From assembly GCA_051313645.2 (NCBI GenBank), contig JBNRSN020000008.1, positions 203,608,001 through 203,672,000 of the forward strand: a stretch of 64,000 bases of DNA, in the 5' to 3' direction. The position numbers were made by a program, and so were the translations under genes. The notes beneath the pieces are model-generated. The model was not told the origin of the DNA, did not search any database, and saw only the letters and a program-made list of their open reading frames with translations. Shown in pieces: positions 1 through 64,000 of the stretch; position 1 is the first letter of the stretch; each line of letters begins with the position of its first letter. This stretch comes from Centroscyllium fabricii (Eukaryota).

Positions 1-482
1 GAAGAATGAAGTGAAAACTGCATTTATACAAGAATTCTCTGCAACAGTGCAAAAGAAATCTTCCAAGTTTTTCCAAATCCAAACACTGCACAAAGGGATT
101 CAAAAACATTCTAGCGAGACGATCAAACATTTTGACCTATGGTTTAGAACAATTAGAAACGGGAATCAATGCAGTCACAATAATGATCAAATTAATGTAG
201 AAATATGCTGCAAGGTTTGTGCAGTCAGAGGTAGCGTTAAGATAACTAACAGGACCAGGCAAGATAGACCAGAGTAAGGAGATCAAAGTGGAATCTACCA
301 AGAAGTGTGATGCATATTTAATAGTTGGAAAGGGCTGTTCTCTACACTATTTTTATTCATGCTGTAATTATAACAGATGGAATATTGAGTAGTCAAAGAC
401 AGCTTCACAAATCTCAATTATAAGTTAGTACCACATGAAGTAAAGATTAACTGAGCAAATCATGCCATCATCTTTTAAGTTC

Positions 483-1757
483 TTTTTTTATATTGAAAAT
501 TTTACTGCAATATTGATACAATTTTTCTTCAAACCAGTTAGATGATGCCAAACTTATTAGAAATATCCAATGATTATTGACACAAATGAGAGTTCACAGA
601 GGTAGCCTTTTGACTTGGGTTAGAAATTGGTTGGGAGGTCGGAGACAGAGTGGTGTTCCCCAGGAATCTGATCTTGGGCCTCGACTTTTCACCATATTTA
701 TTAATGACTTGGATGAAGAAATAGAGAGTTGTATATCCAAGTTTGCATAAGACACAAAATCAGGAGGCAAAGTAAGTAGTGCGGGTGGGAACAGGAGGTT
801 GCAATGGAACATAGACCGTTTGAGTGTGTGGGTGAAACTATGGCAGATGGAGTTCAATGAGGGCAAGTGCAAGATCATCCACTTTGGACCCAAGGAGGAT
901 AAATCAGGAGTATTTTGTAAATGAGGAGAAACTAGGAACTGCAGAGGAATAAGGAGATTTTGGGAGTCCAAGTACACAAGTGATTTCAAGCTTGCAGACA
1001 GGTGCAAAAAGCAATCAAAAAGGCTAGTAGAATGGCGGCCTTTATCTCAAGGGGGCTGGAATGCAAAGGGGGAGGTACTGGGCACCACACCGCAGGAAGG
1101 AGATATTGGCCGTGGAGGGGGGTGCAGTGCAGATTCACCAGAATGATACTGGGGCTTAGAGGGTTAAATCACAAGGACAGATTGCATAAATTTGGCTTGT
1201 ATTTCCTTGAGCAATGAAGTTTGAGGGATGATCTGACCGAGGTTCTTAAAATGTTAAAAAGATTCGATAGAATAAATTTCCTCTGGGGCGGGGAAAACAA
1301 GATCAAGGAGACAGAATCTTAAAATTAGAGCTAGGTTATTTAGGAGGGAAATCAAAAAGCAATTTTTCACACAATGGGTAGCAGAAATCTGGAAATCTCT
1401 CCCCCAAAAGTCTGTGGATGCTGGGACAATTTGAGCTTTCAAGACTATAATCAATAAGATTTTTGTTCGCTAAGGATATCAAGAGACATGGAGCTACGGT
1501 TGGTAATTGGAGTGGAGGTGCAGATCAGCCGTGATCTAATTGAATGGCGGAGCAAGCTCAAGGGAATGAATGTCCTCCTCCTGTTCCTAGGTTCCATTGT
1601 GGTCTGGGGCCAGACAGATGTCGGCTTTCTTCTCACTATCGGGCCTGACTGAGTGCAGAATTTAACTACATCAATATCATACAATTTCCTGACAGCCTGC
1701 GTGATCTGGTGCTTATTGGTCTTGATGTCAACAATGAAAACCAAAGTGGTGTTGTCC
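483..1757 (-). pseudogene. RPL23A: Processed RPL23A pseudogene (3' part), split by a CR1 insertion
   Basis: 1757-1594 reads [32 protein letters not shown]...(frameshift)...[17 protein letters not shown]. It resumes at 570-538 as LDISNKFGII*, followed by a short 3'UTR and an A-tract (~483-489). This matches the RPL23A C-terminus with no intron. Confidence 0.9.
574..1593 (+). mobile_element. CR1/HER1-type LINE, 5'-truncated and decayed
   Basis: Remnants of RT motifs (GVPQESDLGP, SKFA*DTK, WQMEFN..KC) and the typical 3' tail gatcagccgtgatctaattgaatggcggagc...ctcctgttccta. Confidence 0.85.
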
Positions 1758-2738
1758 GTAAGTTTTTAATGCTCTTAAACCAAGATAAGCCTGCCACTTA
1801 ACTGAGGCATCTTAGTAGAGTACAGTATAATATTACCGAGCAGTTAGTCTTCAAACAACTCTTTCAACAGTGCACACTGATTGAACTGGAGACTCAACCA
1901 TACTCAGCGACTCATTAGTCTTGTTAGGAGGCAAGCATGCCAACTCAGTTCAAACTAACCAAGCGATAAACCCATTATAAAGTGGGGCTAATTGAAATTG
2001 GAAACAAGCCAAAGATCCACTCACTATCACCTGCAGCTTTTGTAGTATGACTTTTATGTTAGATTTGAAAGTCTTAAAAGTTGTCGAGTCAAATTGTTAT
2101 ATATTTTCCTGAAATAGATAGAAAACTGGCAAAGTCCTGTGCAAGATACTACCTGAAACCAATGACTATTTTGAGCAATTATACTAGTTTGAGCAATAAA
2201 TACGAGCCATACTGGGTTAGCTGACTTCTGCCAGGATGGTGGTAGGGACAACTGGCCTCAGCACTTCTGTATTTGGGGATTTAAAAAAAAGCAAGGTTCC
2301 TGCTTCTGATCACTATCTGGTGATTCCTGCCAGAACTGCACGTGTGGACAGGATTGACCTGAGTTGTGATGCTCCCAAAGTGAAATAAACGGTAACGCCT
2401 CACTCACTACATGAATGGTGGTTATTTGGGCAAGGCACCAAAAGGCAACTAGCATCTGGAATAATACCCCCGGAAGGAGTCAATGCTTTCAGGAGAGGCG
2501 GGGGAGAAAATGAGTAAAGAGAACAAAAATGTAGATATTACCTCAAAAATGTGTTACAAGTAAGCTTACAAATTTCAAAAGACAACTGCATGTGTTTCAT
2601 GCCACTACAAATAGGAAATGTAGGAAAAGAGCAGAAAGTTGGTCAGCTTCCGAGAAAGAAAGAAAAGTTAATGCTTTGGGTGTGCACCTGCATCAGAACT
2701 AGAGACTTGCAACAATTAGTTTTCTTTTTTAATTTAAT

Positions 2739-3200
2739 GTCAGCCGTGGTTCAGTGGGTAGCACCCTCACCTCTGAATCAGAAGGTTGTGGGTTCAAGTC
2801 CCGCCCCAGGGACTTGAGCACAAAAATCGAGGCTGACACTCCAGTGCAGTGATGAGGGAGCGCTGCACTGTCGGAGGTGGTGTCTTTCGGATGAGATATT
2901 AAACCGAGGCCCTGTCTGCTCTCAGCTGGACGTAAAAGATCCCATGGCACTATTTTTCGAGAAGAGCAGGGGAGTTATCCCCAGTGTCCTGGCCAATATT
3001 TGTGTCTTAATCAACATCACTAAAACAGATGATCTGGTCATTATCACATTGCAGTTTGTGGGAGCTTGCTGTGCGCAAATTGGCTGCCACATTTCCTACA
3101 TTATAACAGTGACATTTCAAAAAGTACTTCATTGGCTGTAAAGCGCTTTGGGACGTCCGGTGGTCATGAAAGGCGCTATAGAAGTGCAAGTCTTTCTTAC
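2739..3200 (+). mobile_element. tRNA-derived DeuSINE (SacSINE1-like), full length
   Basis: A/B-box head (gtggttcagtgggtagc...ggttcaagtcc), Deu core (tgtctttcggatgag...taaaccgaggccctgtctg...taaaagatcccatggcact) and L2-like tail (gtaaagcgctttgggacgtcc...gaaaggcgctatagaa). Confidence 0.8.
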
Positions 3201-6200
3201 TTTCTTAATTGTTAAGTATTAACACATTTTGGACATTACAAATATAGGGTGGGACCTGAAGGGTCTTTTTAGATTCACAAGTACCAGGATCAAATCCAAG
3301 AAACATGTTAGTTACCTTTGGTTGAACTGCTATGGCAACCAATTCTGACCTTTATTAAATCTGGAAAAAAAATGTAAAGTAAAGAACTTCCAGTTTTTTT
3401 ATAGTGCCTTTCACAACCTCAGATCGTCCTGAAGTGCTTTACAACCAATAAAGTACTTCTGAAGTATAGTCACTGTTGCAATGTAAACCCATAATTTACT
3501 AAATGTTATACACTAGCATGAAACTTTAAAACCCTGGGAAATTCCAAACCCAACAGACCCAAATAATCCACTCGCTGACAATCTATTAATTTGGGCAAAA
3601 TTCTGTGTGCACCATGTTCAGTCATATTCAGAAACCATATTGGTCACAGCACAGGAGTGAGCTTTGCAGCCAATAGTGAATTGAAATTCATTGTATTATA
3701 AAGACTGAATTATACACAGCTCTGGATTGAAGCAGACCGATTGTACATCATACCCCATGAGAGTGCTGAATTTGTATTCCGTTTGTTGTTCTGATATGGC
3801 AACGTTCCCAGCTCTCAGGATAGCAAATTATCAGAGACAAATTGTTTCTGAACACTTGCTGTGATGTTAAACCCTACCACAAGGTTCTCCGATAATGTGA
3901 AACGTAGAACAAGTTGACGTTAGGTCGCACTGCCCAAGGGAGTATTCAGTACAGACACATTCCACAATTTCCACTTGGCTCTTGCTAGCCATAGAATTGC
4001 AGGAAAGGAGAATTAATGCCCCATGTATGAACAATTACCTGCTGCATGACCTGAAACAGTCCAAGTCAAACAGAAAAACTTCGACCAAGATATCCTGTTC
4101 ACAAAACAGTTAACGCTGCTGCTTTGACAACTTATGATTTGAAGTCTCACATTGTCCAAGATTCTAATCCCTCAGCCAGTTGTTTTCTGTGGTGGAGAGC
4201 TGATTCAACCCCTTGTAAGCAACTTAGAATGAGCAAACAACCATCCACCCAGCGAGGGTACCAAAATATCAAGATCTGAGTTACCAGTTGGAAATATTAA
4301 ACCTTATTTGGCAATGTGATAGAGCACCAACATACTGCACTATAAACTGGTTCATGTTCTGAAGATTTCCACGTGCTGAATTCCTGATATTAGCCAAATG
4401 ATCAGTCCCTCGGTGTTGCAATCAACCTAGATTATATGCCTAAATCTCTGCAGTGGAGTTTTAACCCACAACCTTCTGACTCGGAGGGGAGTGGACTACC
4501 ACTGGAGCTTCTTAGTGAATTCAGCATTTCACTCAAGGACAAGTAATGCAGCTGCATCTATTTTAGACGGCATGCACAGTGCAGCTGGGACACACGAAAA
4601 AAGTCTGTTCAACCCATCAAGCTTACTCCCTCCACAGGAGATGCACAAGTTGCCTCAGCTTAGACTTGAACCTGATCACTAAACCCTGTGAAGGAGACAA
4701 CCAATCACAAGATAAAGCGGTTGTGAAATTTCTCCCAGACACCAAAAAGGTTAATTAAACAAATTACAGGCCATGAATTCAACCTTACAATTTGTGCTAT
4801 TTAACTGGTCAGTTGCATTCTTTAGATGACTTAGGTCCTTGAAGCTCAAGAGTTACCGTATTCCCTAAAGAATTATCCATTAATCCTTATTACCAACAAT
4901 ACTTATCCAGCTATTTTCCGCAGGGGAAAAACTGTTAAGTTGCTAATTTTATATTTATGGCCTCCAGCTTAATTTTATAATGTAGCAACTCCGCATCAAA
5001 ATACAGAGTGCAAAAATGAACACAGTGTTCCAAACATGACTTTACCCATCTGTATAATGTTAGAACAAGTTTGGACCTGTGGTCAAATCCTTCAATATTC
5101 AACTCGCTATTCAATTAGCACTGTTAAAAGTATTGATGCTGCTTTCAATAAATCCTTTTCCGCCTTTATCAAAAGTGCACCCATGATTATGTACCGTTTG
5201 TTTGAGTTGTTTTAACCCATTTCATTGTGCATTACTTAACATCCGTCCATATAAAAATCTCAGTCCTTTAGCCTATCTACTTAACGGATGTAGAACCATG
5301 TGAGTATCAATAACTTATCCTCTCATCACCTACCCAAGTAGTTTGGGGTCATGAGCAAAATTTATATTAGAAGTAATGCCCTCTTCCAGATCTCTTCGCA
5401 TCAAATTTCACAAGTCACTACCCTCCCAGGCAAAGCCTTTTCTAGAAATATATGAAACTACAGGGCCAGAAAAGACTATGCAATCCATATGGCCAGTTCC
5501 AAAAACTATCGCGAAATCACCCACTCCATCAAATACTTCAATTTTCCACGCTATCTGTTTGCACTGTTTCCTGGACAGTCTGTTCCACATATTCACCACT
5601 CTCTCCATAAAGTAGTTATCTCCAAGCTATCCATACAGAGTCCCTCTTCCAAGGTCAAGCTAGGTCCTGGAATTTGTGGCAATCTCGAACATATTTATTT
5701 ATTCCCTTAAGGATTTTAAGTATCATCTCCGCAGAGCCTTTGCTTCTCCAGAATAACAATCCCAGACTCTTAAACCTCTTCTACTCATGCCATTAATTAC
5801 AAAAGACTCAAAACTTCATCAAACATCTACTGAATGTCCAAATGAACTATATCCACAATTGTTCCCCAATTGAGTTTAATTCTTTTAGCAGGCACAGCAA
5901 ACAGACCATGATGCAAGACTAATTGCCTAGTCTTTAGGGCACCTGCACCCTTCAGATGAATATCCTGTAAAATATTGGGGAATTGTCCTTACTTAAAGAT
6001 ATTAGACTGACTGACCTATATTTCTCTATTAACTCGCACCTTTTTTAAGGATAAAATGTAGCATCCGACAGTCCCATACGGCTGTTATTGAAGCTCTGAA
6101 TAAGTTTTAAGCAGATGTAACCAACCTCTTCTCGCTCATTTCTATGAGAATTGTAGAGAATTATCCTTCTGCTCAATTGTAATAGACATTTAGAGTGGAT

Positions 6201-8018
6201 AGTTATTTTATAGTGAATGCTTTACTTTACCTCTGCTGATGTGACCTCTGCACACTTTAGAGTCCTGATGAAATAATAATCTGAAATCTGTCCATCATAT
6301 CGTTTTGAGAAGAAGTTAAAACATCTAAATAAAAGTTCTTGCAATCCAGATTCATTAGACTTATGATTTATATAAGAACTTTGCAGAACAGAGACTAATT
6401 CTTGAGCAAACAGGATCAGTTTTTTGACAAGGTTCTCTGCACAATAGCTTTGAGATTATTATTTTCAGCACCATCTCAGTTTTAGATTTTGCTCCCTTTC
6501 TTTAAATCCGTCCTTTCCCCCTCACTTTTACTGGATGTAATACACCATTCCTTCATCAAGAATGCAAGCATGCAAAATTCTCTCACACCGTGGCTAATGT
6601 AGCTGGCCCTCCGAGGTACGTAACAACCACCTTGGATGACTTACGTGCTAATATACCTCGACTATGGAAACACTTCACTTCAGGAGTGAAATCAGTAACA
6701 AGTTTTTGTTTTAAATCACACAATAATTTGGCACAAAAAGAGCACTAAGCTTACCAAAATAATCTAATAAAATATTTAAAGAATCCATGAAATAATTAAG
6801 TTCAAATAATACAAGGGAGCAGAGGGTATAGATCCAGGAGATTCTCCCGTAACTTTCAGATCCCTTGACAAAGACGACTGGGATACTGTGTTTAAAGGCC
6901 GTGGAATAGTTTCAGAAAATACAGTAAGGTGGTTTATAAACCTGTTATCTAACACTTGGTACTGAGCTCTCATCCTGTGTATTTATATTTATTTCCTTAA
7001 TGATTTGAGAATTACCACTGGGGAAACTGAAGATTAATTATAGCTGACTGATTATTAAAAGTTCCAAAATGCTAAGTACTACAATTAAGACCTCAAAAGA
7101 TACACCAGAAGACAGCAGGTCTCGGGTGAATAAATCATCTCACTGCGCTCAAGGCAGACAGCTTCCCACCTGCATTGCCAAACTAAGGTTACTCCCATAC
7201 ACGGCCCCATTTACCAAAAAGAGATGGTCTCCTGGGGTATTTTAAACAAAACTACATGGTTAAGAGTCTCAGCAGCACAATCTCAATCCCTTCTACTCTG
7301 TACTTACACAGAGCAACCTGCTATATTTCAGATAACACAACAGAAATGGCCTCAAATTCCACTTCTCATCGCCTCTCCACACTCATCCCCTAACTAAATC
7401 AACCACTGTGGCCAAGTCCTGGCGGTCGCCTCCTGACTCAAGCTTTTAAGTTCTCTTTTGCCAATCTTTAGGTGGTCAAATATTCATCTCTCTTAATTAG
7501 CCAAGGTGAAGGATGAATCTAAATGAGGATATTATAATATGGTTTTAATGCAACAATATGAAAAAGCAGGATTACTAATTATCTAGAGACACTAACACAA
7601 TCAGAGAAAATTGAAAATTAATTTTACTGTGCAACTAAACACAACGGACTGCATGTAATTACAATCAGGGACATTTAGTGTTCATTCAGAATTGGCTCCA
7701 ATGTGACAATGAGCATTAAACAGTCTCCTAGCAGACAAACTACAGTGGTGCAAACATCAGCATTGCCACCAGTTTTGCGAGTCTGTTTCAATAACAATCA
7801 GTGGCTGGGGATCGCTAAATGCTGCTTAAGTTCAGAAAACCTCATTAACCTCTGGAAAGCAAATAACTGAACGGCCTCCTTCTTCCCCAGTCCCACACAG
7901 GTATGCAATGTGCAAAAGGAGCCAAAACCTTTGCTATCACAAGTCGCTCTGTTCAAGCAGCAGCTCACACCATTTCTAGCACACAATGTAAGAAGAGAAA
8001 GTAGAAATTAAACTCTAC

Positions 8019-8088
8019 CTTTCCTTTCTGACCGCTTCTTCCGACGCCTTTTGAACTTGCGTCTGACCAGATGAATAAAGGTGCCCAT
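8019..8088 (-). CDS. Candidate first coding exon of an unidentified host gene (MGTFIHLVRRKFKRRRKKRSERK, phase 1)
   Basis: ATG in strong Kozak context (aacATGG), 23 codons plus 1 nt, then AAG|GTAGAG donor. It lies in non-repetitive sequence retaining CpGs. Confidence 0.5.
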
Positions 8089-8609
8089 GTTGAGTGTCGC
8101 AGCCAGCAGCGAAGCCATACAGCACTGAGCTGGCTGTGCAGCTTGAACAGGTCAGTGGCGCGCTAAATCTCTCCGTCTGACTTAAAGTATATTAATACAG
8201 CAATTCATTTAAGCTATCACGCGCCTGCAGAGGTGACAGTTAACCCTGCGCTGGCTTTTTCCACAGTTCCAGCTTCATCATACTAAGGGATAGTCAGCAA
8301 CTGCACTCTCCCTCTATCCAAAACCAGCTCGGCTACAAATAAAAGGGGAATTCACCTTCAAACACAGTGCTACATATTTTAAAACCTCTCGAGAAAGAGC
8401 GGTACAATTAAAAGCAGCTGGGCTTAGTTATTTTACAAGCCCCCCCACCCCGTAATAAAAATTACACACACAGATCAATGCTTGGATCCAATCATAATTG
8501 CTTTTTTCTTATGACACCATGTGCACAACCTCCTGTGTGCTTTACAGCACAAACTGCCTGCAGACGGATGGTTCAAGTGATGTAAACTAGCTTGTATATA
8601 TGTGTGTGA

Positions 8610-8860
8610 ACTCAAATCGGGAATTCAGAAGGAACTTCTTTACCCAGACAGTGGTGAGAATGTGGAACTCGCTACCACAGGGAGTGGTTGAAGTGAATAG
8701 TATAGATGCATTTAAGAGGAGGCTAGATAAGCGTATGAGGGAGAAGGGAATAGAGGGTTATGCTGATAGATTTAGATGAGGAAAGACAGGAGGAGGCTCG
8801 AGTGGAGCATAAACACCGGCACGGACTGGTTAGGTTTCTGTGCCGTATATCCTATGTAAC
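8610..8860 (+). mobile_element. CR1 3' fragment
   Basis: FFTQTVVRMWNSLP motif and tail ending ctgtgccgtatatcctatgtaa. Confidence 0.8.
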
Positions 8861-9507
8861 ATCCAAACACATACCACTAACCAGTTGGAATCCTAGTTGC
8901 TAGAGTTACAATAGGAAGAATATTACACCTGAGCTAATTACTGTAACATCTTTAGTAATATACTTACACATTATAGCCTCAGCCATTCACCTTTCAAAAG
9001 GAGTTAGGACAAACATCTTTAGCATTCATTAGGAGCATTTTCAGTCACATGCCAGAATGCAGCACAACCAGGATCGTTATTTAAATGGAATTTTTTCAAA
9101 TTCACACTACAATTCAGGAGCAGCTTCCCGATTTAGCTACTTTATCATATTGACTCAGATTTTCCAACAGCCAGGAGTAAAGCAATTTTTTTAAATTAAA
9201 AGCTGCTTCTGACACCCTACCATGAGCACTAATTGTAAAGTCTAGTGAAAAGTACTTCAGTTACTGTACATCTGCTTTTTATTCAAAATATGGTTTCTAC
9301 AGCCAAAACAAACACACAAGGTTGTTCAAAAGTAAACACACATCACAGAAATCATGATTAAATCAAAATGTTACAATGAACATTTTACACTCTATTTTAA
9401 CAGCTGTCAGAATCTGCTTTAATCATTGCTTCACTCTTGGCCCAAAAGTTAACTTTCAATTAATACTCTCGTTAGTTCCCAGCTTTTTGCTTCGATCTAA
9501 ACTGCTA

Positions 9508-9780
9508 CAGGTTGAGCACCGTTAATCCGTGTCCCGAATAGCCGGCAGCTTCAGTCTGCCGGCACAAATTGCCCCGACTGCACTGCGCATGCGCAAAATG
9601 GCAGACCCCGTCGTGGCTTCAGCGCATGCGCAGATCATTCAAAACAGCCAATGCTGCGCGCATGCGCGTGGCCATTTTGACGGGCGCGCATGCGCAGTGT
9701 CCAAACTCGTTCTCCCGTTTTTTTCCATTTCCCGGCACGGGCCTGGTCCCGCCCGTGCCCGATTAACGGTGCTCAACCTG
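9508..9780. mobile_element. Tc1/mariner(pogo)-type MITE, family A copy 1
   Basis: TIR caggttgagcaccgttaatc / gattaacggtgctcaacctg with TA on both sides; CpG-rich interior. Confidence 0.85.
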
Positions 9781-10257
9781 TACATGTTTTACAACGTGCC
9801 CAACTTTCTATATATCTTTTTTAAATCGAGTAATTTTCCTCCTCTTCCCATATGGCCTTCTCTGAATGCAGCGGATGGTCCTATTCACTTACCTTCCGTT
9901 GGTTCCGTACTCTCCTCTACATTTTGTTCATCATCACGTGCAATTTCCAACCTCTGGGGGCTCGGCACAACTGTGGAAGGTCCAAGCTTAAAAATGGGTT
10001 AGGTCCCAAGAGCTCAAGTTGGCACTCTTGACTTATTTTCTTGACTTTGAAATGAGAAAGTAAATTTAACAAATATCTGACCTTCTATTACCAGGTGACC
10101 TTCTCAATTACAACCAGCTCCCTGAATAGCTCCTCGAACTTGGTCTCTAACATGGCTGTTACTTTGGAGCCTGACTTGACGCAGATGACTAGGAATAATA
10201 CAGTAGACATTGGATACTATCTTCAACATCCAAAACTGCACCAAAATGAGGGGAAAA

Positions 10258-10692
10258 TTATAGAATTATAAAATCTTAGAGGCCATTTGGCCCGTCATGC
10301 CTGTGCAGGCTCTTTGAAAGAGCTGTCCAATTTAGTCCCACACCCCAGCTATTTTTCCATAACCCTGTAAATTAGTCCTCTTCAAAATACATGTCCAATT
10401 GTCTTTTGAAAGTTCCTGTGGAATATGCTTCCACCACCCTTTCAGGTGTGTTCCAGATCTAAACAACCCTCTGTGTGAAAACATTTCTTTTCATTGCCCC
10501 TCTAGTTCTTTTGCCAATTATGTTAAATCTACAACCTCTGGTTACTGACCCACTTGCCAGAGGAAACGGTTTCTCCCTACTTGCTCTGTCAAAACCCCAT
10601 ATAATTTTGAATACCTCTATTAGGTCTCCCCTTAACTTTCTCTGCTCTAATGAGAACAATCCCAGCTTCTCCAATCTCTCCACATAACTGAA
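10258..10692 (-). mobile_element. CR1 3' fragment
   Basis: ERLEKLGLFSLEQRKLRGDLIEVFKI...FTQRVV (CR1 ORF2 C-terminus). Confidence 0.85.
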
Positions 10693-10754
10693 GAGAATCT
10701 TCAAGAAATCTTGAGATCGGATGTCCATAAATCTTATTTTCAATAAAAATATTA

Positions 10755-11836
10755 GACCAGTGTTTGTGCAAGCTATAGTTCAGACGTCCACCAAAAGGAC
10801 TATTTGAGAAATGGAACCCAGACAGTGGTTTCCAAAATGGAGTGATTAGCATTTACTGGAAAATCTTGAACCTTTCTGGCTATGTGCAGACCATTTTTAT
10901 TAGGACCCTCAAACTTGAACTTTGCAATCTCCTTCAAGGTAAAGCACCCGTAAAGTATGTGGAGAAGGATTTATTTTGGCTGCCCTGTAAAAGATCCTCT
11001 ATCACCCTATCCAGATGAGAGTGGAAAAGCTATTTGCATTAGAAAGCTGATGCTTGGTAGGAACATCTTACCAAAGGAACTGTAGACTGGGTTGAAGATA
11101 TATGCAAGAAGTCACACAACACCAGGTTATAGTCCAACAGTTTTATTTTAAATCACAAGCTTTCGGAGCGTCTGCTCCTTCCTCAGGTGAAAGAGTGTTT
11201 CACCTGAGGAAGGAGCAGACGCTCCAAAAGCTTGTGATTTAAAATAAAACTGTTGGACTATAACCTGGTGTTGTGTGACTTCTTGCATTTGTCCACCCCA
11301 GTCCAACACCGGCACCTCCACATCTTGAAGATATATGGCAGTTTAGAGGGATTCTATTAAGTACACAACATCTGGATGAACAAGAACGGTCAGTTAACAT
11401 TCTAGGGAATGAAGTAGATTGTTCCATTATTCGGATCAACCCAAAGGAAATCTCGTTTCATGCAACAGTAGTGACCATCACGCCCACATCTAGGGGATCC
11501 ATTTTGAAGCAATTCATACAGTTTAGTAAGAGTGCCATCCAAGAGATGCTGACAGAACCCAAAAGGCAAGCTCAGCATTGCAAACAAAAAGACAAAAAAT
11601 TTAACTCAAGATATAAAATGCTGTGGTCATCTCCGCCCGGATTTACAGTAGTAAAACAGGGTCTTGTTACCAATGTCACATTTGTGAATCGGAGTATATG
11701 GTGATGAAGGCAGACTCGAGATGGAAAGTTTACATAATCAGAATGGGCAAGGTTTGACCATCAAGTGGAGTCTTTTATACCAGGCTAAAGTGTGGTAATT
11801 GGTCCCTGGAGGTCAGAACATTTATACAGACACCTA
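10755..11836 (+). pseudogene. Decayed ~280-codon reading frame; candidate endogenous viral element from a phenui-like bunyavirus L gene
   Basis: One frame with no frameshifts once the Penelope insert is removed, with ~8 stops. Motifs KDLFWLPCKR..EW..AW, QFRGILL..HLD..RSVNILG, SIIRIN, SILKQ, NSRYKML and RQTRDGKF..EW resemble the phlebovirus L C-terminal region (recalled, not searched). Confidence 0.4.
11105..11324. mobile_element. Penelope-like inverted pseudo-LTR pair with minimal hammerhead ribozymes
   Basis: ~90-bp near-perfect inverted repeat (11102-11192 / 11198-11288); core cacCTGAGGAaggagcagacgctccGAAAgcttgtg; 13-bp TSD ttgaagatatatg (11092-11104, 11325-11337). Confidence 0.8.
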
Positions 11837-12145
11837 CATAGGAACAGGAGTAGATATTCAGACCCTCGAGCCTGTTCCACGATTCAATTAAATCATGGCT
11901 GGTGAAGTGCATTTACCTGCCTTTGCTCCATATCCCTTAATACCCTTACCCAACAAAAATCTATCGAGCTCAGTTTTGAATTTTTGGATCGACTCCCACC
12001 TCAAAAGCTTTTTCAGAGGTTCCAGGTTTCTACTACCCTTTATGTGAAGAAGTGCATCCTGACATCACCCCTGAACGGCCCGGCTCTAATTTTAAGATTG
12101 CGCCCCTTTGTTCTGGAAGCAAAATCTTTCCTATTGTTCCATCAA
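11836..12145 (-). mobile_element. CR1 3' fragment
   Basis: Reverse-complement tail (cataggaacaggagtag...ttcagaccctcgagcctg) and an FFT/WKPL remnant. Confidence 0.75.
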
Positions 12146-12899
12146 CCTTAAATTACATAAAACTAACAAACAGGGAGATTTACATTTTATTGCAGCTTCT
12201 TCCCAGTTACAACCCTGTGTGTTAAGAATTCCACAAAGAACACAAACACAGCAGACGCGAAGAAACCTAAAACACTTAGTACCTGCTGCATGACCCCAGC
12301 TGTAGGGGCTGCTGATAACAGTCATTAGCACTCACCAATTAAAATACTGTATTTCCTAAAGAAAGCCTCTCTTTTAAAAGAAAACCAGTCAGACAGGTCA
12401 AAGAATATCAAACACAATGACACAATAAACATTGTGATATTGTTTTATTCCAAAGCACTTGCAATGAAAAGCCTGACAGTACAGCTAAAGAGTGTTCTGT
12501 AATTGCCTGAATTTGTATGCCTTCAAATGTGGAATCTGAAAACAGTACATTCGTTGATTCGTTGCACAATCATTTATTCCGAGAATAATGCTCTCGAGAA
12601 TCAGCCCAAACAGTGATCAAAACAGATTGCAGTGTCATAGCTCCTGGAATGTGCAGAAGCGACATACATAAGAATTGCCTTTAATTAACAGGAACTGTAT
12701 TATGTTTCAGTGAATAATCCCTTAACTGAAATATACTGTGTATGAAATCTATCAATATGTGGTGTGTATACATCTCAATATTCATGATTCAGAGAGAGTG
12801 TGAGACCATGCCAATCTCACCCTACAGGCTGGTTCTACTACAGATGGATTACAACACACCCTGCCTGTAATTCAGTGTCAATCCAATGATAATTAATCA

Positions 12900-14070
12900 A
12901 CAACAACTTGTATTGATAAAATGCCTTTAATGTAGTGAAACGCCCCAAGCCACTTCACAGAAGTATTATAAAAACAAATGTGACACCGAGCCACATAAGT
13001 AGAAATTAGGGCAGATGGCCAAAAGCTTGGTCAAAGAGGTGTGTTTTAAGGAGCGTCTTAAAGGAGGAAAGGGGTAGAAAGGGGGAGAGATTTAGGTTAA
13101 AGGAGGAAAGGGGGGGGGGGGGAGAGAGGCGGAGAGATTTAGGGAAGGAATTGCAGAGCTTAGGGCCTCGGCAACAGAAGGCACAGCCACCAATGGTTGA
13201 GCGATTATAACCAGGGATGCTCAAGAGGGCAGAATTAGAGGAGCGCAGATATCCTGGGGGGTTGTGGGGCTGAAGGAGATTACAGAGATGGGGAGGGGCA
13301 AGGCCATCGAGGGATTTGAAAACGAGGATGAAAATTTTAAAATCGAGGCGTTGGTTAACCAAGAGCCAATGCTGGTCAGCGAGCACAGCGATGATGTGTG
13401 AATGGGACTTGCTGCGAGTTAGGACACAGGCAGCCAAGTTTTGGATGGACCTCAAGTTTACATAGGGTAGAATCTGGGAGGCCAGCCAGGAGTGCGTTGG
13501 AATAGTTAAGTCTAGAGGTAACAAAGGCATGGATGAGGGTATCAGCAGCAGATGAGATGAGGCAAGGGTGGAGACAGGTAACGTTACAGAGGTGGAAATA
13601 GATGGTCTTAGTTATGGGCGCAGATACGTGGTTGGAAACCCATGTCAGGGTCAAATTTGACACCTAGGTTGCGAACAGTGTGGTTCAGCCTCAGACAGAT
13701 GTTGGGGAGAGGGATGGAGTCGGTGGCTAGGGAATAGAATTTGTGACCGGGACCGAAGACAATGGCTTCGGTCTTCCCAATTGGGGTAAATTTCTGCTCA
13801 TCTAGTACTGGATGTTGGACAAGCAGTCAGACAATTTAGAGAGTGGAGTGGTCGCGAGAAGTGATGGTGAGGTAGAGCTGCGTGTTGTCAGCGTACATGT
13901 GGAAACTGACGCAGTGTTTTCGGATGGTGTGGCTGAGGGGCAGCATGGAGATATGAAATAGGAGGGGGCCAAGGATAGATCCTTGGGGGATACCAGAGGT
14001 AACGATGCGGGAGTGGGAAGAGAAGCCGTTGCAGGTGATTCTCTGGCTACGATTAGATAGATAAGAATTG
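12900..14070 (-). mobile_element. L2 LINE 3' portion
   Basis: YADNTQLY RT motif, LIHAFVTSRLNYSNALLAG, HWLLVNQRLDFKI, FKTLLKTHLF; tail with (caa)n. Confidence 0.85.
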
Positions 14071-15419
14071 AATTAGATAGGTAAGACTCCTGCTACAGGG
14101 ATATTTAGGTGTTCTGACTCCCAACAGCGCCAAGAAGCTGAGTAGTGGCAGTTTGGAGAACTACCCCCACTGATCAACTCAGCCACCACAGGAGACTCTG
14201 ACTCAGATGTTATTGAGGTGTTGTTTTCAGATGAGAATTTTGCCGGTTAATAGAGAATTCCGGATATTTAGGTGCCGTTTAAACAAGAGTTTCCTGTACA
14301 TGCACAATTAAACACGGAAATCCAGAAGTTGCTGTCTGAGTTACCCTGCTCCTCCACATGCTGCGCTGCAACAATACCTTGCCGAGAGTCTTGGCATTGA
14401 AATCAATGTAATGGCGTGAAGTTGCAGTACTTACCCACTAAACACCCACTAAACATGCTTCAGGTGTAAGTGAATTTTTAACGGCATGATCAGTTATAAT
14501 TACTGCCAAACAACCTCTCTGGCCGTGAAAAAGTAATTTTACAAGCGTGGAGTCTCATTCCTTCAGAATTTAATTAGTGCTGCAGATTTTTTTTTTAATA
14601 AAAAATAAAAAATATTTTTTTTTACTGTCTCTTTGATTTCTCTCTCAATCTAATTTTTCTTTCCCAATCTTTATTTTGCTTTCTGTACATGATTTAAATC
14701 TAATTTATAATTCCTGATTTCGGTTCTGCGTGTCTCAGTGAGGATTCGTCAATCTGATTGGTTGAAGAGTCTCGCTGTTTCTTGCCCTGATCACAGACGC
14801 TACAGATACCCTGTAGAGGGCGCCTTGCTGGATCAGACGCCCGAATACAGCAAGTCTCCACTCAATCGCCCACGAAAACTCTGTGGGCAGCTGTCAGTGT
14901 CGTGAACAGCAAGCATCATGGGCCATCATGACTTCTTATTCCCTTTACGCTCGTCCCCCATTCCACTCTTTTTCCCCAAAGCAAGATGCTCAGCTCTCTA
15001 CAGTTCCAGGTTTTGAATATTCAACAATAGTATCAAAGCTAAGCTAGTTGCTGGGAATACGTGCTAGGAAGTACAAAACCTTTTAAAATCACCATCTAGT
15101 CCTTATTTCAGATCAGCATCATTTCTGGGCTGCAATGGCTAATGTCCATCACTCCCTTTCATCACCTTGCCTTTCAATGTTAATCTAGATATGTTTGACA
15201 AATAATTAGAATCAGACTAACATCGCTAAGGTACTCTTTTCAAAGTATACAAACAACTAAAAATGCTCGTCCCAACTTTGACAGGTTACAAAAGCGTCAG
15301 ATTTTGGCACATTTGTATTAAATAACAATTGGAGCAGAAAGTTACCACGGGCCTGTTCAGCTCAACATCTTCGAATTTGATGCATACAGCTTTTGGCATA
15401 AAATTAAGTTAAGCCGGTC

Positions 15420-15780
15420 ATCCTGGTGTTTCATTCCCTCCTTGGCCTCACCTCGCCCCATCTCTGTAACACCCTCTAGCTCTACAACTCCCTCAATTCC
15501 TGTTCTTCTGACTCCAACCTCTATGCACCTCCTTCTTTTGCCCCACGCTTTGGCAGCCGTGCCTTCAGCCATCTAGACTCCACGCTCTGGAATTTCCTCC
15601 CGAAACCCTCCTGCCTCTCCACTTATAGCCTAAATCCACTTCTTTGACCAAACTTTTGGTCATCCCATTAATCTATCCTTCTTCAACGCGGCACTGATTA
15701 TTCCTTACACCTTTGTGAAGTGCTTTGGGACATACTGCTACATTAAAAAGACGCGACATAAAGAGAAACTATTGTTGTAG
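15420..15780 (+). mobile_element. L2 3' fragment
   Basis: ggcagccgtgccttcagc...tctggaattt and tail tgtgaagtgctttgggac. Confidence 0.7.
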
Positions 15781-18264
15781 TAGATCTTTAACTAATAAGA
15801 GATCATACACACATTTGTTTCAATCTACACTTCATAAATTAAGCATGGAACAAGTAAAGGTTATTCACAACCCTTGAAGCCCACTTCTTGAAGAGGCCAT
15901 GCACAATTGATTCTGTATTAGACGCCAAGCTACTTATTTAATTTCTGCGTAAAATTTAAATAGTTCTGCTTAAAAAAATCCTGGTATGCAAGATAATCAA
16001 ACACCTGTTCTCAAATATTTATTCATCCCCCCAACCTCTACTATTCACCGCTTGCTCATTACTTTCCTTATACTTTTCCCTTCTCCCATCCTCGAGCAGC
16101 TTGAAAACCATTATGCTTCACAGAGTACTTCATCAACTCACTAACCACCTATCCCTATAGCTTACAATCCCATTATATTTATCCGGTTTAATCAACACGT
16201 TAATTGCTTTTGCGCAGAATCTGTTCCACATATCCATTACTAACTAATTTTGTCCACTTGTTCTGTACTCACAATCAAGTCAAATAGCCTGCTCACACAC
16301 CTGCTTAGATCTACATCATCTATTTGTTTCAGTATTTTAAAGACCTGGATGACAAGTGTTCTCCAGTAAAAACAAGTGCAGCCCAACAGACTTACCTCAC
16401 AGGTTAAGAGCTGGAATCATCCTCATCATTTCCCGAGCCCATTCCAACACATCAATGTTCCTTTGAAGCCAAGATGTCAAAAATTGCATGAAATATTCCA
16501 ACTTATGGGCCTTTCAGAAGTATCTAAATATTCTGTAAGCTTTCCTCTGGCCAGAAAATAACAATGAATTTTCAATAATTGTATCAAATCCTTTTCACTT
16601 TCCACATCTGCTGACATCCTTCACCATCTACAGTCATTTGCTACTCCTTGTTCCAATATAGATTGACTTATGTTTACCTGCATTAAATCCATCTGCCATT
16701 CCTTGGCCATCTGCCTAACTGATCCAGATCTTCTGAAATTTGTACATTTGTCACCTGGCTATTCAACTTACTACTGCAATAAGTTTTATGTCACAAGTTA
16801 CACTCTGTTCCAAATAATGTGAAGACAGACGTATGTAGAACTCTGCTCAGTACTGTAATACCCGATCTGAAGCAGTGCTTTAATGCCCTCTGCTGGATGC
16901 ATTTGCCCTTGTAGTTAACAATTGCATTGATGGCAGAAATAATCCAATGAAAGGACAGCATTTGGTTCTTTTGGTTTCACCAAGACTTCAAACTCTGTGT
17001 GCACTCAGTCTTGTTTAACGAGTTGAGAAAATCAGCTGCAGAAACTTGTTGACAGAAATTAATTTAAACAGGGCTGCTTATTCAGCTAAGAGTAGTACAT
17101 CAGAAGTACATATTAAAAAATCCCAAAGTAAAATAATGTGCAGAAAACGGCACAAGATCGCTGTTCTTTGCCAAAACAATCAGATTTGTGGAACACAAGA
17201 GCAGGCCAATTACACAGGAGCCTGGCAACATGTAATCAACATTATGAAAAAAGTATTGAATTTCAAAAAGATTAATTAGTCTCCCAGAGGGACACGAAAT
17301 TCAAGGAAAAGTAACCCTATGTTATTTACAAAGAGTTTCAGTTTTATTATTTTGCCCGCTCATGGGGTTAATTGCAAATGTGTTCATAAAATTTAACTTA
17401 TGACTGTGCTTGTTTGTCTTTTCTTCAATAAAGCCACAATATCTTCAAACTTACTGCTACCATTTTCAAAGATGCCTGCAAGATTTTATGATGGCGAACA
17501 TCCAATATCAAAAAGTAATTCACATACGGGGTTTTCTGTATCATTATCCTGGGCATGCTAATGAAAGCTTACTTAGACAGACATTCTCAATATATCTGGG
17601 GAGTTAGGGCTTACCTTGGCAGCAGTCTAAAATGCAAAAGCTGGAATAAGCCAGTACAAGGGTAGAAAGGACCCCTAAACATAACAGTGGCAGCAGCACA
17701 TCCCGAGATTTATAGAGCTTACACAGAACCGCAACAAAAAATAGAACTTGTGTATATAGAGCCTTTAATGTAGTAAAATGTCTCAAAGTGCTTCATAGGA
17801 TCGTTAACAAACAAAATTTGACACCGAGTCACATTAGGACAGGTGAGCAAAAGCTAGGTCAAAGAGGTAGGTTTCAAGGAGCATCTTAATTAAGAGAGAG
17901 GTGGAGAGCACTGTTCCCTCTAACGTACGCGGCACGCACTGATCCCGAGCTCGCGCACAGTTGATTTGAAATGCCATGCAGAACACTGGACAGTAGCTGG
18001 AGTGGCCAATACGCAATCGACCCTGGAGTCCAGACAGACTCATTTGCGAGTCTTGCGGCCTCAGAGCCGATCGCATTTGCAGCTCTTGAAGTGTGTTCCG
18101 ACGGTTGATGGGCTGTTGTTTAATATCGGGAGGGGTTTGATTTTCTCCCTTGAACTTTGACCTTTCAGCAGGCCAATCCCCCATGCTCTGATTCTGTGTG
18201 TTTCAGCCATGTTGGACCACACTTTCGTCCGCTCCTTGCAGAGATCAGGGGATCTGTTGCTGGC

Positions 18265-18840
18265 TGGCCGGGGGGGGGGGGGGGGAGGAGGCGAGGAGGA
18301 AGATCGAGGATCGAAAGGGGGTGGGGGAAGACTGAAAGATGGGGGGTCAGAGAGAGGCGGGGGGGGGGGGCAGAGAGAGCGAGGCGGGGGGGGGGGGGGC
18401 CGAGAGAGCGAGGCGGGGGGGCCTAGAGAGCGAGGCGGGGAGGGGCCAGAGAGAGAGGCGGGGAGGGGCCAGAGAGAGAGGCGGGGAGGGGCCAGAGAGA
18501 GAGAGAGAGGCGGGGGGCCAGAGAGAGAGGCGGGGGGCCACAGAGAGAGGCGGGGGGCCACAGAGAGAGGCGGGGGGCCAGAGAGAGAGGCGGGGGGCCA
18601 GAGAGAGGGGCGGGGGGCCAGAGAGAGGGGCGGGGCGCCAGAGAGGGGGGCGGGGTGCCAGAGAGGGGGGCGGGGCGCCAGAGAGGGGGCGGGGCGCCAG
18701 AGAGGGGGGCGGGGCGCCAGAGAGAGGGGCGCGCGGCCAGAGAGAGGGGCGGGGGCCAGAGAGAGAGAGATGGGGGCCAGAGAAAGAGAGATGGGGGGGG
18801 GGGCCCAGAGAGAGAGACGGGGAGCGAGAGGGGGGACCGA
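18265..18840. repeat. G/A-rich minisatellite (~19-20 bp unit ccagagagagaggcgggggg)
   Basis: Visible tandem repeats with G-runs; they produce spurious GGGPERE / Pro-rich ORFs. Confidence 0.9.
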
Positions 18841-19395
18841 GGGACAGACAGACAGGGGAATGCGGTACCCCACTAGTCACTGCCTGCCACTCGGAAAAAG
18901 AGCCGTTTATTCTAACTCTTTGCTTTCTGTCTGCCAACTAATTCTCTATCCAAGTCAATACCTTACCCCCAATCCCATGTGCCTTAATTTTACACGCTAA
19001 TCTCTTATTCGGGACCTTATCGAAAGCCTTCTGAAAGTCCAAGTACACCACAGCCACCGGTTCTCCCTTATCCACTTTATCAGTTACATCCTCAAAAAAT
19101 TCCAGTAGATTAGTCAAGCACGATTTACCTTTTGTAAATCCATGTTGACTTTGTCCGATCCGGTCACTATTTTCCAAGTACTCTGCTATTACATCTTTTA
19201 TAATGGACTCTAGCATTTTCCCCACTACCAATGTCAGGCATACCAGTCTGTAATTCCCTGTTTTCTCTTTATGACCTTTTTTGAACAGTGGGGTAACATT
19301 AGCTACCCTCGAATCCATGGGAACTGTTCCAGAATCTTATCGAATTTTGGAAGATGAGCAGCAATGCATCCACTATTTGTAGGGCCACTTTCTTA

Positions 19396-19730
19396 ATTCA
19401 ATTCAATTTTATTGTCATTGCAGTGTACTAGTACAATACAACGAAACGTAGATTCGCCGCTCCAGAGAGTAGTGCAAATAAGTTACATGGGTTGCATACA
19501 ATAAAGTACATTTCAGGTGTGCAGATAATGGAGTTTTTTGTTAGAGTTCAGGAGACTGACAGCCCTGGGGAAGAAGCTGTTCTTGAATCTGGTCGTGCGG
19601 GTGCAAATTGATCTGTAGCGTCTCCTAGAAGGCAGGGGGGCGAACAGACTATGGCTGGGGTGTGTGGGGTCTTTAATAATGTTCTAAGACCTCCGTAGGC
19701 AGCGTTTCTGGTAGGTGCTTTCAGGTAGGT
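19396..19730 (-). mobile_element. Rex1/Babar LINE 3' fragment
   Basis: Reverse complement closely matches the 3' end of the Rex1 at 46540-46868, including the (gaatt)n tail. Confidence 0.8.
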
Positions 19731-20690
19731 AAGTAAAGTAAAGTAAAGTAAAGTAAATTTTATTGTCACATGACTGAACAAAATTCATACAGTGAAATGC
19801 ATACTGCAATTCCACACGCGCTATACATCTACTAACAATAAAAACAACAAAAGACACATAGCACGCCCGGAACCCGCAAGACATCAAGCCATTCTCCGGC
19901 GCCATCATTGAGGGTCCGCTAATGCTCCAGCTCTTCAATTCGATGTTGTTAAACCTCCTCATTACTGCGATGCACTGCTGAATATAGATTTTTTGATGGT
20001 TACGGGACTACAAACCTGCATTCCATGATTGAATGATGGAGTCCATTGTCCGATCTTCGGCCCAGGAATGCCCCCAGCTGATAGAGACACCGGTCGTGGA
20101 CTGCCCTTCGGCCCGAAAGCGGGCCCAGCTCACAGAGACGTCGTCGGGGGCTGCCCTTCGGCCCGATAGCGGGCCCAGCTGATAAGAGACGTCGGGGGGC
20201 TTCCCTTCAGCCCGAGAGCGGGCCCAGCTGAGAGACGTCGTCGGGGGCTGCCCTTCGGCCCGAGAGCGGGCCCAGCTGAGAGACGTCGTCGGGGGCTGCC
20301 CTTCGGCCCGAGAGCGGGCCCAGCTGAGAGACGTCGTCGGGGGCTGCCCTTCGGCCCGAGAGCGGGCCCAGCTGAGAGACGTCGTCGGGGGCTGCCCTTC
20401 GGCCCGAGAGCGGGCCCAGCTGACAGAGACGCCGGTCGTTTAAAAAGAAACCGCCAATCGAGGCCTACCCTTCGGCCAGGTCTCCGAAACCATCAAAAAA
20501 AGAAAAACCATAACTTGAAACTTGAATTTGAATTTAAACCCAAACCATCAGCCACTCTGCTGGCTTTCATTAGTCCGATTTTTAAATTCAAAACCAAAAC
20601 ATTGATGTAAAATATAATTTCAAATTTGATTTCTAGCAGCGTGTCATCTTGATGACCGCTCCTGCCGGAGCACAGCGCCCGGATGTAGCC
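19728..20690 (-). mobile_element. Non-autonomous retroposon with (ttact)n tail and internal 48-bp array
   Basis: Tail ...gtgacaataaaat(ttact)n. A related copy at 23838-24260 shares ccgcaagac..attctccggcgccatcat. No coding capacity seen. Confidence 0.55.
20075..20437. repeat. ~48-bp GC-rich tandem repeat, ~7 copies
   Basis: Unit gctgcccttcggcccgagagcgggcccagctgagagacgtcgtcgggg. Confidence 0.9.
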
Positions 20691-21971
20691 TAGGATGTAG
20701 ATTATCAGGCCCTGGGGATTTATTGGCCTTCAATCCCGTCAATTTCTCTAACACCATTTCCCTACAAATACTGATTTCTATCAGTTCCTCCCTTTCATTA
20801 GACCCCATGTTCACGACATCTCTGGGAGATTATTTGTGTCCTCCTTTGTGAAGACAGAACCAAAGTATGTATTTAATTGGTTTGCCATTTCTTTGTTCCC
20901 CATTATAAATTCCCCTGATTCTGACTGCAAGGGTCCTACGCTTGACTTCACCAATCCTTTTCTCTTCACATATCTATAAAAGCTTTTACAGTCAAAGAGA
21001 AAGACACAGAAAATAGTTCAATTAAACTGATAATGTACAATTTTGATTTGGTATAAATTTTTGAAATAGGAGATTAAACATTGAGAGCACAATGAAGTTT
21101 ATTTCCCAATATTTTAATTGAGATGTACCTAAAATAATTAAACACTTTGTGATTAAGAGCAGGGATTAATATTGTGGACAAAGTTTGAGAGAAAAAAATT
21201 AGAAGCAAAATTTGTAAATTAACATCTTTATGTCAACATATTAGTAAACATTTCCGAGTCAGTCTGATTAGTTCTCCTGCCCAGGAAGAATGTTTATTTC
21301 TGTTAAATCATAGCTTTTCCTGCTTATGGTTTTTAATTCGGTGATGCAACTTGCATACGTGTTTTTCTACACTTGTGAATAAGTGTTGCATTTCTGACAT
21401 GTTACATGGGTGGGGGGGGGGGGGCGGTGATGGTTCAAGAAGACAATGTTTAATAGAAATGATTGAAGCTGGAATTACGGATACCGGTTTTTGTTCAACT
21501 CTTTCTAATAATATTAACTAAAGCACTTTATATTTGTTGGTTGTCTGGCTGTATTGTGATTAATATTCGAATTATTCAAGTGGACGTACAGGAATAGGAA
21601 AGCCGCTGCTCCTGCTGCTTGTGCAGCCACTGATATAGTGACATGAGGGGTGGGCTAATACGTTGAAAACTTTAAAATTAATACAAATTGCACAAATAGA
21701 TATGCCTCTTTCAGCTCACCTTGGGCTTTTGGATTGTTTGTCGATGCATAACCGTGTAACTGAGTGACGTTTCTGAAGTGTTAATGTATTATTATGCAGT
21801 TCTTTTATATCGCAGCTTTTTCTGACAAGTAATTTTTTATTAAATAGAGTTTGTACATGACGAACTAAAAGCTTTTACTTAAATCTATCGTAAAGAAACT
21901 TGCAGAATGGGCATGTAAATGACAAATGAACTTCAGTATAGTTAAGTGTGAGGTGGTGCATTTTGGTAGGA

Positions 21972-23048
21972 GGAATAAGGAGACGACACACTCCTTGGAA
22001 TAAGGAGACGACACACTCCTTGGAATAAGGAGACGACACACTCCTTGGAATAAGGAGACGACACACTCCTTGGAATAAGGAGACGACACACTCCTTGGAA
22101 TAAGGAGACGACACACTCCTTGGAATAAGGAGACGACACACTCCTTGGAATAAGGAGACGACACACTCCTTGGAATAAGGAGACGACACACTCCTTGGAA
22201 TAAGGAGACGACACACTCCTTGGAATAAGGAGACGACACACTCCTTGGAATAAGGAGACGACACACTCCTTGGAATAAGGAGACGACACACTCCTTGGAA
22301 TAAGGAGACGATCTACCCCTTGGAATAAGGAGACGACACACTCCTTGGAATAAGGAGACGACCTACTCCTTGGAATAAGGAGACGACACACTCCTTGGAA
22401 TAAGGAGACGACCTACTCCTTGGAATAAGGAGACGACGCACTCCTTGGAATAAGGAGACGACGCACTCCTTGGAATAAGGAGACGACACACTCCTTGGAA
22501 TAAGGAGACGACACACTCCTTGGAATAAGGAGACGACCCACTCCTTGGAATAAGGAGACGACACACTCCTTGGAATAAGGAGACGACACACTCCTTGGAA
22601 TAAGGAGACGACACACTCCTTGGAATAAGGAGACGACACACCCCTTGGAATAAGGAGACGACACACTCCTTGGAATAAGGAGACGACACACTCCTTGGAA
22701 TAAGGAGACGACACACTCATTGGAATAAGGAGACGACACACTCCTTGGAATAAGGAGACGACACACTCCTTGGAATAAGGAGACGACACACTCCTTGGAA
22801 TAAGGAGACGACACACTCCTTGGAATAAGGAGACGACACACTCCTTGGAATAAGGAGACGACCTACTCCTTGGAATAAGGAGACGACACACTCCTTGGAA
22901 TAAGGAGACGACACACTCCTTGGAATAAGGAGACGACCTACCCCTTGGAATAAGGAGACGACCTACTCCTTGGAATAAGGAGACGACCTACTCCTTGGAA
23001 TAAGGAGACGACCTACTCCTTGGAATAAGGGGACGACCTACTCCTTGG
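21972..23048. repeat. 25-bp minisatellite, ~43 copies, expanded within a CR1 fragment (21880-23222)
   Basis: Unit ggaataaggagacgacacactcctt. The flanks are contiguous CR1 sequence (KCEVVHFGRRN on the left, LNG..GLISRGIEFKS on the right). Confidence 0.95.
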
Positions 23049-23227
23049 CAAATAAGAGTCTAAATGGGTGGGGGTGCAAAGGGATATAGAGGTATAGATC
23101 CACAAATCATTAAAAGTAGCAACGCAGGTTTAAAAAGCCATCAAAGTGCAAATAAAGCCCTGGGGCTCATTTCTAGAGGAATAGAATTCAAAAGCAGCGA
23201 AGTTATGTTAAACTTGTATACAATCTT

Positions 23228-23775
23228 AAATAACAACAGAAAATGCTGGAAAAACTCAGCGGGCCAGGCAGCATTGGTGGAGAGAAATAGAGTTGACGTT
23301 TTGGGTTCAGACCCTTCATCAAAACTAAAGTTGGGGAATGAAACACAAGCAGGAAGCCGGAAGGGGGTGGGGAGCAAGGAAAGACAGCACAAAGAGAAAA
23401 GACTTAGATGAAATTCTGTGGACAGGAGACAGTAATTGATTAGGTGTGAAAACTCTGGCAGAAGAGGTGGCTGCCACAACAGAGAAAAGAAAGGCCAAAT
23501 AAACATCAGAAAATGCTGGAAAACCTCAGCAGGATAAAAAGAGTTAAAAATATATAATGGGAGCCGGAGTTATGATCGGAGATTGTTGAAGTCGATGTTG
23601 AGTCCAGAGGATTGTAAAGTGCCTAATCGGAAGAGGAGGTGTTGTTCCTCGAGTTTACGCTGAGCTTCTGAGGAACAATGTACTAGGCCAAGGACAGAGA
23701 GATCAGAGTGGGAGTGAAACGAGGAGTTAAAGTGACAGGCGACCGGGAGTTTGGGGTCGAGTGATGCCTACCTTG
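23228..23775 (-). mobile_element. Penelope-like element 3' fragment
   Basis: Minus strand EAQRKLEEQHLLFRLGTLQSSGLNIDFNN (GIY-YIG C-terminus) plus aaatgctggaaaaactcagc terminal motifs. Confidence 0.75.
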
Positions 23776-23837
23776 TATAGAATCTTGTCTGATTGTCATA
23801 TGATTTCAGATGGTGGGGTGGCAATATGGCATTACAC

Positions 23838-24260
23838 AAGTTCAAGTTCATTGTCACATGTACTAAATACAATTTAGAGAGTGAAATGTTTACTGCTATC
23901 CGAACACACCGCGCAATGACGACATTAAGCTGCCCGGCACGCACGAGCCCGCAAGACGTCAGCTATTCTCCGGCGCCATCATCGTGGGTCCCGTTCATGC
24001 TCTGGCTACTCAGTTCGATGTTAATTGTCCTCTACCGCTCCGTTAACTTGCTCTGCCGCTGTTTCTTCCGTGGTTACTCTTCACTTGACTCCTTTCTGCC
24101 CGACCCCATGCCGGCTCCCCCGAATCCACGGAGCTCCGAACTCCGGGTGCAGCGTCCCGAGGCCTGGGGCCTAGCTTTTGTCCAAGCGCCATTCCGACTC
24201 CCCTGAGCTCCGAACTCCAGACCAAGGCCTAGGGCCAAGCCTGGCTCTCCTCCAGGTGCC
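23838..24260 (-). mobile_element. Second copy of the non-autonomous family seen at 19728-20690
   Basis: Shared 3' region and gtgacaatgaa(cttgaa)n tail. Confidence 0.5.
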
Positions 24261-24899
24261 CATATATGTTTTTAAGTGGTTTCTGTTGATGTTTTTCCTC
24301 AGGGACAAAAGGTCACGCTTAAAGGAGTTTGTGGCCCGCTCAGTACAAAAAAGATTCGAGGGAACATTGTTGAAGAGGTTTCGAGAAGGAATTCCAGAGC
24401 TTAGAGCCTCGGCTGAAGGCACGGCCGCCAATGGTGGGTGGAAGGAAATCGGGGATGCACAAGCAGCCAGAATTTGACATGTCAAATATTGACAGTTTCA
24501 CAGTGTAGAAAAAAGTGCCACAACAATCTCAAAGAAACAATGAATTAGTATTAGCTTGTATGACTGCTGAAGAGAAAGCTAAAGAACAAGCTATTGAGAT
24601 ACAAAGAGTGACGTAGTTGAGTAAAGAGAGATCAATAAATTTTAAACAGCAAGAAAGAGAAGTAGCGTCGTCGTGTTCTTGAATTGACAGCTTGTCCAGC
24701 GGGCGAGGGAACAATGATTCAGCCCATAACTCTGTTGGGTTTAATTTCACTGAACCTAATTTAATTCCAAATTTTAAAGAAAGACAGCAGCAGTATTTTT
24801 ATTCAAGCTTTTGAATTCAATGCAACCCACCAAAAGTGGAACAAAGATGTCTAACCTAATGGATTAAATCCTCTCCTACCAGTAAAGCAATCGTGGATT

Positions 24900-25630
24900 T
24901 TTCTCATCTTAATGCCTGTGTTGTCAGACTGCTTGTGCAAGCCTGGGTGAGTTACAATTTCTTCCAGTTAAACGGTGGGAAGCTCAAAACTACTGTCTTC
25001 GGCCCCTGCCACAAACTTCATTCCCTTACCACCAATTCCACCCCATCCCCGACCACTGCCTCAGATCAAACCAGAATATTCACAACCTCGGGTTCCCTAT
25101 TTGAATCTGAAATGAGTTTACAACCCATATCCCACTCAATCACAAAACCCGCCTACTTCTACCTCCGTAATATCACCCGTCTCTGCCCCTGCTTCAGCCC
25201 ATCTTCTGCTGAAACCCTGATCCATACCTTCGTCACCTCCAAATTCAACTATTCCAATGCTTGCCTCCCATCCTCCATAAACATCAGCTCATTTAAAACT
25301 CTGCTGCCCATATCGTATCCTGCACTAAGTCCCACTCACCCATCAGCTCGCTGACCTACCTTGGTTCCCAGACCCCATCGCCTCCCATTTAAAGATGCTC
25401 ATCCTCATGATTAAATTCCTCCACTGCCTTGCCTCCATCTCTGTAACCTTCTCCAGCACAACAACCCTTTGCCCTCTTGTACTTCCTGAAATCTCTTCAC
25501 CCGACCAGTGGCAGTCGCGCCTGCAGCCATATAGGCCCAAAGCTCTGGAAATCACTCCCTAAATCTCGCTACCATGGGACATTTCTCTACATTAAAGGCG
25601 CTAAATAAATCCAAGTAGTAGTTGTTGTTG
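24900..25630 (+). mobile_element. L2 3' fragment
   Basis: NFFQLNGGK, ITKPAYFYLRNI, ETLIHTFVTSK; (gtt)n tail. Confidence 0.8.
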
Positions 25631-25969
25631 CAGTCAAACTATAAAACACACAATTTTTAATGCCTATGACTTTAAAACTAAAGTAAAAATGTAAGAAATA
25701 TGGGTTCTTTTCACACCTCCATCACAAGGCACCCAAGATGAGGGATACAATGGGGCTGGGGAGAAGGGAGGAACAGCCTAATTTCCCACCACAATCATGG
25801 ACAGGATATTAATACTCCAACGTGCTGCACTTTCAGAAACTGATATTAAAAATTAGTTAGACCATCACAAATAAGGAATAAAATCATCAACAGTAAGGAA
25901 GGCATGCATGCAAGGCAGCAAAACCAGAAGTGGTCACAAGATACTGCAGTACTGAAGGTTCGGTCAAGA

Positions 25970-26631
25970 TGACAGATTGAAATATTATATGAAACAGTCC
26001 TTAATCTTTCCTCATGTAGAAAGCAATTTGGGAAAGTAATAGGACAGTGTCAAACATAGTAAAAATATATCTAGCAGCCATTTCGTAGCTTAGCCTCAGA
26101 CTTAAGTGGGGAGGGGGATTGAGTAATATCTCAGGATGACCAAACTGCTATAGTTAGCAAAAAACAGGAAGACCACAAGGCCAGATGCAGGGTCTCTAAG
26201 CCTTGTGCAAAGCATTGTGCAACCGCTAAATGTGCAAAGCCTTGTGATGTGCTGAGTGCACAAGATAGGGGCAACCCAAAGGTCAAGCCACTCTTAGGTA
26301 ATCACAGATGTTCCTTCTGTCCGCATTTTTAGAATTGCTTAGGTAGCCAGTATTTCAAATGTAATGACTAATGCCTTATCGCCATGCCTCTGTATGTAAT
26401 CGAATGATTGGCTATTGATCCAAGTCTGTTTGCGGTTTTTAAGAATAAAAGCCTGGCCCTTCCTTAGATTGGCGGGCTTCTTACTCGTTGCGCTTGAGTC
26501 CCTCGACTCAGTGTATGCTTGTAGTAAGTCGCCTGAACCAGCTGGTGAATAAAAGAAGTTGACTTCAACTACTCGTGTGGTGTCTCGATCCTTGACGTAC
26601 AACTGTGGGTAGAAGAAAACCTAAACTATCA
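25970..26631 (+). repeat. 5' LTR (662 bp)
   Basis: TGACAG...CTATCA imperfect inverted termini; no difference from the 3' LTR by eye. ATTGG at 26407, TATA-like AATAAAA at 26444, polyA signal AATAAA at 26548. Confidence 0.97.
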
Positions 26632-26633
26632 AA

Positions 26634-26651
26634 TGGGGGCTCGTCCGGGAT
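26634..26651 (+). promoter_or_regulatory. Primer-binding site, tRNA-Pro
   Basis: TGGGGGCTCGTCCGGGAT, identical to the canonical MLV-type tRNA-Pro PBS, 2 nt after the LTR CA. Confidence 0.97.
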
Positions 26652-26726
26652 TCCAAAACCACAGTTCTGACCACCCGTGGTTGAAGCAGAGTTGCTCAAC
26701 GGATTGATTGAAAGGAATCGGCCACC

Positions 26727-26735
26727 AAAGTGAGT
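26727..26735 (+). promoter_or_regulatory. Probable major splice donor
   Basis: AAA|GTGAGT about 80 nt after the PBS. Confidence 0.65.
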
Positions 26736-27160
26736 ACATTTATTTAAAGTGCCACTTTGTTTTCCTGACTGTCAAAACCGATTTTTGAGTAAACTCGAGT
26801 TCACCACGAAGGGGCAGACTGTGTGACGGAATCAAAGAAAATACAGTTGTGACACCCACGAGTTTAACCTTAAATTGAAATGGGTCTTTAAGGTGATTAG
26901 AAAAGTCAGATTGGAGTGGATCTCTGACTAAAGATGGAGTATTAACGGGTCTCCAGAGAGTTAAAGTAACGGGTCTCTCAATAAAATTAGATTAATAAAT
27001 TTGGATACACTTGGATTTACAGTAATTTTAGTATTAACCCTTATTTGTCTATTAATTTGGTGTTTTGATCTATGTGAACAAAAAGGGAGTAACGTAACCT
27101 TAAAAACTGATAAGGACAAAGAAGAGGATAAAGTCCCACTAATAAACAGATACTAGAACC

Positions 27161-29416
27161 ATGGGTAATGCGGTAGATACTTGCACAGACCCGTCCAGTC
27201 CATTACAGCAGTTATGTGATAAACATCCAGATAGGATTGATAAATTAAGAAAACTTTCAGCCGGACTAACGCATAAACTAGGATTGGTAGAGTGGCCAAC
27301 AGGAGGATCCAGTAACATAACCACGGTTAAAGTAGCACAACAGAGAATATGGGAGAATGGTGGTGGAAAAGGTTGTAAGAAGTTGATTCAATTATGGTTG
27401 GATCATTGTACAGAAGATCGAGAAAAAAGCATCTTGTCTAGTTGGCAGGATAACGCTCTAAAGGCAGGAATTGAACTTAGTTACGGGGGCATAACAAAAA
27501 GTGTGGAAATATTGAAAAAGGAGGTAGCCTTTGTAAAACAACAAAAAGGTTCCAAACGGGACTTAACGGCCGAGGTAAAAGACTTACGTAAGTCGATGGT
27601 AGGCATTGGTTTAGATGACCCAGATGGCGACAGTCTTTTGGAGTGGTGTCCCCCGAATCCCTAAGCACCAACGGCGCCCGTGGCACCATTGCCACAACCT
27701 CCCCCGTATATAGCAGTCCAACCTGCAGCCCCTCAAGTACCATTAATATATCCAAGTATAGTGTCACCACCTGTCCAAGTAGTACCTCCATCTATTGTAC
27801 CTCCGCCAATACCACAGACTCCTGTTTCAACGAATACATTTGTTGAACCACCCTCCGGGCTGGCACCTCCTCCCGTGACGGGTGCACGAGGTACACGAAG
27901 AAAAATACCTCGGGGACACTCCAGTACCGGAGTGTCCAGGCCGTCTGTCTCAGGCAACCCGCCACATTATCATGACGGAGTATCAGGCGGAACTAGATCT
28001 AAAACTAGACTAAGGGGCAAAAACGGTAAACCCTCCCCCAGTAAGACGTTCCAGCAATTAGTTATTACTGCCGCTGAAGAGCCAATAGACACAGATGAAG
28101 AAGTAGATGAGGACTTAAGTGATGACTGGGAGGAAGTTGTAGAAGAAGAACCTCTCACATCTTCAGCAGAGACACAGGTCAAAGCAGTAAAATGTTTTCT
28201 GAATAGTTTTGATTCAGACGAAAACACCGACGAGGAAAGTGGCAAACAAAGGAGACCAATAGTCAAAAAGAAGAAAAGAGTAGTCAAACAGTTTCCCATG
28301 CGCATTGTTCCAAACGCATTAGTTGGCCAACCAACTGGCCCAGGCGGAGCAGTTAATTTAAACCCCACAATGCAAGTTTATGTCCCTTGGAAACCTAATG
28401 AAATGTTGGCTATCCTGGCTACTGCCCCAGACAAAGATCAGTTACCCGCCAAGTTTGTGCAGTTCCTGAGGACCGTTATTAATGTCTACAATGGTGATGC
28501 CCAGGACCTCTGGTCACTCATCCAGCAATGTCTCTCTCCCACTCAATTTGGAAGATTTCAGCTTGCCATAACCCATCCGACCTATGCCGCCTTCGCCGGT
28601 GGAAACGTTGGAGTGGGACTCCGAGTTGATACCCTTTTGACCACAGTTCAGACTGTTTTACAGAAACCAATAGACATTTCCAAAATTCTGGAAGCCAAAC
28701 AAAAGAAAGGAGAAGCAATAGAAGATTTTCTTGAAAGATTCAGGGAATTGTACTCTAACCACTCCGGAGATGCTAACTTCCTTGCGGGCAATGCATCCCC
28801 TCAATTTTGTGCCATCCTGATGACCTGTCTGTCTGCCACAGTGGCCAAAGATGTTAAAATCAACAACATTCAATGGGCAACTAATACCCCTGACGAACTA
28901 TGCAGAGTAATTAAAGCTCTGTGGAAAGATCCAGTCTTGGACAAAGATACGGCAGTAAAAGTTAAGTCAGAATACGTAGTTGCCCCAGTCCTTCCCCCGA
29001 TAGACCATAGAGGGTATCAGATGGAACCCGAATCTTGTAATCTCGGGTGGGTTTCTCACCAGGGAGAAGGTTACATGGATCATCCCAATGGACCTAGGGC
29101 AGCAGCCCATGGCCCACCGGTAGCCCCAGTTGGAGCTTGGCAACACTTACAGGATTTCCGCGGGCAACAGGGTTATCCTCCACAGGGAGGTTATTCTCAG
29201 TATCAAGGAGGACATAATCAGGGTAACCAGAGAAGTCAAACCCGCCGTAATCAGTGTTTCTCTTGTGGAGGAACAGGCCATTGGCAGCATGAATGTCTAA
29301 ATGGAGATCAGGGACAAGGAGACAGAGGAGGTAGAGGAGGAGGAAGAGGTAGACAACAAGGAAGAGGAGGAAGAGTAGGAAGGTTTCAGCAGAGAAACCC
29401 CTTTTACCAACAATGA
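27161..29416 (+). CDS. gag: Gag (MA-late-CA-NC), interrupted by one in-frame TAA at 27662-27664
   Basis: ORFs 27161..27664 and 27680..29416 share a frame. MG start, PTAP and PPPY late motifs, MHR QKKGEAIEDFLERFRELY, single CCHC knuckle CFSCGGTGHWQHEC, RGG tail. Confidence 0.92.
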
Positions 29417-32400
29417 AGTTCCATGCTCCCAGTGTCCTCCCCAACAAACACACACATCCCTGAACCCCTCCTGGCACTCACAGTTAACGGACACTCACTC
29501 CATTTTCTAGTCGATACGGGGGCAACCTTTTCCTCAGTACAAGCTAAATACAACTTACCTCTTTCAGAGCATACAGAAAGACTGGCCGGCTTTGACGGCC
29601 AGCCCAGAATTTATCCTGTCTCCAAACTCGTGTCTGTCCAGTTTAAATCGCTTTTCGTTAATCACTCGTTTGTAATTTCCTCCGCCCTTGACTGCAATCT
29701 CATGGGAAGAGACCTGATATGTGTATTGAAACTAATCCTCAATTGTAAAGAGGAAGGAGTAGAAATTACACACCCAGCCCCGAGACAGATGTATGTTACT
29801 ACTATTCCCCAATGGTGGACATTAGACTTAAGCGACGGACATCACCATGTTACCCTGGCATATGATAGATCAGGGACTAACAAAGAGCTCACGGATTTCT
29901 TCGAACCTTTTCTAGGGCAATCTTTTCCAGTACACATAAGAGCCTATGTCACGGGACCACCAGGAGAGGCAGATTTTGTCCAGATCCCACATCACTTGTG
30001 GAAACCTCAACCCCTGCATAACTTAGGTACCGCACCCCAGTTTGCTCCACACATCACCAGAATGGTCTTACAACCGTATCACGCTAAGGATTTAGGAATT
30101 ATCACAAAAAAGGCAGCTGACCAATCAGACCCTTCCATTTTCTCGGTCCAGCATGTGGGGGATGAAGGTCTTACTATACAGTATCATGCCATTGCAAAAA
30201 CAGAGATGTGTAAGTTAAACAGACATTATGGAAAGGACATTGTCGATTACGTCTGCCCCGACGCATGGGCTAGGGAAACTACTCAAGTAGGAATAGTTAC
30301 GGTTCCACCTGTCTGTATAGCGATTAAATCAAACGCTGTCCTCCCATCAATTAAGCAGTACCCTATGAAGCAGCAAGCTATCCCCTGCATAACTAATCTT
30401 GTCAGAGAACTTATAGCACAGAAGGTACTGGTTGAGTGCAAATCACAATGTAACACTCCCTTACTAGCCGTTCCAAAACCAGGTAAACCAGGAGTCTATA
30501 GACTGGTCCAAGATTTAAGGGCCATCAATGCAATTGTCAAACCTCTCCACGCACTGGTACCTAATCCTGCGCACATTTTAGCCACCATCCCTGCCCACTC
30601 GAAGGTTTTTGCCATCATTGACCTTCAGCACGCCTTTTTCTCCATCCCCCTCCACAGGGACAGTCAGTATCTCTTTGCATTTACTTTTCAGGGCCAACAG
30701 TATACGTGGACACGATTACCCCAGGGATTTGTCAACTCCCCGACTCTATTCTCTAGGTGCCTCCAACAGCAGCTTTCTGACTTACAGTTAGAACATCACT
30801 CTGCCCTGATCCAGTATGTCGATGACCTGCTTATCGCTAGTCCCGACGAGGCCAGTAATAGAGAGGACGTCATTACCGTCCTTAATCACCTCAGTCGCTT
30901 AGGATATGTCATAAACGCTCTAAAAGTCAAAGTTGCACAACAGGAAGTTAAGTTTCTCGGAGTGATTCTCTCGGCTACAGAAAGAAAACTTGAGGAGAGC
31001 AGGATCCAACCCATCTGTAACACCCCAGTTCCACAAACCGCCAAAGAAGTTAGACAGTGGATGGGCATGATTAATTATTGCAGACAATGGATCCCTAACA
31101 TTGCTACCCTCACCAAGTTATTAACCCCGTATACTAGTGAGGAAAAGCCATTTATACTTTCACCAGAGGCTACCTCTGCCTTCCGTCAGCTCAAGCAGGC
31201 CCTAGCCCAAGCTCCAGCTTTAGGCAGACCCTTATATGATAGACCCTTTCAACTCTTCTGCACCGTTATTGCAGACTGTGCTACCGCAGTTCTCACCCAG
31301 AAACACGGAGATCAAAATCGTCCAGTTGCCTATTTTTCCTCCAAATTAGACCCAGTTGCATTGGGCTATCCCTTTTGCACTCAGGTTCTGGCTGCAATTT
31401 ACAATAGTCTCCAATCAGCAGCAAACCTTACTCTCCAACAAGATATCACTGTCTATAGTTCCCACTCAGTGACAGCACTTCTCGGACAGCTTCAGACCCA
31501 GCATCTTACAGCCGCTCGTCAAAACAAGTATGAGATTTCTCTCCTTAACAACCCAAGGCTGGTATTCAAACATTGTTCCACCCTTAACCCAGCAACCTTC
31601 CTACAACAACCACCTTCCGTTAACATGGAACTATCTCATGACTGTCTCATCAGTGTAATGGAAGATACTAGCCCTCGTACAGATCTGACGGACAAACCTC
31701 TTGATTTACCTGACTTAACACTCTACACCGATGGCAGCTCATCATATGATAGCTGCGGAAACAGAATCTCAGGTTATGCAGTTGTAAACCAAGATGGGAA
31801 GACCTGCGTGTCTGGGGCCTTTCAGCACCCCGTTTCAGCCCAACAAGCGGAACTGTATGCTCTTACTCAAGCTTGTATTTTTGCTCATGACCAGTCTGTA
31901 AACATTTACACCGACTCTCGGTATGCCTTTGGAGTAGTGCATGATTTTGGACAGTTATGGAAGAATCGCGGCTTCATTGCTTCATCAGGTGCCTTGATCT
32001 CGAACCGCCAACTAGTCTCTGATCTTTTGCTCGCTATCATGTTACCCAGATCAATAGCAGTTATTAAATGTTCAGCTCATACTGCGGGGACCACCCCTGT
32101 TGATATAGGAAATAGAAATGCCGATTTAGCGGCCAAAAAGGCCTCACTCGGTAGTCAGATGGTTACATTACAAATGATGACACAAGCCAAAACCACTTCA
32201 CCGGGAATCTTTGCGTCTGATAAACCAATGCCAACCATTAAGGATGTTATTTTCTTGCAGGAGGACGCTCCTGAGTCTGTTAAGCAATTATGGACCCAAC
32301 ACTCATGTAAGAGTAACTCGGATGGACTCTGGGTTACTCCAGTTGGGCAAGCATGTATGACTGATGTATTAGCGGGATGGGTGATTGAAAGTGTTCATTT

Positions 32401-33430
32401 TCTTACCCATTGTGGCGCTCGTCAAACTACCGATCTGTTACTTAAAACCTGGTGGCACCCAAGACTTCAAGCCCTGGCGGCTACCTTCTCTAACAGGTGT
32501 CTAGTGTGCTCACAACATAACCCATCACCAGGTTCAAAATGTGCCAAAGGAAAAACCCCTCTCCCTTCAGGTCCCTTTGACACTCTCCAAATGGACTATA
32601 TAACTCTACCAAAATGTAATGGTTATCAGTATGTTCTTGTTATTGTAGATGTCTTCAGTAAATGGATAGAGGCATATCCAACTTCTGATAACAAAGCCTC
32701 AACAGTTGTAAAAGTATTACTTCGCGAAATTATCCCTCGGTATGGTATTCCTGCTCGGATCAGTTCCGACAATGGACCACACTTTATTGGGGAGATTAAC
32801 AAAGAAATGTGCAAACAGTTAGGGATTGAACAACAGCTCCATTGTGCCTATCATCCTCAAGCGGCAGGACTTGTCGAACGCATGAACCAGACCCTTAAAA
32901 CTAAGCTCGCCAAACTGGTGGAGCAAACTGGTTCAACATGGTTTAAATTGCTACCAATAGCTCTTTTTCAGATCCGTGTTACACCAGCAGGACGGCACCA
33001 ACTTTCCCCATCAGAGATTGTCTATGGTCGGCCAGTCAGAACCCCGTGGGGTGATCGACCACCTGCTACAGTCCACTTCCACCATATGACTGAGGAACTG
33101 ACTGATTATGTTTTAAATCTAACTGATGCTTTACGTTATGCACATTCACAGGTCCGATCTGCCCACGGGCCTCCAGCTACCCTCCAGTTGTCCCAAGAAA
33201 TCGTACCAGGCACATTTGTCCTTGTTAAAAACTGGACACACAAAGGTCTGGAGAAAAGATGGATTGGTCCCTACCAAGTACTCTTGACCACCCCCACAGC
33301 AGCAAAACTTGAAGGACGCAATGCTTGGGTTCACCTTCATCATTGCAAACTGATTACAAGTAATCAGAAGGGGGGGGATAAGGTCGATAAGGATAAGGTC
33401 GATAAGGTGGGGACACCTAAAGATCAATAA
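29417..33430 (+). CDS. pol: Pro-Pol: protease, 2H phosphoesterase-like domain, RT, RNase H, integrase
   Basis: In frame with gag. DTG (29513), GRDL, LPQG, YVDD (30815), YTDGS/AELYAL/YTDSRY, HHCC, D-D-E (QMDY, SDNG, VERMN), GPY. No stops. Confidence 0.97.
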   Translation, partial: SSMLPVSSPTNTHIPEPLLALTVNGHSLHFLVDTGATFSSVQAKYNLPLSEHTERLAGFDGQPRIYPVSKLVSVQFKSLFVNHSFVISSALDCNLMGRDLICVLKLILNCKEEGVEITHPAPRQMYVTTIPQWWTLDLSDGHHHVTLAYDRSGTNKELTDFFEPFLGQSFPVHIRAYVTGPPGEADFVQIPHHLWKPQPLHNLGTAPQFAPHITRMVLQPYHAKDLGIITKKAADQSDPSIFSVQHVGDEGLTIQYHAIAKTEMCKLNRHYGKDIVDYVCPDAWARETTQVGIVTVPPVCIAIKSNAVLPSIKQYPMKQQAIPCITNLVRELIAQKVLVECKSQCNTPLLAVPKPGKPGVYRLVQDLRAINAIVKPLHALVPNPAHILATIPAHSKVFAIIDLQHAFFSIPLHRDSQYLFAFTFQGQQYTWTRLPQGFVNSPTLFSRCLQQQLSDLQLEHHSALIQYVDDLLIASPDEASNREDVITVLNHLSRLGYVINALKVKVAQQEVKFLGVILSATERKLEESRIQPICNTPVPQTAKEVRQWMGMINYCRQWIPNIATLTKLLTPYTSEEKPFILSPEATSAFRQLKQALAQAPALGRPLYDRPFQLFCTVIADCATAVLTQKHGDQNRPVAYFSSKLDPVALGYPFCTQVLAAIYNSLQSAANLTLQQDITVYSSHSVTALLGQLQTQHLTAARQNKYEISLLNNPRLVFKHCSTLNPATFLQQPPSVNMELSHDCLISVMEDTSPRTDLTDKPLDLPDLTLYTDGSSSYDSCGNRISGYAVVNQDGKTCVSGAFQHPVSAQQAELYALTQACIFAHDQSVNIYTDSRYAFGVVHDFGQLWKNRGFIASSGALISNRQLVSDLLLAIMLPRSIAVIKCSAHTAGTTPVDIGNRNADLAAKKASLGSQMVTLQMMTQAKTTSPGIFASDKPMPTIKDVIFLQEDAPESVKQLWTQHSCKSNSDGLWVTPVGQACMTDVLAGWVIESVHFLTHCGARQTTDLLLKTWWHPRLQALAATFSNRCLVCSQHNPSPGSKCAKGKTPLPSGPFDTLQMDYITLPKCNGYQYVLVIVDVFSKWIEAYPTSDNKASTVVKVLLREIIPRYGIPARISSDNGPHFIGEINKEMCKQLGIEQQLHCAYHPQAAGLVERMNQTLKTKLAKLVEQTGSTWFKLLPIALFQIRVTPAGRHQLSPSEIVYGRPVRTPWGDRPPATVHFHHMTEELTDYVLNLTDALRYAHSQVRSAHGPPATLQLSQEIVPGTFVLVKNWTHKGLEKRWIGPYQVLLTTPTAAKLEGRNAWVHLHHCKLITSNQKGGDKVDKDKVDKVGTPKDQ
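29780..30240 (+). other. 2H phosphoesterase-like domain within Pol
   Basis: HVTL (29846-29857) and PHITR (30047-30061), 68 aa apart, followed by AKDLG; lies between protease and RT. Confidence 0.75.
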
Positions 33431-33447
33431 AAAGAAGATGCAATAAT

Positions 33448-33486
33448 CCTTTTGTTAGTTTTTGTATTCTTTCAGTATTCTTTCAG
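33448..33486 (+). promoter_or_regulatory. env splice acceptor(s)
   Basis: Pyrimidine tract with a tandem duplicated tattctttcag, giving AGs at 33475 and 33486, upstream of the env ATG. Confidence 0.7.
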
Positions 33487-33523
33487 ACCCTAGCAATAAC
33501 GGGAGGATCGTAAAACCGAAGAA

Positions 33524-35632
33524 ATGAGGGTATCACTCGTCCTCATCACGCTGCCATACTTACTGATGGATATTGAAGGATGGAAAGCCGTTAACGGAAA
33601 AGATGGAGTAAAAACAATCAACCGGGACTATCCGAGGAGGAACAGGAAAAAGACATTTACTTGCTCCTTGGGAGCTAAAGCGGACAAAGTCAGACACCTG
33701 TGTAAAGGAGATATGATCACCTGTGTGGATCCTTCAGATCCATTCGGAAGCTGGACTGTAACCAGAAAGGACTTTTGTACCGGTTGGTTAAAACAAACTG
33801 ATAGACAAATAACGTTAGAACTCAGAAACCAGTGGGGGTTGCCTTGCAACTACCGAAAATGTAAATTTGATTTTAATTGTAAACACAAACATACTGAGGA
33901 TGTAAAGTATAAGCAGACATTGCCAGAGGGAATGTGCTTACGGGAAGCTCAGTTACATCCAGACCCTGAAGTAGGTAGGCGAGCAGAGTTCGCCGACTCC
34001 AAGAGATTAGATCGCAAAGATAAGTCTAGGATAAAACGTAGTACAGGATCAACAGACAGGCACCCCTCCCCAGCAGACCCTAGTGGTAACCTGTTCATTA
34101 AAACTCATGATTCCATGTTTGGACCCAATTCCGGCCCGATCTGTTACAATCATGAATCAGTACTTGGTATGTTCACGGTTTCCCCCTTATGGGGGCGCAC
34201 CGAGAGAGTTGTCAAGTGCCTACATGGTCCCACCCAACTACCTAAAAGATTGGTCCGTCCCTATCACCCCTTTACAGCTCCACCTGCCAACTGCCTACCC
34301 CTCCCAAGGGACAACACACATTCTCAAAAAGTCTGCGTTAAAAGGACGTCAGCAGCAATACTGGCCCTTCCCTGCCACTTTTCCATCAACACTGACAACC
34401 GAATGTACGAACGATGTTTTAATAACAGCGGATGGGGATGTACCGTCGTCCAGGTCACCCGGAACCTCACCTGCTTACAAAAAACCTGTGAGAAACGACA
34501 ATGTCATGAACAATCCGAGGGAATGTCCTGCCCGTGTGTAAGTTCATCGTGTATCCCCCTCAGCCAGGGTCCACAGCTCATGTGCGGACAGGCAAACGGG
34601 ACCCATATACAGGTCAACGAGAACTATGCCTTCCCCATCACGCCCGATGGTGACTGGATTACCGAGGGATGGAAGGACTGGGCAACCGGGGGAGATACCA
34701 CAAACACATGGCGCACTTGTTCCCACCTGTCTACAGATTACGGTTACTTCTTCTTTTATAACGGAGTGGCCACCAACATCTTAGAGCCACCATACCCCAG
34801 ACAGGTAGCAGTCGGCACCCTAGTGCCCACCACGGTACCTTGTCCTACTAAATGGGGAAAACAAAGATACAGATTAGTTAAACGCACGGTCACTAAGGAA
34901 TATTGTGGCCGATGGAGTAACCCAAAGGCATTTGGAGGAGTTGGACACTCAATAGGATGGGGAATATTAAGCTCTATATCATTAGGAGGCACAGCAGGAG
35001 GCATAGCGGCCGATAACCGGAATTACCTAGTGTGTGGACTTGCTATCTTGGGCAATGATACTAGAGGGGCACTGGAAGAAGTAACTTTAGGATTGCATGA
35101 CTTACGATTGTTTACTCAGCAAAATAGGTACGCCTTGGACTACATTCTCGCCAAGGAAGGGGGAGTGTGCGCAATAGTACAAGGAAAGTGCATCATGGGA
35201 GTTCCAGATCGAACCAAGAACCTCACTCAGTTCATTAACAATATTAGGAATTTTGTCGAAGGCCTGGGAGAGGGCCCCAGTGGAGGAAACTTGGAAATAG
35301 AAGGATGGCAGGACTGGTTTACCAATATAGCCATTTACCTTGGAATAACTGTGCTTTGCATTTTTGTCGGAATGGCAGTCCTTAAATGTGTTCTTGCCAG
35401 AATGATGCGTTCTGTAGGAAGCATTGGAGATACAGTTGAAGGATTACAAAGCACCCAAAAGATGATGCTTCAGCGGATGATAACCGACAAAGGAGACGAC
35501 CCGGAAGAGCAAATCGAAGATGGAGACGCATGGCTCATTGAACAGAAGAACAAAGAAACCATTGAGAACGAATTTATGAGGCTCAACCGAAGCAATCTAC
35601 CGGAGAATGACGGACTGGGACTTTCGGAGTAA
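33524..35632 (+). CDS. env: Env, 702 aa, intact
   Basis: Signal peptide; RIKR (aa 169-172) and RLVKR (to aa 454); Gly-rich fusion peptide; ISD QNRYALDYILAKEGGVC; CX6C; TM helix FTNIAIYLGITVLCIFVGMAVL. Confidence 0.95.
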   Translation: MRVSLVLITLPYLLMDIEGWKAVNGKDGVKTINRDYPRRNRKKTFTCSLGAKADKVRHLCKGDMITCVDPSDPFGSWTVTRKDFCTGWLKQTDRQITLELRNQWGLPCNYRKCKFDFNCKHKHTEDVKYKQTLPEGMCLREAQLHPDPEVGRRAEFADSKRLDRKDKSRIKRSTGSTDRHPSPADPSGNLFIKTHDSMFGPNSGPICYNHESVLGMFTVSPLWGRTERVVKCLHGPTQLPKRLVRPYHPFTAPPANCLPLPRDNTHSQKVCVKRTSAAILALPCHFSINTDNRMYERCFNNSGWGCTVVQVTRNLTCLQKTCEKRQCHEQSEGMSCPCVSSSCIPLSQGPQLMCGQANGTHIQVNENYAFPITPDGDWITEGWKDWATGGDTTNTWRTCSHLSTDYGYFFFYNGVATNILEPPYPRQVAVGTLVPTTVPCPTKWGKQRYRLVKRTVTKEYCGRWSNPKAFGGVGHSIGWGILSSISLGGTAGGIAADNRNYLVCGLAILGNDTRGALEEVTLGLHDLRLFTQQNRYALDYILAKEGGVCAIVQGKCIMGVPDRTKNLTQFINNIRNFVEGLGEGPSGGNLEIEGWQDWFTNIAIYLGITVLCIFVGMAVLKCVLARMMRSVGSIGDTVEGLQSTQKMMLQRMITDKGDDPEEQIEDGDAWLIEQKNKETIENEFMRLNRSNLPENDGLGLSE

Positions 35633-35900
35633 AAATGGACTTAAGAACTTTGAATGTTGTGCTGGTATCTTCTTCATGGACACAAGAGTTAATTGTTGCA
35701 TTGTTCGATTTGATTATTATTCTTTTTATTTTATGTTGTGCTTTTCACTTGGTTGAAAATCATATGTGCCCAGCTAACTAAGATAGCAATATCTGCTCAG
35801 TTAATCATCAGATTTTTAGCAGACGAGAACAGGGATAAACCAATAAGCCATTCCTCATGAGCCCTTGTCATAAGGTAGAATTAATTGTCATAGAAATGAC

Positions 35901-35912
35901 AAAAGGGGGGGA
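35901..35912 (+). promoter_or_regulatory. Polypurine tract
   Basis: aaaaggggggga immediately before the 3' LTR TG. Confidence 0.95.
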
Positions 35913-36574
35913 TGACAGATTGAAATATTATATGAAACAGTCCTTAATCTTTCCTCATGTAGAAAGCAATTTGGGAAAGTAATAGGACAGTGTCAAACAT
36001 AGTAAAAATATATCTAGCAGCCATTTCGTAGCTTAGCCTCAGACTTAAGTGGGGAGGGGGATTGAGTAATATCTCAGGATGACCAAACTGCTATAGTTAG
36101 CAAAAAACAGGAAGACCACAAGGCCAGATGCAGGGTCTCTAAGCCTTGTGCAAAGCATTGTGCAACCGCTAAATGTGCAAAGCCTTGTGATGTGCTGAGT
36201 GCACAAGATAGGGGCAACCCAAAGGTCAAGCCACTCTTAGGTAATCACAGATGTTCCTTCTGTCCGCATTTTTAGAATTGCTTAGGTAGCCAGTATTTCA
36301 AATGTAATGACTAATGCCTTATCGCCATGCCTCTGTATGTAATCGAATGATTGGCTATTGATCCAAGTCTGTTTGCGGTTTTTAAGAATAAAAGCCTGGC
36401 CCTTCCTTAGATTGGCGGGCTTCTTACTCGTTGCGCTTGAGTCCCTCGACTCAGTGTATGCTTGTAGTAAGTCGCCTGAACCAGCTGGTGAATAAAAGAA
36501 GTTGACTTCAACTACTCGTGTGGTGTCTCGATCCTTGACGTACAACTGTGGGTAGAAGAAAACCTAAACTATCA
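35913..36574 (+). repeat. 3' LTR (662 bp)
   Basis: Direct repeat of 25970-26631. Confidence 0.97.
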
Positions 36575-36980
36575 AAGTCAGGAAGGTTCAGTGGCAAGAA
36601 CGAGAAAAGCAATTTGGCTCGTATAGCCTGCCCCGATTAGGTTCACACACAGGATCTGCTCATACCATGTATCTCCCCTCCCGGCTTATCTAGTTTTGAG
36701 AAAAGGTCATCGACCTGAAACATCAACTCTGCTCCTCTCTCCACCGATGCTGCCTGGCCTGCTGAGTTTCTCCAGCGTTTGCAGTTGTTTTTTCTGCTCG
36801 TACCATGTTAGACTGCCCGACAGCACTGGCTCTGGTGCCAGTGACAAATGGACGGATCGAGAGACTGTCATTTTGTTTTGCTCACCAGCAAGCTGAGCTC
36901 TCATCCCATTTGTGCAGGCCACTACTACAGTTTTTGCATTGCTAGAACATCTAGGCAGTCCCCCTGACATAAGGAATGAC

Positions 36981-37377
36981 GGGGCGGCACGGTGGCATAG
37001 TGGTTAGCACTGTTGCCTCACAGTACTGGAGACCCGGGTTCAAATCCGGCCTCGGGTACTATCTGTGTGGAGTTTGCACATTCTCCCCGTGTCTGCGTGG
37101 GTTTCCTCCGGGTGCTCCGGTTTCCTCCCACAGTTGTGCGGGTTAGGTTGATTGGCCATGATAAATTGACCCTTAGTGTTAGGGGGATTGAATATGTGGG
37201 GTTACGGGGATAGGGTGGAATATGTGTCGGTGTAGGCTCGATAGGGATCGAGGGATATGGGGAGAGGGCAGGGGCGGGGTGCTGGGTTTGGATGATCAGC
37301 CATGATCTCATTGAATGGCGGAGCAGGCTCGAAGGGCCGAATGGCCTACTCCTGCTCCTATCTTCTATGTTTCTATG
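36981..37377 (+). mobile_element. HE1-like V-SINE, full length
   Basis: tRNA head, V-domain (ctgtgtggagtttgcacattctccccgtgtctgcgtgggtttcctccgggtgctccgg) and CR1/HER1 tail. Confidence 0.9.
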
Positions 37378-37649
37378 ATTCAGTGCCATAATCAAAGTCA
37401 TGGTCTTCTGCAAAGGAGGCAACTTTGTGCAGAAAAGATGCAAATACTAATGTTTTCCCGGGAAACCCTGCAAATACTGACTGAATGCAGATAGTGCCAA
37501 CACTGCAGAAAACATGTGTTATTAGCACCTGCTGATTTCCTATAGCTCACAGGTCATTTGGGGTAAGGGCAATGGTTATGACGTTTATCCCCTAACCTGA
37601 CCCATCCTTGCAGGTGGAAATAGGTCCGGAGGCTGACTGCAGGTTAATA

Positions 37650-38180
37650 CAGGTTGTGCACCATTAATCCGCCACGGGCGGGACCAGGCCCGTGCCGGGA
37701 AACAGAAAAAACCGGGAGAACGAGGTTGGACACTGCGCATGCGCACCATTCAAAATGGCCGCGCGCATGCGCACAAATTTAGGATTGCCTGGCGCGCGCA
37801 TGCGCAGATCGGGCACAGGTCCGCGTTCCCTCGCCATCGCCTTTCGGGTTGCTGCCGCCGCCGAGCCGGACTCAGGCTGACAGCTGTTGCCTAGTGACTG
37901 TCCGCCTCAGTCACGCGGCTCAGCTGTCGGGAAAATAACCGGCGGCCGTATTGAATTATCTGCGCATGCGCTAACCGTCCGGCGACGCATGCGCAGATCA
38001 TTCAAAACACCCGCAGCTGTTTTGAATGATCTGCGCATGCGCTCGGCGCATGCGCAGATCATTCGCCGAAGCCACGATGGCGGCGGCCATCTTGCGCATG
38101 CGCAGTGCAGTCGGGGCAATTTGTGCCGGCAGACTGAAGCTGCCGGCTATTCGGGACACAGATTTTCGGTGCACAACCTG
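37650..38180. mobile_element. MITE family A copy 2
   Basis: TA|caggttgtgcacc ... ggtgcacaacctg|TA. Confidence 0.85.
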
Positions 38181-40183
38181 TAGTGGGATAGTGGGTGCTG
38201 AGGGAAGATTGCCAGCCGTTTGTAGATTTCTGGCTGCAGATCAACCTTTAGAAAGAACCAACGAGTGCTATTGCACAAGAGCGAGTAAGTAGCTCAGTGT
38301 TGCTCCTGGTACTCTAAATACCATCCTGCAAAATAAATAAGATGCATTCCAGAATACGAAGAGCCTTTAAACATTGCAGAACTGTTTCCCATTGTCAAAA
38401 AATGTATCTCCCTACCTTGAACAAAGCTTATATCCTCCCAATATCCAACAAATCACAAAAAGAGTCTCTCATACCCAAGTTAATTAACCTGCTCCTTAAT
38501 TGCATTTAGCACAAGGCTTGGAGTTGCTGATTACAACTTTGTTCTAATGGAGTGGACAGCAGCCAGAGTTGACAAAAGGACTGGAGATGTGTGGAAGGCA
38601 TTTTATAAAAGTAGCTTAAGTAGCATGTACACAGATGCATAAATGTCATTCCATGTACAGTGGCTGTCACAGCAGAATACAATCAGGTGCCACTTGTGTT
38701 ATATGTGGCTTGCTTCAAGTATCCTTTGAAGTGTCACTGACCTTGAATAACATGACAAAACCTTCATAACAAAACATAGGTTTTTGTTTTCACATTGTAA
38801 ATTGCTTGCAATGTTAAATCAACCACAGACAGCATGGAATGTAAATAATAATCTATCCTCTGCATTCTTGCACTGCTTTAACCAGTAATTAAACTTAAAT
38901 CATTGCCAGCATTATAATTACAGCATTAATAGCAACCGGTTCATTCACCGCTGCACGATTACTGAATAGAAGCTGGGAGAATTAGTAGCAATTATAACTC
39001 AAGCTTTCTCTTTAATGCATGGCTCTCCAAGGGGGAATTCAGAGAATAAGCAAGCAGTATACAAGACAAGCTATGGAGAACCCATGCACCAGTCCAAGGC
39101 TGTTAATTGCCTGAAGAGCTTTTACCTACTTATGTTTTCTCACCCATTTTCCTAAAGGGAGTGACTCTCAGCCACCTGTTCCTACCCTTACCAGGTGTCC
39201 ACCAGCAGTTTTAGTAAAGACTCTAGACAGTGATCAAGAATGGGAACCCTAGTCAATTCTCTCCTTCCTAAACTGGGGTGCTGTGGCCAACTGTTACAAC
39301 CTTACTAGCTCAGCACAGAACTTGGTCCCTTCCTGTTCAGTATGGCTCAGCTACTCACTGGATAAATGACAAGTCATTGGGCAGCCCCATGTACATTTTC
39401 ATCTTCACCTGGTTATTCTGGTGCCTCATTGTGCAGGAAACTTAAAGTTTGAATGGCTTGCTGTGACTGCTGCACCACTGCATTTTTTGAAAGGGGGAGG
39501 TAGGGGTAAAGACTAGTGCCAAGGCTCTGATGGAATCAGTAATATTCATTCAGTTACAAATGGCAGCGATTCAATTTGGTCTCGACAGTGGGGATCATGA
39601 TAGGGTGGAGGACATTGTAACAAAGTAATTTTATTTCCTTCCAAATAAATTAGATACAAAACCACAGTTCAAGAAGCTTCTTCCCATTGTTGCCTCTGCA
39701 CTCTGTCAGCCTTTCCTTCTGATGTTAACATTGCCCCTCAATTGTCTTTTCCCCTTTCAATCCCCTCCTCCCGCCCCACCCCCCCTTGCTTCGTGCAATT
39801 ACTACCATTGACATGTTCCTTGGCTTTTTTAATGGGGACTTTTTACTGTTGATGAAGTGAGGAATGTCAATGATAGAGCAGTCTAGCTCTTTTCCACTCT
39901 GCTGATCAGGATTAGGCAGAAAGTAGTCCACAGGCAGAATTTAACGTTTTCCATTTTGACCCAACCATTTGCCTTTGCCCCAACTGCGACTGTGGATTTT
40001 ACAATCAAGTCCGAAAGAATGTGTGACAGGGAAAATCAAAAACAGACTCTGGTGCAATATGGAGTGCACTTCTGAAGGTTGGGGTTAAAATGCATTTTAG
40101 ACCACAGCAGACAATCTTCATTGTGCAATATCTGACCTAGAAATATTGAACAGTAATATGCTGGGCTTAAACAGTGAAAATGA

Positions 40184-40416
40184 GTGCGGGTTAGGTTGAT
40201 TGGCCATGATAAATTGACCCTTAGTGTTAGGGGGATTGAATATGTGAGGTTACGGGGATAGGGTGGGATATGTGTCGGTGCAGGCTCGATAGGGATATGG
40301 GGAGAAGGCAGGGACAGGGTGCTGGGTCTGGATGATCAGCCATGATCTCATTGAATGGCGGAGCAGGCTCGAGGGGCCGAATGGCCTACTCCTGCTCCTA
40401 TCTTCTATGTTTCTAT
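40184..40416 (+). mobile_element. HE1-like SINE, 5'-truncated
   Basis: Matches 37137-37377. Confidence 0.85.
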
Positions 40417-40870
40417 CCTCAGTACCGATGTCCCTTGCCTTGAATACAAAAGATAATGCAGGAAATAAATACAGGGCAGGATTAGAGTGCAGCAAAAAGC
40501 ATTCTTTGTCATGAGATCTGAACTACAGAAGGTATTTACATAGTTCCTGTGATCTATCCATGGCAGTCAGGTAAAGGCCTGTGGAACTCTAGTGCATATC
40601 ATGTCTTTTGTAAATATATGTGTCAGCTGTTGCTCAGTGTGTTGCACACACATCTTCCGGAGTCAGAAGTTTCTGAGTTCAAGCCCCACTGCAGAGACTT
40701 GAGCACAAAGTCTAGGCTGACCCATCAATGCAGTACTGAGGGACTGCTGCACTGTCATCAGAGGTGCCGTCTTCACCCACCACCATCTCTCTCGACCCCT
40801 CGACTCTATCTGATTTGTCACACTACTTGTCCAACAACCAGCCCTGGATGAGCAAAAATTTTCTCCAACT

Positions 40871-41170
40871 GTTCCTGGTCCTGGGACTAGGGACAGGGTC
40901 ACTGGCAAGGCTTGGAAGCTAAGCAGAGCCAGGCCTGGTTAGTACTTGGATGGATGACCACCAGGGAATACCAGGTGCAGAAGGTCACGATAGGAGCCCC
41001 GGGGAGGGGCGGTTGGCTGAAGATTGTCGGAATGATGGAAAGATGGAATGGCGGCGCGCACAGACGCAGCGGCTTTGCTGGACTCTTGGGAGCTTGCAAG
41101 ATCACATTTCGTTGTTCATGTACTTGTACATTGTATAATGACAATAAAAAGTTGAATTATAGAATTATAA
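40871..41170 (+). mobile_element. Short retroposon with 5S rRNA-derived segment and Rex1-like tail
   Basis: 40911-40980 matches the 3' two-thirds of 5S rRNA (ggaagctaagcag..gcctggttagtacttggatgg..gggaataccaggtgc). The tail tgtacttgtac..aatgacaataaa..gaatt resembles the Rex1 end. Confidence 0.65.
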
Positions 41171-42247
41171 CTCCAATACCAAAGCCAGTATCTTCAGTCC
41201 CCGCCACAAACTCCATTACCTAGCCACCAACTCCATCCTTCTCGTTAGTCACTGAGCGAAGCTGAATCAGACCGTTCGCAACCTTGGCATCGTCTTTGAC
41301 CCCGAGATGAGTCTCTGACCACATATCTGCTCCATCACCAAGACCACCTACTTCCATCTTCATCACATTGTCTGTCTCCACCACTGATGCTGAAATGTTC
41401 ACCCATGCTTTTGTTACCTCGAGACTTGACTATTCCAATGCTCTCCTGGCTGGCCGGCCGGCCTCCCATTTTCACCCTCCGCTAACTTGACCTCATTAAA
41501 TTCTGCTGCCCATATCCTAATTCGCACCAAGTCCTATTCAGCCATCACCCCTGCGATCGCTGACCGACATTGGCTCCCGGTCCGGCAACACCTGGCTTTA
41601 AAAATTCTTATCCTTGTTTTCAAATCCCTCCATGGCCTAGCCCCTCCCTATTTCTGCAACCTCCTCCAGCCCTCCACAATCTCTGCGCTCCTCCAATTCG
41701 GGTCGCTTGCGCATCCCTGATTTGAATTGCTCCACCATTGCCCCCTGCTGCTGCCTGGGCCCCAAGCTCTGGAATTCCCTCCCTAAGCCTCTCCAGCTTG
41801 CTCTCTCCGCCTTTAAAATGTTCCTTAAAACCTACATCCACCTTTCCTAAAATCTCACGTGGCTTCGTGTCAAATTTTGTTTGATAATACTCGTGAAGAA
41901 CCTTGGGACATTTTACTATGTTAAAGGCACTATATAATGGCAGTTGTTGTTGAGACATAAAACCGAGCGCCCTGTCTGCCTCCAAGGTGGATGCAAAAGA
42001 GCTCAAGGCACTATTTTAAAGAGCACGGGATTTATCCCCGGTGAGCTGGCCAATATTTATCCCTCAATCAACATCACTAAAGCAGATTATCTGGTCATTA
42101 TAACACTGCTGTTTCTGGGACCTTGCTGTGCACGAATTGGCTTCCACATTTCCCACATTGTAATACTGGTGACTATACTTTAAAAATACTTCAATGGCTA
42201 TAAGCGGTTTGGGACACCCAGAGGTCGTGAAAAGTGATATATAAATG

Positions 42248-42379
42248 TGTACCGTAAGGGTGAGCGATTCGAACCGCTCACGGGGGAAGAGGTTATTGCG
42301 CGAGGCCTAGCGGACTGCTAGAGCAAGGCAGTAACGGACCCCAAGTCGTAAATAAAACATACGGCGCACGCTCCTTACA
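42248..42379 (+). mobile_element. 132-bp solo LTR (TGT...ACA) with 4-bp TSD
   Basis: aatg|tgtaccg...ccttaca|aatg; contains AATAAA; CpG-rich. Confidence 0.65.
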
Positions 42380-42776
42380 AATGCAGATCTTTTTTCTTTT
42401 TATATATTATGGAGCTGCCATTATCCAGAGCAAAATGCAAAATTAAAATTAAAAATTTGATCTTTAGTGCTGCTCTTCAAATGGTTAAGAAATCCAACCA
42501 CCTCAAACACGTTTTAAATATTGATTCAAATGCAAACTTAAATAGAAGCATCTTAAAGATGCGGAGAACAAACTTCTGAATTAAATTCCTTTCTGTAGAA
42601 TGCAATAGCATTCACTGAAAGGAATGTCTCAGCAGTTCAAAAATATGCTGGACTGCAGCAGTTGACGGCAGTGGCTCAGCACAACCTTCTCAAGAGCAAC
42701 TCGAGATGGCCAATAAAAGCTGGCCATGCCAGCAATGCCCATATCCTGAGAATGAAAATCCAAAACACAGATAGCA

Positions 42777-43296
42777 CAGGTACACAATCCTTTATCCGCA
42801 ACTCCAAAAACCGAAAACCTCCAAAAACCGAAATTTCAAATGACGATGCAGATATTAAAATGTCCTTTCCCGTAAGTCCCAGTCTGGTCCATAACGGCCC
42901 CGGCGCTCCGGCCACGACGCTCAGGCCACACAGTCCCGACGGCCCCGATGCTCCCGGCCGCGACGCTCAGGCCACACAGGCCTGACAGCCCCGATGCTCC
43001 CGCCCACGACGGCCCCGACGCTCCCGGTACCTGGCCACGACACTCAGGCCACGATGCTCCCGGCACCTGGCCACGACAGCCCCGACACTCAGGCCACGAC
43101 GGCCCTGACGCTCAGGCCACGCAGACCCCGAAGCTCAGACCACGCAGGCCCGACTCCCAGCCACGACGCTCAGGTGAATATTTACGGATTCGCTGCAGAA
43201 AAACGTACGTTAATGCGACTATTCCGAAAACCGAAATTATCCGAAAACCGAGAACCATCCGATCCCAAGGTTTTCGGATGAAGGGTTGTGTACCTG
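42777..43296. mobile_element. Tc1/pogo-type MITE, family B
   Basis: TIR caggtacacaatcctttatccg / cggatgaagggttgtgtacctg with CA/TA flanks; internal GC-rich degenerate repeats. Confidence 0.75.
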
Positions 43297-43899
43297 TATA
43301 GAAAAAAGCCAGATTTTTGGGGAACTTAACCTTCCAACACTTCATGCAATTGTACTCCTCCTGGATATCTTGTGGATCCAGAAATGCCCTCATTAATGCA
43401 TACACATGTAACAGACTTTACATTTACAATTGCATTTGCCATATTTTTAAACTTAATTTATCTACCTTCTTGAAGCATAGTTGTGTTTTTTTGGTGGGCG
43501 TCGAGTAGGAAAAACAAACCACTGCTCCCATTTTTCAGACAGCAGGTGCCGATAATGGTTCTCCTCCAGACCCATCTTTTGTCCCATTACCACCCACTTT
43601 TGCCATGCACCATCAACCCTTTTGTCATTTTATCAATCCTGCCCTCCACCCCATCACAGACCTTCCCTTTTCATTCTTTCCTCTCCTCCCCTTTTTTCCC
43701 TGGCTCTGTACGTATTTATAAACTGTAAACTCTGTTTTTCTCTCCACAGACGCTGCCTGACCTGCTGTGTATTTCCAGCATTTCCTGTTTTAATTCTTTC
43801 ACAGATCGTTGGGCTTTACTAGCACTTCTATCTCATGATGGCATTCTATGCAAATTTCTGGTCTTTAATTTGCAAATTTTGCTGTATTCAAATTAGCAA

Positions 43900-46868
43900 A
43901 TGTGTGTGTTTGGGAGGCCCAGAAGATAACGAACCCAGAAGAGGGGTAAGAGAGCAGGGACCCTCATCAGGCTGAAGAGGGCCCCTCTCAATCCCTCTCT
44001 GCCCAGCATCTACCTGGCCAATGTCAGGTCTCTAGTGAGTAAAATTGGAAGAAATCAAACTTGGCCTCTCCACACAGCCCAGGATCAAGGAATGCTGCGC
44101 CATGATCTTCACGGAGACCTGTCTGAACAACGGCATTCGCCGACTCCGGTAAGAGCAAGGGAGGCGGCCTGTGCATCTACACGAACAACGCCTGGGGTAC
44201 GAACGCGGAACTGATCGAAAGTTCCTCCTCCGCCGATCTGGAATTCCTCACGGTAAGGTGCAGACATTTTACCTGCCGCGGGAATTCACGGCCGTCAACC
44301 TCACTGTGGTCTACATCCCTCCACGTGCTAATGCCAAACTGGCACTAAAGGATCTCCACAGGGCCATCAGCGAGCAGCAGACCGCGCATCCAGAGGGAGC
44401 CTTTTTCGTGGCGGGGACTTCAACCACGCTAACCTCAAATCCATACTCCCGAAATTTCACCAGAATGTCTCTTGCCCCACGAGGGGCGAGAACACGCTGG
44501 ACCAGGTCTACACCAACATCGCAGAGGCTTACAAAGCCATCCCCTGCCCCCACCTCGGGAAGTCCGACCACCTTTCACTGTTCCTTGCCCCAGCATACAA
44601 ACCACTCATCAAAAGGGTGTAAGCTCCAGCCAAAACAGTCAGGGTATGGCCAGAAGGGGCAGTCTCAGAGCTACAAGACTGCTTCGGACGCACTGAATGG
44701 AGCATGTTCGCTCACACGGACATCGAGGAATACGCATCCACAGTGCTATTTTACATCAACAGCTGTGTCGAGGTGGTCACTACCCAAAAAACCATCAAGA
44801 CATTCCCCAACCAGAAACCCTGGATGAACGGGGAGGTCCGCTTGCTGCTGAAGGCACGTGACGCAGCTTTCAAATCTGGTGACGTGGCGGCTTACAGCAC
44901 AGCCAGGGCCAACCTAAAGAGGGGAATCAGGTCTGCCAAACGCAACCAGACACTGAAGATAGAGGAACACTTTCACAACAACTCGGACCCTCGGCGTATG
45001 TGGCAAGGCATACAGTCCATCACGGACTACAAGTGCAAGAACACCAGCCCCCCACCCTGCGATGCTTCCCTACCGGAGGAACTTAACAACTTCTACGCTC
45101 GCTTCGACAGGGGCAATAGGGAGCCAGCCACCAAAGTCTTGCAATCTCCGGAAGACCAGCCACTAACACTGTCCTCCTCCGACGTTCGAGGTGCTCTACG
45201 TGGAGTGAACGCACGGAAGGCCGCGGGTCCTGACGGCATCCCCGGCCGGGCACTCAAAGACTGTGCTGACCAACTGGCTGAGGTCTTCACGGACATCTTC
45301 AACCTGTCACTGGCGAAGGCAGCTGTCCCTACCTGCTTCAAGACCGCCACCATCATCCCTGTGCCCAAGAAAACGGCCGTGACGTGCCTGAACGACGACC
45401 GCCCTGTCGCACTCACACCCATAATCCTGAAGTGTTTCGAGCAGCTGGTCCTGGCCCACATCAAAGCCAGCGTCCCCGCCGCCCTGGACCAATACCAGTT
45501 CGCCTATCGAGGAAACAGATCAACGGAAGATGCAATCACTACGGCTCTTCACTTTGCACTAACCCACCTGGATAGCAAAGATACATATATCAGAATGCTG
45601 TTTATTGACTACAGCTCAGCATTCAACACCATCGTCCCCAGCAAGCTGTCTACCAAACTCCTCTCCCTCGGCCTGAACACCTCCCTCTGCAACTGGACCC
45701 TGGACTTCCTAACCAACAGACCACAGGCTGTGAAGTTAGGCAACCTCACCTCCAAAATAGTGGAAGCGGACAGTCTGGGAGCTTTTAAGAGGATGATAGA
45801 TAGATACATGGAGGGGAATGAAGAGTAGGGGGGATGCAAATAATCAGAGACGGGCGAAGCGCGGCACTACATTGAGGGCCTAGGGCCTGTACAGTGCTGT
45901 ACAATCTATGTTCTACCTCCTCCCCCCCTTACCCTGAACACGGGGGCCCCACAAGGCTGTGTGCTGAGCCCCCTCCTCTACTCCCTCTTCACCCACGACT
46001 GTGCGGCTGTCCACGGCTCCAACACGATCATCAAGTTCGCGGACGACACCACAGTGGTTGGCCAGATCACCAACAACAATGAGTCAGCCTACAGGGGTGA
46101 GATTCAGCGCCTTGTGGGATGGTGTGCCGATCACAACCTGGCACTGAACACCAAGAAAACCAAGGAGATCATAGTGGACCTCCGGAAGACTAAAAGCAGA
46201 AGACACACCCCCATCTTCATCCAAGGGGCTGAGGTGGAAAGGGTGTCCAGCTTCAAGTTCCTCGGGGTCCACATCTTGGAAGACCTCTCCTGGTCACTAA
46301 ACACCTCCTCTCTGATTAAGAAGGCCCAACAGCGCCTGTACTTCCTAAGGAAGCTGGAAAAAGCCAAGCTGTCATCCGGCATCCTCACCAACTTCTACCG
46401 CTGCACAATCGAAAGCATACTGACAAACTGCATCACAGTCTGGTATGGGAACTGCACCATCTCGGACCGGATGGCCCTGCAGCGGGTAGTCAAAACTGCC
46501 CAACGAATCACCGGCACCCAGCTACCGTCAATCGAACGCACCTACCTCAAACTTTGCCTACGGAGGTCTCTGAACATTATTAAAGACCCCACACACCCCA
46601 GCCACAGTCTGTTTGCCCCCCTGCCCTCCGGGAGACGCTACAGATCAATTCGCACCCGCACGACCAGATTCAAGAACAGCTTCTTCCCCAGGGCTGTCAG
46701 TCTCCTGAACTCTAACAAAAAACTCCAGTATCTGCACACCTGAAAATGTACTTTATTGTATGAAATTGTATGTAACTTATTTGCACTACTCTCGGGAGCG
46801 GCGAGTCTTCGTTTTGTTGTATTGTACTTGTACTCTGCAATGACAATAAAACTAGAATTGAATTGAAA
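43900..46868 (+). mobile_element. Rex1/Babar LINE, near-complete ORF (EN+RT), disrupted
   Basis: EN remnants (VYIPP, GKSDH), [48 protein letters not shown]; (gaatt)n tail. Confidence 0.9.
45754..45914 (+). mobile_element. Short CR1-like 3' tail inserted in the Rex1 RT
   Basis: 6-bp TSD acctcc (45748-53, 45915-20); tail gtgctgtacaatctatgttct. Confidence 0.8.
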
Positions 46869-47097
46869 TTCCCAGCATTCATCCACTCTGAAATGTGCTC
46901 ATCAAGGGCACAATGCTGTGATGTGGTATTAGAGCACCACCTGGTTTTAGATCATGGCAACTGCTTGACTTTTTTCTACAACAAACCATGAACCCAAAAA
47001 TTTTACAGACTTTACGTAAACATCAGAGATTCAACTGCACCAGTAAGTCCACTTTAAAAAAGCAGCTCATCATTAAAATAAGGAAACTGAATAACTT

Positions 47098-47282
47098 GCG
47101 TCAGCCGTGGCTCAGTTGGTAGCACACTTGCCTGAGTCAAAAGAAAACTAGGCTGACACTCCAGTGCAGTGCTGAGGGAGTGCCGCACTGTCTGAGGTGC
47201 TGTCTTTCGGAGATGTTAAACTGAGGCCCCGTCTGCTCTCTCAGGTGGGTGTAAAAGATCCCATGGCACTATTTCAAAGATG
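47098..47282 (+). mobile_element. DeuSINE 5' part
   Basis: Matches the 2739-2960 head and Deu core. Confidence 0.75.
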
Positions 47283-47284
47283 AG

Positions 47285-50200
47285 GAAGGGAGGAGCAGAG
47301 AGCAGCGGTACAGTGAGTACTAAAACTCACTTTCGCAGGCTTTTTTTTTTAACCGAGGCCAGTGTCGGGAGGAGCAGAGCACGGCGGAAGTGAGTACTAA
47401 AACTCACTTTCGCCGACTTTTTTTTTTTTACACAGAGGCTTAACAATCTCTCAGTGTTCCAGGGTCACGGCACGATTCAAAAAGTGACGCGGGCAAGAGG
47501 AAGCAGCAGATTGGGTGAGTACAGCCAGGTGAGTATTTATACTACTCTATAGTTTGACAGTTAAGATTAATAGTTTATAAAATTTAGGTCTTAATTTCCA
47601 TGGTTATAGTTTCTACGGTCTGTGTTGTGTATCGGGGAGTGCTACTAACCAAGGGCCCTGGAGTTGTAGTTTAATTGTAGTGTAATTAGTGGTATTGATT
47701 TGATTTAAATGAATTTGAATTGATTATAGGGTAAGTCATGGCAGGACAGCTCGGCCCCGTGGCATGCTCCTCCTGCGCTATGTGGGAAATCAGAGACACT
47801 TCCTGTGTCCCCGACGACATGTGTGCGGGAAGTGAATCCAACTGCAGCTACTGGCAGACCGAATTGCAGTGCTGGAGCTGCGAATGGATACATACTGGAG
47901 CATTCGCGATGTTGAGGACATAGTCAACAGCATGTTTAGGGAGCTAGTCACACCACAGGTAAAGGCTGCACAGGCAGGAAGGGAATGGGTGACCGCCAGG
48001 CATAGTAGGAGGCGCAGGCAGGTAGTGCAGGGGTCCCCTGTGGCCATCCCCCTCTCTAACAGATATAATTCTTTGGATATTGTTGAAGGACATGGCTTAT
48101 CGGAGGAAGGCAGCAGCAGCCAACTTCCTAGCACCATGGGTGGTTCTGCTGCACAGGACGGGAGGAAAAAGAGGAGAGCTACAGTGATAGGGGATTCTAT
48201 TGTAAGGGGAATAGATAGGCGTTTCTGCGGCCGCAAACGAGACTCCAGGATGGTATGTTGCTTCCCTGGTGCAAGAGTAAAGGATGTCTCGGGGCGGCTG
48301 CTGGGCATTCTGGAGGGGGAGGGTGAACAACCAGTTGTCGTGGTGCATATAGGTAAAAAATGGGATGAGGTCCTAAAAGCAGAACATAGGGAGTTAGGAG
48401 GTAAATTAAAAAATACGACCTCAAAGGTAGTAATCTCAGGATTGCTACCAGTACCACGTACTAGTCAGAGCAGAAATAGAAGGATATTTCAGATGAATAC
48501 ATGGCTAGAGAAATGGTGCAAGGGGGAGGGATTCAAATTCCTGGGAAATTGGAACCGGTTCTGGGGGAGGTGGGACCAGTACAAACTGGACCTAGGGGCA
48601 GTGTTTGCTCGTGCTGTTGGGGAGGGTTTAAACTAAAATGACAGGGGGGTGGGAACCTGTGCAGGGAGACAGAGGAAAGGGAAGCAAGGATAGAAACAAA
48701 AGACAGGAAGGAGAAAAGCAAAAGTGGAAGGCAGAGAAATCAAGGGTGCAGATCAAACAGGGTTACAGTAAATAATAATTCTGAAAGGGCTAAGAGTGTT
48801 AAAAAAAAACAAGCCTGAAGGCTTTGTGTCTTAATGCAAGGAGCATTCGTAATAAACATAGAAGATAGGAGCAGGATTAGGCCATTCGGCCCTTCGAGCC
48901 TGCTCCGCCATTCAATGAGATCATGGCTGATCATCCAAACCCAGTACCCTGCCCCTGCCTTCTCTCCATATCCCTCGATCCCTATCGAGCCTACACCGAC
49001 ACATATCCCACCCTTTCCCCTTAACCCCACATATTTTATCCCCCTAACACTAAGGGTCAATTTTATCATGGCCAATCAACCTAACCCGCACATCTTTGGA
49101 CTGTGGGAGGAAACCGGAGCACCCAGAGGAAACCCACGCAGACACGGGGAGAATGTGCAAACTCCACACAGATAGTACCCAAGGCTGGATTTGAACCCGG
49201 GTCTCCAGAGCTGTGAGGCAACCGTGCTAACCACTATGCCACCGTGCCGCCCTGGTGGATGAATTAGCTGCACAAATAGATGTAAACAGATATGCTGTAA
49301 TTAGAATTATGGAGACATGGCTCCAGGGTGACCAAGGCTGGCAATTCAACATCCAGGGGTATTCAATATTCAGGAAAGACAGGCAAAAAGAAAGAGGAGG
49401 TGGGGTAGCATTGCTGGTTGAAGAGGAGTTTAACACAATCGTAAGGAAGGATATTAGCTCTGATGATGTGGAATCGGTTGGGGTAGAGCTGAGAAATACC
49501 ATGGGGCAGAAAACGTTAGTGGGAGTTGTATACAGACCCCTAAACAGTAATGCTGAGGTTAGGGATGGTATTAAACGGGAAATTACAGATGCATGCAATA
49601 AGAGCACAACAGTTATCATGGGTGATTTTAATCTACTTATAGGTTGGGCTAACCAATTTAGTAACAATACTGTGGAGGAGGAATTCCTACAGTGTGTACG
49701 GGATGGTTTCCTGGACCAATATGTCGAGGAACCAACTAGAGATCAGGCCATCTTAGACTGGGTATTATGTAATAAGAAAGGATTCATTAGCAATCTTGTT
49801 GTGCGAGGCCCCTTGGGTCGGAACAATCATAATATGATGGAATTCTTCATTAAGATGGAGTTGAAATGAAGGGAACTACGATGGTATGAGACGTGAGTTG
49901 GCTAGGATGGATTGGGGAACCTTACTTAAAGGGTTGACAGTGGATAGGCAATGGCAAACATTTAAAGATCGCATGGAAGAACTACAGAATTTGTTCATTC
50001 CTGTTTGGCGTAAAAATAAAACAAAAAAGGTGACTCAACCGTGGCTAACAAGGGAAATTAGGGATAGCATAAGATCCAAGGAGAGGACATTTTAATTGGC
50101 CAGAAAAAGCAGCAAAACTGAGGATTGGGGGCAGTTTAGGGTTCAGTAAAGGAGGTCAAAGGGATTAATTAAGAGGGGGAAAATAGAATATGAGCGTAAG

Positions 50201-50670
50201 CTTTCAGGGAACATAAAAACTGACTGTAAAAGCTTCTATAGCTATGTGAAGAGAAAAAGATTGGTGAAGTCAAGCATAGATCCCTTGCAGTCAGAATCAG
50301 GGGAATTTATAATGGGGAACAAAGAAATGGCAGACCAATTAAATATATACTTTGGTTCTGTCTTCACAAAGGAGGACACAAATAATCTCCCAGAGATGTC
50401 GGGGAACATGGGATCTAATGAGAGGGAGGAACTAAATGAAATCAGTATTTGTCAGGAAATGGTGTCGGGGAAATTGACGGGATTGAAAGTCGATAAATCC
50501 CCAGGGCCTGATAATCTACATCCTAGGGTACTTAAGGAAGTGGCCCCAGAAATAAGATGCATTGCTGGTCATCTTCCAAAATTCGATAGATTCTGGAATA
50601 GTTCCCATGGATTGGACGGTAGCTAATGTTACCACATTATTCAAAAAAGGTGGTAGAGAGAAAACCAGGT
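47285..50670 (+). mobile_element. CR1 LINE 5' two-thirds (5'UTR, ORF1 with SGNH esterase-like domain, ORF2 endonuclease), decayed
   Basis: ORF1 CSSCAMW zinc motif, VIGDSIVRG, PGARVKD, VVVHIG. ORF2 ETWL, RKDR..RGGGVAL, GDFN, LDWV, KSPGPD. Confidence 0.9.
48856..49252 (-). mobile_element. HE1-like V-SINE inserted at the start of CR1 ORF2
   Basis: Reverse complement of 36981-37377. Confidence 0.9.
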
Positions 50671-50769
50671 AACTCTACCCCTCCATGATGTCCCGCAATG
50701 TCTGCACCTCAGACTCCAGCTCAACAATTGAGTTGAAGTTCCTCGAGATGCAGACACTTTAAAAAAAAT

Positions 50770-52675
50770 TGTTTGTGAGGTGTGGGTGTCGCTGGCAAGG
50801 TCAGCATTTATTGCCAATTCCTAATTGCCCTTGAGAAAGTGGTGATGTCTTCTTGAACCACTCCAGTCTGTGTGGTGATGGTACTTCCATAGTGCTGTTA
50901 GGGAGGGAGTTCCAGGATTTTGACCCAGCGACGACGAAGGAACGGGCAATATATTTGCACGTCAGGATGGTGGTCGTGTTCCCATGCGCCAACTGCACTT
51001 GTCCTGCTAGGTGGTAGAGGTCGCAAATTTGGGAGGTACAGCAGTGCATCTTATAGATGGTACACACTGTAGCCACGATGCGCGGTGGTGGAGGGAGTAA
51101 ATGTTTAAAGGCGGTGGATGGGGTGCCAATCAAGCGGGCTGCTTTGTCCTGGATGGTGTCGAGCTTTTGAGTGTTGTTGGAGCTGCACTCATCGAGGCAA
51201 GTGGAGAATATTGCATTACACGCCTGACCTGTGCCTTGTAGATGGTGGAAACGCTTTGGGAGTCAGGATGTGAGACACTTGCCACAGAATACCCAGCCTC
51301 GGACCTGCTCTTGTGGCCACATTATTTATGTGGTTGGTCTAGTTAAATTTTTGGTCAATGGTGACCCCCCAGGATGTTGATGGTGGGAGATTCAGCGATG
51401 GTCATGTCTTTGAATGTCAAGGGGCAGTGGTTAGACTCTTGCTTGTTGGAGATAGTTACTGCCTGGCACTTGTGTTGCGTGAATGTTACTTGCCACTTAT
51501 CAGCCCAAGCCTGAAGGTTGTCCAGATCTTGCTGCATGCAGGCAAGGACTGCTTCATTATCTGAGGAGTTGCAAATAGAACTGAACACTGTGCAATCATC
51601 AGCGAACATCCCCACTTCTGACGGAGGGAAGGTCACTGATGAAGCAGCTGAAGATGGTTGGGCCTAGGACACTGCCCTGAGGAACTCTTGCAGTGATCTC
51701 CTGGGGCTAAGATGATTGGCCTCCAACAACTACAGCCATCTTCCTTTGTGCTTAGTATGACTTCAGCCAGTCGACAGTTTTCCCCTCCGATTTCCACTAG
51801 CTACAATTTTGCTAGGGCTCCTTGATGCCACACTCGATCAAATGCTGCCTTGATGTCAAGGGCAGTCACTCTCACCTCGTCTCTGGAATTCAGTGCTTTT
51901 GTCCATGTTTGGACCAAGACTGTAATGAGGTCTGGAGCCCAGTGGTCCTACGGAACCCAAACTGAGCATCGGTGAGCAAGTTATTGGTGAGTAAGTGCCG
52001 CTGATGGCGCTGTGGACGACACCTTCCATCACTTTGCTGATGATTGACTGATGAGGCAGTAATTGGCCGGATTGGATTTGTCCTGCTTTTTGTGGACAGG
52101 AAAAAGCAATTTTCCACATAATCCAGTAGGTGCCAGTGCTGTAACTGTACTGGATCAGCTTGGCAAGAGGCGCAAGTTCTGGAGCACAAGCCTTCAGCAC
52201 AACAGTTGGGAGGTCGTCCGGGCTTGTAGCCTTTGCTGTACCCAGTGCGCTCAGCTGTTTTTTGATATCACGTGGAGTGAATCGAATTGACTGAAGACTG
52301 GCTTCTGTGACGGTGGGGACCTCAGGAGGAGGCAGAGATGGATTATCCACTCGGCACTTCTGGCTGAAGATGGTTGCAAACGCTTCAGCCTTATCTTTTG
52401 CACTCACATGCTGGGCTCCGCCATCATTGAGGATGAGGATGTTCCTGGAGCCTCCTCCTCCTCCAGTTAGTTGTTTAATTGTCCACCATCATTCGCTACG
52501 GGATGTGGCAGGACTGCAGAGCTTTGATCTGATCTTTTGGGCGTGGGATCGCTTAGCTCAGTCTACAGCATGCAGTTTCCACTGGTTAGCATGTGTGTAG
52601 TCCTATGTTGTAGCTTCACCAGGTTGGCACTTCATTTTTAGGTACGCCTGGAACTGCTCCTGGCATGCTCTTCAA
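50770..52675 (-). mobile_element. CR1-clade LINE 3' part (distinct family), nested in a minus-strand CR1 ORF1 remnant (50670-50758 plus 52680-52980)
   Basis: GMFADD, QQDLDNLQAWADKWQVTF, KSWNSLP. Confidence 0.8.
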
Positions 52676-53081
52676 CCCTCACTGCAGATATGGTCATCTG
52701 AGATCGCAATGCTCGCCACAAACTCCCGGTTGCAACATAGCACTTGCACTGCCATCCCTATGTAACCTTGCTTTAATTAATTAATTAAAGTTAATGTATT
52801 TAATTAACTTAGCTTATAGGTTAGATCTTGTTTAAGTTATAGGCAGATTAAATTAAATATTTACCCGCAACACAAATCACTACAAATAATCGGAGGCAAA
52901 AAGCAGAACCTCCTTCCCCCTCTAACTTTCCCAACTTTAACGCTCGGTTTAAGTGCACTCGGTTTAAGACCACTCTGGCGTCAGTAGATACTGTTCACTT
53001 ATACACCTTGGAACCACACCCAAGTTACAAGTGCTGACTCAGCTCCTTGCTCACAGCAATTAGCACCTATTCCAACAAATA

Positions 53082-53563
53082 CAGGTTGAGCACCGGAAAT
53101 CCGGCACCAGGCGGGACCAGGCCCATGCCAGGAAAGTGAAAAAACCGACAGAATGAAGTCGGTCAGTGCGCACCATTCAAAATGGCCGTGTGCATGCGCA
53201 CAACATTGGAAATGGCCACCGAATGTCCTTGCACAGTCTCAGCTGCGGTTTGTGCCTCCTGATGACGGCCAGCAGGCTGCTCCGGGGAACCGCGCGCTTC
53301 ACCATGGCAGGCGCTCGGGACTCGCACATCCAAAACGCAGCGCGAGCCGCCGCGCCCTGACGCCACGGAAGGCCCGGCTCGTCCGGCAGCCGTTTTGAAT
53401 GATCTGCGCATGTGCTTGCCGTTTGGCGGCGCATGCGCAGATCATTCGCCGAAGCCACGATCGCGGCTGCCATTTTGCGCATGCGCAGTGCAGTCGGGGC
53501 AATTTGTTCCGGAAGACTGAAGCTGCCGGCGTTTTGGGTCACGGATTACCGGTGCTCAACCTG
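53082..53563. mobile_element. MITE family A copy 3
   Basis: TA|caggttgagcaccgg ... ccggtgctcaacctg|TA. Confidence 0.85.
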
Positions 53564-53794
53564 TACTTACAGCTGATTGACAGTTAACTGGCACTGACGG
53601 GCAGTTCCTGTTCACTTCAAAAGATCATCGGCACCTGGCTGATAAACTGACCTTCAATTTTCTTTCAAAGATAGAAACCAAATGATAATCTTTACGTAAT
53701 TGTTACATAAAGAAACGGTTGCAACTGTATGACATGATACCCACAGCTGCAGCGAACTGCATATGGACAGGTTACGTGGTATCCAAATATTGCA

Positions 53795-54025
53795 TTTTAC
53801 TCAGAGTGGAACGAGTGCGGAAATTGCTACCACAGAGTAGTTGAGGCGAATAGCATAGATTCATTTAAGAGGAAGCTAGATAAACTGTGAGGGAGAAAGG
53901 AATAGAAGGATATGCTGATGGGGTTAGATGAAGAGGGGTGGGAGGAGGTTCGTGTGGAGAATAAACACAGGCATAGACCTGTATGGCCAAATGGCCTGTT
54001 TCAGTGCTGTAAATTCTATGTAATA
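53795..54025 (+). mobile_element. CR1 3' fragment
   Basis: Same tail family as 8610-8860. Confidence 0.7.
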
Positions 54026-54719
54026 TTTAATATTTCAAACTATTTCTATTTCGAGCATTTTAATTTCAAATCAAGCTATTTCCGTTTTGAATCTCAAAGA
54101 ATGGGAAGCCAGCAATCTCGCTGTCTTCCTCATTCAGCTGAATGCCAGGGGTGACTAGCTGCCCTCCACATCCCCACATCAATGCAGCATTTGAATAAAT
54201 ATTGCACCAAGGAATCCGAGCAAAATTGAGGTCAATGACGTGGGGGAGAACAAGGGAGGTCAAAGGGAAAAGCCTTCAGTGGCTGGAGTCATACATGACA
54301 TGAAGAAAGATGGTCGTGGCTGTTGAATGCCAATTGTCACAGCCTCAGGACATCACTGCAGGAATTACTCAGGGAATGGTTGTCGGCCCAGCCAGCTTCA
54401 GCTGCTTCATCCAATGACCTTCCCTCAGTCATAAGGTCAGCAATGAGCTGTTATGCAACGATTTGAGTATTTGCCTTCACAGCACCCTCATCAAACGACA
54501 GTGGGACCTGGACAAAATGCAGACTTGAACTGACCAGTGGCAGATAACATTTGCATCATGCAAGTGCCAGGCAATGACCAGCAATGACCATCTCAAACAT
54601 GAAAAGGCCCAATCATTAACACCTTGGGGCTAAGACCGACCTCCTAACTGCACCTGCTAGATCAACACGATGGCTTCACGAACAAGGCAGAGATTGGCAC
54701 AGAGTGGCTTACCTCATGA

Positions 54720-55105
54720 CATAGAAACATAAAAACATAGAAGATAGGAGCAGGAGTAGGCCATTCGGCCCTTCGAGCCTGCTCTGCCATTTAACGAGAT
54801 CATGGCTGATCTTACAAGTTCAGTACCCCGTCCCTGCCTTCTCCCCATATCCCTTAATCCCTTTAGCCTGAAGAAATATATCCAGTACCCTCTTGAATAT
54901 ATTCAATGAACCGGCCTCCACCGCCCTCTGTGGCAAAGATTTCCACAGGTTCACCACTCTCTGTGTGAAGAATTTCCTCCTCATCTCAGTCCCAAATGGC
55001 TTACCCCTTATCCTTAGACTATGCCCCCTGGTTCTGGACTCCCCCGCCATCGGAAACACCCTTTCTGCATCTAACCTGTCCAGACCTGACAGAATTTTAT
55101 AAGTC
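54720..55105 (-). mobile_element. Young CR1/HER1 3' fragment nested in an older LINE (54230-55635)
   Basis: YKILSGLDRLDAERVFP..FFTQRVVNLWKSLP and (catagaaa)n tail. Confidence 0.85.
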
Positions 55106-58100
55106 CTCCTCAAAGCCTCTGTGTCATGGATATGGCTTAAGTTAGGCATGTGATGGAATACTCACTCACCACTCTTCTAGGCGGGTGCAGCCACAACAGC
55201 ACTCAAGAAGCTTGACACCACCCAGGGCAGAACAGTTCACTTGATCAGTATCCCAGCTATTATATTCAATTTTCACCATCACCTGTGGTCTGTGGCTGTC
55301 GTAGATAATATTCACAGACTATACTATAGCAACTCACCAAGATTACTTAAACACCAACCTCCCTCCCCTGCAACCTCTACCACTCACAGTAAGTGCAGTC
55401 ATGTTATAGGAACACCAACACCTAAAGGGTCCTCTCTGGCTCACAGACCTTTCTCACTTGGGCATGTACACTATTTCTAAATCAGCACTAGGCCAAATCC
55501 TTGAATTGCTGAACACCACCATAGGAACACCATCACCACAAAGACTGCCGCAGTTCAAAATGGCAGCCCACCTTCACCTCCTCAGGGCAACTAGGGATGG
55601 GCAATAAAAATGGTGTAGTTATCCTGTTCATGCCCAAATGGTTTAGCTATGGTATCCTCAATAAGGGCCATCAAGCCACAATACATCTGTTCCTTTACGA
55701 AGAGATTTTAACAATGTTGTTTTTCCATGTAGCAATATCTGAGCTGAAGGCTAACATAACATTCAAATTTTACCGAAGGAGCACTTTATCTAGGAAAATA
55801 AACTTGAACCAACTGGTAATACAACATAATATATACTGCTCAATTGGCTATTTATTACCATACTAGCAGCTCTCCCATGGCATTGCTTAAAGTGAGTCAG
55901 AAGTTATGTTGTTTTATGCTTTCCATCATCGGGGCCACTGATTTACACGGAATAAGTCAAATTGCATGATGTACGAGTGTTGGTACTATTTTTGGACTCA
56001 ACTTTAATGATTATGTGCATATTTGCATTGAGGAAATCAGTGTACTTAATTACCACTAAAAGTAGAATCAGATAGTTAATTTTATCTCTTACCTTTTCAA
56101 AGCCTAGAACACAGAAAAATATTTTTTTAATTATTATTAGAAACTACTTGTAGCAGTCGTGCGGAACCAAGTGGGTCAGTAGTATTGAGGGTGGCCCTGG
56201 GGTTGGGGAGCATTGGGAAAGGGATTAAGGGTCAGGTCTGTGAGGAGGGAGGGTGGGAAAAGAGGAAGAGATCAAAGTTCTGGGATGTGGGAGGAATGGG
56301 AGTCGTGCACCCCCTAGCTTGCAGGACACATTCAGCAGTAAATATTAATAGATAATGAGACAGGTCGTAATTTTTACTTAATGGATGAAAATAACTGCCC
56401 AGAACAGTTCCATATGCATTGCAGAGTAACAGGAAACCATAGGAACCGGAGGAGGCCATTCAGCCCTTTGAGCGTGTTCCGCCAGTCAATGAGATCATGG
56501 CTAATCTGTATCTTAACTCTATCTACCCACCTTGGCTCCACGTCCCTTAAAGCCCTTTGGCTAACAAAAATCTATCAATCAGAGATTTAAAAAGTAGTTC
56601 CTAATTTCACTCCTGAATGACCGAGCTCTGAATTAAAACCAGCATTGAATCAAAACTGCAACGGCAATCGCTGAATCTTCTCTGAAAGAGGGGCCAACAG
56701 AAAGGGTGATGCAGGCATTCTTCATCTCAAAAGATGTCACGGCTGTTGTAGTAACTACAATGAACTAATTCATTGTACCCTGGTTATGAAGACAAGAGGT
56801 TACAAGCTGGATTGGTTTCAGTGCTGCCAAATCTTACCCAATAATACTCCAATGAGACGGAAAAAACACCTCCACCAAACCCAACATCGGCCCACCTGGT
56901 CCGTCACAGAAGTCACTGCAATGATATGGGATACTCCCACCAGACAATGTATGTGCTTAAGACTTTTTTCAGCGCCATCTCCTCCAAGACTCATTTCTAT
57001 CATTTTAATCAAGCAAACGCATTCCATCCTCAAGATAATCTTTCATCCTTTCAAAAGTTAAACCAATACTGAGCATCAACTGGTGATTCTGGAAATATGC
57101 AGTTCACACAGAAGCTGGTCATCATCTTTGGAAATACAGCACTAGTCTGGAAAAAAAATTAAATGCTCCAGCACTGAAACGGACATCCTGCATTAAAAAT
57201 TCCACACCATATTCAATTGAAGACAGAAGCCAAAAATAAAAACAAGAAAATATTTATGAAATAGCTTGGAAAACCTGAGTGCACTTTTTCAAATAATGAA
57301 ATAACAGTGATATAATTGCCAGCAGAACGCTGCACAACAACTGTGGAATTAACCAAGGAGTGAAATACTCATCGGAAAAACTTTAAGGGGCACAAAAGAA
57401 AGGAGAGAGAAATAAAGGTACTTCATGTTTTGGGCGCTACACCTCAGGAAGAACATATTGGCCTTGGAGGGGATGCAGTGTAGATTCATTAGAATGATGC
57501 CAGGCCTTAGATGTCAGGCCTTAAAGGGATAAATTATGAAGACAAATTGCATAAACTTGGTTTGTATTCCCTAGAATTTAGCATGCTGAAAGATGTTCTA
57601 ACTGAGGGGTTTAAATTCAAAGATTGTTGGTACAGACATATCCAAGCTATGGTAAGCTAGTGATTATGGTATTGGACGAGCAACCCAAATGGCCGAGAGT
57701 TCAAATTTTATCACAGCAAGATATGAAATGAAAGAAATCTTATGATTTATTCACTATCGCCAGAAAATGACCATAAAAGCTTCCAGATTGTTTGGAAAGC
57801 CCAAATGGTACATTAATGTGCTTCAAGAATGAGATGCTGTCACCCCTACCCTCTCTGGCCTACATGTGTCTCCAGTTCCATATGATATGACTGACTCAAT
57901 GACCTCAGGCTACCTTAAGATGGGTAATAAATAAAACAAAATACTGCCTTGCAAGTGCATCCACATCCTAAGAACAAATTTTTTAAAAGGGTACAGTATT
58001 TTCCAGTTGTGCCTAAAGATTGGGCGGGGGAGGTTGTTAAATTACTCAACACTGATACATTTAAAGCTGAACATCACCTTATTGGTGAAGTCATTCTTTT

Positions 58101-58574
58101 CATCACCAACTCTCCTCCGAATTGTGACCCCTCGTTCCTCTGATCAGAACGTTCTATGCTTACTTAAGTTAGCCACCTGAGTGAGATGCCATGACATTTT
58201 TACCAGTTACGAATTATAGCTGAATTATCTCATTCAAATTCCTTGGTGTTCTTTACAATTATTTATTAAAAATATTCATCCAGAATTAGCTAGTGCATAA
58301 CATCCCAGTGTAAGATTAAAAAGGGAATCAAGATTGACAACGGTGTCAATATAAACCAATAAACCAACTGAGTATTGAAATACTGTATTATGAAGAACAA
58401 AGTTCAAGTACTGGAACAGAATAGTCCCAAAGTCCTTGTCCAGCAGATACTTTTCAGACACCAGTTTTGAACTGAAGTATTAATTATTTTGAGATACCTG
58501 CTTGGTCCCATTTCTTTCCAAACATATCCTGGGTCCAATGATCTGCAAAGAAAGAGAATAGCCATGTCATAAAA

Positions 58575-59000
58575 TAAGAACATAAGAAGTAGGAGCAGGA
58601 GTAGGCCATACGGCCCCTCAGGCCTGGTCCGCCATTCAATAGGATCATGGTTGATCCGAACTTAGACTCACGTCCACTTCTCTGCCCTCTCCCCGTAACC
58701 CCTTATTCCCCTCAGTTAGGAAACTGTCTATCTCTGTTTTAAATTTATTTAATGTTGCAGCTTCCACAGCTCTCTGAGGTAGTAAATTCCATAGATTTAC
58801 CAACCTCTGAGTGAAGAAGTTTCTCATCTCAGTTTTGAAAGGGCAGCCCCTTATTCTAAGATTATGCCCCCTAGTTCTAGTCTCACCCATCAGTGGAAAC
58901 ATCCTCACCGCATCCACCCCGATCAAGCCCCCTCACAATCTTATATGTTTCGATAAGATCGTCTCTCATTCTTCTGAATTACCATGAGTAGAGGCCCAAC
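58575..59000 (-). mobile_element. CR1 3' fragment
   Basis: RTRGHNLRIRG..FFTQRLVNLWNLLP. Confidence 0.85.
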
Positions 59001-59511
59001 AGCGGTGTATGTTTGCGCTGCTCCACTATTAGCCTCGCAAAAATGGGAGCTCACCATCCATCTCCCAATGAATTTCATAAAATTGTTGGATTTGCGCGTA
59101 AATACGAATTAAACTTGCTGCAGAAAGTTAGGGCTGCTATTTCATGATATAAGGACCCTTTTAATGACAAGATTTATGTTTCTGCAAGGTCACTCAACCT
59201 CTCTCTTTCCAATCTTTCTTTCCCTCTCTTTATTTATCTTTCTGTATCTAATTTGACACTGATTCATCTTATGTCCTTCTCTGTCATTCGCTGTTTCTTT
59301 CTCTATCCTTAAATTTCATTGGTTAAGGAGATAGACGATTGGCCCCGTTGTTCACCAAGTTCCCAGATGCCCATTGACCGCGCTATCAATTCACACTTTA
59401 AAAAAATGAAGGATAAGGGAAAGAATCCAACTCACAGCACATGGTGTGAGATGCCCCATTCCAGCAAATTATGTACAGGTACCAATATTAACTTTAAACT
59501 ATCAAAGTAAC

Positions 59512-59785
59512 AGTGGCATAGTTGTTAGCACTGTTGCCTCACAGCACTGGAGACTATCTGTGTGGAGTTTGCATATTCTCCCCGTGTCTGCGTGGGTTTC
59601 CTCCGGGTGCTCCGGTTTCCTCCCACAGTCCAAAGATGTGCGGGTTAGGTTGATTGGCCAGGATAAATTGACCCTTAGTGTTAGGGGGATTGAATATGTG
59701 GGGTTACGGGGATAGGGTGGGATATGTGTCAGGTGCAGGCTCGATGGGCCGAAATGGCCTCTTCTGCACTGTAGGGATTCTATGA
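59512..59785 (+). mobile_element. HE1-like V-SINE, partially deleted
   Basis: V-domain and shortened tail. Confidence 0.85.
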
Positions 59786-61735
59786 TAGTGGGCTCCCCTG
59801 CTGGCCATGTGAGTAATAGCAACCTCTGGTGTGACCCGGAGCCACATACACCAGGAAGGGCCACGGTCAATCAGCTAGTAGCTCCCAAACAGAACAGCAG
59901 TTGGGATGCTGCAGTTGACAGCAGCACCTTAGATCAGCAAGGAGAAAAATCAGCCAGAATTCTCACCCTGATTGCTGTCCAGTGACCACTGTGGGAAATA
60001 CCATGTGTCTAGATACCGGTCAGGAAATGGCTGCGATGCCCCCACTCCCCGATAGTCAGATCTTTAGACAGGCACAGTACAATCTCTTGCATTAAACAGA
60101 TACAACAAGATGACAATGCACATTTGTATCATATAGGTCTTATTAAAGAAATAAACATATCACAATAAAAAGGACAATAAACAAAAATTCACTATCGGAT
60201 GTAGGATTTAAGGAACTCCAATTAAACCAGTTGAGAAATTGTGCACAGCTGCACTAGTCTGGTAATTATGACACCACAAGAATCTGACAGAACTACAGTA
60301 CAGGTAGTTATATAACTACAACATATGGCCTAACAGCATAGCTATCATTACAGATTTGAAGGACAGAACCCACAACATCCGGGATATTTTAAGCTTGAGA
60401 TATAGGATTTTAAAAAGGCAAAACAATTTAAATACAAGGAGCTGAGTTTATTTTCAAGAGTAAGATACATTAGCAGTGCAAAGTTTATTGCGATTAAAGC
60501 TGTGTGCAACTAAATTCCTTTTTGTCTACAATAAAACCCAATTAGGGGGTGTGCACGTCTAAACACAGTTAAGAACGGATGAGCAAATAGAACAAGCAAT
60601 GATGTATGCACCCACTGAAGAGAACGACAAGTGTCAAGGCCATCATGTTCATGATGAAAACAGATTGCGCACCTCAATGAGAGGCCAGTGTCTGCACTGC
60701 ATCACCTTCGCAACAACATTTAACGGCATGATTTTCTGCCTGGCATTAACACTTTTCCATCTTCCTCTTCAATCGTGCTGCAGTTGCAAATCTCTGGTCA
60801 TCAACTTCGAATATGTAAAAATTAAATTAGCAGGGCAAGTGTTTGTTAATTGCAGCTTTAAATAATGTGTCTACATAGTATTCATTGCATTTGAAAATGT
60901 TCCAATGTAAAGAAGAAAATGCACAGAGACACAAGCGAGTAACACTCAGCAACACTTAAGGAAACAAATATTACAAGAAAATGAAGGAAGTTTCAAGCTG
61001 GACCATACATAAGTGTGTTTAGTGAATAGAATGCCAATACAATGCAGGAACATGCTGCCCTCTGATATTATATATTGAGGGATGTGGAGAGAAGAATTAA
61101 GCGTGAGAGTCTGGGACGATGATTCCCCCTTTCGCCCCCAAAGCAATAGCAATGCATCTTCATGAAATAAATGTTACAGGAAGTTTAATGTTCCTCACAA
61201 GCATGCAGTGTGGGAGGGGATGCTGTGCTGGGCATAGGAAGAGGCAAACTGGAAAGTGCTAAATACTGGAAATCTGTTATCTGCCTCAACGGAACTGCCC
61301 TTATGTCAACGAAGCTTCCTGAATAACAGGAAAACAAGAACATTTAGCCCTGGAGTCCTGCAGGCAGAAAAACAAAACAATAACTTTGATGACTGAAGCC
61401 AGCTAGGACAGCGTTTGGGTCATTGAGTCGCAAGGTCTTACACTCCTCTGCCAAAATCACCCATTATTCCAGGATCAGCCTGGCGACAAACGATAACCCC
61501 TGGCACAACACAACACACATTGAGAACTAACTTTCCTTTGCAGTTTTCAAAATACAGTTGTTACAAATTTATATCTTCAAGAACTATGGAGAAATCTAGA
61601 GATAGCAATTATCTCTGCAATCAATGCAGATTTCTGCAGCAAATTTAGGCTGCTTTTACACTACAATTGTAACATCTGTGCAAAGCTGTATCAAACTGAC
61701 ACTGTAACATAAATAAAACCTCAATTAGAATGTTA

Positions 61736-62500
61736 AGGGGCTGTCACACCTTGACGTTTTAGCCAGCGTATGCAAATTTGGCTAAAACGCTGGTTTACGT
61801 CGGATACGTTATGGGTACGTTTTGTATACGTTAAGAGCACGCTGGCATACGCTGGCCATACGTTGCATACGTCGTTGTACTCCGAGTAAGTCGAGATTTT
61901 TTGAGCATGCACAAAAAATCTCGACGTATCTAGCGTATGATTCACACGTTCCGCATACGCTGGCCATACGTTGTAGGCACGTTAGGCGATCGTTGACACA
62001 CGTTACTTGTAAGTTAGTCGTACGTCAAAATACGTCGAGATAATGTCTAGCGTACCCGGAACTTATGTCTAACCTATGAGTAACGTGCTTTGAACCTATG
62101 TGTAACGTATCTCCAACGCATATTGACGTATTTGACGTCTTCCGGACGACCACAGAACTTATGCCCCTGTCATGCCCTGTCACACCTTGACGATTTAGCT
62201 AGCGTATGCCGACGTATCAAAATTTATCTAAAACGTCGGCGATACGCTGCCGCGCGCTATGCATACGTTAGACTATCGTTGGGCATAAGTTGTGAACGCC
62301 GACAACACGCTAAGCATTCGTTGGTATAAGTTATCTGTAAGTTATCGATACGTTCTGTGTACGTTACTAATACGTTATGCATACGTCCGACTCGTTATGA
62401 ATACACGATTATACGCCCAAAACTGAAAAAAAGGTCGAAAGTTCAGCGTTTTAGCCAAATTTGCATACGCTGGCTAAAACGTCAAGGTGTGACAGGGCCT
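61736..62500. mobile_element. PIF/Harbinger-type MITE
   Basis: ~55-bp TIRs (aggggctgtcacaccttgacgttttagccagcgtatgcaaatttggctaaaacgctg) with 3-bp TTA TSD; CpG-rich. Confidence 0.85.
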
Positions 62501-63597
62501 TTACATTTTATTTAAGGAACACTGGGATTAGAAATACTTGATTAGAAACAAAGAAAGAACTTGCATTTATTTAACCACTTTCACAAACTCAGGATGACCT
62601 AAAGCACTTTGCAGCCAATTAAGTACTTTTGAAGTGTAGTCGTTGTTGTACTGTTTGCTTAGTTATGCCCAATATCACTAATTCTTACAAATTATGCAAA
62701 ATAATTGCCACTTTAAAAAATATAAAATGCGGGGAGTAATGATTTTTAATTAAATAATAATGTATATTTTATTAATAACCAGTAAATTAATGAAACTGGA
62801 GCAGTTAGCGGGCAAGAGAAAAGGATGGGGCGGCGGGGAGGGAAGCAGCTGGATGAATGGTCTCTGTCGTGGATGACACATTTAGCCACAAAATTACGGA
62901 GAGGAAAGGCTGCAGTGGTCAGTGGGAATGCCAAGCGGGTTTTAAACGTCCAAGGCAAGAGAAAATACGCCTTACTTTCTTCATTAAAACCCATTTTTAA
63001 TCACGTTAAAATAACTCAGGTGGCAGTTAGTGCCAAGATAATGTTTTTGCAGCTAGAATGTTGTCCGACGTTCTGCGCTGAAATGAGGAGGAAGAAAAAG
63101 TAAAGGGGAGGAAAATTGCATGAAGCTTTTTTGCGCAACTGTTATATTACAAATTCACCCATAGGGTGGTCATGAAGAGGTTGGATGCTGGTCATTTTTG
63201 ATGCACACAACATGAAAAAGTATTAGAAATACTGACAGGACATCTTACCCAGAACGCTGTATTTCCACAGAAAGTATAGTATGATGCTGATGACACATTG
63301 GGGTACAATGGTTTGCATTTGGACCTACTGCGATATTCGTAATACTGTATTTACTGAACTGCCCACATGCTGATCATCTCTTCAGGCAGTAGGTGGCACT
63401 GCTGCACGCATTAAAAATAACATTTTAGAGCAAGTCTCGTCAACAGAAGTCCATTTAGACTCCGTTATGAAGAATCAAGACCAACTTCTTTTAAGATCAG
63501 AAAGTCAGCTGACAAAAGAGAACACAAATCACACCAGAATAATAAAGCTGAGAGTTACTAGTTCCTCAATGCCAAAGAACAGCATCATCGGCAGAAA

Positions 63598-64000
63598 TAA
63601 GAAACATAGAAACATAAGAAATAGGAGCGGGAATAGGCCACTTGGCCCCTCAAGCCTGCTCCGCCATTCAATAAGATCATGGCTGATCTTGGGCTCAAAT
63701 CCACTGCGCCGCCTGCTCCCCATAACCCTTCACTCCCTTAGCTTGCAAAAATCTGTATCTCCCCCTTAAACGTATTTAATGACCCAGCCTCCACAGCTCT
63801 CTGGGGCAGAGAATTCCACAGATTTACGACCCTCAGAAGAAATTCCTGCTCATCTCAGTTCTAAAAGGGCGACCCTTTATTCTAAAACTGTGCCCCCGAG
63901 TTCTAGATTTCCCCACGAGGGGAAACATCCTCTCTGAATCTACCTTGTCGAGCCCCCTCAGTATCTTAAATGTTTCAATAAGATCACCTCTCATTCTTCT
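63598..64000 (-). mobile_element. CR1 3' fragment (runs off the window)
   Basis: (acataagaa)n tail and ggcc..gcccctcaagcctgctccgccattcaat. Confidence 0.85.

Follow-up and report, generated by a model that had tools for sequence, protein, structure and literature searches.

A young, gag-defective, epsilon-like class I endogenous retrovirus in Centroscyllium fabricii

A provirus with two apparently identical long terminal repeats (LTRs) raises the question of whether it can still replicate, and of what kind of virus left it. Such an element spans positions 25970–36574 of the stretch of DNA analysed here, a 64,000-nt segment of Centroscyllium fabricii contig JBNRSN020000008.1 (hereafter the window). 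An earlier note on this DNA had described the element as near-intact, recently active and possibly still infectious. The analysis below identifies it as a young, gag-defective, epsilon-like class I endogenous retrovirus (ERV) lying outside the genus Epsilonretrovirus. The explanation that we consider probable is that it is a germ-line copy, 0 to ~10 million years (My) old, of a simple class I epsilon-like cartilaginous-fish retrovirus, made non-autonomous by one nonsense codon in gag and carrying a 2H enzyme in Pol and an Env of the avian-gamma/filovirus type.

Organization of the provirus and the stop codon in gag

The 5′ LTR (25970–26631, with TG...CA ends) and the 3′ LTR (35913–36574), both 662 bp long and, like all the viral features described here, read on the plus strand, showed 0 mismatches in 662 positions, as had been judged by eye. 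The 5′ LTR contains ATTGG at 26407, and its U3 holds 16-nt repeats; an AATAAA at 26444 would occupy a TATA-like position, and another at 26548 is a likely poly(A) signal. The primer binding site (PBS; 26634–26651) starts 2 nt past the LTR and is intact, being the 18-mer called a tRNA-Pro PBS in PMC1769482. A polypurine tract (PPT) was present at 35901–35912. The claim that the splice sites are intact holds at the level of consensus matches: a single GT[AG]AGT donor lies downstream of the PBS (GT at 26730; candidate donor 26728–26735), and pyrimidine-rich tandem candidate acceptors (33467–33486) were found at 33475 and 33486, the first ATG beyond them being that of env. Both pol (29417–33430; 1337 codons in the same frame as gag) and env (33524–35632; 702 aa) are open, as previously stated. 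The 64-kb window held no second provirus copy or solo LTR, and no repeat running across the insertion site that would reveal its empty state. Rfam returned 0 families and ARAGORN 0 tRNAs; a bacterial promoter scan, not relevant here, was empty.

The description as near-intact thus fits the LTRs, PBS, PPT, pol and env, but not gag. Translation of 27161–33430 showed three stops: a premature TAA at 27662–27664 (gag codon 168), a TGA at 29414 at the gag-pol junction, and the end of pol. No frameshift was seen in 8370 coding nt. The 5′ part of gag (27161–27664) comprises 167 codons with a Met-Gly start. The 3′ part (27665–29416), in the same frame, includes PTAP and PPPY late-domain motifs, a capsid-like region and one CCHC knuckle, and ends with UGAAGU. 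The TGA is natural: the junction of a frog ERV is reported to have the same hexamer, UGAAGU, and that of the salmon virus SSSV to have UGAAGA (PMC13517186). An RNA structure of the MLV type was not seen past this UGA (z +2.2; +1.05 to −0.48).

The 167-aa piece is probably matrix-like and continuous with Gag. It had no Pfam match, and nothing significant was found when it was compared with the N-termini of four relatives. Gag read with X across the stop had no relatives in the protein database, and its PDB matches were either at the nucleocapsid level or due to chance; the 3′ part alone was 43% identical over 269 aa to the Gag of a skate ERV. That the 167-aa frame might be a separate accessory gene, akin to orf C of WDSV, was considered and rejected: it is in frame with gag, has a Met-Gly start, and the next in-frame ATG after the TAA comes only at codon 380, beyond both late-domain motifs. 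Replication competence requires gag, pol and env all to be open, and gag is closed at codon 168. Since the in-frame TAA lies upstream of the capsid, the provirus copy is not autonomous; and since it precedes capsid, nucleocapsid and all of pol, the suggestion that the provirus may still be infectious finds no support in the copy as assembled. The TAA could be a base-calling error.

The signals described suggest that the parent virus would have been primed by tRNA-Pro, would have made Gag-Pol by UGA readthrough, and would have expressed Env from a spliced RNA. Genomic RNA from the present copy would yield only the 167-aa matrix-like piece; Env should still be producible, and with a helper the RNA could still enter particles.

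Age of the insertion and alternative explanations

With shark mutation rates of 2.2e-10 per year and 7e-10 per generation, the absence of mismatches between the LTRs bounds the age at 0 to ~10 My, or up to 3.2 million generations. The insertion is most likely a few My old or less. Recent activity, as proposed earlier, therefore stands only in this broad sense, and fish ERVs often have identical LTRs (zebrafish, 248 of 890). LTR identity is in itself ordinary; the envelope is the interesting part. The complete cartilaginous-fish ERVs (CmiERVs) of Han 2015 have LTRs 2.4–3.3% diverged and were dated at more than 50 My, against at most ~10 My for this provirus with its open pol and env. The surrounding transposable elements had been called heavily decayed. 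This is only partly true: frames elsewhere in the window reach at most 401 aa, yet SINE-like copies resemble one another at up to 94%, and a LINE at ~44–46.7 kb keeps open reverse transcriptase (RT) frames of 401 and 299 aa.

The four bases at the left junction (AAGA, 25966–25969) match those at the right junction (AAGT, 36575–36578) at three of four positions if the viral ends are TG..CA, or at four of five if two more bases are counted as viral. This imperfect target-site duplication (TSD) is not the perfect short one of a canonical integrase product, and is compatible with integration-end repair or LTR homogenisation alike. An older insertion whose LTRs owe their identity to gene conversion, or to a collapse of LTR copies during assembly or polishing, would account for several details: the identity extends 2 nt past the LTR at either end, the single mismatch in the 4-bp TSD carries the base that stands at the corresponding position upstream of the 3′ LTR, as copying from a 3′ LTR would leave, and a random flank substitution alongside 0 changes in 1324 LTR bases is unlikely. 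The shared base could, however, equally reflect a viral terminal dinucleotide kept during integration repair. In addition, the interior is independently young; 30 My at 2.2e-10 per year would have produced ~2.6 stops and 3–5 frameshifts (hand arithmetic with assumed indel ratios of 0.05–0.1), against one stop and 0 frameshifts seen. An older insertion is thus improbable.

The unblemished LTRs, the open pol and env and the lack of frameshifts would also fit a fully competent, very recent provirus in which the TAA either arose in assembly or serves as a second site of programmed readthrough. Zero would be the most likely age if the stop were erroneous or older than the insertion, and the RNA past the TAA is mildly structured, the 90 nt that follow it folding better than shuffled sequences (z −2.3 and −2.5). 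Scores as low were nevertheless obtained in 8 of 210 windows along the provirus, and UAA is a consistently weak readthrough codon (PMC13517186). Two serial readthroughs would be expected to leave little capsid and almost no Pol, and neutral decay over a few My would produce roughly one stop (395 stop-equivalent sites). We consider full competence unlikely. An open env next to a broken gag might also suggest a domesticated locus, where selection maintains env (used by the host as a fusogen or to block a receptor) and pol but lets gag decay; co-opted gamma-type env genes are known in fish (percomORF). But the LTRs are identical, pol is open too, and the search among 3756 candidates gave no named orthologue and one unnamed relative at 43% identity, so that domestication seems very improbable indeed.

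The 2H phosphoesterase-like insert of Pol

Pol of the young, gag-defective provirus includes an aspartic protease (DTG; 29459–29740; Pfam RVP, E 2.8e-07), an RT (YVDD) with connection domain and RNase H (30470–32143), and an integrase with HHCC motif, catalytic core and MLV-type C-terminal domain (32381–33352). Between protease and RT lies a CNPase-like 2H phosphoesterase (29789–30241) with HxT motifs at Pol His144 and His212, which Pol would bring into the particle. A structural model of this insert (pLDDT 71) matched CNPase with Z 12.3 (rmsd 3.3, 142 residues aligned), the next family reaching 6.4. Values were 11.4–13.0 for CNPase crystal structures and RICH, 11.0 for entry 6u05, and at most 6.5 for immune-messenger phosphodiesterases. 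The viral matches of the model included the WEHV-1 and WDSV polyproteins at ranks 1 and 3. The two Hx[T/S] motifs and a predicted 2H fold nearest to that of CNPase point to the CNPase subgroup.

Sequence searches reached less far. Pfam returned 0 families for the insert alone at E ≤ 10, and its 27 alignment members gave one weak match (2_5_RNA_ligase2, E 0.16). Among 1.84 billion representatives the insert had 18 matches, only the skate one being named, and none formed a bridge to a named cellular enzyme; the Atlas recognition value for the domain was under its threshold. At the position following the second HxT the residue is of another class than in 26 of 26 aligned relatives, though the closest representative has the same one; the second His is missing in 4 of the 26. 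Considering named Pols with both protease and RT, the insert was present in 17 of 19 from fish and 0 of 34 from tetrapods. A CNPase-like 2H domain in fish retroviruses has already been reported. Literature searches found no published substrate for the retroviral domain, and the string ‘retrovir’ is absent from the main text of a 2025 survey of viral 2H enzymes. We tentatively regard as the likeliest of three roles that the domain may open RNA ends bearing a 2′,3′-cyclic phosphate, on the tRNA primer or on the genome, so that RT finds a 3′-OH to extend. Destruction of nucleotide immune messengers is conceivable but doubtful, and a non-catalytic role is rather unlikely. With both motifs in a compact 2H domain, the insert lends itself to an assay.

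The envelope and the place of the virus among known systems

Env has a signal peptide, a Cys-rich SU, a canonical furin motif at aa 169–172 and a dibasic site before aa 455. The TM subunit, with a putative start at 34886 and extending to 35632, contains Cys461 and Cys504 around an internal hydrophobic Gly-rich segment, an N-glycan site at 511, an ISD, a CX6C (549–556) without a third Cys, a membrane span (~602–620) and a long tail. A canonical gamma-type Env would have CXXC in SU (0 matches here) and an ISD followed by CX6CC (here an ISD and CX6C only). A CXnC subtype is described for anamniotes. The TM pattern of avian gamma-type Envs and filovirus GP2 (Cys461, Cys504, N511) is present at the sequence level, but their CX6CC with covalent SU-TM link is incomplete; a link through the usual third cysteine is probably absent. 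SU features were nearest to the TLV_coat and Avian_gp85 clusters. The single unnamed Env relative keeps 20 of the 22 cysteines, the loop pair included, and likewise lacks CX6CC.

The TM core was identical to filovirus GP2 at 33 of 79 positions without gaps, against 15–26 of 79 for four tetrapod ERV Envs. Cys504 and N511 fall into register with GP2 without gaps, and Cys461 lies outside the aligned stretch. In the PDB, the first 39 of 57 matches were GP/GP2-type chains, ahead of syncytin-2, within a comparison set of PDB chains and the four tetrapod Envs only, where the solved retroviral TM pieces are short. By sequence, the fusion subunit is more like those of Ebola-type viruses than the retroviral envelopes compared, and Env would be a class I fusogen of the avian-gamma/filovirus type whose internal fusion loop is closed by a disulfide. 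That the Env of this cartilaginous-fish lineage is more closely related to GP2 than any other retroviral Env, that of avian leukosis virus included, is a speculative idea that we rate as unlikely. If true, early marine vertebrates would replace birds as the likely origin of the filovirus fusion protein, and a GP2-related lineage would have been colonizing the germ lines of sharks or rays in geologically recent times. Since a shark-type ERV combines the Cys-pair arrangement with this ungapped identity to GP2, the question of origin can be tested by a tree. S1 Fig of bioRxiv 2021.11.23.469661 lists anamniote Envs with a cysteine-flanked fusion peptide, and may already include this Env type.

The chondrichthyan attribution made earlier was borne out for the virus itself: skates and sharks supplied all six top Pol matches, and RT grouped with six chondrichthyan ERVs in a clade of 7 rows (support 100/99), in a midpoint-rooted tree with no WDSV, WEHV, SSSV or ZFERV row and with its deep forks open. 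The class I features comprise gag-pro-pol in one frame with a readthrough stop, MLV-type RT, RNase H and integrase C-terminus, and a single zinc knuckle. The 2H domain between protease and RT agrees with the genus Epsilonretrovirus. Departing from that genus, the provirus has no accessory frames (the longest were 63 codons in the leader and 69 between env and the end), and its Env has the gamma-type hallmarks ISD and CX6C.

Unannotated class I ERVs among the gene models of Leucoraja, Scyliorhinus, Heptranchias and Amblyraja share the RT clade (46–65% identity), and the skate copies carry the same short form of the 2H insert; no Env of these named chondrichthyan relatives was found among the 3756 candidates. 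CmiERV II/III (Han 2015) are set beside the provirus from their description; the complete CmiERVs have diverged LTRs where those here are identical. Rhinella marina ERV has an in-frame UGA gag-pol junction with an identical hexamer, and SSSV and ZFERV, likened by description, also have an in-frame UGA. Like the provirus, these three unclassified epsilon-like retroviruses pair a gamma-type Env with an epsilon-like Pol and have no accessory genes, a combination known from descriptions of anamniote ERVs; the descriptions consulted mention neither the CX6C nor the Cys-flanked loop found here. Readthrough expression and the 2H domain in Pol are common to the provirus and to WDSV and WEHV-1, from which it differs by the lack of accessory ORFs, a gamma-type, ISD-bearing Env, UGA instead of UAG, and a tRNA-Pro PBS. 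The PBS of WDSV is of the tRNA-His type. The insert has the fold and two HxT motifs of the catalytic domain of vertebrate CNPase and RICH, but is ~14% identical, shorter, and embedded in a viral polyprotein. With ALV/ASLV Env and filovirus GP2, finally, the provirus Env shares a Cys pair around an internal segment past the cleavage site, a glycan site in HR1, an ISD and the absence of CXXC; unlike them, it and its one relative lack the third Cys of CX6CC, and it accompanies a class I Pol in an ERV of fish type and has an extra furin motif.

Proviral structure, gag stops and age

Comparison of the window with itself revealed one perfect repeat of 666 bases. The LTRs of the provirus (25970–36574) lie at 25970–26631 and 35913–36574; both are 662 bp long with TG...CA ends, and their identity, reported in the earlier note, was confirmed (0 mismatches) and extends past the LTR ends by exactly 2 nt on each side. 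That note's description of an intact PBS, PPT and splice sites and of open pol and env was also borne out. The 18 bases at 26634 correspond to the tRNA-Pro primer site quoted for murine leukaemia virus in PMC1769482, a purine tract directly precedes the 3′ LTR, and the candidate splice signals agree with the consensus. Both pol (29417–33430; 1337 codons that encode the motifs of protease, RT, RNase H and integrase) and env (33524–35632; 702 codons) are free of stops. A 15-bp tandem duplication in the last pol codons (33376–33407) keeps the reading frame.

On gag the earlier note is silent. The frame opened by the gag ATG at 27161 meets stops at codon 168 (TAA, 27662–27664), at codon 752 (TGA, 29414) and at the end of pol. 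The TGA, judged by its sequence context, represents the normal gag-pol junction, since it has a zinc knuckle upstream and the protease downstream, and since its UGAAGU hexamer is the same as that described for a frog ERV in PMC13517186 (UGAAGA in salmon SSSV). Folding revealed no RNA structure 3′ of this TGA. The TAA lies between a 167-aa piece starting with Met-Gly and the PTAP/PPPY motifs, the next in-frame ATG being codon 380. The upstream piece would correspond to the matrix; it gave no match in Pfam, in four relatives or in a database search. A skate ERV shares 43% identity with the capsid-like region across 269 aa. UAA is described in PMC13517186 as a consistently weak readthrough signal, and the RNA 3′ of the TAA folded slightly above shuffles, a value equalled by 8 of 210 windows. 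The TAA reads as a lesion in gag, with a base-calling error as a possible alternative. The suggestion that the provirus might be infectious is unsupported for the copy as assembled, in which the TAA breaks gag.

With 0 differences in 1324 LTR bases, the 95% bound on age was 10.3 My at the rate of 2.2e-10 per year assumed in PMC4422223, or, with the rate of 7e-10 per generation from PMC10587355, 3.2 million generations. Inclusion of the coding region, with assumed indel ratios, put the median age at 3.0–4.4 My for a stop acquired after insertion and at 1.2–1.8 My otherwise. PMC8672886 gives identical LTRs for 248 of 890 zebrafish ERVs. Of the earlier claim of a very recent insertion, youth is justified, while "very recent" goes beyond the evidence.

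Three of the 4 flanking bases agree between the two sides; if the viral ends are taken to include two more bases on each side, the agreement is 4 of 5. This imperfect junction might derive from a viral terminal overhang kept during repair, from the integration of unprocessed ends, or from copying from a 3′ LTR via gene conversion or polishing. All three are compatible with the flanks, including the last, a source of LTR identity that the earlier note itself named as counting against its reading. The discordant base beside the 5′ LTR equals the base preceding the 3′ LTR. A copied LTR would allow for great age, but the near-intact interior argues against this independently of the LTRs.

Neighbouring elements

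The earlier note held the surrounding transposable elements to be heavily decayed. A broken LINE lies at 47836–50626 (endonuclease domain at 49231–49866), and another LINE at 44153–46743 is less decayed than implied (open frames of 401 and 299 aa, split RT matches and an apparent break near 45750–45900). A SINE adjoins the provirus, and SINE-like copies, 84–94% alike, were found at 36982–37372, 40171–40416, 48854–49252 and 59510–59748; all presumably resemble the elasmobranch HE1/V-SINE type. The window also contains a near-perfect palindrome (11097–11293; 96-nt arms, 97% complementary, 5-nt spacer), a G-rich tandem array with periods of 20, 40 and 60 bp (18341–18797), a GC-rich array with 6.9 copies of a 48-bp unit (20093–20427), and a 25-bp minisatellite (21972–23048; 43 copies, 96%), each unit of which shows by eye a short internal inverted repeat. 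The 74-nt terminal inverted repeats (92%) of a MITE-like element at 61719–62517 are accompanied by a third, partial copy inside the element, which contains many CpGs.

The envelope and its similarity to GP2

Among 3756 candidates of lengths 386–1229 only, Env had one relative (43% identity over 68% of its length). A PDB search with Env was led by 39 chains of the GP/GP2 type (GP2 being the filovirus fusion subunit; best E 1.2e-12), followed by syncytin-2 (1e-05), MLV (0.059) and ASLV (0.089); a 74-residue Ebola core scored 30.9 bits versus 14.1 for a 95-residue ASLV piece. Env residues 496–574 aligned with GP2 ungapped, with 33 of 79 identical by match-line count. Over the same stretch, 39 positions were identical in the one relative, 25 in a turtle ERV Env, 26 in that of a snake, 25 in that of a pigeon and 15 in that of an echidna. 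None of these four ERV Envs has a cysteine opposite Cys504. CXXC is absent from Env, and its CX6C is not followed by a third cysteine; the one relative agrees with it in this and retains 20 of the 22 cysteines. The SU Atlas features pointed to the TLV_coat and Avian_gp85 clusters (0.91–0.92). Likeness is not descent, however, and slow evolution or thin sampling could yield the same order.

The sole canonical furin motif in Env (aa 169–172; 34028–34039) lies far upstream of TM, and the alignment with the relative begins at aa 190. Env may be cut twice, freeing an N-terminal Cys-rich piece. A 168-codon stop-free frame (34035–34541) overlaps env on the same strand; its status as a gene is unsupported.

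According to PMC3758190, a cysteine-flanked fusion peptide had until then been unreported outside birds. Novelty is weakened by the lizard alpha-like Envs already known (bioRxiv 2021.11.05.467493) and by bioRxiv 2021.11.23.469661, which describes 6 cartilaginous fish with gamma-type Envs, a subtype with CXnC, and the pairing of gamma-type Envs with epsilon-like Pols, and whose supplements may already contain this Env type. The Envs newly reported there are, by its own account, unlike those of birds at the N-terminus of TM. GP2 is treated as a gamma-type homologue in PMC9967133, PMC11575397 and bioRxiv 2023.10.07.561363; the word "shark" was not found in the accessible text of the latter two, and a literature search found no publication on a shark Env near GP2.

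Pol affinities and the 2H domain

A search with Pol residues 100–560 gave 198 matches among 3759 candidates, the best 120 of which were used; the top six came from Leucoraja, Scyliorhinus, Heptranchias and Amblyraja. An RT tree combined the RT of the window with 60 named rows chosen from these 120, omitting unnamed and many redundant named rows and without WDSV, SSSV or ZFERV. The window RT fell in a seven-row clade, chondrichthyan only (100/99), in agreement with the earlier attribution to a chondrichthyan retrovirus. A sawshark match fell outside this clade.

The presence of 2H domains (CNPase-like phosphoesterases) in fish retroviruses is already known, having been catalogued for WDSV (PMC9503650) and, as CNPase, for teleost ERVs (PMC4977317). 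In the provirus this domain (29789–30241) lies between protease and RT, the spacing of which is ∼120–130 residues longer than in tetrapod matches. Among the 71 rows with both domains within the best 120 of the 198 Pol matches, the long spacer was found in 17 of 19 named fish (one Scomber row being assigned by hand as short), in none of 34 named tetrapods, and in 7 of 18 unnamed rows. The first catalytic histidine (Pol His144) is retained in 25 of 26 aligned fish ERV relatives and the second (His212) in 22, being absent from the other four; from these sequences, some lineages may be able to do without catalysis.

A model of the domain (27 sequences; pLDDT 71, pTM 0.64) compared with 48,161 chains gave Z 12.3 for CNPase and 6.4 for the next family. 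A second comparison placed CNPase crystal structures and RICH at Z 11.4–13.0 and a single NMR model at 8.3. Entry 6u05, which we take to be the cyclic-phosphodiesterase part of a fungal tRNA ligase, reached 11.0. For rotavirus VP3 and Acb1 Z did not exceed 6.5, and the enzymes of MHV (ns2) and penguinpox scored 5.1; among viral models the WEHV-1 polyprotein ranked first and that of WDSV third. CNPase chemistry consists of the opening of cyclic phosphates. Repair of RNA ends for priming is tentatively favoured as the role of the domain, because the modelled fold sides with enzymes that open cyclic phosphates. The destruction of immune messengers is a less likely role, and a structural one slightly less likely still, although likeness of a modelled fold alone proves none of these.

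The provirus is real, young, gag-defective and class I epsilon-like, and its remaining interest rests on Env and on the assayable 2H domain. While it falls outside the genus Epsilonretrovirus, it works, by description, like the simple fish retroviruses of the SSSV/ZFERV type.
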